Assembly: GCA_028282585.1 (NCBI GenBank)
Contig: JANQHR010000027.1
Location: 1-48,724, forward strand
DNA: 48,724 nucleotides
Direction: 5' to 3'
From: Bacteroidales bacterium
GTDB taxonomy: Bacteria > Bacteroidota > Bacteroidia > Bacteroidales > UBA12077
Positions within the stretch are counted from its first letter, which is position 1; every line of letters begins with the position of its first letter. The notes beneath the pieces are model-generated. The model searched no databases. It was given only the letters and a program-made list of their open reading frames with translations, and was not told the DNA's origin. Positions 1 through 48,724 of this stretch are shown piece by piece. Both the position numbers and the translations under genes were made by a program.

Positions 1-1
1 T

Positions 2-394
2 AATTCAGTGACTGAGGTTGATTTTATAATTGACGGGAATGGAAAAGTCGGTATTGGAACCACCAACCCAAACTATTTACTTTCAGTAAAAGGAACCATT
101 GGTTGTGGAGAAGTAATTGTTGAAAATGTAACGGGTTGGGCCGATTTCGTTTTCGAAGACGATTACAACTTAATGCCATTACAAGAGCTAGATACTTACA
201 TTCAAGAAAACAAACATTTACCGGAAATTCCAACAGCAGAAGAAGTTCAAGAAAACGGTATTTCTATAGGTGAGATGAATGCGAAACTTCTGCAAAAAAT
301 AGAGGAATTAACTCTTTATGTAATTGAACTTCAGAAAAAGAATGAAGAACAAGATGAAATAATAAAACAATTAAAAAATAAAACCTCAGAATAA
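2..394 (+). CDS. 5'-truncated GIGT-repeat fibre-like protein with C-terminal chaperone/coiled-coil module (tail-fibre/peptidase S74-like)
   Basis: Frame is open back to the window edge. Contains GKVGIGTTNP, then WADFVFEDDY..HLPEIPTAEEV..LLQKIEELTLY. Stop overlaps the next start (TAATG 392-396). Confidence 0.8.
   Translation, partial: NSVTEVDFIIDGNGKVGIGTTNPNYLLSVKGTIGCGEVIVENVTGWADFVFEDDYNLMPLQELDTYIQENKHLPEIPTAEEVQENGISIGEMNAKLLQKIEELTLYVIELQKKNEEQDEIIKQLKNKTSE
80..310 (+). repeat. Direct repeat copy 1: fibre C-terminal module (copy 2 at 1456-1686)
   Basis: Ungapped alignment at offset 1376, about 90% identical by eye, differences mostly at third codon positions. Confidence 0.9.
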
Positions 395-1761
395 TGAAAA
401 GAATAGTTCTATTAAGTGTAGTTTTAGCATTTACTTTAAATGTACTTGGACAGGTTACAGACACTGGCAATGAAGTTGGTATAGGTAATACTAACCCTTC
501 TCAAAAGTTAAACGTTCAGGGAGATTTCATAGGATTTCCTGTAGCATCAGGTACTAACCAAACTTATGGCATTTATAGGATTGAGTCGACACAAACAAAT
601 TCCATATTGGATTTTGGCCTAAACGGAGGTTCAGAAGCATCTTCCTGGATTCAGGCTACTAACAGGACAAGTTTAGGAACGAATTATAAACTTTTATTAA
701 ACCCGAATGGAGGAAACGTAGGTATTGGAACTACAAACCCAAATTATGCTTTACTGCATCTAAATAGAAACTCTTTTGGCGAGAGTTCCATGTTAAGTTT
801 TAGTGTAAAAGATGGTACTTATAACCCAAGAATATATTTTAAACACCATACAAGCGAAACAAATCAATACCTCGAATTTACAAGTACATTTAGCACCCAA
901 GTTGGGTATGCAGATTATATTTTTTCTAATGGGAATATGGGTATTGGTACAATTGATCCGAACTATAAACTTGAAATTGTCGGAGATGGAACCAATTTAG
1001 CTTTAAAGAATGAGACTCAATCCATGACCGAGGAAGGTTTATTAAATACCATCAGAGGTTTAGATAAGGATAATAACGTATTATGGTATCTTGGTGATGG
1101 CTCCAGCACTAAACGTGTACTTTTAACGGCAAGAGGAGATGGTACATATCCTTTGGATTTTGAAGTAAATAGCCAAACTCGAATGCGAATAGCTACAAAT
1201 GGTTTTGTTGGAATTGGTACGATTGATCCTAATACTCCAATTCATATTTATAACTCAACAAATAATACAATATTTAAGGGTGAGAGTGGAGATCCTTATG
1301 TTCTAATGAATTTAAAAGATAACACAACTTCAGGGAGTGGATATTTTGTAAGTAGATCAGGTGATAATACATACTTTTATACCGCTGATAATGCTAGAAT
1401 GACTCTTTTAGGTAATGGTAATATTGGAATTGGAACAACTTCTCCAATCTATAAGCTTTCAGTTAAAGGAACCATTGGCTGCGGAGAAGTTATTGTTGAA
1501 AATGTAACGGGTTGGGCCGATTTCGTTTTCGAAGATGATTACCACTTAATGCCGTTACAAGAGCTGGATTCTTACATTCAAGAAAACAAACATTTACCGG
1601 AAATTCCAACAGCAGAAGAAGTTCAAGAAAATGGTATTTCTGTAGGCGAAATGAATGCGAAATTGTTACAAAAGATCGAAGAATTGACATTACATACCAT
1701 TGAACAACAAAAAATAATTGAATCACTTTTAAACAGAGTTGAAAACCTAGAAAATAAATAA
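394..1761 (+). CDS. Secreted GIGT-repeat fibre-like protein with C-terminal chaperone/coiled-coil module
   Basis: Sec signal MKRIVLLSVVLAFTLNVLG-Q. Five GIG[NT]xxP repeats separated by variable spacers. Same C-terminal module as 2..394. Confidence 0.85.
   Translation: MKRIVLLSVVLAFTLNVLGQVTDTGNEVGIGNTNPSQKLNVQGDFIGFPVASGTNQTYGIYRIESTQTNSILDFGLNGGSEASSWIQATNRTSLGTNYKLLLNPNGGNVGIGTTNPNYALLHLNRNSFGESSMLSFSVKDGTYNPRIYFKHHTSETNQYLEFTSTFSTQVGYADYIFSNGNMGIGTIDPNYKLEIVGDGTNLALKNETQSMTEEGLLNTIRGLDKDNNVLWYLGDGSSTKRVLLTARGDGTYPLDFEVNSQTRMRIATNGFVGIGTIDPNTPIHIYNSTNNTIFKGESGDPYVLMNLKDNTTSGSGYFVSRSGDNTYFYTADNARMTLLGNGNIGIGTTSPIYKLSVKGTIGCGEVIVENVTGWADFVFEDDYHLMPLQELDSYIQENKHLPEIPTAEEVQENGISVGEMNAKLLQKIEELTLHTIEQQKIIESLLNRVENLENK
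1456..1686 (+). repeat. Direct repeat copy 2: fibre C-terminal module
   Basis: Matches 80-310. Confidence 0.9.
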
Positions 1762-1766
1762 TAATT

Positions 1767-4700
1767 ATGAGAAAATTAAATAAATTAACAATAATACTCT
1801 TGCTATTAGTGAGTAACTCTTTTTCGCAGGAAAAGGCATTGGAAGTTTATGGTGAAATTCCTGGCGAATGCCAATATTTCATAATTCCGAACGGAACAAA
1901 AAATGTTGGCAGTAAAGCGGGCTTTTTTACAATAAATGTTGTAACAACTGGAATGGCTTGTCGTTGGTTTTGTGGTGATAATGCTAATTGGATAACAACT
2001 TTACCAACCAACGGAACCGATGATGGGATAGTAAGTGTAAGTTATCAAGCAAATCCAAATGATGTTGAGCGAACAGCAGTAATTACCATAATGGGTAATA
2101 CCTTAACCGTTATACAAGCTGCAGCCGGAAGCGACTGCCCTGATTATGAACCCCAAAAAACCATAACAAAAAGTGAACAAATGAGTGATTGGGACTGTGA
2201 TATTCAAAATGGTATATTAGAAGCCAGGGATCGTGTCTCCTTAACAGGTGCATTCAATTATTCCGCAAGTACCGATGATCCATTAACCATTAAAGCAAAT
2301 CCTGATATTATTTTAGATGCAGATTATTTATCCATACCAACAAATGCAACTACCCGCGATGTAAAAACAACAGGAGCAAGTGTTGGAAGTATTCCAGGTA
2401 AAGCTGGGGTTTCACCATTAGGTGCTGCAACATATACTATTCCTATAGAAACACCGCAAGGTATTCAAGGTTTACAGCCTAACATTAGTATTACCTATAA
2501 CAGCCAGGCAGGTAAAACATTGCTAGGGAAAGGTTTTAGCATCGCTGGCCTTTCTTCAATAACAAGAACAGGAAAACATCACTATTTCGACAACGGGCAA
2601 GTAAGTGGTATCGCTTCTTCTGACAACGATAGGTTTGTTTTAGATGGAAGCCGGTTATTAGTTGTTGATGGTAACTATGGTACCTTAAATTCAGAGTATC
2701 GAACAGAACAAAACTCATTTAATAAGATTACATATGTAAATGGAACAAACGGAAAATATTTTAAAGTTGAAACAAAGGATGGAGGTACCATAGAGTACGG
2801 AAATACAAGCGACTCCAGGTTGTCTTTGTTGAATAATACTTATCCTTTAGCCTATAACATAAATAAGATTACCGACAAAAATGGTAATTACATTAAGTTT
2901 ACATATGAACAAGAGGATGGAGTTATAAGAATCAAAAGAATTGACTATACAGGCAATGTGGGTTTTGCACCACAACACTCAATTACATTCTATTATGATA
3001 AGCGTGCCGATGAAAAGACTGGTTATATTATAGGAAAGAAATTTGTTCAAAAAAATATTTTACGAGAAATAGTTGTTAGTACTAACGATAAAATTTACAG
3101 AAAATATAACTTTAAATATGCAAAGGATAATATAAATGAAAGCATATTATCCGAAATTGTATTAAGTAACAAGGCTGGAGAAGAACTCAACTCAACCGTT
3201 TTTGAATGGGGAGATTACAACAATACAATGACAAAAGATGTTGGCACACCTCCAGCTGTAACGGATGTTAGCCGCGATGACATCGCGTGTTTTTCAAATG
3301 ATATGGACTTGGATGGTTTATCTGACATAATATATTTTTATGAAAAGGACGGATACATATATTTAACTTTCAATTACACTAGGTCTGATTATCAGGGGAA
3401 TATTAATTATTGGGTGAGTGAAAGTGAAACTAGTTCTTTGGGGCCTAAGAATAATGGAGAATTAATAAGCGAAATTTTACCTTTCTGGGGAGATTTTTGG
3501 GGGACTGGAATTAACTATATGGTAATTCCCAGGTATAGTTTATATGATGGAAAAGTAGATAAAATAAATTTTGAATTTGCTACTACAGGTGGTTCGGATT
3601 TAGGAAACCGAACAGTTAATATAACTAATGGAGAAATGCCTTTATATGCACGAACAGATTTTGACCTGGATGGTAAATCAGAAATTTTTATTCTTGAAAA
3701 GGAAGATACAGATGGTAATTATAAGGGAACTTTATTAACGTTGGTAAGCGGAGGGGTTTGGTCAGATGATAACTATGCTTTTAATTTATCGGAACAACCA
3801 AGGGCAATGCTAACAGGAGATTACAACAATGATGGATTAACCGATTTAAGAATTGTTACCAAAAGAAAAATATACACTTTTAAAAATGTAAACGGTACAA
3901 TTGATGATACAAGTTATACTGTAAAAGATTTTTCAAATATCCAGTGCAACGAAGCTCGCAATGGAGACTTTAACGGAGATGGAGCATTAGATGTGCTTAT
4001 AGTTGGAGAGAATGATGAAGTTGTAGCTGTGGCTTATGGTAACGGAAATTATGGTGTTACTATTGAGTATTATTCTTCAATTATGGGAATAGTTGATCCT
4101 GACACAGATAGGGATAACAATCAAGACAATGTAATGGTTATGGATTTTAACCACGATGGTTTAAGCGATTTTATTTTATTTGATGGAGTGTTTAAATGGG
4201 ATGGTTCTCATAAAGATTTTAAAGAATTTAATGTTTATTGGTACCAATCAAATGGAAATGGATTTACACTAAAAGAAAAAGCAACTACTACAAATCAAAA
4301 TCATGCCTATAGGAAGTTTTATACTGCAGGCGATTTTAATGGGGATGGGAGGCAAGATTTATTCAACTACGGCTTTGACTGTTTAGAAGAATCTACTTTT
4401 ACAAGCCTTGGCCGGTTTTACTATTCATTTAATACTAATTTCGAAGCTAATAAACTTATATCTATACATAACGGTTTTAATCATAAAACAGAGTTTAAAT
4501 ACCGCCCTTTAAGTTTTGGAGATAATTCATCAGGTACAGATTTTTACACAGTTGGAGGGGCTTACCCTTTCCATCCTTCAAATATATATCAGATTCCATT
4601 TTATGCTGTTGAAAAACTTACAACACCTGATGGTAAAGAAGGTGTAGTTAATACCAACTATTTTTACAAGGGTTTAAGAATTTATAAGCAAGGGAGAGGT

Positions 4701-7700
4701 ATGTTAGGGTTTGATAAAGTTACTACTTACAATGATAAAACTGGAATTTCTGTTATTTCTTCAAGCGAAATAAATGAGACTTACTATGTTCCTAGAACAA
4801 GCAAAACTATTATTAAATTTGGGGAGGACACTTTATCTTCAATTGAGAACACTTATATGCCAAAAAGTTTTGACGAAAACCCAAAACTATTATTTAACTA
4901 TGTTTATCTATCGGAAAGTAAAGATTATCTATTAGGTACATCTGAAAAATCTGAACTTGTAAGAAGTAATCTAAGTGGGGAAATAGGTAGGTATACAAAA
5001 CTATATAAAACCGGAAATAATGTTGATGGTAAAGATTACATATATAATACTTTTACTGATGTCGGGTCATGGTGTTACTCGCGAATATTAAGTTCTACAG
5101 TTACAAAAACTTATAAAACTGAAGATGATGACGTACAAAAATCGACATATAGTTACTATGATAATGGAAATATTAAGTCAAGTACTGCCAATGGTATAAC
5201 AGTAACTATTGATGAATATGACACTTTTGGAAATATAACAAAACAAACAACAAGTGGAGTACCAAATGAAGAATTAACTGTATTGTATTCATATGATCCA
5301 AGTAAACGTTTTGTAAAGTCTGTTACTAATCAGGAATTAGGCCAAACAAGCACCAACGCTTACAATGATTTGGGCCAATTAGTTTCAGAAACAGGCGTTG
5401 ATGGTTTAAAAACTTCTTACTCTTACGATAATTGGGGTAAATTAGTAAAAACAATTCTTCCTAACGGAAAAAAAATTGATTCTGAGCTTAAATGGGAAAC
5501 AGGATCAGATTATACTTATAGTGTAACTGAAAAACCTGAAGGATTTCCTGAAACCAAAACCTATTTCGATTCATTCGGAAGAGATTTAAAGAGCGAAACA
5601 ATTGGTTTTGGAAACAAAAAAATGATCTCAGAGGCTGAATATAACTCAAAAGGCCAGTTGGTGAAAACAATTTCGCCTTATTTCGAAACAGAAGACAATA
5701 CTGGCCATATTACAACTTATGGATATGATGATTATGGCAGGGCAACTTCTGTTACCACGAATGGTTTAACAACTGAAACTATTTATACCATCGGTGAGAA
5801 CCAGGTTGAAGAAAGGTACCCTTCCGGTAAATCAAAAATAGCATATAATAATGCCACTGGTAAAACCTATAAAATTACCAACAATGGAATCGATTTAGAT
5901 TACAACTATTGGAGTAACGGACAGGTTAAGGATATTACTGTTCCAGGAGCAACTGTTGGTTTAAAATACGATATCTATGGTAACCGTGATACACTAACTG
6001 ATCAAAATACCGGAAGCTACGATTTCGATCACGATGTTTATGGTAGGTTAACTCGCAAAGAAAGCCCTATTGGAACGTATACAGCTACATACGAGGATGG
6101 TAGGTTGAAAACCGAAGATGATGGAGAAAATGCGATAACCTATACTTACGTCGAAAATGGGAATGGAATAAATCAAATTGATAAGGTTATTTCTAATGGA
6201 GTTGAATTCCAGGATTTAGATTACGACGAATTTGGAAGAGTTGCAAAACTTTCCGAACAAGTTGGTGATAAAAAAATGGATGCAACGTATAGCTATGATA
6301 TGTATGGCAGGCAAACTGCAATAAATTATCCTGAAGGCTTTGGAATTAAATATGTTTACGATGCTACAACTGGAGATTTGACTGCAATTACTACAAACTC
6401 AGATGAATTAATCTGGCAACTGGAAGACATTAATTCACACAGCCAAATAGTACGTTTTAAAACAGGGAGCACTTCTAATCAGGTAGAAACAGTTTATAGT
6501 TACGATGGGTATAATATTCTTAATGGAATTAACACGGGTAGCACAACTATACAAGATATTACTTATGATTTTGATGAACGAGAGGGAACCTTAAACTTCC
6601 GGGATGGGGTTATAAAGGATGTTAACGAAACATTTACTTACGACAATCTAAACCAATTGGAAGGTGTTAGCAGCGATTTGTCTGATTTAAACTTAACCAT
6701 GGCTTATAATAACGGAGTAACAGGTAGAATGGAAAGTAAGTCGGATGTCGGTACTTTTGCTTACAATAGCTCACGCCCACATGCCATTACAACAATCGAT
6801 CCAGGAACAACGGGTTATTCTCCGGTAAATACTGATACTATTATTTATACCACTTTTGGTAAAGTTAAGCGGTTAGAGCAAGGGAATAATGATATCGAAT
6901 TTACGTACGGGCCAAATCATCAACGTAAAGTAATGGAAGTATATGAAGATGGTGTTTTAAAACGTAAAGTTTATTACTTCGGTAATTACGAGCGTCATGA
7001 AGTGGATGGATTGGTAAGCCATATTTATTACCTGTTTTCACCAAGCGGATTAACAGCTGTTTATAAAAAAGATGAAGGTGCTAACGGCGAAATGTTTTAC
7101 ATTCATAAAGACCACTTAGGCTCCATACATGCTGTTACCAACAAATACCAAAATGTAGTAGCACGATACCATTACACTGTGTGGGGAGTAAAACAAAATC
7201 TTAATGCAAATGGGAGTTCAGTTTCTGCAACAAATGCATTGCCTTGGTTACACCGTGGATATACAGGACATGAGCATTTAACAGAAGTGGGTTACATTAA
7301 CATGAATGGTCGCGTATACGACCCCGATTTGGGAATGTTTATTAGCCCCGATCCACATATTCAAGCACCGGAAGAACCAATTAATTTTAACCGATATGCT
7401 TATGTGTTAAATAATCCATTGATTTACACTGATCCGAGCGGTGAATTCTGGGATCAGATTATTGTAGGAGTAATTGGATTCGGCTATGGTTATGTTTCCC
7501 ATGGAATAGAAACAGATAATTGGGGATGGGATGCTGTAATTTCTGGTGGAATCCATGCTGCGGCATTCTTATATGGATACAACTCAAAAGATTTAGCTGG
7601 AGGAAGTGCGATAGCTGCTCTTGAATATGGAGCAACTTCAGTTGCTACAGATATTATATCATCTCAAATACCTTCTATGACTGTTCCGATTTCAGATGAT

Positions 7701-8426
7701 ATGGCTTTAACAATGTCTGCAGGTATAGGGTATGGATCAGGAAGTTTAGTTGGAGGAGTGAATATGAGTTTATCCTATCATAACAATGGTAATGTATATT
7801 CATTAAATGGTGGTGTGGGCACAAATCATGCTGCTTTTGGTGCTAGTTATTCAAATAGTAATTTTAGTGCATCTTATTATCTTACTAAGTATGGGAATGA
7901 ATATGGCCATTCCCAATGGGTTGGTGGAGTAGCAATCTCTTCAGGTCAGTTTTCTGCAAGATTGGAAAATGACTTTTTAGCTTGGCAAGGTCAAGACAGG
8001 TGGCGTTCCAATGCTGTTGAGTTAGGATTTTGGGGAGGAGATTTTGTTGTAGGTACTAATTTGTATAATAACTATCAGAAAAAAGATAGAGACCCTGTAG
8101 ATGATACAGGTGAGAATTATCACGCAAAAAAAGGATGGTTTGGGTTTGGTAATAAAATTAAAAGAGAGTATGGAACATGGGAAAATGGTCAAACTTATCG
8201 TAGTCCTTTGTGGTTTGGATTCAGAGCAGGTAATAATGTAACAAGAATTGGTTATAGCCATAGTACAATTCAACACGCAACTCAAAATTGGTTTGCTCAT
8301 CAAAGAGGATTTGGTCGATTGGGATTATTTGGATATGCAAATTATTTTAAGGGTTATGATTATTTTGATCAGGGAGGTTATGTGTATTCAGGATATTATA
8401 ATCCTTTTTCCTTATGGGGGAAATAA
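1767..8426 (+). CDS. Rhs/YD-repeat polymorphic toxin: signal peptide, BACON-like domain, SpvB/TcB-like N region, FG-GAP repeats, RHS core, Ntox23-like C-terminal toxin
   Basis: Signal MRKLNKLTIILLLLVSNSFS-Q. SpvB-like GAATYTIPIETPQG..PNISITYNSQ. Several GDFNGDG/DxDxDG repeats and YD repeats. Core RGYTGHEHL..YINMNGRVYDP..NRYAYVLNNPLIYTDPSG. Tip has ENDF..DRWR. Confidence 0.92.
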   Translation: MRKLNKLTIILLLLVSNSFSQEKALEVYGEIPGECQYFIIPNGTKNVGSKAGFFTINVVTTGMACRWFCGDNANWITTLPTNGTDDGIVSVSYQANPNDVERTAVITIMGNTLTVIQAAAGSDCPDYEPQKTITKSEQMSDWDCDIQNGILEARDRVSLTGAFNYSASTDDPLTIKANPDIILDADYLSIPTNATTRDVKTTGASVGSIPGKAGVSPLGAATYTIPIETPQGIQGLQPNISITYNSQAGKTLLGKGFSIAGLSSITRTGKHHYFDNGQVSGIASSDNDRFVLDGSRLLVVDGNYGTLNSEYRTEQNSFNKITYVNGTNGKYFKVETKDGGTIEYGNTSDSRLSLLNNTYPLAYNINKITDKNGNYIKFTYEQEDGVIRIKRIDYTGNVGFAPQHSITFYYDKRADEKTGYIIGKKFVQKNILREIVVSTNDKIYRKYNFKYAKDNINESILSEIVLSNKAGEELNSTVFEWGDYNNTMTKDVGTPPAVTDVSRDDIACFSNDMDLDGLSDIIYFYEKDGYIYLTFNYTRSDYQGNINYWVSESETSSLGPKNNGELISEILPFWGDFWGTGINYMVIPRYSLYDGKVDKINFEFATTGGSDLGNRTVNITNGEMPLYARTDFDLDGKSEIFILEKEDTDGNYKGTLLTLVSGGVWSDDNYAFNLSEQPRAMLTGDYNNDGLTDLRIVTKRKIYTFKNVNGTIDDTSYTVKDFSNIQCNEARNGDFNGDGALDVLIVGENDEVVAVAYGNGNYGVTIEYYSSIMGIVDPDTDRDNNQDNVMVMDFNHDGLSDFILFDGVFKWDGSHKDFKEFNVYWYQSNGNGFTLKEKATTTNQNHAYRKFYTAGDFNGDGRQDLFNYGFDCLEESTFTSLGRFYYSFNTNFEANKLISIHNGFNHKTEFKYRPLSFGDNSSGTDFYTVGGAYPFHPSNIYQIPFYAVEKLTTPDGKEGVVNTNYFYKGLRIYKQGRGMLGFDKVTTYNDKTGISVISSSEINETYYVPRTSKTIIKFGEDTLSSIENTYMPKSFDENPKLLFNYVYLSESKDYLLGTSEKSELVRSNLSGEIGRYTKLYKTGNNVDGKDYIYNTFTDVGSWCYSRILSSTVTKTYKTEDDDVQKSTYSYYDNGNIKSSTANGITVTIDEYDTFGNITKQTTSGVPNEELTVLYSYDPSKRFVKSVTNQELGQTSTNAYNDLGQLVSETGVDGLKTSYSYDNWGKLVKTILPNGKKIDSELKWETGSDYTYSVTEKPEGFPETKTYFDSFGRDLKSETIGFGNKKMISEAEYNSKGQLVKTISPYFETEDNTGHITTYGYDDYGRATSVTTNGLTTETIYTIGENQVEERYPSGKSKIAYNNATGKTYKITNNGIDLDYNYWSNGQVKDITVPGATVGLKYDIYGNRDTLTDQNTGSYDFDHDVYGRLTRKESPIGTYTATYEDGRLKTEDDGENAITYTYVENGNGINQIDKVISNGVEFQDLDYDEFGRVAKLSEQVGDKKMDATYSYDMYGRQTAINYPEGFGIKYVYDATTGDLTAITTNSDELIWQLEDINSHSQIVRFKTGSTSNQVETVYSYDGYNILNGINTGSTTIQDITYDFDEREGTLNFRDGVIKDVNETFTYDNLNQLEGVSSDLSDLNLTMAYNNGVTGRMESKSDVGTFAYNSSRPHAITTIDPGTTGYSPVNTDTIIYTTFGKVKRLEQGNNDIEFTYGPNHQRKVMEVYEDGVLKRKVYYFGNYERHEVDGLVSHIYYLFSPSGLTAVYKKDEGANGEMFYIHKDHLGSIHAVTNKYQNVVARYHYTVWGVKQNLNANGSSVSATNALPWLHRGYTGHEHLTEVGYINMNGRVYDPDLGMFISPDPHIQAPEEPINFNRYAYVLNNPLIYTDPSGEFWDQIIVGVIGFGYGYVSHGIETDNWGWDAVISGGIHAAAFLYGYNSKDLAGGSAIAALEYGATSVATDIISSQIPSMTVPISDDMALTMSAGIGYGSGSLVGGVNMSLSYHNNGNVYSLNGGVGTNHAAFGASYSNSNFSASYYLTKYGNEYGHSQWVGGVAISSGQFSARLENDFLAWQGQDRWRSNAVELGFWGGDFVVGTNLYNNYQKKDRDPVDDTGENYHAKKGWFGFGNKIKREYGTWENGQTYRSPLWFGFRAGNNVTRIGYSHSTIQHATQNWFAHQRGFGRLGLFGYANYFKGYDYFDQGGYVYSGYYNPFSLWGK

Positions 8427-8428
8427 CT

Positions 8429-9088
8429 ATGAAATTATTTAAAGGATTTATTATAATACTGTTCTGTATACTTATTACTAGTTGTAATCTTCTTTTTATG
8501 CCTAGTGAACCTAAAAGTATGCTTAGAAATGGTTATACAAATAAATATACAGGTTTAGATACAATAATTAATATAAATGGTTTGTATTATATTCGTATAC
8601 CTCAAGAAAAAGTTAAAGAAATAACTCATCCTTATGACACAATCTATAATGCTTTTATGTTTCATCCATATGGTTTCTTTGAGATATCTAAAATGGATAT
8701 TATTATGCAAAAAGAATACTTAAAAGGGAAAAAACCTTCATATTTTAAATATGGAGAACATGGGTATTACAAGATAGTAGGAGATACAATCAAAGCAAGA
8801 TATGTTGAACCGCCAGGAGGAATGACATGGTATGCCGGAGAAAAATGGTTTAAGATAATTAATGAAAATACTCTTGAAGTTATCGCTGGTGAAGCAAGAA
8901 GCCTTAACTATATGGATTCAACAAGAAACTATATTTGTAGTTTTAAGGAACTTTCTTTTATGCCTCCTTATAATAAATCATGGTTAATTAGAAAGAAATG
9001 GTTTTGGGAAAATGAAGAAGACTTTAAGCAATGGAAAAAAGAACAAAAAAATATGAATTATGTAAAACCAGCTAGCGCGGATTTGTAA
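8429..9088 (+). CDS. Lipoprotein, probable cognate immunity protein of the Rhs toxin
   Basis: ATG 2 bp after the toxin stop; MKLFKGFIIILFCILITS-C lipobox. Start 8429 preferred to the track's 8414. Confidence 0.75.
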   Translation: MKLFKGFIIILFCILITSCNLLFMPSEPKSMLRNGYTNKYTGLDTIININGLYYIRIPQEKVKEITHPYDTIYNAFMFHPYGFFEISKMDIIMQKEYLKGKKPSYFKYGEHGYYKIVGDTIKARYVEPPGGMTWYAGEKWFKIINENTLEVIAGEARSLNYMDSTRNYICSFKELSFMPPYNKSWLIRKKWFWENEEDFKQWKKEQKNMNYVKPASADL

Positions 9089-9136
9089 TCCGGGCATTTG
9101 AATAAAAGTATGCACGGAAGGCATTTCCGTACCAGC
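9071..9136. repeat. Inverted pair of REP-like palindromes
   Basis: GCTAGCGCGGATTTGTAATCCGGGCAT (9071-9097) and its inverted relative ATGCACGGAAGGCATTTCCGTACCAGC (9110-9136). Each has an internal CGGA..TCCG hairpin. Confidence 0.55.
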
Positions 9137-9173
9137 GCAAAAAAAGAAATAGAAACTAAAAAAATAAAAGAAA

Positions 9174-9650
9174 ATGAAACTAAAAATTATACTAATAGCA
9201 TTTTTAGCCATAGTAAGTTTTAACAGCATGGCACAAACCGTCGAAATCATTTATGATTACGATGCTGCGGGTAACCGCATACAACGAGAGTATAAAGTTA
9301 TACCGGCAGCACCTGAAACTTTTAACGATACAGAAACCGCAAACAGCGAAGAAGCTTTGGAAGGCGAAGGGATTACAGAGCCCGAAGTTTACAACGATTT
9401 GGTAGCCGAAAAACAGTTTAACATTTATCCTAACCCAACACGAGGTAAATTAAAAATAGATATGTTAAATTATAGTTTCGGTACGGAAGGTATTATCCAG
9501 GTATTTGATCTGAATGGTCGCTTGGTGAAACAAGTTACAAAACTTGAAGTTAGCATGGAGCTGGATATTACCAACGAACCTGCCGGTACTTACATTATGG
9601 TTATTGTCGTCGGCAACGAAAAATCGGAATGGAAAATCGCTAAACAGTAA
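9174..9650 (+). CDS. Small T9SS type A sorting-domain protein with a single YD-like repeat
   Basis: Signal peptide (SMA-Q), YDYDAAGNRIQR, acidic linker, CTD IYPNPTRG..VFDLNGRLV..GTYIMVI..KIAKQ. Confidence 0.88.
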   Translation: MKLKIILIAFLAIVSFNSMAQTVEIIYDYDAAGNRIQREYKVIPAAPETFNDTETANSEEALEGEGITEPEVYNDLVAEKQFNIYPNPTRGKLKIDMLNYSFGTEGIIQVFDLNGRLVKQVTKLEVSMELDITNEPAGTYIMVIVVGNEKSEWKIAKQ

Positions 9651-9677
9651 GTTATAAAAACCTTTACACAAAAACTT

Positions 9678-9710
9678 AAGCCTCCCATATTTTAAAATTG
9701 GGAGGTTTTT
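9678..9710 (+). terminator. Intrinsic terminator closing the fibre/Rhs operon
   Basis: Stem AAGCCTCCCA / TGGGAGGTTT running into a T-run. Confidence 0.75.
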
Positions 9711-9813
9711 AATCTTCCATATCTTTTCTCATATTCAAGTCTACTTTGTTATTTTCTTTTTTGTTATCATAAGATTTATTAACTTTAATTTATAACCTTG
9801 TTATGAATAGAAA

Positions 9814-11889
9814 ATGTTTGAGAAATTTCTGCATCAAGCTCCGTTTTTTCGTTTGATAGTTCCATTAGCGCTTGGAATTTTATTTCAAGTAAATTTTCAA
9901 TATATAGCCTTTCATGTAACAGCTTTAATTTGTATTCTTCTTTTTTCAATTACCGTTTTACTGCATGTTTTTAAACTTAATAATAATTACCGTTTAAATA
10001 AGGTTTGGGGATTAGTTATTTCGTTGTTTCTTTTCGCTTTCGGTGTTCAATTAGTCCATATTAAACAGAAAAAAGAGCTGTTTTTTAGTGGAGATCAAGA
10101 AACTTTTATAGCAACAATCGTTGAACAACCCGAAGAAAAGAAAAATTCGATCAAAACAATTCTCACATTAGATTACTTAAAGGATTCTAATAAATGGAAC
10201 AATAGCAGAACTAAAATTCTTTGTTATTTCGAAAAAGATTCTTCAACCATGATGTTGAACCTGGGAGATCAAATCCTTGTAAATGCTTTTATCAATGAAA
10301 TAAAACATACCGGGAACCCATACGCATTTAATTATAAGAAATACTTGAAGTATAAAAAAATTTATAATCAATGCTTTATTAAATCTGGTAATTATAAATT
10401 ATTAGAAACAAATAAAGGGCCAAAAGCTTATTTATTCTCAAATAAAATAAGACGGCAATTATTGAATATTTATATAGAAAATGGAATTCGGGGAGAAGAA
10501 TTTGCTGTTTTATCTGCACTTACCTTAGGCTACAAATCTGAATTAACACCGGAACTAAAAGAAAGCTTCTCAACAAGCGGAGCCATGCATATTTTGGCAG
10601 TATCCGGTTTGCATGTCGGAATAATTTATATAATCCTTTGTAAACTTATATTTTTCTTGCAGAGGATCAAATATGGCAAATATATACAATCCATAATTGT
10701 TATTTTGGTTCTTTTCTTTTATGCTTTTTTAACCGGGTTATCCGACTCGGTCTTTCGAGCAACCATTATGTTTTCTTTTATAAGTATTGGTAAGATGTTT
10801 ACCAGACAAGTTAATATTTACAATAGCATTGCAGCTTCGGCATTTATTTTACTTTTTATTAATCCTTACTCATTAATGAACGTTGGCTTCCAACTTTCAT
10901 ATGCTGCAGTATTAAGTATAATCTTCTTCCAACCTAAATTATATTCATTGCTAAATTTTCAAAATACATTTCTTGATTACTTTTGGCAACTAATAAGTGT
11001 TTCAATTGCGGCACAAATAGGCACTTTTCCTATTACAATGTTTTATTTTGGCCAATTTCCTCTTTATTTTATACTAACAAATATTTTGATCATTCCAATT
11101 GCCACTATCATTATTTACAGTGCATTTATACTATTTATATTATCATTCTCTAATGGGTTAACACAGGTTATCGCAATATTTTTAAACTTCATTACCCGTT
11201 TTTTAAATAAGAGTATTAGCTTTATCGAAAACCTCCCCTATTCAAAGATTGATCAATTTTTAGTTGATGGTTATGAATCTATTCTCTGGATTATATTCAT
11301 ACTAATGATTTCATTTTTTATTATATCTAAACGGATAAAATTTTTAAAGTTTAGCCTGATTCTTGCTCTTCTTGTATTTTTCTATAATCTTTCAAATTCA
11401 TATATTAATTCAAAAAAATCCATCTTTATTGTTCATCATATCAATAAAACTTCCAGTATCCACTTTATTAAAAACAATCGATCGCAAGTATTCTTAAATA
11501 ATGATGTTGATTTATGTGATACCAATTTAAAATATAACCTATCACCTGTTTGGAAAAATTTGGAAATCTGCAAAAATAGCAGATCAATAGATTCAGTGCA
11601 TAAACCATTGAAATTCATTCAATTTAAAAGCAAAAGAATAGTTCAGCTTCAGCAAAATGCTCTTCATAATATCAATAGTAAGAACCGTTTAAAGGTTGAT
11701 TATTTAATACTTTCAGATAATATTGATATATGCTTTAACAAATTAAATAATCATTTTGAGTTTGAATTGATCATATTTGATTCATCAAACAATTATTATC
11801 GAGTTAAGAATTGGGAAAAGGAATGTGTTAAGAACAATACTCAGTTCTATAACGTTTTAGATAGAGGTGCGTATATTGAATACCTTTAA
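9814..11889 (+). CDS. comEC: ComEC/Rec2 family competence protein
   Basis: SGAMHILAVSGLHVG, SVFRATIM, GFQLSYAAV motifs; many TM segments. Confidence 0.92.
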   Translation: MFEKFLHQAPFFRLIVPLALGILFQVNFQYIAFHVTALICILLFSITVLLHVFKLNNNYRLNKVWGLVISLFLFAFGVQLVHIKQKKELFFSGDQETFIATIVEQPEEKKNSIKTILTLDYLKDSNKWNNSRTKILCYFEKDSSTMMLNLGDQILVNAFINEIKHTGNPYAFNYKKYLKYKKIYNQCFIKSGNYKLLETNKGPKAYLFSNKIRRQLLNIYIENGIRGEEFAVLSALTLGYKSELTPELKESFSTSGAMHILAVSGLHVGIIYIILCKLIFFLQRIKYGKYIQSIIVILVLFFYAFLTGLSDSVFRATIMFSFISIGKMFTRQVNIYNSIAASAFILLFINPYSLMNVGFQLSYAAVLSIIFFQPKLYSLLNFQNTFLDYFWQLISVSIAAQIGTFPITMFYFGQFPLYFILTNILIIPIATIIIYSAFILFILSFSNGLTQVIAIFLNFITRFLNKSISFIENLPYSKIDQFLVDGYESILWIIFILMISFFIISKRIKFLKFSLILALLVFFYNLSNSYINSKKSIFIVHHINKTSSIHFIKNNRSQVFLNNDVDLCDTNLKYNLSPVWKNLEICKNSRSIDSVHKPLKFIQFKSKRIVQLQQNALHNINSKNRLKVDYLILSDNIDICFNKLNNHFEFELIIFDSSNNYYRVKNWEKECVKNNTQFYNVLDRGAYIEYL

Positions 11890-11948
11890 TACAATTTAAC
11901 GGTGAATAATTAATATTTGGTTTTACAATATTTTAATTTGCTTTTTAT

Positions 11949-11956
11949 TAATTTTG
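11949..11956 (+). promoter_or_regulatory. Bacteroidota -7 promoter element upstream of trkA
   Basis: TAATTTTG matches TAnnTTTG, 43 bp before the ATG. Confidence 0.55.
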
Positions 11957-11999
11957 TCACCCGGTTTACTTAAACCGAAGCAAAAAGATATAATATAGA

Positions 12000-13337
12000 A
12001 TGAAAATCATAATCGCTGGAGCCGGTGAGGTTGGAACACACTTAGCAAAGATGCTAAGCGCTGAGTTTCACGATATCATGGTGATTGATCCGGATGAAGA
12101 AAGCTTAAAAAGCATTGACTCCAATTTAGATTTATTAACGGTTAAAGGATCTGCCACATCTTTCGAGATGCTGAGAGAAGCAAAAGTAAAACGGGCAGAT
12201 CTGTTTATAGCAGTTACACATTCCGAAGAAACTAATATTACAGCTGCAATCATAGCAAAAAAACTTGGAGCCAAAAAGACTATAGCCCGTGTTGATAGCA
12301 ATGAATATATTGAACCGGAGAATATCTCACATTTCACTCATCTTGGAATTGATTATTTGATTTATCCGGAAAGAATTGCTGCCCGGGAGATTGTTAGTAT
12401 GCTGGGGCAAGGTGAGATCTTTGAATCTGTAGATTTTTCAGGAGGAAAATTATCATTGTATGTATTGAAACTTGGAGAAAAAGCATTGGTACTAAATAAA
12501 CCTCTTATTTCAATTGCCGAAGACAAAAAGATTGACTTTAGAGCCGTTGCAATTACCAGAAATGGAAAAACGATTATACCGGGAGGTGATGATCATTTCC
12601 AATTAAACGATTTGGTATATGTTGTAACTAACAGAGCCGGATTTAAAGATGTAATGAAATATTCGGGTAAAAAGAAGATTGATATAAAAAACATCATGAT
12701 TCTGGGTGGAAGCCGTATTGGAAAACGTGTTGCAAAATCTCTTGAAAGCAGATTTAATATAAAACTTATTGAAATTGATAAACAAAAATCGGCAGAATTA
12801 GCAGATTATTTAACAAACTCTCTTGTTATTGGTGGTGATGGAAGAAATATTGATCTGCTAAATGAAGAAGGCTTGTCAAACATGGACACGTTTATTGCTG
12901 TTACGGGTAATAGTGAAACCAATATATTATCGTGCCTTTTAGCAAAGAAAATGGGTGTTAAAAAAACCATTGCCGAAATTGAAAACATTGATTATATCGA
13001 CCTTGGCGAAAGTATGGGTATTGATACCATTATAAATAAAAAGTTAATTACCGCGAGTAGGTTATTCAGATTTACTATGAGTGCAGAGGTTGAAACCATG
13101 AAATGCTTAACGGGATCTGATGCTGATGTTCTTGAGTTTGTTGCCAAAGAAAACTCTAAAATTACCAGGGGTAGTTTACGAAGCATTGATTTCCCTAAAG
13201 ATGCAATTGTTGGAGGAATAATTCGTGGTCATCATTCATTTATTGCTACTGGTGAGACCGAAATTTTAGCTGATGACAGGGTTGTTGTATTTGCGCTTCC
13301 TTCTGCAGTTAAGAGACTTGACAACTTTTTTAATTAA
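12000..13337 (+). CDS. trkA: Trk potassium transporter NAD-binding subunit
   Basis: Two RCK domains (IIIAGAGEVG; IMILGGSRIG); adjacent to trkH. Confidence 0.96.
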   Translation: MKIIIAGAGEVGTHLAKMLSAEFHDIMVIDPDEESLKSIDSNLDLLTVKGSATSFEMLREAKVKRADLFIAVTHSEETNITAAIIAKKLGAKKTIARVDSNEYIEPENISHFTHLGIDYLIYPERIAAREIVSMLGQGEIFESVDFSGGKLSLYVLKLGEKALVLNKPLISIAEDKKIDFRAVAITRNGKTIIPGGDDHFQLNDLVYVVTNRAGFKDVMKYSGKKKIDIKNIMILGGSRIGKRVAKSLESRFNIKLIEIDKQKSAELADYLTNSLVIGGDGRNIDLLNEEGLSNMDTFIAVTGNSETNILSCLLAKKMGVKKTIAEIENIDYIDLGESMGIDTIINKKLITASRLFRFTMSAEVETMKCLTGSDADVLEFVAKENSKITRGSLRSIDFPKDAIVGGIIRGHHSFIATGETEILADDRVVVFALPSAVKRLDNFFN

Positions 13338-13339
13338 AA

Positions 13340-14791
13340 ATGATTAATAAAAAAATCATTATTCAGGTAATGGGCCTCCTTCTTTTAATAGAAGGATTTT
13401 TCCTGGGTCTATCTTCATTAGTTAGTCTTTATTACGGAGAATACGATTTTATAGCTTTAATCTTGACTTCAGCTATTTGTATTATTTGCGGAATAAGCTT
13501 TAAATTGTTAACCAATAATGCAGAAAAAAACATTGGCAAACGAGATGGTTATATCATTGTAAGTTTGGTATGGGTAATTTTCTCTTTATTTGGGGCTTTA
13601 CCATTTGTAATTTGCGGTGCTATCCCGTCCTATACAGATGCATTTTTTGAAACCATTTCCGGTTTTACTACAACAGGAGCTTCTATTTTAAATGATATAG
13701 AAGCAATGCCTAAAGGTTTACTTTTCTGGAGAAGCTTAACACAATGGCTGGGTGGAATGGGAATTATTGTTTTATCCATTGCCATATTACCCATGTTAGG
13801 AATTGGAGGAATGCAATTATTTGTTGCTGAAGTACCAGGACCAACTCCTGATAAAATTCATCCCAGGGTTAAAGAAACTGCCAAAAGGCTTTGGGGTATT
13901 TATATAATTTTCACTTTTGTGGAGGTTATATTACTAAAAATTGGTGGAATGAATTGGTTCGATGCTGTTAATCATTCGTTTACCACCATGGCAACTGGTG
14001 GATATTCTACCAAGCAGGCAAGTATTGCTGATCCAAGTTTTTCTCCGTTCATACATTATGTAATTATTGTATTTATGTTCCTTGCAGGTACAAACTTTAC
14101 TCTTTCTTACTTTGCATTACAGTTAAAACTTGGAAAAGTTTTTAAAAATGAGGAATTTAGATACTATCTTGGATTTGTGATTTTGTTTACGGTTGCAATA
14201 GCTTTTGCATTATGGCATTTTGAAGGCAATGATCCGGAAAAATCATTCCGTGATGCGCTCTTTCAGGTTGTATCCGTAATTACAACTACAGGTTATGTAA
14301 CCGTAGATTACCTCGAATGGATGCCTTTTGTGATCGTTATGATTTTTGCTTTGATGTTTTTTGGTGGCTCGGCAGGATCAACAGGTGGTAGTATTAAAAT
14401 TGTGCGAGTAACTTTATTATTAAAAAACAGCTATCAGGAGCTTAAAAGAATTATTCATCCCAATGCAATTATTCCGGTTCGAATTAATGATAAAAGTGTT
14501 CCGCCACAGATCATTTCAAACATTTTGGCTTTTGTGGTTTTTTATATGCTTATTTCCATTATTAGCACGATAATAATTTCTGCTTTAGGATACGATCTAG
14601 AAACGTCCTTAGGAGCTGTGGCTGCGACACTTGGAAACATCGGCCCAGGACTTGGATCAGTTGGTCCTGTTGAAAACTATTCACATATTCCGGTTTTTGG
14701 AAAGTGGTTTTTATCTTTTCTTATGCTAATTGGAAGGTTAGAGTTATTTACGGTAATCGTACTATTCTCTCCTTCTTTTTGGAAGAAATAA
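13340..14791 (+). CDS. trkH: Trk potassium uptake membrane protein
   Basis: FFETISGFTTTGAS, QWLGGMGII, GSTGGSIK, LMLIGRLE. Confidence 0.96.
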   Translation: MINKKIIIQVMGLLLLIEGFFLGLSSLVSLYYGEYDFIALILTSAICIICGISFKLLTNNAEKNIGKRDGYIIVSLVWVIFSLFGALPFVICGAIPSYTDAFFETISGFTTTGASILNDIEAMPKGLLFWRSLTQWLGGMGIIVLSIAILPMLGIGGMQLFVAEVPGPTPDKIHPRVKETAKRLWGIYIIFTFVEVILLKIGGMNWFDAVNHSFTTMATGGYSTKQASIADPSFSPFIHYVIIVFMFLAGTNFTLSYFALQLKLGKVFKNEEFRYYLGFVILFTVAIAFALWHFEGNDPEKSFRDALFQVVSVITTTGYVTVDYLEWMPFVIVMIFALMFFGGSAGSTGGSIKIVRVTLLLKNSYQELKRIIHPNAIIPVRINDKSVPPQIISNILAFVVFYMLISIISTIIISALGYDLETSLGAVAATLGNIGPGLGSVGPVENYSHIPVFGKWFLSFLMLIGRLELFTVIVLFSPSFWKK

Positions 14792-14792
14792 T

Positions 14793-15407
14793 TTAAAAGG
14801 TTAATTCACCAATTCCTTGTCTTATAATTTCAAATTCATCTCTTGTGCAATCGACTACAGTAGAAGCCTCATTATTACCATATCCGCCATCAATAACATA
14901 ATCAACCAGGTGTTCATAATTCTCATGTATTAGTTCCGGATCGGTCATATAATCAAGAATTTCATCTTCGTGATGAAGCGATGTTGTCATGAATGGATGA
15001 CCCAATTTGTTGACAAGTTCAATAGCAATGTTATTGTTTGGAATTCTTATTCCTACTGTTTTCTTTTTTGTTTTATAAAACCTTGGAACATTGTTGTTTG
15101 CATTTAAAATGAACGTAAATGGTCCCGGAAGGTTATGCTTTAAGATCTTAAATGTTGCATTATTTATATGTTGGGTAAATTGCGAGACCTGGCTAATATC
15201 ACTACAAACCAAAGAAAAATTCTCTTTCAGTGCGTTTTTCCCCTTAATTTTTACAATCTTATCAAATGCTTTAGGACTATTAATGTCCCAAGCCAATCCA
15301 TAAACTGTATCAGTTGGGTATATAACTAAACCATTATTGCGTAAAGCTTCAATAGCCATATCAATCTGTCGAGGGTTCGGATTATCCGGATGTACTTCTA
15401 ATAACAT
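14793..15407 (-). CDS. Sua5/YciO/YrdC family protein (threonylcarbamoyl-AMP synthase-like)
   Basis: YPTDTVYGL, LPGPFTFIL, TVGIRIP, ASTVVD. Confidence 0.92.
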   Translation of the reverse strand: MLLEVHPDNPNPRQIDMAIEALRNNGLVIYPTDTVYGLAWDINSPKAFDKIVKIKGKNALKENFSLVCSDISQVSQFTQHINNATFKILKHNLPGPFTFILNANNNVPRFYKTKKKTVGIRIPNNNIAIELVNKLGHPFMTTSLHHEDEILDYMTDPELIHENYEHLVDYVIDGGYGNNEASTVVDCTRDEFEIIRQGIGELTF

Positions 15408-15429
15408 ATTCGCTTTTCAAAATCAGATG

Positions 15430-15437
15430 CAAATGTA
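15430..15437 (-). promoter_or_regulatory. -7 promoter element for the Sua5/YciO gene
   Basis: Minus strand TACATTTG, with TTTG 18 bp upstream (15456-15459). Confidence 0.55.
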
Positions 15438-15494
15438 ATAAAACATTAGACAGTTCAAATAATACATAGAATATTTAACACTATAAATCAAAAA

Positions 15495-15642
15495 AAGAAG
15501 CTGTCCAAAAAGCCTCTTATTTCATGTCTACACTTCGACTCCCGATGGTTATCGGGACAGTGTGACAGTCAGATTATCAGAAAGTTGTCATATTGAGCTT
15601 GTCGAAATATGAACAACATTTCTACTTTTTGGACAGCTTCTT
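15495..15642. mobile_element. MITE/REPIN-like non-coding element with perfect 18-bp terminal inverted repeats
   Basis: AAGAAGCTGTCCAAAAAG (15495-15512) / CTTTTTGGACAGCTTCTT (15625-15642). Internal REP-like arms and palindrome TCCCGATGGTTATCGGGA (15540-15557). Confidence 0.65.
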
Positions 15643-15663
15643 ATATTTATATTATTCTAACTT

Positions 15664-16320
15664 TTAACCATTTACACTTTTGTAATCAGCTAAGAATTTT
15701 TCCAAGCCAATATCAGTTAATGGATGATTTAATAATCCTAAAATTGCATTTAAAGGACAAGTTGCTACATCTGCTCCAGCCTCCATGCATTGTATAATAT
15801 GCATTGTATGACGTATTGATGCTGCTAATACCTCTGTTTCAAATCCATAATAGCTATAGATATCAACGATCTGTGCAATTAATTCAACTCCATCGGTTGA
15901 AATATCGTCCAGTCTCCCTATAAATGGTGAAACAAACGTTGCTCCTGCCTTAGCAGCTAACAAGGCCTGACCAGGTGAAAACACCAGTGTACAATTTGTT
16001 TTAATTCCTTTTCCACTCAAGTACTTTATTGCTTTAACTCCATCTTTAATCATTGGTATTTTAACCACAATTTGTGGATGCAATGCAGCTAATGCTTCAC
16101 CTTCTTTTATCATTCCTTCATAGTCAGTGGCAATAACTTCGGCACTAACATCACCATCAACTATTTCACATATTTTTTTATAGTGATTTATAATATTTTC
16201 CTCTCCACTAATACCTTCTTTAGCCATTAATGAAGGATTTGTAGTAACTCCGTCTAAAACCCCCAAATCTTGTGCTTCCTTAATTTGGTCCAAATTTGCT
16301 GTATCGATAAAAAACTTCAT
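15664..16320 (-). CDS. fsa: Transaldolase / fructose-6-phosphate aldolase (TalC/Fsa family)
   Basis: [44 protein letters not shown]. Confidence 0.96.
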
Positions 16321-16419
16321 GATTTATAATTTAATGATTAATCAAATTTCGTTGCGAAAATAAAGTAAATTTTCGATTATAAAAATTCAAAATATTAACC
16401 CTGAATTGAACGCGGGAAT

Positions 16420-16878
16420 CTATGCATTAAATAAGTTTACAAGGTATAGATAGGTTTTACCTCTTATACCCGGATTTATACTTTCCCGATTACCCGCTAT
16501 ATTTAAAGTTTTAATTTTATTTAAAGATATCCACTGAATCACTTTTTTATCAGTGAATTCTTCGCTAATATCTACTATTAAATAAGGTTTCGAAAACTGC
16601 GTACATAAATTCATGGTATCTAATACTCCTCCTTGAGCCTCAGTAGAATCTCTAATTATAAGAGTACCATCCGATTCCAAAACATTCTTTTTTGTTCTAT
16701 CCGTATACTCTTCACTTTCAATTTCTGATACGGGATATCGATAAGGTATAGTTCCTCTTTCGCTTTTCCTGCCTCTTGGGCAAAATCCTCCACATTCAAA
16801 TCCATGATCTAAAGCAAAATCTAAAGCACCTTGATCAACACCCGTTTGACCACCTGAAATAATTTTGATTTTATCCAT
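16420..16878 (-). CDS. Putative molybdenum-carrier / cpYpsA-type SLOG family protein
   Basis: KIISGGQTGVDQGALD, RTKKNVLESDGTL, LNIAGNRES. Confidence 0.85.
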   Translation of the reverse strand: MDKIKIISGGQTGVDQGALDFALDHGFECGGFCPRGRKSERGTIPYRYPVSEIESEEYTDRTKKNVLESDGTLIIRDSTEAQGGVLDTMNLCTQFSKPYLIVDISEEFTDKKVIQWISLNKIKTLNIAGNRESINPGIRGKTYLYLVNLFNA

Positions 16879-17305
16879 TATTGCTTTCTTTTAGTACTTT
16901 GTAAATGCCATATTTTCTGCAATATCTGTAAAACCAACTATATTCAATATCAAATCCCAGATTCTTTTTAACTTTATTTTGCAACTGCTCAATTGTTTTA
17001 ACACTTTTTGCTGATGCCATTCTTTTTATCCTTGTTTTGTATGGATGTAGCTGTGATTTACGTCTTTCAGAGTATTTATATTTAAGTAATCCTTCAATTC
17101 CTTTTTTTAAATAGATTTTAGTCCAGTCAGCAACAGTATCTTCATGGATACCTAATAATTGAGTTATATTAATATTTTTTTGTCCTTCGTTCTTTAATAA
17201 TATACAGTAAACCCTTTTTAGAATATTTTTTTTATTCTGATTTTCCTTTACTAATTGCTTTAATTTAGCTTCTTCCTCTATTGTAAGAATTACTTTATAA
17301 CCCAT
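16871..17305 (-). CDS. Helix-turn-helix protein resembling the IS630 transposase N-terminal DNA-binding region, without DDE domain
   Basis: RVYCILLKNEG..ITQLLGIHEDTVADWTKIYLKKGIEGLL HTH. ATG 17305 preferred to the track start. Overlaps the downstream gene by 8 bp. Confidence 0.65.
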   Translation of the reverse strand: MGYKVILTIEEEAKLKQLVKENQNKKNILKRVYCILLKNEGQKNINITQLLGIHEDTVADWTKIYLKKGIEGLLKYKYSERRKSQLHPYKTRIKRMASAKSVKTIEQLQNKVKKNLGFDIEYSWFYRYCRKYGIYKVLKESNNG

Positions 17306-17500
17306 TGATAATAAATTTGCTACAAAGTACAAAAACGGAACTAAAAAAGCAAGTATACATGAAAGTTTCTAAACACTTTTCATTATTAATTATAATTGAA
17401 TCATCATAACATTATGATCTTAATAATCAATTTTTCTTTAAGATTTAATAGGATTCTTTAAAACCGAATTCAAGTTATAAAAAAAGAAGGAAAATAAAAA

Positions 17501-17600
17501 GCGGGCAAGCTACTTACATCGCACCGCTACAACCGCCTACCCTTGCTACCTTCCGGTCCTGGGGGAGTTCAGCAGGAGCTGGTCGTATAAGACTTGCCCG
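17501..17600 (-). ncRNA. ffs: Signal recognition particle RNA (small bacterial SRP)
   Basis: Minus strand has CAGGACCGGAAGGTAGCA (helix 8, GGAA loop); ends pair (CGGGCAAG / CTTGCCCG); T-run follows. Confidence 0.95.
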
Positions 17601-17606
17601 GGGGCA

Positions 17607-17637
17607 CAAAAGTAATAATTTCGTGAATCTTTTCAAA
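17607..17637 (-). promoter_or_regulatory. Consensus Bacteroidota housekeeping promoter for ffs
   Basis: TTTG (17634-17637) - N19 - TACTTTTG (17607-17614). Confidence 0.8.
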
Positions 17638-17823
17638 TATTTCCATACTTATTTATACAAAAACTGATTATATTATCTTTTATACTTTTATTTTTAACGG
17701 AAGTATATACAAAATGAAAGTTATGGAAGAGAATTTTCAAAATACTTTTATAAATCTTGTGTATTGTTTTCATAAAAAACATTATGTAAGTTTGTTTACA
17801 ATTAAAATTAAACTCTAACATTT

Positions 17824-18402
17824 ATGGAAGAAAAAAGCAACTCTATTTGGAAAGATGCATTAAAACCTAGTTTAATGTTAAGTCTTATACTTATTATCTT
17901 TTCTGTTCTTATTTACGTATTTGATTTAATTGCATTGAGTCTTTTTGCAGGAGTATTTATTGGATTGATATCTTTAGCAATTATGTTCGTAAGCATTTTA
18001 TTTTTAATGAAAGCTTATAGAAATGATAGGTTTAATGGGTTAATTACTTACGGAAAAGCATTTGGTTTTGGAGTTATTTTAGGATTATATGCATCCGTTA
18101 TATTAAGCGCATATGATTTAGTATTTAATAATGTAATCGATCCAGATTATGAAAAAAATATAACAATAAAACTACAAGAGAAAACAGAAGCCTTTATGAT
18201 AGAAAAGGGTGTTCCTGATGATACTATTGAAGAACAAATAAAACAAATGGAAAAGAACATGAATAAACCTCCTTTAAGAAAATTACTCGGGAGGTTTCTC
18301 GGAAACTTTGTCTTTGCTGTAATTGCATCACTTATTGCGGCTGCAATAGTAAAAAAGAATCCTGATCCTTATCAGACCGCAATGCAAGATATTAAAGAAT
18401 AG
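17824..18402 (+). CDS. DUF4199 family membrane protein
   Basis: Four hydrophobic segments, ITYGKAFGFG, NNVIDPDY; typical position before a GT2 gene. Confidence 0.8.
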   Translation: MEEKSNSIWKDALKPSLMLSLILIIFSVLIYVFDLIALSLFAGVFIGLISLAIMFVSILFLMKAYRNDRFNGLITYGKAFGFGVILGLYASVILSAYDLVFNNVIDPDYEKNITIKLQEKTEAFMIEKGVPDDTIEEQIKQMEKNMNKPPLRKLLGRFLGNFVFAVIASLIAAAIVKKNPDPYQTAMQDIKE

Positions 18403-18479
18403 TTTCATTTAAATTTATATTGTTAAGCTTGTTAAGAATAATTCGTTATTTTTGACAAGCTTTTTAATTTTTAAAGAAA

Positions 18480-19424
18480 ATGGATGTTTCTATTGTAATA
18501 CCTCTATATAACGAAGAAGAGTCGCTTACGGAATTATTGGATTGGATTGAAAAAGTTATGAAAGAAAGTCAATTAAATTACGAAATTGTAATGATTGATG
18601 ATGGTAGCAAAGATAAATCGTGGCAAGTTGTTAATGATTTAAAAAAGGTACATCCGGATATAAAAGGAGTAAAATTCCAAAAAAACTACGGTAAATCTGC
18701 GGCATTACATACTGGCTTTCAAGAAGTACAAGGTGAAGTAGTTATAACAATGGATGCAGATCTACAAGACAGCCCGGAAGAAATTCCTGAACTTTACAGA
18801 ATGATTAAAGAAGAGAGTTTTGATTTGGTTTCCGGCTGGAAAAAGAAACGTCATGATCCTTTTTCGAAACGCTTCCCAAGCAAAATATATAATCGCCTGG
18901 TTAGAATGATGACCGGTATAAAGCTTCATGATTTTAATTGTGGTTTGAAAGCATATAGTAAAGAAGTAGTAAAAAGTATTGAAGTATATGGTGATATGCA
19001 CCGATATATGCCTGTATTGGCTAAAGCTGCCGGTTTTAAAAATATTGGTGAAAAAATAGTTCAACATCAGGCGCGAAAATTCGGAGTTTCTAAATATGGT
19101 TTTGGACGTTTCAGAGGAATGTTCGATCTAATAACAATATCATTTATTTCCCGATTTGGAAAAAAACCAATGCAATTTTTTGGTACTTTAGGTTCATTGA
19201 TGTTTATAGCTGGTTTTATTTCTGCCGGTTGGTTAGGAGCTGAAAAATTAATCTCCGTGTGGAAAGGTGTAAAAGCCCCTTTGGTTACATCCAGCCCTTA
19301 TTTTTATATTTCGCTAACGGCTATGATTATAGGTACCCAGCTTTTTTTAGCGGGGTTCATTGGCGAATTAATTTCAAGAAGTTCTAGCGATCGCAATCAT
19401 TATCAGATCGAAAATAAAATTTAA
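18480..19424 (+). CDS. Glycosyltransferase family 2 (DPM1/ArnC-like)
   Basis: SIVIPLYNEEE, IDDGSKD, NYGKSAAL, ITMDADLQD, HDFNCGLKAY; two C-terminal TMs. Confidence 0.93.
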   Translation: MDVSIVIPLYNEEESLTELLDWIEKVMKESQLNYEIVMIDDGSKDKSWQVVNDLKKVHPDIKGVKFQKNYGKSAALHTGFQEVQGEVVITMDADLQDSPEEIPELYRMIKEESFDLVSGWKKKRHDPFSKRFPSKIYNRLVRMMTGIKLHDFNCGLKAYSKEVVKSIEVYGDMHRYMPVLAKAAGFKNIGEKIVQHQARKFGVSKYGFGRFRGMFDLITISFISRFGKKPMQFFGTLGSLMFIAGFISAGWLGAEKLISVWKGVKAPLVTSSPYFYISLTAMIIGTQLFLAGFIGELISRSSSDRNHYQIENKI

Positions 19425-19550
19425 TTCTTAATTTTATTTTTTGCATTTTATTTTTAATTTAGCGTCTACTTAATATTACCTTTAAGACAAAAGATTAGAA
19501 AAATATTTCTAATTGAGATTTATTAACCTAAAATCCCCCTTTTATCAATT

Positions 19551-19880
19551 ATGAGAAAATTCATTGTTATCAGACAAGAAGGAAAGTATAAAAAAATATT
19601 TATTGATGATATTCTTTTTTGTAAAGCTGTAGGTGCATATACAAATTTCCATTTAACAGATAACAAAACAATATTAACATCAATGTTATTAAAAGATGTA
19701 GAAAATAAATTAAACTCTTATAACTTTTCAAGAATCAACAGGTCCTATTTAGTAAACTTAGACCACTGTTTTGAACTTTTAACAGGTAATAAGCCTGAAA
19801 TTGTGCTTTCAAATAACATAAAACTTGAAATTAGTCAATCTAGGTTAAAATACTTGCGCGAGCAATTTTGTGTTTATTGA
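19551..19880 (+). CDS. Stand-alone LytTR DNA-binding domain protein (no receiver domain)
   Basis: DDILFCKAVGAYT, LKDVENKL, FSRINRSYLVNL, LEISQSR; only 109 aa. Confidence 0.88.
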   Translation: MRKFIVIRQEGKYKKIFIDDILFCKAVGAYTNFHLTDNKTILTSMLLKDVENKLNSYNFSRINRSYLVNLDHCFELLTGNKPEIVLSNNIKLEISQSRLKYLREQFCVY

Positions 19881-20040
19881 AAAAAACATAATGCTTATTA
19901 TAAAAAGCCTGTAATTTATAAACTCATTTAGGTATTTTAAAATAATGAATAAAATTTTTGCCAATTTTGAATTGATAATATTATTTATTAATCAAAAATT
20001 TTTAATTATGAAAAAATTAGACCTAAGTCAAATGGAAAAA
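19784..20040 (+). repeat. 257-bp direct repeat copy 1 (LytTR 3' end + intergenic region + precursor leader)
   Basis: Ungapped match to 21667-21923; 20 mismatches counted by hand (about 92%). Confidence 0.95.
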
Positions 20041-20184
20041 CAACAGGCAGGAGGAAAAAATAGAGACTGCATGGTTATGGGAATGGTAACAGTTTTATCT
20101 ATTGTTCCTTCGATCTTTAGTGCTGGAGCAGCTACTCTTGCTGCAGTTACAGCAGCTGTAAATATGGGATGTTTGGATAGTTAA
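20008..20184 (+). CDS. Double-glycine-leader peptide precursor 1 (bacteriocin-like, 58 aa)
   Basis: MKKLDLSQMEKQQAG|GKNRDCMVMGMVTVLSIVPSIFSAGAATLAAVTAAVNMGCLDS; cleavage could be one residue later, after GG. True start ATG 20008. Confidence 0.88.
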   Translation: MKKLDLSQMEKQQAGGKNRDCMVMGMVTVLSIVPSIFSAGAATLAAVTAAVNMGCLDS

Positions 20185-20208
20185 AAATGATTAATTACAT
20201 TCTTGAAA

Positions 20209-20367
20209 ATGAAAAAACTCAAATTATATCAAATGGAAATAGTGAATGGAGGATTATCTCCAAGGGATTGTTATTTATCTCCAATACTTGCAGCCGTATT
20301 TGTAAACACTTTATATTTTGAAATATTTGTGAATAAATCTATAGAGTGTTGGAAAAGTGACGAATAA
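20209..20367 (+). CDS. Double-glycine-leader peptide precursor 2 (52 aa, absent from ORF track)
   Basis: Hand translation MKKLKLYQMEIVNGG|LSPRDCYLSPILAAVFVNTLYFEIFVNKSIECWKSDE. Confidence 0.85.
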   Translation: MKKLKLYQMEIVNGGLSPRDCYLSPILAAVFVNTLYFEIFVNKSIECWKSDE

Positions 20368-20518
20368 CATCAAAAGAAAGTTGTTTAAAAAGTGGGTTAT
20401 GATATAACTATTTAACTTTATTACGAAAATTAGTATTTGTGCTTGTAAAAAGAAAACAGTCAATTTAATTGAGCATTCAATCAAATAACATATTAATAAA
20501 TCACGTAATAATCTTAAA

Positions 20519-20719
20519 ATGCAAGATAAACTGAACAAAAAAGAAAGATTATTTGGTATATTTCTTTATATATCTGGGTTAATTTCTATTTTATTATTAT
20601 TAGCTAATGGTCTAACTTACATAACCATTAATAGTACTTATATACAAGCAATAATAATTTTTATTGCATTTCTTTGTCCTGTATTTGGTTTTCGATTAAT
20701 AAAAAAAAGCAAAAAATAA
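20519..20719 (+). CDS. Small two-TM membrane protein, candidate immunity
   Basis: 66 aa, two hydrophobic helices, basic C-terminus KKSKK; follows precursors 1-2. Confidence 0.6.
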   Translation: MQDKLNKKERLFGIFLYISGLISILLLLANGLTYITINSTYIQAIIIFIAFLCPVFGFRLIKKSKK

Positions 20720-20798
20720 GCTTTGTATTTTTTATAAAATACTAAAATATAAAGTTTTTACCAATTTTGGATTAACAATTTTTTCATAATCAATGATT

Positions 20799-20987
20799 AT
20801 GAAAAAATTAGAATTAAATCAAATGGAACAAATTGAAGGTGGATGCAGTGAGAGATAAGAAAGAGCAATTGCAGTAGCTGGTCTTGTAGCAGGTGTAGGT
20901 TCTATGTTTGGACCTATAGGACTGATGATTGCAGGACCAACTGCCTTGGGAATGGTAATAGGGTCTGCCATTTGTGCTTTTAAATAA
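20799..20987 (+). pseudogene. Double-glycine-leader peptide precursor 3 with one in-frame stop
   Basis: MKKLELNQMEQIEGG|CSER*ERAIAVAGLVAGVGSMFGPIGLMIAGPTALGMVIGSAICAFK; TAA at 20856-20858. Confidence 0.88.
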
Positions 20988-21007
20988 TAATCATTAAATA
21001 TTAGCTT

Positions 21008-21424
21008 ATGAATGATATTATTGTTTTAACAAAAAGAAGCGTTTTCCCATTAACAAGATTTTATTTTTCTATAGAGCATGAAAGCTATTTTATTCGATCG
21101 GGAGAACTAAAAAAAATAAAGCTTGATGGAGAAGGAGAGTATGAAATAACAGTACATTCTTTTTGGATAAGCAAAAAGACTAAGTTGTTCTTAAAGAATA
21201 TGTCAATACTTAACATAAAACATATTATCCCTGATTTGTATTACTTGGTTGGAATACCAACCGTAGTTATTATGTCTATTTTAGCATTTCTGGGCTTAGT
21301 TAATGTATTACTATTATCTGGAATTGTTTTACTCTATTTATTACCTTTATTATATTTTACCTTTTTAAAATCCAATTATTATTTTAAAATCAATATAGAA
21401 GAAACAATTTGTTTTATAGAGTGA
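21008..21424 (+). CDS. Hypothetical protein with soluble N-domain and two C-terminal TMs, candidate immunity to precursor 3
   Basis: Starts 20 bp after precursor 3; hydrophobic hairpin near the C-terminus. Confidence 0.6.
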   Translation: MNDIIVLTKRSVFPLTRFYFSIEHESYFIRSGELKKIKLDGEGEYEITVHSFWISKKTKLFLKNMSILNIKHIIPDLYYLVGIPTVVIMSILAFLGLVNVLLLSGIVLLYLLPLLYFTFLKSNYYFKINIEETICFIE

Positions 21425-21490
21425 TTATCTAAATAACTACTCTATTTTCTTAATACCTTCAACAATTATAATCTCTATTTTGAGAAAAAT

Positions 21491-21763
21491 ATGATATTAC
21501 AATCAATAAAAGAAAATATCTATGAGAAAATAAATTCATAAATTCAAGCAAAAATTCAAAATATTAATACAAAGCTATTTTTAAGTCTTTTATTGTTACT
21601 TTATGTACTTGTAGGAGTAATACTTAACTGGTATATTATTACCGATGATCATTACTACGGCTCTTTAGGTAATAAGACAGAAATTGTGCTTTCAAATAAC
21701 CTAAAACTTGAGATTAGTCAATCTAGGTTAAAACACTTGCATGAGCAGTTTTGTGTTTATTGA
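21491..21763 (+). pseudogene. Chimeric remnant: 5' part of the 24244 membrane gene fused in frame to the LytTR 3' end
   Basis: 21552-21673 matches 24260-24381 (9 mismatches in 122 bp). 21667-21763 matches the LytTR end. Reads ..IQNINTKLFLSLL..DDHYYGSLGN/KTEIVLSNNLKLEISQSRLKHLHEQFCVY*. In-frame TAA at 21539. Confidence 0.88.
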
Positions 21764-21923
21764 AAAAACCTTAATGCTTATTATAAAAAAACGGGATTTT
21801 ATAAACTCGTTTAGGTATTTTAAAATAATGAATAAAATTTTTGCCAATTTTGAATTGATATTCTCATTTATTAATCAAAATTTTTTAATTATGAAAAAAT
21901 TAGACCTAAGTCAAATGGAAAAA
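21667..21923 (+). repeat. 257-bp direct repeat copy 2
   Basis: Matches 19784-20040. Confidence 0.95.
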
Positions 21924-22067
21924 GTTAATGGTGGTTGGAGTTGGGAAGATTGCCTTTCTGGAGCAGGAAGGGCATTAGTTCATGGAGGCTGGGTTGCAGC
22001 TGCTGCCGGAGGTTGGATAGGTGTAGGTGCATTAGCAGCATTTGGTTGTGTTGTAGCTAATACGTAA
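21891..22067 (+). CDS. Double-glycine-leader peptide precursor 4 (class II/Blp-like bacteriocin, 58 aa)
   Basis: MKKLDLSQMEKVNGG|WSWEDCLSGAGRALVHGGWVAAAAGGWIGVGALAAFGCVVANT; Gly/Ala-rich core. True start ATG 21891. Confidence 0.9.
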   Translation: MKKLDLSQMEKVNGGWSWEDCLSGAGRALVHGGWVAAAAGGWIGVGALAAFGCVVANT

Positions 22068-22080
22068 TTGGCTTTTTCAG

Positions 22081-22117
22081 AAATGAGTATTTATAAATGT
22101 TGTAAATACTCATTTTC
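22081..22117 (+). terminator. Stem-loop after precursor 4 (terminator/attenuator)
   Basis: AAATGAGTATTTA (22081-22093) / TAAATACTCATTT (22103-22115). Confidence 0.6.
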
Positions 22118-22135
22118 TATTAACAATTCTGTTTA

Positions 22136-22885
22136 ATGAAAAATAACTTTAGAATTTCCTTATTATTAATTCAAACTAACCTACTTAGTTTGAAAAGGTA
22201 TAGTACAGGCTCTTTACTTGAGGTTGCATTTAAACGTTATGGATTAAAATATCCAGCAGAATGGATAGGTATTCTATTTGTATTTACTTTTTTTTCCATG
22301 GTTTTCATTGGTGTTTCATTTGAAAAAACGATCACGATAAATAATAAAGAATGGTTAAATATTATAGATATTAATGCATTGTTTTTTTCTATGATTATAA
22401 TATTAGAGTTTCTATTACAGAAACCAGTATTTAATATTTCAAGGATTCAGTTAAAGTTATTTCCAATATCATATAAAAACAGGCTACATATAAAATATTT
22501 GTATGAAATCTTTGATAAAAAAATAGTTGGACTAGTTTTATTTTTTATCATTTTATCAGTATTTATAGTATATAAGAAACAACAATTTGATTTATATTTA
22601 ACCATTTTAACATATACCAGTGTAACAACAACATATTTATTAACATGCTCTTTTATCATTACATTTAGAGCTATCCTTAAGAGAAAAATTAAAAAAAACC
22701 ATAGCTTATTTATACCGATAATCTCAACTCTGATGATTATATGCATTCTTTTTTATATCAAGTATATCAGGATAAATGTAATATCAATAACTCATATTTT
22801 CATATCACTTGCTTTTACTATATCCTTGTGTATAATTTTGTATTTTATCAACTTATTTATTGAAAAAAATTGTAATCATAGGTAA
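22136..22885 (+). CDS. Multi-TM membrane protein, probable ABC permease (immunity-type)
   Basis: About six hydrophobic segments; LKLFPISYKNR..EIFD loop; in operon with an ABC ATPase. Confidence 0.6.
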   Translation: MKNNFRISLLLIQTNLLSLKRYSTGSLLEVAFKRYGLKYPAEWIGILFVFTFFSMVFIGVSFEKTITINNKEWLNIIDINALFFSMIIILEFLLQKPVFNISRIQLKLFPISYKNRLHIKYLYEIFDKKIVGLVLFFIILSVFIVYKKQQFDLYLTILTYTSVTTTYLLTCSFIITFRAILKRKIKKNHSLFIPIISTLMIICILFYIKYIRINVISITHIFISLAFTISLCIILYFINLFIEKNCNHR

Positions 22886-23507
22886 AAAGTCAGTCAATAT
22901 AATTTACTATTCTTGTTTAATGATACCAGTTTACCTAAAATATTATTTTCGTAAGGCTTATTTCTTTCGTTTTACACCTTTTGTAATTCCTGCCATTTAT
23001 TATCATAATATTAAAATAGCATTATTACTTTATATGCTCTTGTTTATTTTATACGAGAATTGTTTTTGCAAACCTTTTAATGAAAAATATTTATGGGATA
23101 ATCGGATGAATATTATTACGGAAGTTAATACAGGAAAATTGTTTACTACAGTTAACTTAATAAATTTATTGTCAATTGCTTTTTGGTTTTACCTATCCTT
23201 AGTTATTAATTATATTTTGAACCACAATATTGCTGATATAGGATATTTAATTATCCAGTTTTTATCTTTATTATTATTCTCAACAATAATAGGGAATTTC
23301 TTGTATTTTATTTTTTCAAAGATTCCTCCATTCTTTGCAAAGAGGATTGTGCGAATATTAATATTTTCCATACCATTAAATATTTCCGTTGCAATCAACT
23401 TTTTACAGTTCTATTTTCAAATTATTTTTCTAACAGTACTTATTTTTGTTTGGTACAAACAAATTAAGTATTTCAATTCTCATTCACATAACACAATCAA
23501 AATATGA
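22860..23507 (+). CDS. Multi-TM membrane protein, probable second ABC permease half
   Basis: Several hydrophobic segments; stop overlaps the ATPase start (ATGA). Start uncertain (TTG 22860 or ATG 22920). Confidence 0.55.
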   Translation: MKKIVIIGKKSVNIIYYSCLMIPVYLKYYFRKAYFFRFTPFVIPAIYYHNIKIALLLYMLLFILYENCFCKPFNEKYLWDNRMNIITEVNTGKLFTTVNLINLLSIAFWFYLSLVINYILNHNIADIGYLIIQFLSLLLFSTIIGNFLYFIFSKIPPFFAKRIVRILIFSIPLNISVAINFLQFYFQIIFLTVLIFVWYKQIKYFNSHSHNTIKI

Positions 23508-24238
23508 TTAGCCTATTAAATATATCCAAGCACTATTCAAAAAACCTTGTTCTTAATGATATTTCATTTGACATTGAAACTGGGAAAGCTACCTGCTTAC
23601 TTGGGAAAAATGGTGCAGGAAAAACTACAACTGTAAACATTATAAGTGGCCTTTTAGAACAAAATGAAGGACATGTTTATATAGACAACCAAGAAATATC
23701 TCAAACTACATATGATTATCGTAGAAAGTTCGGATATGTTTTTGAAGAACATATGTTAATTGACAAGTTAACAGCTAAGGAATACATAACACTGATAGCA
23801 GAAATGTACGATATTCCCAAAAACGAATATGATATTCGAATAAAATCGTTATTAAATTTTTTTGAACTACCAGATGATAATAGTAAATATATCGAAAGTT
23901 ACTCTTTAGGGATGAAAGTTAAAACTTCTTTAGCCGCAGCTATGGTAAATAAGCCAAACTATCTTATTCTTGATGAACCCTTTAACGGACTAGACATAAT
24001 AAGTGTAAACAATTTGCTTAGTTTATTGAAAAATTTCATTAAACAAAATGGAACAATTTTTATTACATCTCATAATCTTGATCTGGTTTCTGATTTATGC
24101 GATACTTTTTACGTATTAGACAAAGGCAAGATAAAGACAAAACTAAATAAACAAGATTATAGCTCTAAGGAGGAACTTAAAAATAAAGTAAAAAACATTT
24201 TAATTAAAGAAAATTCCGTGGAAAATATAAATTGGTAG
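23504..24238 (+). CDS. ABC transporter ATP-binding protein (ABC-2/LanF-like)
   Basis: Walker A GKNGAGKT, signature YSLGM, Walker B YLILDEP, ITSH. Confidence 0.92.
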   Translation: MISLLNISKHYSKNLVLNDISFDIETGKATCLLGKNGAGKTTTVNIISGLLEQNEGHVYIDNQEISQTTYDYRRKFGYVFEEHMLIDKLTAKEYITLIAEMYDIPKNEYDIRIKSLLNFFELPDDNSKYIESYSLGMKVKTSLAAAMVNKPNYLILDEPFNGLDIISVNNLLSLLKNFIKQNGTIFITSHNLDLVSDLCDTFYVLDKGKIKTKLNKQDYSSKEELKNKVKNILIKENSVENINW

Positions 24239-24243
24239 ACTTC

Positions 24244-24891
24244 ATGATTTTAAAAAATGAAATTCAAAACATTAATACAAAGCTATTTTTAAGTCTTTTA
24301 TTGTTACTTTATGTGCTTGTAGGAATAATACTTAATTGGTATATTATTACCGATGATCATTATTACAAATCTTTAGGAAATCAACTAGATGTTGAGCGAA
24401 TACGTCAACTTCTAACCTTTCGGAATAAATGGGATTGGATAGGATTTTTAATTATTCCTCTTTTAATTTTAGTTAAAATATCATTAGTTGCTGTTTGCCT
24501 TGAAGTTGGTAATTTTATTATTGATTTAAAATTGAAATTTAAACAATTATTTAAAATCGCACTATTGGGAGAAGCAATTTTTCTGATTGCAGCACTTACT
24601 AAAATTATATACTTTTTATTATTTCCGAAAAATGTTACGCTTGAATTTATTCAAACCTTTTATCCTTTGTCTTTAATAAACATGGTTGTAATTGAAAAAA
24701 TTCCAGCCTATTTAGTTTATCCTCTACAATTAATTAATGTTTTTGAACTGCTTTATTGGATTATTCTGGCGTATTTAATCAAAATTTATACCAACAGTTC
24801 ATTTGATAAATCGTTTGGTTTTGTAGCTAAAACATATGGGATTGGGCTTTTTACATGGGTTGTGCTGGTTGTTTTTCTTTCAATAAATTAA
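24244..24891 (+). CDS. Multi-TM (about five) membrane protein associated with the peptide export module
   Basis: Hydrophobic segments, FYPLSLIN..YPLQLINVFELLYW; directly upstream of redoxin and C39 transporter. ATG 24244 preferred. Confidence 0.7.
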   Translation: MILKNEIQNINTKLFLSLLLLLYVLVGIILNWYIITDDHYYKSLGNQLDVERIRQLLTFRNKWDWIGFLIIPLLILVKISLVAVCLEVGNFIIDLKLKFKQLFKIALLGEAIFLIAALTKIIYFLLFPKNVTLEFIQTFYPLSLINMVVIEKIPAYLVYPLQLINVFELLYWIILAYLIKIYTNSSFDKSFGFVAKTYGIGLFTWVVLVVFLSIN

Positions 24892-24904
24892 AAAAGTACC
24901 TTGA

Positions 24905-25426
24905 ATGAAAGAAATTATTAAAATAGTTTTTCCTATAATTTTATTTTTAGGGGTTGGGTTTATGTTGTTTAAAACATTTAAAAAAATTGAACAGAAAAAT
25001 ACAATTGCTTTACAAATCAAAAAAATCCCCGATTTTGAGTTTTTAGAAATCCAATCAAATGAAAAATTTTCGAGTAAGTCATTAAAAAAAGATATTCCTG
25101 TACTTTTCGTGTATTTCAATACCGAGTGTGAACACTGTAGATATGAAATAAAACAAATAAGCCACAATATAAACAAATTTGAAAATTGTCAGATAATAAT
25201 GATTTCCATTGAAGAACCGGAAATATTAAAAACATTTACCAAAAAACACAACTTATTAAATAAAAAAAATATAACAATCCTTTATGATAAGGATTTAATG
25301 TTCGAAGAAATATTCGGGAATTGTCCTTTCCCAACCAGTTTTATCTATAATAAAAAAAGAGAGCTGGTAAAAACCTTCAAAGGAGAGGTAAAAATAGAAG
25401 CCTTGCTAAAATACCTGAACGAATAA
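24905..25426 (+). CDS. Membrane-anchored thioredoxin-fold (TlpA/ResA-like) thiol-disulfide oxidoreductase
   Basis: N-terminal TM, FNTECEHC (CxxC), cis-Pro motif FPTSFIY; TAATG-coupled to the transporter. Confidence 0.88.
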   Translation: MKEIIKIVFPIILFLGVGFMLFKTFKKIEQKNTIALQIKKIPDFEFLEIQSNEKFSSKSLKKDIPVLFVYFNTECEHCRYEIKQISHNINKFENCQIIMISIEEPEILKTFTKKHNLLNKKNITILYDKDLMFEEIFGNCPFPTSFIYNKKRELVKTFKGEVKIEALLKYLNE

Positions 25427-27594
25427 TGGACATTAAAAGAATAAAAAAAATATTTGAATTACAACAGGATCAATCAGACTGCGGTGTTTCTTGCTTAAGA
25501 TCATTAACAAAGTTTTATGGGGGAGAAATTTCTTTAGAAAAGTTAAGAGAGTTAAGCGGGACCTCAATTCAGGGAACTACTTTGTTAGGTTTGTATCAAG
25601 GAGCAAACAAAGTTGGCTTTAAAGCCGATGGTTGCGAAGCAAACATTCAATCTTTAATTGACCATGGAAAACCACTTATATTGCATGTAACAATTGATAA
25701 TAGGTTACAACATTTTATCATCTGTTTTGGTTATGAAAATGACCAATTTATTATAGGAGATCCTGCCAAAGGAATCATTTACTATTCAAAAGAAGAACTA
25801 GATAAAATTTGGGTTTCCAAAACTTGTTTAACGCTGGAACCGGATAGGTCATTTCAAAAAACAGAAAATATCAGGGAATCTAAGAAAAAGTGGTTTAAAA
25901 ATTTGATCAGGGAAGACAAGGAAATATTAGCCATTAGTATAGTAGTTGGTTTAGTGGTTTCCATTTTAGGAATGATAATGTCAATATTTTCACAAAAACT
26001 AATTGATGAAATACTCCCTTCCAAAGATCTGCAAAAACTAATATTAAGCATCGTTCTAGTGGCTTTTTTACTTATTGCAAGAACAGGGTTCCTAGCGATC
26101 CGCCAGTTTTTACTCATAACCCAAAGTCGGCAATTTAATAAACGCATCATTGATACTTTCTATAATTCATTACTATACCTTCCCAAATCTTTTTTTGATA
26201 CACGAAGAACTGGAGAACTTATTGCAAGATTGAACGATACTGCCCGTGTGCAAAAAGTGATTACGCAAGTTATCGGAAATTATATTATTGATGGTCTTAT
26301 AGTTATTACCTCCACTACCATTTTATTCTATTATTCGTGGCAAACGGGATTGATTGCTATTTTGAGTATGCCATTTTATTTTTTACTTATCTACCGGTTT
26401 AACAAAAAGATTATTGCATCTCAAAAAGATGTCATGGCCGCTTATGCACATAGCGAAAGTAATTACGTTAGCACTATGTCGGGAATATCAGAAATTAAAA
26501 CCTTTAATAAACAACCATTTTTTGCTGATTTAAATAAAATCATTTATGGCAATCTTCAAGATAATGTGTTCAAATTAGGCAGGATAAATGTAAAATTGAG
26601 CTTTATAGCTGGTTTTACAGGTGTTTTGTTTTTAAGTCTGGTTTTAATATATAACTCATATCTTGTATACTCAGACAAGATTCTTCTGGGTAGTCTGATT
26701 GCTATTTTAGGAATATCGTCAACTCTTTTACCTTCTGTAAGCAACATCGCTCTCATTGCAATACCATTGAACGAAGCAAAAGTGGCTTTTAATCGAATGT
26801 ATGAGTTTACCAGCATTGCACCGGAGGATGAGACTATAAAAGAATCCAAAGAAATTAAGATAGAAAAATTAGAAGTTAAAAACCTGGCATTCAGGTTCCC
26901 TGGAAGAAAAAAGATTTTGGAGAATATTAACATCACATTACAAAAAGGCGAACTTATTTCTCTGATTGGTGAAAGTGGAAGTGGTAAGAGTACATTGGGT
27001 TACCTAATACAAAAATTTTATACTCCCGAATCAGGCACCATTATAATAAATGATCATTTAAATTTAAATGAATTAAACACGAATAAATGGAGAAATAAAA
27101 TAGGCGTTGTACCGCAGGATATACACATTTTTAATGGCACGGTTATAGAGAATATATGTCTGGGAAATGTACAACACGAAGGCGAAAATGTTCTAAAATT
27201 CTTAAAAGAAAATGGTTTTGCCCAATATATCGAAAGACTACCACAAAGTTTTGCAACAATTCTGGGCGAGGAAGGTATCAATTTATCTGGTGGGCAAAAA
27301 CAAATAATTGCACTTGCTAGGGCTTTATATAGAGATCCTCAACTTCTTATCCTTGATGAGGCAACTGCCGCTATGGACAGAGAAACGGAGAAATTTACAA
27401 TCGCATTATTACATAAACTAAAAAAAGAAAAAGCGATCTTCTATATTTCACACCGCCTGCATGTTTTAAAAAAAATTAGTGATAAAATCTATATACTTCA
27501 AGATGGTAAAATACAAAACGTCGGTACACATTGGGAATTACTATCACACGAAAATGTTTACAGTGATTACTGGAAAGGGTTAACAGAAGTTTAG
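25426..27594 (+). CDS. Peptidase C39-containing ABC transporter (bacteriocin processing/export)
   Basis: QQDQSDCG (Cys), QHF (His), GDPA (Asp); TM domain; GESGSGKS, LSGGQ, LLILDE. Confidence 0.96.
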   Translation: MDIKRIKKIFELQQDQSDCGVSCLRSLTKFYGGEISLEKLRELSGTSIQGTTLLGLYQGANKVGFKADGCEANIQSLIDHGKPLILHVTIDNRLQHFIICFGYENDQFIIGDPAKGIIYYSKEELDKIWVSKTCLTLEPDRSFQKTENIRESKKKWFKNLIREDKEILAISIVVGLVVSILGMIMSIFSQKLIDEILPSKDLQKLILSIVLVAFLLIARTGFLAIRQFLLITQSRQFNKRIIDTFYNSLLYLPKSFFDTRRTGELIARLNDTARVQKVITQVIGNYIIDGLIVITSTTILFYYSWQTGLIAILSMPFYFLLIYRFNKKIIASQKDVMAAYAHSESNYVSTMSGISEIKTFNKQPFFADLNKIIYGNLQDNVFKLGRINVKLSFIAGFTGVLFLSLVLIYNSYLVYSDKILLGSLIAILGISSTLLPSVSNIALIAIPLNEAKVAFNRMYEFTSIAPEDETIKESKEIKIEKLEVKNLAFRFPGRKKILENINITLQKGELISLIGESGSGKSTLGYLIQKFYTPESGTIIINDHLNLNELNTNKWRNKIGVVPQDIHIFNGTVIENICLGNVQHEGENVLKFLKENGFAQYIERLPQSFATILGEEGINLSGGQKQIIALARALYRDPQLLILDEATAAMDRETEKFTIALLHKLKKEKAIFYISHRLHVLKKISDKIYILQDGKIQNVGTHWELLSHENVYSDYWKGLTEV

Positions 27595-27601
27595 CATGAA
27601 A

Positions 27602-28594
27602 TCATTTATAAAAGTTTTTCTTATAAGCATGAAACTCATCCTGTTTTAGTATAAGTCGTTTATAGAACGATTTAATAAAGCCAAATCCATATGCCATTAA
27701 TTGTATAAAACTTGCGAAAATTGATAGGATTGCAACCTTTATGTTCTTGTTTAATCTAAACGAATCTAGAAAAATAATAATAGTAAATAATGCTAGTGGT
27801 AACAAAAAGAACAAACTAATCAAGCTTAAGATTAAAAGCAAAATAGATCCTAATAAAAATGAAGCTGGCAAGAAATGAACTAATTTTAACGAATTTGGAT
27901 GACGTTTATACAAATTGATTCTTGCAATACCGGAATTATAAACCTGCTTGAAAAATTTTCTAAAATCAACTCTCCTTTTATGATAAACTGCAGCATCTTT
28001 GATTAACGTTGTAGAAAATCCATTATCAATAATTCTAAGGCTCATATCAACATCTTCTCCAAAACGCATCTTTGAGAATCCTTTTGTTTTTCCGAAAACC
28101 TCCTTTGTAAAACCCATATTAAAACTTCGCGGATGAAATTTCTTTTCATTCTTCATGCCACCACGAATACCTCCTGTGGTAAAAAAGGAAGTCATTGAGT
28201 AATTAATGGATTTTTGAATAGGTGTAAAATCCGGATGCGCCATATCCGGGCCACCAAATGCATCTACCGGTTCTTTTTCTAATCTTTCATTTACAATTTC
28301 AAAATACTTTTCAGGAATTATACAATCACTATCAAAGAAAATATGATAATCCCCTCCTGCTCTTTCTGATCCGTAATTTCTTGATTGACCCGGCCCCGAA
28401 TTTGATTTAAAGAAATACTTTATCTCTAAATCTTTTTGGTAATCTTCAACTATTTTATCACTTTTCAGTTCGGAGCCATCCTCTACTACGATCACTTCAA
28501 AATTCTTATAAGTTTGATTCTTTAAGCTTTCCAAAAGCTCTTTCAACTCATCAGGGCGGTTATATACGGGTATTATTACGCTAAATTTAATCAT
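27602..28594 (-). CDS. Glycosyltransferase family 2
   Basis: FSVIIPVYNRP, VEDGS, FFDSDC, PRSFNMG, GEDVD. Confidence 0.93.
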   Translation of the reverse strand: MIKFSVIIPVYNRPDELKELLESLKNQTYKNFEVIVVEDGSELKSDKIVEDYQKDLEIKYFFKSNSGPGQSRNYGSERAGGDYHIFFDSDCIIPEKYFEIVNERLEKEPVDAFGGPDMAHPDFTPIQKSINYSMTSFFTTGGIRGGMKNEKKFHPRSFNMGFTKEVFGKTKGFSKMRFGEDVDMSLRIIDNGFSTTLIKDAAVYHKRRVDFRKFFKQVYNSGIARINLYKRHPNSLKLVHFLPASFLLGSILLLILSLISLFFLLPLALFTIIIFLDSFRLNKNIKVAILSIFASFIQLMAYGFGFIKSFYKRLILKQDEFHAYKKNFYK

Positions 28595-29051
28595 TACAAT
28601 ACTTCTCTTTTAGGAGATTTACAACTTTTTTATCAACCGGAAAGGTCATTTCTTCAACTTTCAATTCATCAAGTTTAACCCAACGAAACGACTGTGCTCC
28701 ATTCTTTTCTTCTTCATAATCAAATGGTTTCCCTGAAACCTTAAATCTTATCGTATCAATAAATTTCGCAAAATAATAAATACTTACCAATTGAGCATCA
28801 TTATAAAATTGTGTTGGCTGGAAATAATCCGTAGTATAAAAATGATCTAACACCTTAATTTCCTGCCCCAATTCCTCGATTGCCTCCCTTTTAATACAAT
28901 CAATTGCTCCCTCGCCAAAATGCATTCCTCCACCGGGAAATTTAGTCATTCGCATATCTAATTGAAATTCATCGCTAATTAAGATCTCTTCATTTGAATT
29001 TAATATAAGGGCATAAACACGGATGATATATCTGTTAATCCTTGAATTCAT
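28587..29051 (-). CDS. NUDIX hydrolase
   Basis: Nudix box GGGMHFGEGAIDCIKREAIEELG. Confidence 0.9.
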   Translation of the reverse strand: MNSRINRYIIRVYALILNSNEEILISDEFQLDMRMTKFPGGGMHFGEGAIDCIKREAIEELGQEIKVLDHFYTTDYFQPTQFYNDAQLVSIYYFAKFIDTIRFKVSGKPFDYEEEKNGAQSFRWVKLDELKVEEMTFPVDKKVVNLLKEKYCND

Positions 29052-29948
29052 TCAAAGTTTTGATTTAATAAATTCTATAATATTCTCCTTTTTTTCCGGA
29101 TGAAACCAAACAATTTCCTTATCACGAGAAAACCAGGAAATTTGTCTTTTTGCATAATGCCTGGAATTCCTTTTAATAAGTTCAATAGCTTTTTCTTGTG
29201 TTATCTTTCCATCAAAGCATTCAAACAACTCTTTGTAACCAACGGTATTCAAAGAGTTCAAATTACGATCCTTAAAATACCTTTTTGCTTCTTTAATCAA
29301 TCCTTCTTCTACCATCTGATCGACCCGAACATTAATTCTTTCATATAACTCTTCACGGTCTCTTTCTAATCCAATCTTAATAATATTAAAATCCCGTTCT
29401 TTTTTAGATTCTGTTAAAAAGGAAGAATATGGCTTTCCGGTTTGTATGCTTACTTCCAGCACCTTAAGTATTCTTTTAGGATTTTTTAAATCAATCTTCT
29501 CATATGATATTGGATCAAGCAACTTCAATTGCCATCTCAAGCTTTCTATACCTTCTTCTTCATATTTTTTGATTAAATCATTGCGTAGCTTAAGATCTAT
29601 TGTAGGTAAATCATCAATTCCATCACACACAGCGTTAATATACATTCCCGAACCTCCTGTCATCACAACCTCATCAAATTTTTGATATAGCTCTTTTAAG
29701 GTAAACAACACCTCAACTTCGAACATACTGGCATTGTAATAATCATAAATAGATTTATTTCCAATAAAATGATGTTTAACTTTTGATAACTGATCTTCAG
29801 TTGGGACTGCTGTTCCAATTTCTAGTTCCTTGTATACCTGCCTTGAATCCGAAGAAATAATTTCTGTATTAAATTCCTGTGCAATTTCTATGCTCAAATC
29901 GGTTTTTCCAATTCCTGTTGGTCCTAATATTACAATTAGAGTATTCAT
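29052..29948 (-). CDS. miaA: tRNA dimethylallyltransferase
   Basis: GPTGIGKT, DSRQVY, GGSGMY, TVGYKE, YAKRQISWF. Confidence 0.96.
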   Translation of the reverse strand: MNTLIVILGPTGIGKTDLSIEIAQEFNTEIISSDSRQVYKELEIGTAVPTEDQLSKVKHHFIGNKSIYDYYNASMFEVEVLFTLKELYQKFDEVVMTGGSGMYINAVCDGIDDLPTIDLKLRNDLIKKYEEEGIESLRWQLKLLDPISYEKIDLKNPKRILKVLEVSIQTGKPYSSFLTESKKERDFNIIKIGLERDREELYERINVRVDQMVEEGLIKEAKRYFKDRNLNSLNTVGYKELFECFDGKITQEKAIELIKRNSRHYAKRQISWFSRDKEIVWFHPEKKENIIEFIKSKL

Positions 29949-29955
29949 ATACTGA

Positions 29956-30999
29956 TTATAACCTTAATAAAAACTCCATTGTGTCGATATTATCCGCATA
30001 ATCCCATAATTCAGGCTGCTGTGCTTTCCCAAAATGAATAGTGTTTTCGATAAGATTTGGTTTAGAAACTACACACTGAATTTGATCTTTATTTAAATGA
30101 ATGTATTCCTTTGCATTATTTATATCATCATAGTATTGAAAATAAACAACTCCTATAGGAGATGAAAGGCCTTCATCTTCTTTTAAAATAACAAAACCAT
30201 TATCAAAATGCTGAATCTGGTTCATCAGATAAATGGATTTATTATAGTCGTAATTATTTGCATATTTATTATGATTATAAACAGGAAAAAATTCTTGTAA
30301 ATTTTCAAAGAATGAATCAAATGAATAATCTTTTGGAAAAAAAATCTTGGATATATTTCTACAACCTAAACCAAAATAACTAAAAATATCATCTCCTAAC
30401 GTTTTCAGTTCTTCATCTGTTTCATTTCCATACAGAATTGCAACGGAATTTCTGTTTTTTCGAATAATATGAGGATATTTGCCAAAGTAATACTCAAAAT
30501 ACCTTGATGTATTATTGCTGCCAGTTGCTATTACAGCGTCAAAATTTTCAAGTTTGTTACCGGTAAATTCAATTAAACTAGTAAAATCTGTATTTAGTTT
30601 GATTAAATAGTCCGCAATGAATTTTAATAAACGATTATCTTTGGTTGATAGTTTACCTATAAACCTATTTCCCGAAATTAAAACCGTTAAAAAATCATGA
30701 AATCCAACTAAAGGAATATTACCGGCAGTAATAACCCCAATATTTTTTTTCGAATAATACTTTTCTATGTCAGGGTAATTATCTATCCACTTTTCTAACT
30801 TTTCCGGCATGAGTGAATCACCAATAGCTGAGATAGCCCGTTTAATATTTTTCTTTGTAAACCAAGCATTTAGAATATGATCATTTGATACAATGTTATC
30901 CAGTTTAACACTAAATTCTGAATCTAAATTTCCTAACGAATAGCTCCTAAGAAACTCTCCTAATTGAATAAATGAGTCTTTGCATTGGTTAAATTCCAT
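29956..30999 (-). CDS. Acyl-CoA reductase (LuxC-like) family protein
   Basis: AGNIPLVGFHD, IATGSNNTSRYF, YFGLGCRN, LWDYADNIDT. Confidence 0.88.
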   Translation of the reverse strand: MEFNQCKDSFIQLGEFLRSYSLGNLDSEFSVKLDNIVSNDHILNAWFTKKNIKRAISAIGDSLMPEKLEKWIDNYPDIEKYYSKKNIGVITAGNIPLVGFHDFLTVLISGNRFIGKLSTKDNRLLKFIADYLIKLNTDFTSLIEFTGNKLENFDAVIATGSNNTSRYFEYYFGKYPHIIRKNRNSVAILYGNETDEELKTLGDDIFSYFGLGCRNISKIFFPKDYSFDSFFENLQEFFPVYNHNKYANNYDYNKSIYLMNQIQHFDNGFVILKEDEGLSSPIGVVYFQYYDDINNAKEYIHLNKDQIQCVVSKPNLIENTIHFGKAQQPELWDYADNIDTMEFLLRL

Positions 31000-31030
31000 G
31001 TCGGAAAATTACGGATTTTGTGCGCAAAAT

Positions 31031-31061
31031 AAAAAAAGGATGATCAGTTAAATGATCACCC
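31031..31061 (-). terminator. Intrinsic terminator (minus strand)
   Basis: GGGTGATCA-loop-TGATCATCC followed by T7 on the minus strand. Confidence 0.65.
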
Positions 31062-31085
31062 ACATATATTAAACTTAATTCAGAT

Positions 31086-31451
31086 TTAGAATGATTCCCA
31101 AGGAAACTGGGTAAACAATGTACCAAGTGCCACTCCTACAATTGCTACATAAATTATAACTACAATAATGTAAAGTGATGATAGTGCTGTACCAATTATA
31201 GCACATATTCTACCAGCCTTCATGTTTTTAAACGATCCTTCGGTGTACAAGGAAGGGTTTTCATCATAAAGAGCTCTGGCTTTACCGGATAAAACCAACG
31301 CTATAATTCCTAGTACAACTCCAAATAAACCATAGCAAAAACACATTACTATCGATAAAATACCCAACACCAACACACCCGTTGAATTCGGCAATGGTTG
31401 TTGAGCTGAAGGATTAACATTTTGTTGCTGCGTAATTGTTTCGTTTTCCAT
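31086..31451 (-). CDS. CCC-motif/DUF4190-like membrane protein
   Basis: LPNSTGVLVLGILSIVMCFCYG..AGRICAIIG. Confidence 0.8.
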   Translation of the reverse strand: MENETITQQQNVNPSAQQPLPNSTGVLVLGILSIVMCFCYGLFGVVLGIIALVLSGKARALYDENPSLYTEGSFKNMKAGRICAIIGTALSSLYIIVVIIYVAIVGVALGTLFTQFPWESF

Positions 31452-31464
31452 TTAATTAAGGTCT

Positions 31465-31764
31465 TTAAGTTAATAATTTATAAATATAGTTTAAAACCAT
31501 TATAGATACATTAATTATAAATATTATTTTAATGATATTTGCTCCATTCTTGAACTTAAAAATTAAATGCAATACTAAATATGACATCAAAAAAATGGTG
31601 GGTATTAATGCTGGATATAAAACAAAACTCTCATACAAATTACCTTTTAAAAGTTCAATAAATGACCTTTGCATACCACATCCCGGACATTCAATTCCTA
31701 GATACTTTTTGTAGGTACAGGATGTCATATGCGATTCAAGCCATTCTATTAATTTACCGGCCAT
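31465..31764 (-). CDS. DUF2752 family membrane protein
   Basis: C..K..GIECPGCGMQRS motif followed by TMs. Confidence 0.85.
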   Translation of the reverse strand: MAGKLIEWLESHMTSCTYKKYLGIECPGCGMQRSFIELLKGNLYESFVLYPALIPTIFLMSYLVLHLIFKFKNGANIIKIIFIINVSIMVLNYIYKLLT

Positions 31765-31815
31765 ATCAAAAATATTCTGTTCAAATATAGTATTTGTTCT
31801 TTATTTTAAAAATTG

Positions 31816-32652
31816 TCATTGTGAGTTGGAGAATAGTATAGAAACATAATCTACTACTTCATTTGATGGTATAACTTCTCCAGAATGTCCAATCTTTAAT
31901 ACATTTACTTTGGGTTCTACACTAATAAGCTTAGAATATTCTATTAAAGTCATAATCGGGCCAAATCCACAAACGGATATATTCTTTTTTCGAACCACAT
32001 TTTCAATTGCTTCTGAATCTAGTGCAATAATATTCTCTAAAACGTATGAATCTTTTTCTCTTCCTTCTTCAGGTGATAAAAAATGAGAAAAATCCGAAGA
32101 TGCAATAAGTAATATTTTTCTATCAAGTACTGAAGCACTTTCCATTAATCTTTCTGCCAAAAATTTCGCATTCTTAAACGTTTGATTTGATAGAGTAATT
32201 GGAGCAATTTTATATTCATAATCTAAAAAATGCTGAAGAAAGGGTACCATCACCTCGCCAGAATGTTCTTGCTTTTGTTCAATTTCAGAAATTTCAATTC
32301 CGAGGCTTAAGCCAAATTCCGTGTCTAAAGAAACTGCTCCTAATGGTGTTTCCCATAAGTCATTAGAATCAAAAGCTATTTCATGCCCCAACCCTGTATG
32401 GTTTGGATTTACAATTACAACAGTATCAAATCTCTGATCAGTTTGCCTTATAATTTCAAAAAAATGTACAGCCTGATAAGCGGAAAACATATAACCGGCA
32501 TGAGGAACTACCCCACCAACTAAATGATTGTTTTTTAGATCAATATTAATTTTTGAGAGTTCCTTTTTTCTAATCGATTCTAATTGCTCAACTAAAGCAT
32601 CTTTATCGGCCGGGTAAAATCTACCGGCTATTGCTGACTTCCTAACTTTCAT
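31816..32652 (-). CDS. amrB: AmmeMemoRadiSam system protein B (MEMO1 family)
   Basis: AGRFYP, PHAGYMFS, PNHTG, EHSGEV, ASSDFSH, SVCGFGP. Confidence 0.92.
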   Translation of the reverse strand: MKVRKSAIAGRFYPADKDALVEQLESIRKKELSKINIDLKNNHLVGGVVPHAGYMFSAYQAVHFFEIIRQTDQRFDTVVIVNPNHTGLGHEIAFDSNDLWETPLGAVSLDTEFGLSLGIEISEIEQKQEHSGEVMVPFLQHFLDYEYKIAPITLSNQTFKNAKFLAERLMESASVLDRKILLIASSDFSHFLSPEEGREKDSYVLENIIALDSEAIENVVRKKNISVCGFGPIMTLIEYSKLISVEPKVNVLKIGHSGEVIPSNEVVDYVSILFSNSQ

Positions 32653-32657
32653 AACTT

Positions 32658-33668
32658 CTAATTTAAATAGTCAAACACATGAGTATCGCAGTTTATACAG
32701 TTTCCATAACTGTTTACATTATGCTTCTGAACTACATATCCGGTTCTACTAATCAATAATTCTCCACAACCTGGACAATTTGTATTGTTACTTTCAGGTA
32801 ATAAAACATTACCAAGAAAAACAAAATCCAAGTGTTCATTAGCTATCTGGTTTAACTCCAACATTTTTTCAATTGGCGTAGATGCTACTTTTAGCTTATA
32901 GGTTGGATAATATTTCGAAATATGTAAAACAGTTTGTTTACCTATGTTTTCACTTATCCATTTTACCATTAACCTAAACTCTTCCGTATCATCGTTCAAA
33001 CCAGGAATAATTAAATTCGTAATTTCGAGATGCTTATTTGCCCTGGCTACATTTATCAATGTATTTTTAACAGCTTCCAATCCCGACTTAGTATACTTTA
33101 TAAAAAAATCCTGATTAAATGCTTTCAAATCTACACTATACGCATCGATAAAATTGTTTAGCTCATTTAATGGCTCCTGATTAATAAAACCGTTTGTAAC
33201 CATTACATTGTTCAGGTTATTTTCTTTTGCCTTTTTAGCCGTATCCAACATAAACTCGAAAAAAACAATTGGCTCATTGTATGTATAAGCAATACCATAA
33301 TTTCTTTCTTTGGAATTTGCAATTTTTATGATTTCATTAGAACTCATTTTTTCAGTTCCTCTTTTAAAATCTTTAACCGAAGTTTGAGAAATCTGCCAAT
33401 TCTGGCAAAACTGACACTGCAAGTTACAACCAATACTTCCAATGGACAAAATCTCAGATCCGGGATAAAAATGATATAAAGGTTTTTTCTCTATTGGATC
33501 AAAACCTATTGATGAGATTTTGCCGTAATTTTTAGCAAAAAGAACTCCGTTTCTATTTTGACGAACTTTACATATACCTGTCTTACTATCATTTATCCAA
33601 CAATTATGCGGGCATAAATTGCAAACAACCTGATCATTGGTTTCTTTTTGATAGTAAAGTGCTTCCAT
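32658..33668 (-). CDS. amrS: AmmeMemoRadiSam system radical SAM enzyme
   Basis: CNLCPHNC, DPIEKKPLYHF, CxxxCxxC as CNLQCQFC, AYTYNEP. Confidence 0.94.
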   Translation of the reverse strand: MEALYYQKETNDQVVCNLCPHNCWINDSKTGICKVRQNRNGVLFAKNYGKISSIGFDPIEKKPLYHFYPGSEILSIGSIGCNLQCQFCQNWQISQTSVKDFKRGTEKMSSNEIIKIANSKERNYGIAYTYNEPIVFFEFMLDTAKKAKENNLNNVMVTNGFINQEPLNELNNFIDAYSVDLKAFNQDFFIKYTKSGLEAVKNTLINVARANKHLEITNLIIPGLNDDTEEFRLMVKWISENIGKQTVLHISKYYPTYKLKVASTPIEKMLELNQIANEHLDFVFLGNVLLPESNNTNCPGCGELLISRTGYVVQKHNVNSYGNCINCDTHVFDYLN

Positions 33669-33670
33669 AT

Positions 33671-33940
33671 CTATTTTATTCCAAAGTTCCTGTAATTATT
33701 AAACGGAATTTCAACTACTTTAACATCATCTACACGCGACCATGAGGGGCCTTGTTTACACCAAACAATAAATTGTTCTAATACTTCCGGTTCACCATCT
33801 GCTTCAATGTAAACACTACCATCGGTCCTATTTTTAACAAATCCGGTTATTCCCAGTTCATTTGCCTTTTGTAAAGCGCTGTATCGAAACCCAACACCCT
33901 GGACTTTACCATAAATATTTATTTTAATACTCTTCAACAT
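33671..33940 (-). CDS. acyP: Acylphosphatase
   Basis: GKVQGVGFRY, GFVKNRTDGSV. Confidence 0.94.
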   Translation of the reverse strand: MLKSIKINIYGKVQGVGFRYSALQKANELGITGFVKNRTDGSVYIEADGEPEVLEQFIVWCKQGPSWSRVDDVKVVEIPFNNYRNFGIK

Positions 33941-33941
33941 A

Positions 33942-34472
33942 TTAATCGTAGCGTGTCGATTTAAAATAAAACAATTCCAAACTCGAAGTATCTTCAGTTA
34001 TTTCATAATCAGATTTTATTTTTTCAATTTGTTTATCAACAGTTTTTACACCTTTTATGTTTGGCATAATAAATCCTTTTTTCCCTGATTTATCTTTAAT
34101 AATCAAGCCATGTTTTTGAGGTTTGAGTTCTCCAGTATCCTCAACTTTATGAGGCGATGATAAAACATCTACAAACACTTTTATTTGATTCAGCTGATCG
34201 TTTTTTACAGGCCCATTACTTTTATCTTTTGAAGCGGCTCCTATTGCATTCTCAATGATTTCATCATATAAAAAATCATTTTTAGAGTCCACATCTCCAT
34301 ACTGCCCAATAAAATTATCATTCAAATCATAAATTGAAACTATACATGCCATTTTCAATTTTAGGTCAGCAGGAATTTTATCTTCACTTGTTTTTCTTAC
34401 TTGCCCTGTGGAAACAAAAAATAAAATAGCATCAAATGCAATTTTTGCATAATTCGTTTTGGGTGTAAACAT
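33942..34472 (-). CDS. Divergent AMMECR1-domain protein (AmrA-like)
   Basis: EIIENAIGAA..VDVLS..PQKHGLII..GFIMP; operon context with amrS/amrB. Canonical LRGCIG and DPRF motifs are replaced. Confidence 0.75.
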   Translation of the reverse strand: MFTPKTNYAKIAFDAILFFVSTGQVRKTSEDKIPADLKLKMACIVSIYDLNDNFIGQYGDVDSKNDFLYDEIIENAIGAASKDKSNGPVKNDQLNQIKVFVDVLSSPHKVEDTGELKPQKHGLIIKDKSGKKGFIMPNIKGVKTVDKQIEKIKSDYEITEDTSSLELFYFKSTRYD

Positions 34473-34681
34473 AATTCTTGTATTTATTTTTTTGATTTAG
34501 TATGATATGGTAAGTTATCAAAATCATTTGATTACAATTAGCATTTTTCATAAAGTTTGCCAATCTATAGAGGTAAAATTACGAATTTCATCAATCAAGT
34601 TCAATGATTTCAATATATAAAACAAGATTTTATTTGTAACCTTATACACTTATATTAAATTTGAAGATATAAACATGGAGT

Positions 34682-35920
34682 ATGTTTTCTAAAAGCTTAT
34701 TCAGAGAAAATCTAAGAATTGCATTTAGTTCAATTCGATCAAATTTGTTAAGAACAATTCTTACCATTTTTATTATTGCATTTGGAATTATGGCACTTGT
34801 TGGAATATTAACAGCAATTGATTCAATTAAAGGGTCAATTAGTAATGAATTTCGAAGTATGGGCGCAAATACATTTTCAATTGTGAATCGTGATAGCAGG
34901 GTTCGAGTTGGAGGTCGTGTAGAAAGATACAGGAGTATTGAGTTTAGAGAAGCAATGAAATTTAAAGATGATTTCAATTTTCCGGCATTGGTTTCGATTT
35001 CGACTAACGCTTCAGATATTGCAACAGTAAAATATAAATCAAAAAAAACTAACCCTAATATTCCGGTAATAGGATCTGATGAAAACTACCTGATAACTTC
35101 AGGCTATGAAATAGAGAATGGTAGAAATATAACGATCAATGATATGGAATCAAATGCGCATGTTGTAATTATCGGATCAGGCTTAGTAAAAGATATTTTT
35201 GAAGAAGGTGAAGAACCATTAGATAAAGTAATTCGCATAGGAAACGGCAAATATAAGGTAATTGGTGTACTCAAAGAAAAAGGTTCAAGTTTTGGATCAA
35301 CAGGAGATAAAATATGTATTCTACCTATAACAAGTGTGCGTCAATACTTTTCTCAACCAAATATGAATTTTAGAATTTCAGTTTTACCGAACAATTCTAC
35401 TTTATTAAAAGCAGCTATTAATGAAGCTCAAGGAATTTTTAGAGTAATTAGAAAATTAAGAAGCTTTGAAAAGGATAATTTTTCTATTGAAACAAGCGAT
35501 AGTTTATCTAATTTGTTAATAAAAAATATAAGATATGTTACAATTGCTGCAACCATTATAGGGATAATTACGTTATTTGGAGCAGCAATAGGTTTAATGA
35601 ATATAATGCTCGTATCAGTTACAGAAAGAACAAGAGAAATTGGAATTCGTAAAGCAATTGGAGCTAAAGCATCCATTATAAGGCGTCAATTCCTTTATGA
35701 ATCTATATTAATTGGGCAACTCGGCGGATTTTTGGGCATTATTTTAGGTATTTTAATTGGAAATGTTGTATCTTTAGTAACCGGAGGAACATTTATTGTT
35801 CCTTGGTTTTGGATACTAAGCGGTGTTCTACTTTGTTTTTTGGTAGGTTTAGTATCTGGATTGTTTCCTGCAATTAAAGCTTCGAAACTTGATCCAATAA
35901 TATCATTACGTTACGAATAA
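34682..35920 (+). CDS. ABC transporter permease, MacB/FtsX family
   Basis: LRTILT..IAFGI, GLMNIMLVSVTERTREIGIRKAIGA, PAIKASKLDPI. Confidence 0.93.
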   Translation: MFSKSLFRENLRIAFSSIRSNLLRTILTIFIIAFGIMALVGILTAIDSIKGSISNEFRSMGANTFSIVNRDSRVRVGGRVERYRSIEFREAMKFKDDFNFPALVSISTNASDIATVKYKSKKTNPNIPVIGSDENYLITSGYEIENGRNITINDMESNAHVVIIGSGLVKDIFEEGEEPLDKVIRIGNGKYKVIGVLKEKGSSFGSTGDKICILPITSVRQYFSQPNMNFRISVLPNNSTLLKAAINEAQGIFRVIRKLRSFEKDNFSIETSDSLSNLLIKNIRYVTIAATIIGIITLFGAAIGLMNIMLVSVTERTREIGIRKAIGAKASIIRRQFLYESILIGQLGGFLGIILGILIGNVVSLVTGGTFIVPWFWILSGVLLCFLVGLVSGLFPAIKASKLDPIISLRYE

Positions 35921-35929
35921 CAAATAATT

Positions 35930-36307
35930 ATGAAAGAATTGGTTATTGAAAAAACGGTTAAAACTCCTTATGTTAATTTCGATGCCCAATCTGGTATTCT
36001 TAAAATAATTGGCAGATCAATTCCTGAAAATCCGGAAGATTTTTATAATAAGCTTTTCGATTGGGTAAATGAATATTTTAAAAACCCTCAGGCAGAAACT
36101 TTAGTTAATGTTCAACTTGAATATATAAATAGTGGGTCGTCAAAATTTATTCTGGACTTTTTCTATTTATTCCAGGAGTATAAAATTAAAGGACATAACT
36201 GCAAAATAAACTGGTATTACGAAGAGGATGATGAGGCTGTTCTGGAACTTGGTAAACATTATCAAACTATTATTGATGTTCCTTTTAAACTAGTTGAGAT
36301 ATATTAA
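35930..36307 (+). CDS. DUF1987 / SiaC family protein
   Basis: TPYVNFD, GRSIPEN, LEYINSGSSK, INWYYEEDD. Confidence 0.88.
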   Translation: MKELVIEKTVKTPYVNFDAQSGILKIIGRSIPENPEDFYNKLFDWVNEYFKNPQAETLVNVQLEYINSGSSKFILDFFYLFQEYKIKGHNCKINWYYEEDDEAVLELGKHYQTIIDVPFKLVEIY

Positions 36308-36319
36308 CCGATAAAATAA

Positions 36320-36355
36320 AAAAATAGCCTGACAATTTCTTGTCGGGCTATTTTT
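36320..36355. terminator. Bidirectional intrinsic terminator
   Basis: AAAAATAGCCTGACAA / TTGTCGGGCTATTTTT between convergent genes. Confidence 0.85.
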
Positions 36356-36371
36356 ATAAATAATATAATTG

Positions 36372-37412
<1,041 letters not shown>

Positions 37413-37585
37413 TCAAAATTATATATTCTGACTGATATCTTCAAGGATTTAATAAGAATTAATCTAACTTGATTAATTTATGAAATTTATGGATTAATGC
37501 TGTAACAAAGTAATAATAGCCAATTTATTGATTTTATGTCCTTTATTATTTCTTGCTACTATTAAAAAATCATCGACAAACATGT

Positions 37586-38392
37586 TTACAACCAATTGAA
37601 AAGCCTGTATCTTTTTTTTCGTTTTTTAAGATAATCTTCTGAAATTTCCTGAGCGTTAATAATTTTTCCAAAACGATAACTAACAAATAATGTAAAAAAG
37701 AATTGTTGATTATCATTTACATCCATTATCTCAAGATTACTCAAGTAGGCTTGTATCATTGCACCAGCTTCCAATGCATGTATTAGAGTCTCGGATTGAC
37801 TAAATTCAAAGTTTACACCAAACTTTAAAAAAGCTCCTGGCACTAATGAAATCTCATCAACACCATCAAAAAATGAAGTTTTACCGTTGATATCACCTGA
37901 AGTATGAATGTCAGCATTGAATTTTTCTTTTCGTATACCATATACACTATCGTTTACCGGGTACAATATTTCATAATATATTGGCTTTTGTATTGCGACG
38001 GTCGGACCAACGGAATAATAATACCTGATTGCAACGCTTCCCGGATCACGTTTACTAAACATTTCATTTTGCTTACCATAACCTACTCGCAAATCAAAAA
38101 CATAATTCAATTTTCCAAAAACAAATGATTCTGACGATATAAAAGTAGATGAAGATTTTACTTCCTTTGGATGTTTTATAATTGAAAAATCTACTTCGTA
38201 AACTCTTTTTTCAAAATAATTAATCCGATCTCCATATCTATAACCAATTCCCCATCCATTTGTATTAAGTTGTATACCTACCGTTTTTTCATTTTTATAG
38301 AAAACCTTTGGCATATTTTCGGGCAGATCCTGACCGTATGCGGTAGTAATATTGGAAAGTATAACTATCGAAAGTAAGAATCTAAGATTCAT
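37586..38392 (-). CDS. Signal-peptide protein with alternating beta-strand pattern, probable outer-membrane beta-barrel
   Basis: MNLRFLLSIVILSNITTAYG-Q; GWGIGYRY, LRVGYG, LKFGVNFEF, FFTLFVSYRFG. ATG 38392 fits the -7 element at 38411-38418. Confidence 0.65.
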   Translation of the reverse strand: MNLRFLLSIVILSNITTAYGQDLPENMPKVFYKNEKTVGIQLNTNGWGIGYRYGDRINYFEKRVYEVDFSIIKHPKEVKSSSTFISSESFVFGKLNYVFDLRVGYGKQNEMFSKRDPGSVAIRYYYSVGPTVAIQKPIYYEILYPVNDSVYGIRKEKFNADIHTSGDINGKTSFFDGVDEISLVPGAFLKFGVNFEFSQSETLIHALEAGAMIQAYLSNLEIMDVNDNQQFFFTLFVSYRFGKIINAQEISEDYLKKRKKRYRLFNWL

Positions 38393-38400
38393 ATAAATAA

Positions 38401-38444
38401 AAAACTGTCTCAAAGGTAAAATTAATCATTTCGAGACAGATTTT
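38401..38444 (-). terminator. Hairpin/terminator after the mini-lipoproteins with an embedded -7 promoter
   Basis: CTGTCTC (38405-38411) / GAGACAG (38433-38439) with an A-run on the + side; minus-strand TACCTTTG at 38411-38418. Confidence 0.55.
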
Positions 38445-38492
38445 GAGTAAATACTCAATTTTCCTTTTATTAAAAACGAAATACTGTTATTA

Positions 38493-38618
38493 TTATCCGT
38501 TAATTTCAGTTTGCTCAACCTCTACCTTTCCATAAGCCGGACAATCCTTGCTTTTGCAAGAACCTAAAACTGCTACTATAAAAAGAGACAATAAAACTGC
38601 TACAATAATCTTTTTCAT
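38493..38618 (-). CDS. 41-aa CPAY-motif mini-lipoprotein B (absent from ORF track)
   Basis: Hand translation MKKIIVAVLLSLFIVAVLGS-CKSKDCPAYGKVEVEQTEING; lipobox LGSC. Confidence 0.85.
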   Translation of the reverse strand: MKKIIVAVLLSLFIVAVLGSCKSKDCPAYGKVEVEQTEING

Positions 38619-38716
38619 GATGGTCTAGTTCTTATTTAGTGTTTGTTTGTTTTTTAATTAATAATTTTTTGGATTAGCGATATCAAATCTAAAAAAAAAA
38701 AATTACAATCAGAAAT

Positions 38717-38842
38717 TTAAGCTTTTTGCTCAACCTCAACTGAATTATCAGCATATGCCGGGCAATATTTATTTGCATTACAAGCACCAGACATTATAAT
38801 GATTGCTAACCCTACTAATAACAATCCTACTTTTTTCATCAT
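38717..38842 (-). CDS. 41-aa CPAY-motif mini-lipoprotein A (absent from ORF track)
   Basis: Hand translation MMKKVGLLLVGLAIIIMSGA-CNANKYCPAYADNSVEVEQKA; lipobox-like SGAC. Confidence 0.85.
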   Translation of the reverse strand: MMKKVGLLLVGLAIIIMSGACNANKYCPAYADNSVEVEQKA

Positions 38843-38890
38843 TTAATTAATTTAATAAAAATTTAATACTAAAATTCTACAAATACTATG

Positions 38891-38974
38891 CAAATATACG
38901 CACATGCAAAACGTTAGTTTCCTCGTTAAGAAATTAATTATGTTCGTTTATCACCAAAAAAGTGACGTTTATCA
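38891..38974 (-). promoter_or_regulatory. -7 promoter plus LytTR-type direct-repeat operator for the mini-lipoprotein pair
   Basis: TATATTTG (minus, 38891-38898). CGTTTATCA at 38945 and 38966 (12-bp spacer), degenerate CGTTAAGAA at 38924; period 21. Confidence 0.65.
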
Positions 38975-38983
38975 AATGTACGA

Positions 38984-39014
38984 AAAAAAGCAGGAATTTT
39001 CAATCCCTGCTTTT
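38984..39014 (-). terminator. Intrinsic terminator of the BNR-repeat gene
   Basis: AAAAGCAGG / CCTGCTTTT with an A-run on the + side. Confidence 0.75.
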
Positions 39015-39043
39015 ATAACATTGAGTATTTATTATTTGTTCAA

Positions 39044-42000
39044 TTAGTTAAACTCTGGAATTCTTCCCGGAGTCCAAGGTGCCTTAGCATCTTCGATCTT
39101 ATCCTCTAAATTCTTTATATCATTTTTAGCAAGATCTTTAAGCTTATTTATTAGTTCTGGAAGTTCTTCCTGAATAATATCATAAGCCATCTTACTTGTA
39201 CTTGTTATATCCGAAGTTGAACTAGATTGTCCCCATAATATATATCTAAGTCTGTTTTCCAAAGGAACTTGTCTTGGAGGAATTTCTTCAGAACTTGCTT
39301 TTGGTCTACTTCCTTCGAAAGTAAATAGGATATCTTCTAATTCCTTTTCTATTCTTTCTGCGTCAACCAATAAATCACTAGTTGCATCAGGTGTAGTAAC
39401 AATTGCTTGTTTTAAATATTTAACTTTTTCAATTAATTCTTCATTAAACTCAACGGCACCTGCCATTATCCTGGTTAATTCAGCAACATTTCTTTGGAAT
39501 TGAACCATAGTTTCACGATTTGCAGCTGGTAAAGAAGTATTATCAATTGCATTTACAGTAAATTCCTTATCAGCAACTAATTCCTTAATTTCTCCCTTTT
39601 CATACATAGATATTGAAACTGTATACTGACCTGGTAGAACTAACCAAAAACCTCTGCCTTCTTTAAACGGATCGAATTTATCTTTTGACAGCTTTGTTGG
39701 AAAAGTACTTTCATACCTTAGGTCCCAGTTTACTCTATTAATTCCTTTTGACGGCTTTTTGTTTATTTTTTTGATGACGTATCCATCTTTATCTTTAACG
39801 GTAAAGATCAAATAAGGAGCTATTTCTTTGGCTTCATCCTCTAAAGCCTTCCAAGAAGGTTGTGGAATCGGTTTTCCTGCTTTAAATAATTCTTTTTCTT
39901 TCTCTTTTCTTCTCTTTTTGTCTGTTTTCGGAACTTCTTTCATGTAATAAGTAAAAGTTGCTCCAAACTCAGGATTCGGAGAAGTGTAGTAAGTTGCCCC
40001 TTGTCCATATTTTTTACCGGTTTGAACATACATTAAAGCATCTTTAATTGAAAATAAATGAATATTTTTATCTATTAGAGCCGGTTTCACTTCGCGTAAT
40101 GGTGAGTAATCATCTAAAATGTAAAATCCTCTACCAAATGTTGCCATTACTAAGTCGCTTTCTCTTGTTTGGATAACCATATCTCTTACCGAAATAGTAG
40201 GTAATCCTGCCTTCAATTGAACCCATTTTTGTCCTCCATTATATGAAAAGAATGCACCAAACTCTGTTCCCGCAAATAATAAATCTTTATTTACATGATC
40301 CTGCTCGATGGTATGAATCGTTCCATTTTCCGGAAATCCTGCAGTAATTTGCTTCCAGGTATTTCCTTTGTCTGTACTGATCAATAAGTATGGTTTAAAA
40401 TCATCTCTCTTTCTGTTATCAAACGAAGCGTATACAATATTCTCATCGTGTCGTGATGCAAAAATATCGCTAACATATGTGTTTGCTGGTATACCAGGGA
40501 ATGACTTTATTTGTCTCCAGTTTTGACCACCATCTTCTGTAACCGAAATTACACCATCATCAGTACCAACATAAATTAGGCCTTCTTTTACCGGTGATTC
40601 AACCAACGAAACTATCATCCCAAAAAGAGAAGTAGAAACATCTTTTTTAACTGCATCAGCGCTCCAATATTTACCCATTACAGGCCATGAATTACGATCA
40701 ATCTTAGCTGTTAAGTCATCACTTATAACTTCCCAACTATTCCCTCTATCTTCGCTTTTAAACAATACCTGAGCAGCCATATATAAGCGGGTATTTTTAT
40801 GCGGGCTAATAATTAAAGGTGCATTCCAATTCCATTTATACGTTAGTTCACCTTTTGCCGGTTGCGGTTTAATATAAAGACGTTCTCCACTTTTTTTATC
40901 GTAACGATATACATTTCCATACTGATACTCATTATATATAATATTTGGATCGGTTGGATCAATTTGAGACCAGAATCCATCACCGCCAATCGTAACAATC
41001 CAATCGCCACTGGTAATTCCTCCTCTACTTATGGTTCTTGAAGGTCCAACACAACTATTATTATCCTGTGTTCCTCCTGTTACATTGTAAAAAGGATAAT
41101 CATAATCAACACCTACACGATAAAACTGAGTAATTGGTAAGTTCGATACATGCCTATAGTTTTTACCATTATCATATGTTATATAAATACCACCATCTCC
41201 GCCAATTATCCAGTGATCGGTATCATTAGGGTCAATCCATAATGCATGGTCATCCACATGCCTTTCACTCATTCCCAATCTCTTCCAGGTTTTTCCACCA
41301 TCATAAGTTACGTGAGAAAAAGTTTCTACAGAAAATACTCTGTCAACATTAACCGGATCGCAATAAATTTCGTTATAGTATTGACCACTTGAGGTATGAT
41401 CACTCATTTTTTCCCAGGATTCTCCTCTATTTGTTGATCGATAAAATCCTCCTTTATTTTCAGCAGCTTCAACAATTAAATACAAATAATCCGGATTAAC
41501 AGGAGATATCGCAATTCCCATTCCTCCTTTATGGACTCCCGGAAGTCCTTTTTCTATTTTTCTCCATGTTTTTCCTCCATCAGTTGATTTTTGAACTCCC
41601 GATTCAGGTCCTCCCCCAATTTTAGTGTGCACATGACGACGACGTTGTTCTGTTGTTACATAAATTACATTAGCGTCTCTTGGATCTAAAACTACATTAT
41701 TAACACCCGTATTTTCACTTATATTTAAAACTTTGTTCCATGTTTTTCCTCCATCGGTTGTTTTATACAATCCTCTTTCTCCACCTGGTCCCCAGGCAGA
41801 ACCTTCTGCTGCAACATAAATAATATCAGTGTTTGTAGGATCGATAGCAATCATACCAATATGGCGAGACTCTTTTAAACCCATATTTTCCCATGATTCT
41901 CCTCCATCAACTGTTTTATAAATTCCGTCACCATACCCAAGTGCACGTTGATGATTATTCTCTCCTGTACCTACCCAAACAATATTAGAATTTGTTGGGT

Positions 42001-42343
42001 CCATAGCCATAGCACCTATCGAATAGGTACCATAACTTTCGAATACTGGTTCAAAAGTAATTCCCTTATTAACAGTCTTCCAAATATTACCTGAAGCTAC
42101 GCCTACATAATACTCGGATGGATTATTCTTGTTTACTGCGAAATCTGCAATACGACCTGAAGCATATGCTGGCCCCAAACTTCGAAATTTTAATCCACTT
42201 AAAATTCCCGAATTAATTGGATCTTCCTCTTTTTTAGGCTCTTCTTTCTTTGCAAAAAGATTAACCGAAGAAAATAAAAATACAACTACAAGTTGTATTA
42301 TAAGAGCCCTAAAGCTAACTTGTTTGTTTCGTAAAATTCTCAT
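39044..42343 (-). CDS. Secreted BNR/Asp-box (VPS10/sortilin-like) beta-propeller protein, often annotated glycosyl hydrolase
   Basis: Signal peptide; many [ST]xDGGxTW Asp-boxes; FRSLGPAYASGRI, GGTQDN, YKWNWNAP; helical C-terminus. Confidence 0.88.
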   Translation of the reverse strand: MRILRNKQVSFRALIIQLVVVFLFSSVNLFAKKEEPKKEEDPINSGILSGLKFRSLGPAYASGRIADFAVNKNNPSEYYVGVASGNIWKTVNKGITFEPVFESYGTYSIGAMAMDPTNSNIVWVGTGENNHQRALGYGDGIYKTVDGGESWENMGLKESRHIGMIAIDPTNTDIIYVAAEGSAWGPGGERGLYKTTDGGKTWNKVLNISENTGVNNVVLDPRDANVIYVTTEQRRRHVHTKIGGGPESGVQKSTDGGKTWRKIEKGLPGVHKGGMGIAISPVNPDYLYLIVEAAENKGGFYRSTNRGESWEKMSDHTSSGQYYNEIYCDPVNVDRVFSVETFSHVTYDGGKTWKRLGMSERHVDDHALWIDPNDTDHWIIGGDGGIYITYDNGKNYRHVSNLPITQFYRVGVDYDYPFYNVTGGTQDNNSCVGPSRTISRGGITSGDWIVTIGGDGFWSQIDPTDPNIIYNEYQYGNVYRYDKKSGERLYIKPQPAKGELTYKWNWNAPLIISPHKNTRLYMAAQVLFKSEDRGNSWEVISDDLTAKIDRNSWPVMGKYWSADAVKKDVSTSLFGMIVSLVESPVKEGLIYVGTDDGVISVTEDGGQNWRQIKSFPGIPANTYVSDIFASRHDENIVYASFDNRKRDDFKPYLLISTDKGNTWKQITAGFPENGTIHTIEQDHVNKDLLFAGTEFGAFFSYNGGQKWVQLKAGLPTISVRDMVIQTRESDLVMATFGRGFYILDDYSPLREVKPALIDKNIHLFSIKDALMYVQTGKKYGQGATYYTSPNPEFGATFTYYMKEVPKTDKKRRKEKEKELFKAGKPIPQPSWKALEDEAKEIAPYLIFTVKDKDGYVIKKINKKPSKGINRVNWDLRYESTFPTKLSKDKFDPFKEGRGFWLVLPGQYTVSISMYEKGEIKELVADKEFTVNAIDNTSLPAANRETMVQFQRNVAELTRIMAGAVEFNEELIEKVKYLKQAIVTTPDATSDLLVDAERIEKELEDILFTFEGSRPKASSEEIPPRQVPLENRLRYILWGQSSSTSDITSTSKMAYDIIQEELPELINKLKDLAKNDIKNLEDKIEDAKAPWTPGRIPEFN

Positions 42344-42468
42344 TTTTATATTGATTTAGTTTAATGCGGTATAAGTTTATAAGTTACAAATTCTAAAACA
42401 CCTAAGCTAATGATGTGTTCAAATTAACTCTTAGACTAAACTCAACAAGGAAAGTTTAAACAAAATGG

Positions 42469-42589
42469 AGATTGTCCAAAAAGTAGTTTATTTGAGTTTT
42501 ATTCATATTTTCTACTTTGTGTAACCCTATCTGTATTCCGCTAGAGTTTCACAAAATAGGCACAAAGAGCAAGACTTTTTGTATAGTCT
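42469..42589. repeat. Degenerate inverted-repeat element related to 15495-15642
   Basis: AGATTGTCCAAAAAGT / ACTTTTTGTATAGTCT (13/16 complementary); shares TGTCCAAAAAG with the first element; inner CTTTGTG..CACAAAG pair. Confidence 0.5.
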
Positions 42590-42613
42590 ATTTAAAACAA
42601 TTTACAATAAATA

Positions 42614-43168
42614 TTATTTTGGTATTTTTACTTTATAATCTACATTGAATTTTCCCTTTGAAATAGCTTGCAATTTCCCTTTTAATAGCCTTTTTTTTAT
42701 GGGTGCAACCTTATCAGTAAACATGATTCCTTCCGTATGATCATATTCATGCTGAATAATCCTTGCGGCCATTCCCTCAAACCACTCATCATGAAAATTA
42801 AAGTTTTCGTCGTAATAGTTCATCCTAATTTTAACCGGACGCTCCACATCTTCGCGAAGTAATGGAATACTTAAGCAACCTTCATTTAATATAATCCCTT
42901 CATCGCCTTCTTCAACAATTTTTGCATTGATAAACACTTTCTTAAACTCTTTCATCTTAGGATCATCTTCTTCAAAAGGTGAACCATCTATTACAAACAG
43001 ACGAACGGACTTTCCCACCTGCGGTGCAGCCAAGCCAACCCCATCTGAATGATACATTGTATCCCACATATCTTTGATAAATTTATCCAATTCCGGATAA
43101 TCTTTATCAATTTCCTGCGCAATTTTTCTTAATATCGGTGATCCATATATAACTATCGGATAAATCAT
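42614..43168 (-). CDS. def: Peptide deformylase
   Basis: GVGLAAPQVG, EGCLSIP, QHEYDH. Confidence 0.97.
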   Translation of the reverse strand: MIYPIVIYGSPILRKIAQEIDKDYPELDKFIKDMWDTMYHSDGVGLAAPQVGKSVRLFVIDGSPFEEDDPKMKEFKKVFINAKIVEEGDEGIILNEGCLSIPLLREDVERPVKIRMNYYDENFNFHDEWFEGMAARIIQHEYDHTEGIMFTDKVAPIKKRLLKGKLQAISKGKFNVDYKVKIPK

Positions 43169-43169
43169 T

Positions 43170-43586
43170 TTATTTAATTCTTTGTTCTAAATATGATTGT
43201 AAAATTATTGTTGCACTTATTGTATCAACCAATGCTTTATTTTGCCTTGCTTTCTTTTTCAAACCAGCATCTATCATCGTCTGATGGGCCATCTTTGATG
43301 TAAATCTTTCATCAACCAACTTTATGTCCATTTGAGGATAAATCTTACTTAATTTTTTTAAAAATGGATTTACAAACCTAACAGCTTCCGAAGCTTCATT
43401 GTTCATTTGTTTTGGATAACCAACAACGATGCACTCTACATCCTCTTTTTCGAAATATTCTTTAAGAAAATCCCAAATATCTTTCGAATGAATGGTAGTT
43501 AAAGAGTTAGCTATCATTTTTAAAGGGTCTGTAACAGCTAAACCAACTCTTTTTTTTCCGTAATCAATTGCTAAGATTCTTCCCAA
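43170..43586 (-). CDS. ruvX: Holliday junction resolvase-like / pre-16S rRNA nuclease (YqgF)
   Basis: ILAIDYGKKRVGLA, VVGYP, VDERFTS, VDTISATIILQSYL; TTG start. Confidence 0.94.
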   Translation of the reverse strand: MGRILAIDYGKKRVGLAVTDPLKMIANSLTTIHSKDIWDFLKEYFEKEDVECIVVGYPKQMNNEASEAVRFVNPFLKKLSKIYPQMDIKLVDERFTSKMAHQTMIDAGLKKKARQNKALVDTISATIILQSYLEQRIK

Positions 43587-43606
43587 ACCAGATAAAATTT
43601 TAAACG

Positions 43607-43614
43607 CAAAGGTA
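43607..43614 (-). promoter_or_regulatory. -7 promoter element for ruvX-def
   Basis: Minus strand TACCTTTG. Confidence 0.6.
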
Positions 43615-43894
43615 TAATTTAAATCTATACAGCTAATAATTCGGTCTGATAATAATTTTATATCATTTTAAAAATTCATAACTTGTTTTGTTTGGTATGG
43701 TTTATAACATCCTTTTACAAACAAATGGTGTTCAAAATTTTATATAAATACCTTATCAATTACGTTTTATAACATAAATTTAATATGAAATTTTCGATAA
43801 TTTTGACGAAGAAATTGAATTTTGTATTTGTGCAAAATCATTTTATAACACTTCTAATTAAAATAACCTCAATATTTTTAATAAATTATATATT

Positions 43895-45640
43895 ATGGGT
43901 AAAGAAATCAAATTTAGTTTAGTTTATCGTGATATGTGGCAATCTTCGGGCAAGTATGTTCCTAGAGTGGACCAACTAAAAAAGATTGCTCCTGTTATAA
44001 TCGATATGGGGTGTTTTTCAAGAATTGAAACAAATGGAGGCGCATTTGAACAAGTAAATTTATTATATGGTGAAAATCCTAACAAAGCAATTAGAGAATG
44101 GACAAAACCGTTTAATGAAGCTGGCATACAAACACATATGCTTGAAAGAGCATTAAATGGGATTAGGATGTTTCCAGTACCTGCTGATGTACGTAAATTA
44201 ATGTACAAAGTAAAAAAAGCGCAAGGTGTTAATATTGCTCGTTCGTTTTGCGGATTAAATGATCATCGAAATTTAGAATTATCAATAAAATATGCCAAAG
44301 AGGCCGGTATGATTTCACAGGCAACTTTGAGTATAACACATTCGAATATTCATACTGTTGATTATTTCATGGGAGTTGTAGATAAAGCTGTTGAATACGG
44401 AGCAGATGAAATCTGCCTAAAGGATATGGCTGGTGTTGGTCGCCCGGTAACTCTTGGTAAGCTTGTTTATGAAATTAAGAAAAAATATCCTCATTTAATA
44501 GTTCAGTATCACGGACATTCAGGACCTGGATTTTCAGTTGCTTCAATGTTGGAAGTTGCTAAAGCCGGTGTTGATTATGTTGATGTTGCTATGGAGCCTC
44601 TTTCGTGGGGAATGGTTCATCCGGATGTAATTACTATTCAGGCAATGTTAAAAGATGCAGGTTTCAAAGTTCCTGAAATAAACATGAAAGCTTATATGAA
44701 GGCACGTGCTTTAAATCAGGAATTTATGGATGATTTCTTAGGATATTTTATCAATCCTAAAAACAGGTATATGTCCTCTTTACTGGTTCAGGCCGGATTA
44801 CCAGGTGGTATGATGGGAAGTATGATGGCTGATTTAAAAGGTGTTCATCAAGGGTTAAATCAAACGCTTGAGGCAAACGGAAAAGAAACACTTACTGAAG
44901 ATGATCTTTTGGTAAAACTTTTTGATGAAGTAATCGACATTTGGCCAAAATTAGGGAATCCTCCTTTAGTAACACCTTTTAGCCAATATGTAAAAAACAT
45001 AGCTTTATTAAATGTAATGCAAGATATTCAGGATAAACCTAAATTCTCCATTATCGATAACAATGCTTGGGATATGATCTTAGGCAGGGCTGGAAAACTT
45101 CCCGGAAAATTATCTCAAGAAATCATAGACATTGCTAAACAGCAGGAAAAAGAATTCTATACAGGTGTTCCACAGGATAATTACCCGAATGAACTTGATA
45201 AGTTCAGAAAAGAAATGGAAGAGAATAATTGGGAGTTAGGTGAAGATGATGAAGAACTTCTTGAGTTTGCAATGCACGAAAGACAATATAGAGATTATAA
45301 GTCAGGATTAGCTAAAAAACGTTTTAATGATGAGTTAAATAAAATAAAAGCTGAAGCGGGAAAACCAAACGTAGATTCAAGCTCAGTTAAGGCTGATCCT
45401 AATAAAAAAGATATTGCATCGCCATATATGGGGAAAATATTCTACAATCTAAATTATTTTATTGAAGAACAAGCTATTGAACTTGGAAATCAGGTAAAAA
45501 AAGGACAAAGGATTTGCTATATTGAAAGTGGTTATACATACGATGAAATTGTGTCTGAATTTGATGGTGAAGTAGATGAAATCTTTTTCAAGCATGGCGA
45601 CATAGTTTCAAAAGGCGATGTGATTATTAGATTAAAGTAG
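43895..45640 (+). CDS. Oxaloacetate decarboxylase alpha / pyruvate carboxylase subunit B-like carboxyltransferase with C-terminal biotinyl-like domain
   Basis: YRDMWQS, CLKDMAG, YHGHSGPG, LPGGMMGSM, PPLVTPFSQ. The C-terminal domain lacks the MKM lysine. Confidence 0.88.
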   Translation: MGKEIKFSLVYRDMWQSSGKYVPRVDQLKKIAPVIIDMGCFSRIETNGGAFEQVNLLYGENPNKAIREWTKPFNEAGIQTHMLERALNGIRMFPVPADVRKLMYKVKKAQGVNIARSFCGLNDHRNLELSIKYAKEAGMISQATLSITHSNIHTVDYFMGVVDKAVEYGADEICLKDMAGVGRPVTLGKLVYEIKKKYPHLIVQYHGHSGPGFSVASMLEVAKAGVDYVDVAMEPLSWGMVHPDVITIQAMLKDAGFKVPEINMKAYMKARALNQEFMDDFLGYFINPKNRYMSSLLVQAGLPGGMMGSMMADLKGVHQGLNQTLEANGKETLTEDDLLVKLFDEVIDIWPKLGNPPLVTPFSQYVKNIALLNVMQDIQDKPKFSIIDNNAWDMILGRAGKLPGKLSQEIIDIAKQQEKEFYTGVPQDNYPNELDKFRKEMEENNWELGEDDEELLEFAMHERQYRDYKSGLAKKRFNDELNKIKAEAGKPNVDSSSVKADPNKKDIASPYMGKIFYNLNYFIEEQAIELGNQVKKGQRICYIESGYTYDEIVSEFDGEVDEIFFKHGDIVSKGDVIIRLK

Positions 45641-45645
45641 AAATT

Positions 45646-46113
45646 ATGGAAACAAAAAAGCGAATTGCCCTTGTGGCTCATGATAATAGAAAAAAGGATT
45701 TATTGGATTGGGTAGAATATAACTGGGAGATTTTATTACGCCATGATTTAACTTGTACTGGCACAACAGGTAGTTTAATCGAAAATTTATTAAAAAGTAA
45801 AATAAATCAGTCAAACAAAGAAGACGTAAATATCAAAAAATTAAAATCAGGCCCTTTAGGAGGTGATCAACAATTGGGCGCACTTATAGCGGATGGTGAT
45901 ATTGATCTATTAATTTTTCTTTGGGACCCTATGCAACCGCAACCCCATGATGTGGATGTAAAAGCGTTATTGAGGATTGCTGTATTGTATAACATTCCTA
46001 TGGCATGTAACAGGTCCACTGCTGATTTTATGATATCATCACATCTTTTATCCGAGGAATATAAGCCTACTTTAAAAGATTATACTAGCTATTTAAAACG
46101 AGAAATTGTATAA
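45646..46113 (+). CDS. mgsA: Methylglyoxal synthase
   Basis: IALVAHD, TGTTG, SGPLGGDQQ, PHDVDVKALLR. Confidence 0.96.
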   Translation: METKKRIALVAHDNRKKDLLDWVEYNWEILLRHDLTCTGTTGSLIENLLKSKINQSNKEDVNIKKLKSGPLGGDQQLGALIADGDIDLLIFLWDPMQPQPHDVDVKALLRIAVLYNIPMACNRSTADFMISSHLLSEEYKPTLKDYTSYLKREIV

Positions 46114-46115
46114 TG

Positions 46116-46149
46116 AAAAACCAGCATAGTATCTTATTTTGCTGGTTTA
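46116..46149. terminator. Probable bidirectional terminator
   Basis: AAAACCAGCA / TGCTGGTTTT between convergent genes. Confidence 0.7.
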
Positions 46150-46205
46150 AATTAATTTTACTTAAAATCTTTCAAACTATACTAGGACGACATAATTGTT
46201 TCAAA

Positions 46206-47222
46206 TTATATCACCGGATTTGATTTTAATATTTTATCTGCTGAATTAAGTAATATATCAACATATTGTCCTCTCATATAAACAAATGGATCTTTTGTGT
46301 TTTTTCTTGAAAGTTTTCCTCTAAAATCATCAATAGTTTTATATCCTTTACTGTCCATCCAATCTTCAAGCCTTTTAACTATATTTGAAATGTGTGTAAT
46401 TTTATTTTTGTAAAGTGTACTTACCACTTGAACGGCATTAGAGCCTGCTAATAACATTTTAATTACATCATCTCCATCAAAAATACCTGAAGAACTACAA
46501 ATATCAGCTTTAACATTACCATGTAATAATCCAGCATATCGCAATGGTAGTCTGTGATCTCCTTTACTACTAAAATTAAACGGGAAAGTATGTTCTTCTT
46601 TATTTATATCAATTTCTGGTTCGAATAACTTATTAAATAAAACTAATCCCTCAACTCCAGTATTGTCAACTTCAGAAATAAAGTTTAACAGGTTACTGTA
46701 AAAAGATCCAAGTTTTACTGCTACTGGTATTTTCACAGACTTTTTAACCGCTTTAATAATATCTAGTTTGTGTTTTTCTATTTCAGCAGCAGGATCACCT
46801 GCTTTCTTTAACGATTTATATAAATTAATCTCCAAAGCATCAACACCGGTTTCCTCAATCAATTGTGCATACTCCACCCACGTTTCCTCATATATTGCAT
46901 TAATACTTGCAATTAAAGGGACAGATGTATTTTCTTTTATTTTTTTAAGATTTAATAAAAATTCTTTAGGGCCTGCATGTTGCATTTCAGGATAGATCTT
47001 AGTCATTTCCGCGTGCCTGTCATTATAAGCTTGTAAATCCTCATCCAAATCTGCCGATTCAAAGTTTACTTGCTCTTCAAAAAGAGACTTATAAACTATA
47101 GCTCCAATTCCAGCATCTTCCATTGCTTTAATATTTTTTATGTCCATTGAAAGATTACAAGATCCGGCAATAATCGGATTTTTCAGGTTTAATCCCAGGT
47201 AAGTTGTGCTCAAGTCTGCCAT
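46206..47222 (-). CDS. Dihydroorotate dehydrogenase-like flavoprotein
   Basis: DLSTTYLGLNLKNPII, KSLFEEQ, PVAVKL, GLVLFN, KMLLAGSNAVQVVS. No SCPN catalytic loop (LEINLY instead). Confidence 0.85.
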   Translation of the reverse strand: MADLSTTYLGLNLKNPIIAGSCNLSMDIKNIKAMEDAGIGAIVYKSLFEEQVNFESADLDEDLQAYNDRHAEMTKIYPEMQHAGPKEFLLNLKKIKENTSVPLIASINAIYEETWVEYAQLIEETGVDALEINLYKSLKKAGDPAAEIEKHKLDIIKAVKKSVKIPVAVKLGSFYSNLLNFISEVDNTGVEGLVLFNKLFEPEIDINKEEHTFPFNFSSKGDHRLPLRYAGLLHGNVKADICSSSGIFDGDDVIKMLLAGSNAVQVVSTLYKNKITHISNIVKRLEDWMDSKGYKTIDDFRGKLSRKNTKDPFVYMRGQYVDILLNSADKILKSNPVI

Positions 47223-47360
47223 TTGTTCCGGTTTTTAGTTAAACATTATATTCATTATTTTTTTAACAAGTTACAAAAAAATAAGTTCAATTTCTGTTTA
47301 ATTTTTATGTGATTTTATTAAATAAAACCTAAACAAATCATAAAAAAAGCAGGGTAAAAA

Positions 47361-48724
47361 CCCAGTCATGGTCGGAAGATTTTTCTTCCGACTTTTTTTG
47401 TTAAACATTTTAAAATAAGTTATATAACACATTGATAATCAATTAAATAAGCTTGGTTTTTGCAATTAAATTTGTATCTTAGCATCTGTTAATCAATTCA
47501 TTATGACAGATTTTAAAGGACACAAATTACAGGTTAATGAGCTTTTAAATGTTATACCAGAAGGCTTATTAGCGAACTTATCATCTACGACTAAGGTAGA
47601 TCATTATACAAAGGTTTTGCATGGAAAAAAGATGTTTTATTTATTGCTATATAGCATCCTTGAAAATGAAAAACTCAGTCAGCGGACACTTGAAGATACG
47701 TTTAATGACCCTGTTTTTAAATTACTCTTTGATTTGGATAAAGAAGAAACTGTTTGTAGAAGTTCTATATCTGAAAGACTTTCAAAGATTGATCCAGGTT
47801 TTTTCAAACAGATCTACGAATGTATCTATGAACAATTCTCAAGGCACTATAAAGAAAACGAAAGATATAATTATAATCTTATTCGAGTAGATAGCTCTAT
47901 CGTAAGCGATGCTGTTGGTAGACTAATGGAAGGCTTAAGTAACTGTGGGAAAAAGGCTGTAAAATATAGTGTTGCTTTTGATGGTATTTTACCATGTGAA
48001 TTACAAGTTTTCACAACATCTAGCTATTCTAGTGAAGATGTTGCTCTACCCGAAGTTGTTCTTAATCATGTAAAAAAAGAGAAGAACCATCAAAATATTT
48101 ATATTTTAGATAGAGGCCTTCAATCTACAAGAACAATGAAGTCATTTTCTGATGATACTATTAGATTTATTTGCAGAACCAAAGAAGATAGAAAATACGT
48201 AGAATTAAAATCCCTAATTTCAGCTGATCAGGATTTAGACCTTGGGGAGTCTACACTAATTAAAGATGCAAAAATTAATTTGTATACAGGAGTGCCAATA
48301 AAAAACAAACGAGGTAATATTCATTATAGGGAAGAACTGGTAGGCACTGAATTCCGGTTAGTTATCGTTGAAAGCAAATCCAACAGCCAACAATATTGGT
48401 TTTTATCAAATGATTTCGATTTGTCGGCTAAAGAAATTGCTCAAGCTTATAGGCGTAGATGGGATATTGAAGTATTTTTTAGATTTATCAAGCAAGAGCT
48501 AAATGTAAGTCATTTGGTTTCTTTAAATAAAAATGGAATTCAGGTAATAATGTATATGACCCTTATCGTTGCAATGCTTGTTCTTATTTATAAAAAGGCT
48601 AACAAAATTGGGTATAAAACTGCTAAAAGAAGAATGGCAATGGAAGTGCGTAATCTCGCAATTGCAATTATCGTAACTCAGTGTGGTGGTAATCCTGATC
48701 TGATGTTTAAAACTTGACCGAAAC
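47361..48724 (+). mobile_element. IS4-family insertion sequence (ends approximate; right end probably beyond the window)
   Basis: Full-length transposase. Hairpin GTCGGAAGA/TCTTCCGAC + T7 at 47371-47399 near the presumed left end. TIRs and target duplication cannot be confirmed. Confidence 0.7.
47503..48717 (+). CDS. IS4 family DDE transposase
   Basis: IRVDSS, ILDRG and the YREK motif YRRRWDIEVFFRFIKQ. Confidence 0.94.
   Translation: MTDFKGHKLQVNELLNVIPEGLLANLSSTTKVDHYTKVLHGKKMFYLLLYSILENEKLSQRTLEDTFNDPVFKLLFDLDKEETVCRSSISERLSKIDPGFFKQIYECIYEQFSRHYKENERYNYNLIRVDSSIVSDAVGRLMEGLSNCGKKAVKYSVAFDGILPCELQVFTTSSYSSEDVALPEVVLNHVKKEKNHQNIYILDRGLQSTRTMKSFSDDTIRFICRTKEDRKYVELKSLISADQDLDLGESTLIKDAKINLYTGVPIKNKRGNIHYREELVGTEFRLVIVESKSNSQQYWFLSNDFDLSAKEIAQAYRRRWDIEVFFRFIKQELNVSHLVSLNKNGIQVIMYMTLIVAMLVLIYKKANKIGYKTAKRRMAMEVRNLAIAIIVTQCGGNPDLMFKT

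Follow-up and report, generated by a model that had tools for sequence, protein, structure and literature searches.

The window, by which we mean the whole 48,724-nucleotide stretch of contig C105 analysed here, comes from a marine Bacteroidota genome and carries at positions 2-9650 five co-directional genes, defined from the list of open reading frames and their translations (Table 1). They encode two tail-fibre-like proteins, a large Rhs protein, a lipoprotein and a small protein with a YD hairpin and a T9SS sorting domain (hereafter the YD-CTD protein). A preliminary description of this DNA had reported five genes in one direction, the first four nearly abutting and the set closed by a terminator, and direct reading of the sequence gave the same junctions. 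The two fibre genes overlap in a TAATG at 392-396, a gap of 5 bp (1762-1766) separates the second of them from the Rhs gene, the gap between the Rhs and lipoprotein genes is 2 bp (8427-8428) provided that the lipoprotein starts at ATG 8429, and 85 bp separate the lipoprotein gene from the YD-CTD gene at 9174. From 9814 on the sequence is occupied by ComEC, TrkA, TrkH and further housekeeping genes, so the cassette ends at the terminator, whose hairpin and T5 run were read at about 9683-9715 and listed by the terminator scan at 9699-9719. At the other end the contig begins within the first fibre gene, and no contig of the genome overlaps the first 400 bases of the window at its end; the DNA encoding the fibre C-terminal domain occurs in several copies with 75-89% identity, and these repeated 3' ends of fibre genes are points at which assemblies break.

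Export leaders were judged by eye from the translations. They are hydrophobic and end in GQ, SQ or AQ, and the lipoprotein has an ITSC lipobox, which agrees with the earlier statement that every complete gene carries an export signal, here a Sec-type leader or a lipobox.

Table 1. Genes and other features at the 5' end of the window
Feature	Position	Strand	Basis
Fibre gene, 3' part, 130 codons	2..394	+	Translation
Tail-fibre-like protein, 455 aa	394..1761	+	Translation
Fused Rhs cocoon protein, 2219 aa	1767..8426	+	Translation, domain searches
C-terminal toxin region, residues 1894-2219	7446..8423	+	Pfam Ntox23, AF2 model
Lipoprotein, candidate immunity	8429..9088	+	ORF open from 8414; likely start ATG 8429
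GC-rich hairpin between lipoprotein and YD-CTD genes	9112..9132	.	Terminator scan, direct reading
YD-CTD protein, 158 aa	9174..9650	+	Translation, domain searches
Terminator-like hairpin CCTCCCA...TGGGAGG then T5	9683..9719	+	Terminator scan, direct reading

Domain architecture of the encoded proteins

The 2219-aa protein carries a Sec-type leader, a BACON domain (71-118), an SpvB domain (218-385; Pfam, 2.5e-11), an FG-GAP region (793-866; FG-GAP_3 at 2.5e-14 in three stretches, Pfam), RHS repeats (RHS_repeat, 4.1e-15, Pfam) and an Rhs-associated core (1816-1892; TIGR03696, 59.2 bits against a cut-off of 32.5). The core motif NNPLIYTDPSGE is kept in an alignment of 36 homologues (NNPLxYTDPSGE), and a Gly-rich helical segment sits between the core (...YTDPSGE) and an Ntox23 domain (1997-2179; 98.3 bits, 8e-28, Pfam). 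By this domain order the protein is a fused TcB/TcC-like cocoon with a predicted autoproteolytic Rhs core and an Ntox23 toxin at its end, and the combination of SpvB with a propeller, RHS with a core, and a toxin with a downstream candidate immunity gene places it in the TcB-TcC-like class. Searches with Pfam and NCBIfam found no C-terminal sorting domain of its own, its C-terminus being Ntox23, and no match to PAAR or VgrG families. The paralogous Rhs proteins on contigs C61 and C23 differ from it in their C-termini, on which Pfam placed no family, as it placed none on two downstream ORFs of C23.

Tc BC subunits and TcdB/TcaC-type Rhs toxins, as presented in the sections of PMC3482391 on these proteins, have in common with it the signal peptide, SpvB, the integrin-like propeller, the RHS shell, the Rhs core protease and a variable C-terminal toxin. 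It differs from Tc complexes in that a single chain combines TcB and TcC, and in that the cassette has YD-CTD and fibre genes in place of TcA. The TcA family VRP1 (PF03538) had no match in the genome and likewise none in the control genomes. No TcA-like gene was seen at 42 loci inspected for large ORFs.

The toxin region, which has 299 representative clusters, begins with three hydrophobic helices, after which comes a predicted outer-membrane-type beta-barrel of 12 strands, and these strands show a dyad alternation of hydrophobicity. The AF2 model (pLDDT 85.6, pTM 0.78) was matched best by VIA-align to the KdgM porin 4pr7_A (Z 11.1, rmsd 3.4, 139 aligned residues), with autotransporter barrels at Z about 10 and LpxR at Z 8.9; the ten best chains are all membrane barrels (Z 11.1-10.0), and Foldseek gave weak matches (best E 7.8e-3). 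The predicted fold thus resembles those of KdgM/NanC porins, autotransporter translocators and LpxR (Z 11.1 to 8.9 over 139-169 residues), whereas identity to small outer-membrane barrels is just 5-10% and, unlike these, the Ntox23 region is located at a toxin C-terminus inside an Rhs shell and carries invariant polar residues (N175/D176, D184, R187, Q280/N281 and H285 in region numbering). In their treatment of this family, Zhang et al. 2012 (PMC3482391) describe Ntox23 as an all-beta domain confined to Bacteroidetes, with T2SS or TcdB/TcaC as its export route; that entry lists no Ntox23 immunity protein, whereas a candidate was identified here.

This candidate is the lipoprotein, a homologue of which lies directly 3' of the three closest Ntox23 homologues (L035, L038 and L096) and nowhere else among 109 loci, a co-variation that points to a cognate immunity protein. 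It matched no Pfam, NCBIfam or PHROG family and, in the ESM Atlas, unnamed lipoprotein clusters only; the C61 paralogue has no recognisable immunity gene. Together, the predicted barrel fold and the lipoprotein candidate provide a first way into the function of a toxin family without known activity or immunity.

The 158-aa protein is composed of a leader (by eye), one YD hairpin (YDYDAAGNR), an acidic linker and a T9SS type A sorting domain (Por_Secre_tail, PF18962, residues 84-152, 47.7 bits against a cut-off of 27; TIGR04183, 46.8 against 23). Its hairpin begins 4 residues past the predicted cleavage site, and those of its relatives 1-8 residues past the leader. The family follows a plan of signal peptide, single invariant YD hairpin, spacer and CTD, with Y29, D30, A32, G33, N34 and R35 invariant in the alignment; in longer variants the hairpin is still N-terminal and the CTD C-terminal, and the spacer between them varies. 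The leader and the CTD are the features of a T9SS type A cargo, and the source genome encodes T9SS machinery, including SprA (TIGR04189, 2656.6 bits) and PorU (NF033707, 1352.9 bits), so the earlier label of a T9SS adaptor fits what the architecture suggests. We found no published description of the YD hairpin-CTD family, or of a fibre-Rhs linkage, in the open-access literature searched.

The 455-aa fibre has a signal peptide, five GxGIGT beta-helix repeats carrying GN(V/I)GIGT motifs and a conserved C-domain (about 340-455) that ends in a coiled coil and is common to all paralogues; the C-terminal domain of the truncated upstream fibre is 80% identical to it (fibre C-domain HMM, 4.5e-60). Searched against the PDB with hmmsearch, a profile of 40 homologues (A2) matched 8ond_A (Bd2133) at 9e-24, 8oml_A at 7.3e-15 and 8ojn_C at 5.9e-11, while the best Foldseek matches were 8ond, 8onc and 8oml (8ond_A at 2.8e-8) and PHROG tail-fibre families matched at 3.5e-18; the AF2 monomer model has a pLDDT of 65. 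Judging from these matches, the repeats are homologous to the solved trimeric MAT fibres of Bdellovibrio. The C-terminal chaperone module invoked for phage fibres in the preliminary description was not recovered: Peptidase_S74 (PF13884) gave no Pfam match in the C-domain even at E 10, and in an hhalign comparison with a genuine S74 protein encoded by this genome only 18 coiled-coil columns could be aligned, with a probability of 7%. In the ESM Atlas the C-domain fell into unnamed Bacteroidota clusters, and a cluster with PTL_trimer in 13% of its members came up as a weak lead (0.87). The fibres lack a CTD. One fibre homologue is labelled 'Peptidase S74 domain-containing' by its source database, and upstream of the C23 Rhs gene there is a fibre remnant of 39 codons.

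Conservation of the gene neighbourhood across Bacteroidota

A survey centred on Rhs genes and covering 401 Bacteroidota genomes yielded 42 SpvB-Rhs genes in 24 genomes, 41 of them testable for a YD-CTD neighbour. A YD-bearing small gene adjoins 38 of these 41 (39 counting the doubtful locus L095); at two of the 41 (L087 and L089) no YD-CTD gene was found within about 10 kb, and at L084, L085 and L091 the YD-bearing neighbour has no CTD by Pfam or a custom HMM. Gene order varies between YD-CTD gene (P5) then Rhs and Rhs-immunity-P5, and overlaps are frequent. When the survey was centred on P5, an SpvB/RHS gene was present in 42 of the 45 loci whose match spans the YD end (within 1.5 kb in 33) and in 0/17 loci matching the CTD alone. 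The source genome has the same gene set at all three of its SpvB-Rhs loci (C105, C61 and C23). All 28 SpvB-positive genomes are SprA-positive and none of the 89 SprA-negative genomes has SpvB, a co-occurrence that leans largely on one SprA-negative family, to which 87 of the 89 belong.

Fibre genes adjoin 15 of the 42 SpvB-Rhs loci, in 6 of the 24 genomes and in five families. Of the 44 fibre copies that these six genomes contain, 19 are next to an Rhs gene, against about 0.3 expected by chance, and chance adjacency was rejected on this enrichment. At the cassettes the fibre genes are always co-directional and closely spaced, and they are strongly enriched at the 5' end. The association of fibre, Rhs and YD-CTD genes on which the preliminary description was built is therefore conserved and non-random for both partners of the Rhs gene, so that the description withstood its own test of fibre enrichment next to Rhs genes. 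However, fibres are lacking at 27 of the 42 Rhs loci, and 25 of the 44 fibre genes sit apart from any SpvB-Rhs gene, so the fibres are not obligatory and must have other roles too; being missing at about two thirds of the loci, they are accessory and not a core component.

These counts also fit fibres that are independent surface adhesins, co-transcribed or co-located with the cassette and with no physical link to Rhs or YD-CTD, which we regard as a real possibility, if short of an even chance. The family is very large (>4338 homologues), and its conservation is confined to the C-domain shared by all paralogues, which suggests a generic anchor and not an Rhs-specific one. Such independence does not readily account for an enrichment of more than 50-fold, for an order and tight spacing that recur in five families, or for a fourth toxin locus (C159) with a different Rhs type that has a fibre gene at its start too.

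Upstream of the cassette, housekeeping genes form the flank at 10 related loci and at the paralogous C61. A prophage tail module, which would have counted against the preliminary description, was rejected on these flanks, the upstream DNA of the window itself being unassembled. The same flanks bear on the idea that the neighbourhood is a by-product of recombination between repeats (Rhs genes as rearrangement hot spots, and fibre 3' ends) or a degraded prophage or tailocin, with no functional coupling. The repeated, assembly-breaking C-domain DNA and the remnant at C23 would be expected from such a history, but no phage genes flank the related loci or C61, different families keep the same order and orientation, and the YD hairpin shows conservation in the protein sequence; we consider this origin very improbable indeed.

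Proposed export through T9SS and relation to known systems

Synteny and architecture suggest that the locus represents a conserved type of Bacteroidota cassette, encoding a T9SS-linked Rhs polymorphic toxin, in which the YD-CTD protein would serve as a trans secretion tag, a reading to which we give about an even chance. Because the Rhs C-terminus would be an encapsulated, cleaved toxin, it would leave no room for a C-terminal T9SS signal of its own, and the YD-CTD protein may lend its signal in trans. The YD hairpin could add its strands to the beta-strip of the Rhs protein, in the manner of TcC-TcB joining, the CTD would then bring the Rhs complex to the SprA translocon, and processing by PorU would either release the shell or leave it tethered on the cell surface. 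The fibres might serve, optionally, in targeting or adhesion by bringing the toxin-bearing surface up to the target cell. Once freed from the shell, the toxin could fold as an outer-membrane-type beta-barrel in a diderm target and act as a pore or as a barrel enzyme of the LpxR/OMPLA kind, while the lipoprotein would block it in sister cells. A complex prediction with Rhs residues 200-1000 (the N-terminal half of the shell only) and the mature YD-CTD protein, run without controls, gave no answer (score 0.00).

In its fullest form this mechanism would have whole cocoons piggy-back through T9SS via an adaptor made of a CTD and a YD hairpin that would complete or lengthen the cocoon's beta-strip, with trimeric fibres that aim the armed surface at target cells and an unfolded envelope-inserting barrel as payload; we offer it tentatively, as a somewhat unlikely reading. 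If true, it would constitute the first trans-acting CTD adaptor and would directly involve T9SS in interbacterial killing. Tc and SprA structures indicate that an Rhs cocoon is large for folded passage through the T9SS pore, and type A CTD proteins are commonly anchored following PorU cleavage. Both points speak for a more limited role, in which the YD-CTD protein would be only a surface tether or receptor, secreted alone by T9SS, and would capture by its hairpin an Rhs protein that exits otherwise (in vesicles, by lysis or through another exporter). Its acidic linker resembles a spacer, and the synteny of the YD-CTD and Rhs genes fits equally well. But no other exporter is encoded within the cassette, and, given the Sec leaders on all these proteins, Rhs and YD-CTD first meet in the periplasm; a tether of this kind seems to us unlikely.

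The preliminary description had gone further and envisaged fibres, cocoon and adaptor forming in the periplasm one soluble, fibre-targeted and contact-independent particle released via T9SS. The operonic linkage of all three genes at 15 loci and their Sec leaders are compatible with such a particle, but the fibres are optional, a fibre plus a cocoon is bigger still than a cocoon alone, there is no sign of release over anchoring, and no TcA-like channel was found in a search that had no positive control. We judge it distinctly unlikely.

Secretion of Rhs with the YD-CTD protein as a trans tag would bear on what is described as an open question in the parts of PMC7073777 and PMC8125069 on export, namely how Sec-exported Bacteroidota polymorphic toxins without a sorting domain cross the outer membrane, and a near-obligate, minimal hairpin-CTD partner offers a concrete and genetically testable export hypothesis. 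In Apibacter, T9SS type A sorting-domain genes adjoin SpvB/TcdB Rhs genes (Steele and Moran 2021, PMC8125069), which is the same adjacency as here and led to the same inference, that the Rhs proteins are T9SS-associated rather than T6SS effectors. The portions of that paper on these genes describe the adjacency in one genus and do not describe a YD hairpin, a phylum-wide near-obligate linkage, a mechanism or fibres. TANFOR toxins, for which T9SS export has been hypothesised (Jana, Salomon and Bosis 2020, PMC7073777), resemble our Rhs protein in having a Sec signal, no CTD of their own and neighbourhoods rich in CTD proteins. They differ, in the sections of that source devoted to them, in having another N-terminal domain, no Rhs shell, and large SprB/Fn3/PKD neighbours in place of a minimal hairpin-CTD protein.

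T6SS Rhs effectors (PAAR/VgrG, Eag adaptors) share with the present system an Rhs cocoon, an encapsulated toxin and a downstream immunity gene (here a candidate), and they rely on dedicated small accessory proteins to link effector and secretion machine, the role that we propose for YD-CTD. Here, in contrast, the Rhs protein starts with a Sec leader and lacks PAAR, and the proposed machine is T9SS; VipB/TssC gave no match in the 98.35%-complete genome, with a positive E. coli control. Identity of the Rhs protein as a T6SS effector was rejected on its Sec leader and the lack of a TssC match. The YD-CTD model would extend T9SS biology to adaptor-mediated cargo loading and would give the system a part in interbacterial antagonism.

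The linkage of fibres to Rhs genes suggests a modular targeting device for Rhs toxins, following a logic like that of tailocin fibres or TcA. Closest in structure are the mosaic adhesive trimer (MAT) fibres of Bdellovibrio bacteriovorus, which are surface-displayed adhesins in that species (Caulton et al. 2024, PMC10769870; PDB 8ond, 8oml and 8ojn). According to the parts of that paper on fibre structure, both sets are host-encoded, phage-tail-fibre-like beta-helix repeats. Here the conserved module is C-terminal (helical/coiled-coil, with no S74 detected) and the variable part N-terminal, and the fibres are linked to toxin genes, whereas those of Bdellovibrio are linked to predation.

Organisation of the cassette and neighbouring features

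The five co-directional open reading frames of the preliminary description were all present, as were the junctions it had read from the sequence: a TAATG overlap between the two fibre genes (392-396), followed by gaps of 5 bp and 2 bp. The lipoprotein gene is separated from the gene for P5, a small protein with a YD hairpin and a T9SS sorting domain (CTD), by a spacer of 85 bp containing a GC-rich hairpin (9112-9132), and another hairpin, with a T-run, lies 3' of P5. The cassette ends there, because the genes from 9814 on encode ComEC, TrkA, TrkH, Sua5, transaldolase and similar proteins.

Genes of the Rhs cassette at the start of the window
Gene	Coordinates	Strand	Basis and remarks
Fibre-like gene, final 130 codons	2-394	+	ORF listing, translation; contig and window start falls inside the gene
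Fibre-like gene, complete, 455 aa	394-1761	+	ORF listing, translation
Rhs toxin gene, 2219 aa	1767-8426	+	ORF listing, translation
Lipoprotein gene	8429-9088	+	ORF open from 8414
P5 gene, 158 aa	9174-9650	+	ORF listing, translation

Searches with Pfam and NCBIfam identified BACON, SpvB, FG-GAP, RHS repeats, the Rhs-associated core and Ntox23 in the Rhs protein, and in P5 a T9SS type A sorting domain exceeding both curated cut-offs; the window fibres and the lipoprotein matched no Pfam family, and export signals of the cassette proteins were assigned by eye. The Rhs protein belongs to the known TcdB/TcaC-type class, as outlined in PMC3482391. Within its residues 1-200 (1767-2366), BACON and about 100 further residues lie N-terminal of SpvB, as they do in a paralogue on contig C61 of the same genome. 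As SpvB directly follows the leader in most of 35 aligned Rhs homologues, this BACON-containing module is a lineage-specific addition.

Elsewhere in the window, 21008-27594 holds four ORFs without Pfam families together with an ABC ATPase, a thioredoxin-like AhpC/TSA protein and a 722-aa Peptidase_C39-ABC exporter, and resembles a locus for exporting a bacteriocin or peptide. On the minus strand (16420-17332), a circularly permuted YpsA SLOG-family gene and a small gene that gave several helix-turn-helix matches share an 8-bp overlap.

P5-type genes as partners of SpvB-Rhs genes

The 35 database relatives of P5 align as signal peptide, hairpin, low-complexity acidic linker and CTD, with an invariant hairpin (Y-x-Y-D-A-A-G-N-R) a few residues from the leader. 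Scanning one genome per species with two patterns, one of them the YD motif that also occurs within Rhs genes, gave 70 loci; SpvB, FG-GAP or RHS was present in 42 of the 45 whose match covered the YD end, and Rhs genes were found in none of the 17 matching the CTD alone. Most of the 45 matches run from leader to CTD, four being partial (L050, L064, L069, L072). The Rhs gene lies downstream of the P5-type gene in 36 loci and upstream in 6, as in the window, and at most 1.5 kb away in 33. Of the three loci without Rhs, L012 is at a contig end and L038 carries an Ntox23-plus-lipoprotein pair; the third is L029.

The reciprocal survey, a search of 401 Bacteroidota genomes with the SpvB segment, yielded 42 SpvB-Rhs genes in 24 genomes at E <=1e-18, with six weaker rows excluded (a 305-aa fragment, a 1189-aa ORF and four proteins of ~3300 aa). 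We examined all 39 loci outside the source genome by scanning six-frame ORFs with HMMs. A YD-bearing small gene adjoins 38 of 41 testable SpvB-Rhs genes, L093 being left out for its contig of only 5.3 kb; the partner at L095 is doubtful, and the scan found no YD-bearing partner gene at L087 and L089. Partners at L083, L086 and L088 are longer (291-669 aa) and keep the N-terminal YD hairpin and C-terminal CTD, that of L082 is split across two frames, and in those of L084, L085 and L091 the HMMs recognised no CTD. All three SpvB-Rhs loci of the source genome (the window, C61 and C23) have a P5-type partner, at 60-64% identity. These neighbourhoods mark the P5-type protein as a partner dedicated to SpvB-Rhs genes. 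On C61 (50631-52157, L122), the YD-CTD gene lies directly 3' of the paralogous Rhs gene.

SprA and PorU are present in the source genome, well above cut-off. TssC/VipB gave no match there in a search whose positive control worked, nor did VRP1/TcA in one run without a positive control. Among the 401 genomes, 312 have SprA; SpvB matches of any kind occur in 28 genomes, all of them SprA-positive, and in none of the 89 that lack SprA. This co-occurrence supports a T9SS association weakly, since a single family accounts for 87 of the 89. The association itself, suggested in the preliminary description, is supported by the YD-CTD linkage together with SprA and PorU.

From what is established for Rhs/Tc cocoons and T9SS signals, a T9SS CTD has to be C-terminal and the Rhs C-terminus is an encapsulated, cleaved toxin, which gives a topological argument for a CTD supplied by P5. 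The P5 hairpin would dock on the Rhs strip and its CTD would carry the Rhs protein through, or to, the T9SS. The cassette thus offers a specific, testable adaptor hypothesis. Of the original interpretation, gene linkage and T9SS association are supported, and the assembled, contact-independent particle is still a proposal.

In Apibacter, SpvB/TcdB-type Rhs genes adjoin T9SS sorting-domain genes (Steele and Moran 2021, PMC8125069), and an analogous CTD-gene enrichment is reported for TANFOR toxins (Jana et al. 2020, PMC7073777); both papers call the export mechanism open. Among open-access papers and preprints, none that we found describes the YD hairpin-CTD family or its near-obligate Rhs linkage, the fibre-Rhs linkage, or a fold of Ntox23 or immunity to it.

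Fibre genes and proteins

The fibre C-domain HMM detected a fibre gene in 15 of the 42 SpvB-Rhs loci (6 of 24 genomes, five families), always co-directional with Rhs and tightly spaced, in the orders fibre-Rhs and fibre-P5-Rhs or, twice, 3' of Rhs. The six genomes contain 44 full fibre copies, of which 19 adjoin an Rhs or P5 gene against ~0.3 expected from the genome fraction within 3 kb of such loci, a count inflated by paralogous duplication; the pattern is repeated across families and with differing gene orders. Of the 45 loci in the P5-centred set, 10 have fibres, versus none of 17 controls. The anticipated enrichment of fibres beside Rhs genes was found, and a prophage origin received no support from the related loci: upstream of the fibres in 10 of them and on C61 lie housekeeping genes, which encode an Mrp/ParA ATPase, methyltransferases, Wzx-like flippases, an M90 peptidase, a transposase and an OMP, and no genes for phage tail proteins.

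In two genomes of one genus (L111:34-2237, L118:17-1968), fibre-P5-Rhs lies directly 3' of polysaccharide-biosynthesis genes (Wzx-like flippase, aminotransferase), which may be a preferred insertion site. On C23, a 39-codon remnant of the fibre C-terminal domain (10100-10213) just upstream of the Rhs gene and a complete fibre gene 3' of the YD-CTD gene, where the contig stops, suggest tandem cassettes or past rearrangement.

A fibre profile of 40 homologues matched solved Bdellovibrio MAT beta-helix regions (8ond_A, E 9e-24; 8oml_A, E 7e-15; 8ojn_C, E 6e-11). The AF2 monomer was poor (pLDDT 65), as expected for a single chain of a trimer; Foldseek with it recovered the same MAT entries and T4 gp34, and PHROG tail-fibre families also match the window fibre. 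The fibres form a very large family, with over 4338 homologues in the set of scored candidates, most of them from Bacteroidota. Its conserved C-terminal domain occurs in 15 copies in the source genome, many at contig ends, and the paralogues are 53-82% identical over the C-terminal 120 residues and variable in the N-terminal repeat region. The C-terminal chaperone module proposed earlier was not recovered, Peptidase_S74 being undetected in the fibre C-domain. We propose that the fibres would perform targeting.

On C161 (30037-32846, L121), 2 bp separate a 363-aa fibre paralogue from the gene that follows it, whose 571-aa product combines a true Peptidase_S74 chaperone domain with a T9SS sorting domain; some fibre-type proteins of this genome would accordingly be direct T9SS cargo. 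A fourth, differently built toxin locus (C159:1-9702; L120, 1-6700) opens with a fibre gene truncated by the beginning of the contig, followed by a 1050-aa secreted protein with an SpvB-like start, a 700-aa T9SS-CTD protein without the YD hairpin, a 1216-aa DUF6443 protein with Rhs core and C-terminal extension, and small ORFs. This arrangement resembles a split TcB/TcC-type system that has a CTD neighbour of its own.

The Ntox23 toxin and its candidate immunity lipoprotein

For the Ntox23 region (residues 1894-2219) there are 299 representative clusters, located at the ends of ~2000-aa Rhs proteins or occurring as short modules. Its confident AF2 model (38-sequence alignment; pLDDT 85.6, pTM 0.78) has three helices followed by twelve long antiparallel strands, which alternate in hydrophobicity as dyads. 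Gly, Tyr, Asn and Ser are abundant in the region, whose last residues are FSLWGK. Foldseek returned weak matches only, every one a membrane barrel (best TamA, E 7.8e-3). An exhaustive VIA-align search returned 17 chains at Z >=8, the ten best all outer-membrane barrels, headed by KdgM (Z 11.1, rmsd 3.4, 139 residues aligned); other top barrels were VhGalP, a COG4313 channel and the autotransporters BrkA, EstA, AIDA-I and NalP, then FapF and NanC. LpxR, which uses an Asn-Asp pair and a His, came below these ten (Z 8.9). The invariant polar residues (N175/D176, D184, R187, Q280/N281 and H285, region numbering) suggest a lined pore or a barrel enzyme, and we infer that the toxin may be a membrane barrel. 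These residues match the 'ND, DxxR, H' signature given for Ntox23 by Zhang et al. 2012 (PMC3482391), which lists no immunity protein for the family.

The paralogous Rhs protein of C61 matched no Pfam family in its C-terminal 543 residues; its gene and the adjoining YD-CTD gene are followed by ~900 bp of apparently non-coding DNA, and no same-strand ORF of at least 60 aa fit for an immunity gene was seen at C61:50631-52157. Homologues of the window lipoprotein occur in exactly 3 of 109 loci, each directly after one of the three Ntox23 copies with at least 37% identity, and none was found after the three weaker Ntox23-like copies. A cognate immunity protein would be expected to show this distribution, and the lipoprotein is a candidate for that role; its predicted lipoprotein leader would locate it to the envelope, consistent with a toxin acting there.

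Follow-up and report, generated by a model that had tools for sequence, protein, structure and literature searches.

Between two convergent GT2 genes, the genome of an uncultured coral-associated Bacteroidota bacterium carries what is probably a class II bacteriocin locus of bacteroidetocin type, acquired by horizontal insertion, in which several toxin modules share one export line. The window analysed here is a stretch of 48,724 nucleotides, and the island within it (Table 1) holds a regulator, four precursors with double-glycine (GG) leaders, small transmembrane (TM) proteins, an ABC-2-like transporter and a module of 5-TM protein, redoxin and C39 ABC transporter (PCAT). Bacteroidetocin loci, in the published descriptions drawn on here, encode a peptide behind a 15-16-aa GG leader together with a 5-TM protein, a thiol oxidoreductase and a C39 ABC transporter (Coyne 2019, PMC6671954), and all four kinds of gene are present in the island.

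Table 1. Features of the island, by position in the window
Feature	Position	Strand	Remarks
Inserted island, whole	19425..27601		flanked by the stop codons of the convergent GT2 pair
Stand-alone LytTR protein	19551..19880	+	109 aa; PF04397, E 2e-20, residues 12-105
Putative promoter box, copy 1	19955..19975	+	TTTTTRCCAATTTTGRATTRA; upstream of P1
P1 precursor	20008..20184	+	16-aa GG leader, 42-aa hydrophobic core, Cys5 and Cys39
P2 precursor	20209..20367	+	15-aa GG leader, 37-aa core, Cys6 and Cys32
TM66	20519..20719	+	66-aa 2-TM ORF; candidate P1/P2 immunity protein
Putative promoter box, copy 2	20755..20775	+	upstream of P3
P3 pseudogene	20799..20987	+	15-aa leader intact, nonsense codon in core
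TM138	21008..21424	+	138-aa TM ORF; candidate "orphan" immunity protein beside broken P3
Recombination scar	21490..21763	+	in order: ATPase 3' end remnant, first ~55 codons of 5-TM gene, last ~30 codons of LytTR gene
Putative promoter box, copy 3	21838..21858	+	upstream of P4 and export operon
P4 precursor	21891..22067	+	15-aa GG leader, 43-aa Gly/Ala/Trp-rich core, Cys6 and Cys38
perm1 + perm2	22136..23507	+	multi-TM, putative ABC-2-like permeases: perm1 22136-22885, 249 aa, about 6 hydrophobic peaks; perm2 22860-23507, 215 aa, about 5
ABC ATPase	23504..24238	+	PF00005, 5.7e-32
5-TM accessory protein	24232..24891	+	219 aa from TTG; 215 aa from ATG at 24244
Membrane-anchored redoxin	24905..25426	+	CEHC motif; thioredoxin fold, presumed disulfide-forming
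C39 ABC transporter (PCAT)	25426..27594	+	722 aa; Cys19 and His96 kept

An exact insertion between glycosyltransferase genes

Judged by its sequence and its site, the island is an exact insertion, 8.18 kb long. In ten of the 11 congener loci examined the GT2 pair lies 8 to about 220 nt apart, the eleventh (G016) having another cargo of 1.1 kb with a different 275-aa ORF between the two genes, and at the empty site of G025 two stop codons are separated by 3 nt. The GC content is 0.25-0.28 within the island and 0.31-0.34 in the flanks. An initial annotation had described an 8-kb same-strand island between convergent GT2 genes, running from LytTR to a C39 transporter; the order proved correct gene by gene, all listed genes lie on the + strand at the positions of Table 1, and a Pfam search assigned both flanking genes to GT2.

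Shared leaders, unrelated cores and a common export module

With the complete 4.89-Mb genome translated in six frames, the strict leader pattern matched four times, always in the island, which is more than chance; the leader is also carried by peptides beside the same TM-redoxin-PCAT trio in other Bacteroidota. All four leaders are of GG type and 15-16 aa long. The claim that four shared leaders precede unrelated cores held in both parts, with the refinement that every core has a two-cysteine frame: the first Cys stands at core position 1-6 and the second 4-6 residues from the C-terminus, while the cores are otherwise unrelated in sequence. They are 37-43 aa long, hydrophobic and Gly/Ala-rich, with net charges of 0, -2 and -1 and exactly two Cys each, the P2 core being unlike the Gly/Ala-rich ones. 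We read the genes as three intact and one broken precursor of small two-cysteine peptides, predicted to be secreted.

P1 belongs to an unnamed peptide family marked by the motifs NRDC at the N-terminus and GC(F/L) at the C-terminus; 13 proteins matched at E<=0.001 in 1.84e9 representatives, eight of them peptides of 55-62 aa. P2, which starts 24 nt downstream of P1 and lacks a separate promoter box, yielded no credible relative of its core among the sequences searched. P3 is interrupted by an in-frame TAA (20856-20858) at core codon 5, beyond which the frame stays open; the stop recurs in a separate assembly, made from what is probably the source run (not independent data), and an intact relative occurs in G125 (L077 1426-1620; 61% identity over 41 aa). 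P4 matches PF10439 weakly (7e-4, below the cut-off) and has an unnamed relative, P0121, at 74% identity. The relatives of P1, P3 and P4 elsewhere are uncharacterised. Judged by published descriptions, the cores are unlike the tested bacteroidetocins, although one or another may still be identical to one of the 19 published sequences.

No modifying enzyme is encoded in the island, which fits the "unmodified" peptides of the initial annotation. That the cores are instead precursors of lanthipeptides or glycocin-like glycopeptides, with enzymes encoded elsewhere, we regard as extremely improbable. Glycocin clusters bring together GG leaders, a PCAT, thioredoxin-like proteins and a GT2 enzyme, and the island, between its two GT2 genes, recalls them; the closest relative locus (L013 in G022) directly follows genes for LanC, LanB-N, LanB-C and an S41 peptidase, and contig C149 of the genome itself has a LanB/LanC cluster. 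However, the GT2 genes are neighbours in 11/11 congener loci without the island and look like glycosyltransferases for undecaprenyl-phosphate and EPS, the C149 cluster comes with a PCAT and a Cys/Ser/Thr-rich precursor of its own, whose 28-aa leader is far from the short leaders seen here, and each core has its two Cys alongside a dedicated CxxC redoxin.

The bacteroidetocin-type reading is supported by the export module, in which the trio of membrane protein, thiol oxidoreductase and C39 transporter proposed earlier was recovered. The 5-TM protein (five hydrophobic peaks; AF2 model pLDDT 95.6) has no Pfam or NCBIfam match, but is homologous to the TM gene of L066 (profile E 2.1e-21, BLASTP 4e-9, hhalign 98.4%), a locus with the published order TM-peptide-oxidoreductase-PCAT and a 45-aa, four-Cys cationic peptide behind a 15-aa leader; this homology therefore favours a bacteroidetocin-type class II interpretation. 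The redoxin, likewise homologous to that of the published-order locus, has one N-terminal TM and matches AhpC-TSA (6.5e-14), Redoxin (7.2e-8) and ResA-like (4.5e-13) models; CxxC is present in 18/18 full-length redoxin homologues of the collected loci, as CxHC in ten. We assume a periplasmic active site, the charge across the anchor being ambiguous by eye. The PCAT combines Peptidase_C39 (6.2e-31), ABC_membrane (2.3e-37) and ABC_tran (6.8e-32) domains and scores 414 bits against TIGR01193, short of the cut-off of 524. No outer-membrane or membrane-fusion component was found in the island.

From these domains, the C39 domain of the exporter would recognise the leader and cut after Gly-Gly during passage of the inner membrane, and the anchored redoxin would then join the two core cysteines; since these lie near both ends, the peptide would be closed into a large ring. 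Deletion of the Bacteroides 5-TM homologue attenuated toxin production, and the protein did not confer immunity, in the experiments cited here (Coyne 2019, PMC6671954); by analogy, the island protein may be an obligatory helper of the disulfide step or of export. The most likely targets of the hydrophobic Gly/Ala-rich cores are membranes of related Bacteroidota.

Putative self-protection and regulation, and a rearrangement

It is position alone that points to a likely protective role for perm1/perm2, TM66 and TM138, none of which has a family assignment or BLASTP relatives among the collected loci. TM66 shows two or three overlapping hydrophobic peaks, taken as 2 TM; in metagenome loci L092-L096, small TM ORFs of 62-119 aa likewise follow P1-type genes at this position, with no detectable sequence similarity to it. 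TM138 starts 20 nt after P3, and the P3/TM138 module is found again in G125, where it is the other gene that is broken: two collinear TM138-like pieces there surround a transposase-like insertion (pairwise E 1e-4 and 8e-6, not significant in database-wide BLAST). The genes for perm1, perm2 and the ATPase overlap one another. Neither permease has a Pfam match; membrane proteins precede the ATPase in the same position in L014 (DUF5687), L016, L037, L043 and L045. The nearest NCBIfam models of the ATPase are DrrA (8.7e-52) and a lantibiotic-protection ATPase (2.9e-45), both below cut-off, and it is 34-42% identical to the same-position ATPases of L014-L016. In the window, as in G022 (L037), L014 and L016, the ATPase and the membrane proteins upstream of it separate the TM gene from a hydrophobic two-Cys peptide, and the same peptide-permeases-ATPase run extends to the end of the fetched locus in L043 and L045; L015 and L017 have the ATPase with no peptide detected, and the P1-type loci L056 and L092-L096 have no ABC-2-like transporter. 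The transporter between P4 and the export genes likely shields the producer, together with the small TM proteins after P2 and P3.

The LytTR protein, for which the Pfam search gave no receiver domain and the island no sensor partner or histidine kinase, is a candidate regulator of the island; homologues beside sister loci in the genus are 47-60% identical. The box has three copies genome-wide, all in the island, aligns with a conserved box in four sister loci and is kept in 7/7 aligned upstream regions, which suggests a promoter element. The LytTR protein probably acts on these copies, the first of which would drive P1-P2-TM66, the second the broken P3 with TM138, and the third P4 and the downstream genes to PCAT.

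GG pheromones coordinate group behaviour in streptococci and lactobacilli, and peptide quorum sensing in Gram-positive bacteria is built from peptides with GG leaders, a PCAT and a regulator of LytTR type. The island matches this set, sister loci pair the same LytTR gene and leader with short two-Cys peptides whose acidic, hydrophilic character does not suggest membrane activity, and P2 departs from the Gly/Ala-rich cores. Against secreted signals that, once ring-closed, feed back on LytTR stand the missing kinase and receiver domain, the ABC-2-like transporter or small TM ORFs that follow hydrophobic cores as in toxin-immunity modules, the nonsense precursor beside an intact TM gene, which fits orphan immunity, and the finding that the homologous systems tested in the cited work were toxins (Coyne 2019, PMC6671954). 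We consider pheromones unlikely and retain the bacteriocin reading.

The chimeric scar noted initially is real. Its repeat D2 (21552-21689) is 88% identical to 24260-24397 in the 5' part of the 5-TM gene and D1 (21667-21923) 92% identical to the LytTR 3' end, promoter and leader (19784-20040); the junction lies at a short microhomology and is spanned with 0 differences by a contig from the separate assembly, which again is not independent data. The scar implies a former tandem state, an arrangement seen in G022, where a LytTR gene lies directly downstream of a PCAT gene on the same strand. The sequence shows two cassettes fused by a deletion from codon ~55 of a 5-TM gene to codon ~80 of a LytTR gene; the P3 nonsense codon came later, the neighbouring TM138 gene staying intact. 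The two gene fragments in the 270-nt scar, the broken P3 and a search that found no RNA evidence for the locus could be taken to mean that the island is a decaying remnant of broken cassettes, producing nothing any more. Yet 11/12 protein-coding genes remain intact, perm1 through PCAT form a run of six genes that overlap or lie <=13 nt apart and that begins 68 nt after P4, the catalytic Cys and His of the PCAT and the redoxin CxxC are kept, and the rearrangement is recent, since its long repeats are still 88-92% identical; we hold decay to be very improbable.

Several modules on one export line also agree with relatives. The "polymorphic array" put forward in the initial annotation was supported: congeners keep the LytTR gene, leader and export module at 65-73% DNA identity but have different cargo, and other Bacteroidota loci place 2-5 precursors ahead of the same trio.

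Relation to described peptide systems

Streptococcal blp and Lactiplantibacillus pln loci encode several peptides whose GG leaders are nearly identical and whose cores are unrelated; one PCAT exports them all, and each is accompanied by genes for small membrane proteins of immunity. Pseudogenes and orphaned immunity genes are common there, and LytTR-type regulators act on repeated promoter elements. The island resembles these loci in its multiple peptides, common leaders, single PCAT, candidate LytTR-type regulator and candidate orphan immunity, but their regulators are complete response regulators that work with a kinase and a peptide pheromone, the loci are not known to have a 5-TM protein or a cluster redoxin, and the island's host is Gram-negative. 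In pediocin-type operons, as in the island, a membrane-anchored thioredoxin-fold gene adjoins that of the PCAT, and its product PedC makes sure that the exported peptide forms the right disulfides; the operons differ from the island in gene set, type of immunity and host, and on direct reading none of the four cores contains the YGNGV motif.

Class II microcins of Proteobacteria are likewise peptides of Gram-negative bacteria with GG leaders, which a PCAT cleaves and exports; several are Gly/Ala-rich with a disulfide, and small membrane immunity proteins go with them. Their export needs a membrane-fusion protein and TolC, neither of which is in the island, and microcin loci are not known to have a redoxin or a 5-TM protein. 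Owing to their different leaders, bacteroidetocins were not recovered by a pipeline built for such microcins (Parker et al. 2025, PMC12219008).

The bacteroidetocins of Bacteroides, Phocaeicola and Prevotella, as described in the accounts cited here, share with the island a 15-16-aa GG leader, an unmodified Cys core of ~40 aa, the dedicated 5-TM protein, thiol oxidoreductase and C39 exporter, and a location on acquired DNA (Coyne et al. 2019, PMC6671954; Matano et al. 2021, PMC8546649). Those tested are cationic, have four Cys and bind BamA, whereas the island cores have two Cys and are neutral or acidic and hydrophobic, so the BamA target cannot be carried over (PMC6671954, PMC8546649). The described loci place one precursor between the TM and oxidoreductase genes and have no immunity gene, producers being self-killed, whereas the island has four precursors upstream and adds an ABC-2-like transporter and small TM genes (PMC6671954, PMC8546649). 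A LytTR-only regulator with a thrice-repeated box and the recombination scar likewise set the island apart from the gut systems as described. What is new here is a variation on the known bacteroidetocin weapon type rather than a new kind of system.

Gene order and insertion of the island

The bacteroidetocin-type peptide locus at 19425–27601 (the island) is flanked on both sides by GT2 glycosyltransferase genes that converge on it, and every gene listed by the initial annotation between 19551 and 27594 on the forward strand is present in the order proposed there. The genes include four precursors of double-glycine (GG) leader peptides (P1 to P4), two small membrane ORFs (TM66 and TM138) and, from the first of two multi-TM ORFs (perm1) to the peptidase-containing ABC transporter (PCAT), a run of genes that overlap or lie no more than 13 nt apart; the last three of these, encoding the 5-TM protein, the redoxin and the PCAT, are referred to here as the trio. 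Neither an HlyD-type gene nor a histidine kinase was found among the ORFs or in a domain scan of the island, and domain scans of the island returned no modifying enzyme (LanB/C/M or peptide glycosyltransferase).

Features of the island in their order along the window
Feature	Position	Strand	Remarks
LytTR-only protein, 109 aa	19551, start of the forward-strand island genes	+	PF04397, E 2e-20
P1 precursor	20008–20184	+	
P2 precursor	20209–20367	+	
TM66, two-TM ORF of 66 aa	between P2 and P3	+	
P3 precursor	20799–20987	+	TAA interruption at 20856–20858
TM138, TM ORF of 138 aa	after P3	+	
Stretch without intact gene	between TM138 and P4		
P4 precursor	21891–22067	+	
Two multi-TM ORFs	after P4	+	no Pfam match
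ABC ATPase	after the two multi-TM ORFs	+	
5-TM protein, 219 aa	after the ABC ATPase	+	no Pfam or NCBIfam match
Redoxin	after the 5-TM gene	+	thioredoxin fold with CEHC motif
PCAT, 722 aa	last gene, to island end at 27594	+	N-terminal C39 peptidase domain; Cys19 and His96 present

Orthologues of the right-hand GT2 gene (79–91% identity) occur in 16 other genomes of the genus and distant homologues (46–47% identity) in two further ones, making 19 of 37 genomes at E<=1e-40 with the window's own included. In all 11 of the congener loci that were inspected, the gene converging on it from next door is the left-hand GT2 gene, and in ten of these the gap between the two genes is 8 to ~220 nt. In G016 it extends to 1.1 kb and is occupied by an unrelated ORF of 275 aa on the opposite strand (locus L084, 394–1500); given this different cargo, insertions may recur at this site within the genus. 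Just three bases separate the two GT2 stop codons in genome G025, whose flanking proteins are 91–96% identical to those of the window, and at the same point the window has 8,177 bases. The GC content of the island is 0.25–0.28 compared to 0.31–0.34 in adjoining sequence, and no integrase, transposase or target duplication was seen at the insertion.

The flanking GT2 genes raise the idea that the peptides are glycocins, but this reading fails because the same genes are core neighbours kept in congeners without the island. A lanthipeptide reading fails because the LanB/C cluster of this genome comes with a separate PCAT and a long-leader precursor of its own. Lanthipeptide and glycocin clusters carry their own modifying enzyme, whereas none belongs to the island, and we regard modified RiPPs of either kind as highly improbable products of it.

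The chimeric scar suspected between TM138 and P4 is borne out by two long direct repeats and a three-way alignment. The first repeat (19784–20040 and 21667–21923; 92% identity over 257 nt) spans the 3' end of the LytTR gene, the intergenic region and the first 11 leader codons, such that similarity between the P1 and P4 units stops within the leader, just 5' of the core. The second (21552–21689 and 24260–24397; 88% identity over 138 nt) corresponds to the start of the 5-TM gene. The scar itself consists of a diverged remnant of an ATPase 3' end, followed by ~55 codons of a 5-TM gene and then the last ~30 codons of a LytTR gene, the switch between the latter two being located at a short shared motif in the alignment. 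In a separate assembly of the probable source run, a 263-nt contig spans the scar junction with no differences and a second contig (20011–21592) carries the same stop in P3; this assembly derives from the same data set and so argues only against an assembly artefact. In genome G022 a LytTR gene lies directly 3' of a PCAT gene on the same strand, a tandem arrangement that one deletion would turn into the scar. The island carries a scar and a pseudogene, P3; P1, P2, P4 and the closely packed genes of the export module are intact, and we think it very unlikely that the island as a whole is a dead remnant.

Two other features of the window may be recorded here. Approximately 2 kb to the left of the island (16420–17332) is a cpYpsA (SLOG) gene overlapping a 153-aa ORF, which has winged-helix/HTH_23 matches of the kind found in transposase N-termini and in which no catalytic transposase domain was seen. 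The second interbacterial-antagonism locus of the window, at 1767–9088, encodes a protein of 2219 aa that contains BACON, SpvB, FG-GAP and RHS-repeat regions and ends in an Ntox23 toxin domain; the 224-aa ORF that follows has no family match and is possibly the Ntox23 immunity gene.

Precursor peptides and their proposed promoter boxes

As the initial annotation proposed, the four leaders match MKKLxLxQME and end in GG; they are 15 aa long in P2, P3 and P4 and 16 aa in P1. A strict version of this pattern occurs four times in a six-frame translation of the 4.89-Mb genome, each time within the island. The cores (42 aa in P1, 37 in P2, 47 in the broken P3 and 43 in P4) contain two cysteines apiece, which fits the loose rule of at least two Cys described by Coyne 2019 but not the four-Cys pattern of the toxins tested there (PMC6671954); mature bacteroidetocins measure about 42–48 aa. 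Their supposed lack of any relationship stands in so far as the sequences differ; they do have a Cys frame in common, with one Cys at core position 1–6 and the second 4–6 residues from the end. Class IIa (pediocin-like) peptides carry YGNGV at the core N-terminus, whereas direct reading finds this motif in none of the island cores.

P1 belongs to an unnamed but recurrent family defined by an N-terminal NRDC and a C-terminal GC(F/L) motif. Among 1.84e9 representatives, 13 proteins were matched at E<=0.001, namely P1 itself, four long proteins matching in part and eight peptides of 55–62 aa. P4 has two unnamed relatives, one 74% identical and the other weaker. P2 alone was returned when its core was used in a word search of 5.8e9 proteins, and 300 other genomes of the order yielded no credible relative, the best match (E 0.006) having an internal stop. 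A P2-like match in locus L072 was rejected as a relative, being an antisense ORF within a 756-aa gene. The open tail of P3 shows 61% identity to an unbroken precursor of 64 aa in G125, 3' of which a transposase-like gene sits between two collinear fragments resembling TM138 (pairwise E 1e-4 and 8e-6; not significant in database-wide BLAST). A P3-type peptide and a TM138-type protein probably, though not certainly, form one toxin-immunity module, in which case the window genome and G125 would have broken opposite halves of it.

P1 and P2 are 24 nt apart under one promoter box, with TM66 next, and the C-terminal CW(K/N)S ending of P2 is common to the second peptide after the P1-type gene in two other loci (L091 and L056). 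P1-type genes are solitary in three loci (L092, L093 and L095). As a weak lead, P1 and P2 might constitute a two-peptide (class IIb) pair.

A 21-nt box, TTTTTRCCAATTTTGRATTRA, is positioned 32–41 nt 5' of the start codons of P1, P3 and P4 (boxes at 19955, 20755 and 21838) and is absent from the rest of the genome. It aligns with a conserved box of four sister loci bearing LytTR genes, giving seven out of seven upstream regions, and its last bases, TTTG, are typical of the -7 promoter element in this phylum. Neither P2 nor the genes from perm1 to PCAT have a box of their own; since the latter also overlap or are spaced so closely, three transcription units are likely. A sigma-70 promoter scan returned fewer sites than shuffled sequence, its model being unsuited to this phylum. 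No RNA run containing the island was found, and its DNA was matched only by the probable source run.

The co-occurrence of LytTR gene and box suggests that the LytTR protein may bind nearby. Candidate LytTR boxes, a direct repeat 17–18 bp apart 5' of the promoter box, can be discerned at P1, P4 and the sister loci in a by-eye reading of an AT-rich alignment. The LytTR protein has no receiver domain and there is no kinase nearby. In blp, com and agr loci a histidine kinase accompanies a LytTR response regulator with a receiver domain; here both kinase and receiver are missing and a LytTR domain stands alone, which makes it unlikely that the island peptides are signals.

The export trio and its relatives

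Bacteroidetocins A and B are produced from four genes encoding a five-TM protein, whose function is described as unknown, the peptide, a thiol oxidoreductase and a C39 ABC transporter; as reported, activity is attenuated in strains deleted for the TM, oxidoreductase or peptide gene, the two accessory proteins do not immunise, and the producers die from their own toxin (PMC6671954). The island shares with these loci a GG leader of 15–16 aa, a 5-TM protein, a thiol oxidoreductase and a C39 ABC transporter. Locus L066, from the same order as the window, has the published layout exactly: a 237-aa TM protein, a peptide whose 15-aa leader precedes a Lys-rich core of 45 aa with four Cys, a redoxin of 165 aa and a C39 transporter. 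Using the TM gene of L066 to stand in for the Bacteroides gene itself, the window 5-TM protein was found to be homologous (profile E 2.1e-21; BLASTP 4e-9, 23% over 173 aa; hhalign 98.4%), and the two redoxins are 29% identical (E 2e-11). The export module of the island was filed as bacteroidetocin-type on the basis of these two homologies.

The 5-TM protein has five hydrophobic peaks and a confident AF2 model (pLDDT 95.6), for which there was no clear relative among solved folds (best Foldseek E 1.9; best VIA Z 6.7, the noise level for helical bundles). Its family comprises 183 matches, the best 120 of which are all hypothetical and devoid of Pfam domains; it is present in 9 of the 36 other genomes of the genus, and a profile of 49 members gave 17 matches among 400 other genomes of the class. 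A DsbB/VKOR-like role was considered and rejected, as 49 aligned homologues have no conserved cysteine pair. Kinship with Yip1 is a lead only: a housekeeping paralogue matches PF04893 at 20.2 bits, under the cut-off, and Yip1 occurs in 17% of one neighbouring Atlas cluster (not the window protein's own). Paralogues of 210–216 aa are present in all ten sampled genomes of family f160 of the class (L058–L065, L068 and L069), where they have no peptide, redoxin or PCAT nearby and adjoin a TPR protein and a conserved membrane protein of ~450 aa. These peptide-free paralogues suggest that the accessory protein derived from, or gave rise to, a housekeeping family. The redoxin has a single N-terminal anchor; full-length homologues among the collected loci retain CxxC in 18 of 18 cases and CxHC in ten.

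Comparison across congeners upheld the view of the locus as a polymorphic array, since its two ends are conserved (65–73% DNA identity) and the cargo between them is not. The first end, LytTR gene plus leader, is found in six genomes of the genus, and the second, the PCAT gene, in seven, the match extending into the redoxin and 5-TM genes in one (G002). A short acidic peptide with two Cys comes after the same LytTR gene and leader in G008, G002, G017 and G018. This peptide is followed in the first three by a secreted CarbopepD_reg_2 protein of 419–431 aa, two 5-TM copies, redoxin and PCAT; the collected locus of G018 is too short to show the subsequent genes. These sister loci (L033, L034, L035 and L031, together with L036 from G015) are often beside rpsO and pnp.

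Outside the genus, a cassette of peptide, membrane protein(s), ABC ATPase, 5-TM protein, redoxin and PCAT is complete in a Bacteroidetes MAG (L014) and a Cytophagales MAG (L016). The same cassette was seen with no peptide detected in a Chitinophaga MAG (L015) and in L017, split over two contigs in G022, and partially in L043 and L045, where the collected stretches stop at the ATPase. The cassette peptides, in the six cases seen, are hydrophobic and Gly/Ala-rich with two Cys near their ends, and a profile of 18 peptides of this two-Cys hydrophobic type had matches in 9 of 300 further genomes drawn from the order. On G022 contig C137 (L013/L037), genes for LanC, LanB-N, LanB-C and an S41 peptidase immediately precede the cassette most closely related to the P4-to-redoxin stretch of the island. 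Metagenomic loci L092–L096 join a P1-type peptide to a TM ORF of 62–119 aa and the trio. Two precursors each precede the trio in G148 and G232, and five in tandem, with 3–5 Cys each, lie directly 5' of it in L053 (G404; 215–1337); two of these five are near-duplicates, and the array is the largest among the loci examined.

Class II microcins combine a PCAT with a membrane-fusion protein (and TolC), whereas the island has no HlyD-type gene; those of the genome adjoin its two other PCATs, not that of the island. One of the two loci concerned, on contig C125 (~43259–50347), is a second multi-precursor GG locus, having five small ORFs with a different, longer GG-ending leader and no Cys, small TM ORFs, an HlyD-like protein of 385 aa and a PCAT. 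The other, on contig C149 (~7508–17370), is a class I lanthipeptide cluster with a Cys/Ser/Thr-rich precursor of 64 aa (28-aa leader), two LanC-like genes, LanB, LanB C-terminal-like, PCAT and HlyD-like genes, these names being taken from by-eye sequence likeness and Pfam matches of G022 homologues.

Proposed function and significance

Gene set, homologies, insertion, scar and pseudogene can be read from the sequence itself. We conclude that the island is probably a multi-toxin bacteriocin locus with its own export, ring closure and self-protection. The PCAT would cut and export the peptides, the redoxin would close the peptide ring with the help of the 5-TM protein, and the ABC-2-like transporter and small TM proteins would counter the peptides in the producer; a route across the outer membrane is presumed.

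Coyne and colleagues describe bacteroidetocins A and B as having 15-aa leaders and 42-aa cationic cores with four Cys, among nineteen like peptides across four classes of the phylum, the weaker of which have nothing more in common than the leader, two or more Cys and the accessory genes (PMC6671954). The tested bacteroidetocins, from gut and oral strains, are cationic, contain four Cys and lack immunity genes; they bind BamA loop 3 and their charge is thought to matter, whereas the island cores have no such charge. Loci in which multiple GG precursors use a single exporter are nothing unusual, and the export trio has been published before, but several traits of the island are new. To our knowledge, no class II peptide toxins of Bacteroidota other than bacteroidetocins have been characterised. 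Literature on bacteroidetocins, on class II/GG bacteriocins of Bacteroidota and on LytTR-linked bacteriocins offered no description of the island variant; loci of this sub-type may already appear in Figure 8c or the supplementary material of Coyne 2019.

A broader reading joins three proposals, and their conjunction is tentative. First, hydrophobic, Gly/Ala-rich peptides closed by one end-to-end disulfide may represent a separate, undescribed subclass of Gram-negative bacteriocins, which may target membranes, not BamA, and would therefore need the ABC-type self-protection that is absent from described bacteroidetocins. Second, the unit of LytTR 3' end, promoter box and leader may be a portable handle by which toxin/immunity modules are swapped in Bacteroidota ahead of a single unchanging apparatus for export and oxidation. 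Driven by a LytTR protein that has no sensor, such a system would parallel, in Gram-negative bacteria, the bacteriocin-immunity region of the streptococcal blp locus. Third, the 5-TM protein, with its confidently predicted fold and no solved relative, may represent a new type of partner on which peptidase-containing ABC exporters depend.

The island extends the export and oxidation trio to a different cargo in a marine host-associated bacterium, with relatives in at least four other Bacteroidota lineages, and this cargo is accompanied by apparent genes for self-protection and by a simple regulator, and shows visible shuffling of cassettes. The island supplies three intact peptide scaffolds of putative activity (P1, P2 and P4) and a clean genetic setting for the function of the 5-TM protein, and provides a case of Gram-negative peptide-weapon diversification by recombination at the leader/core boundary.
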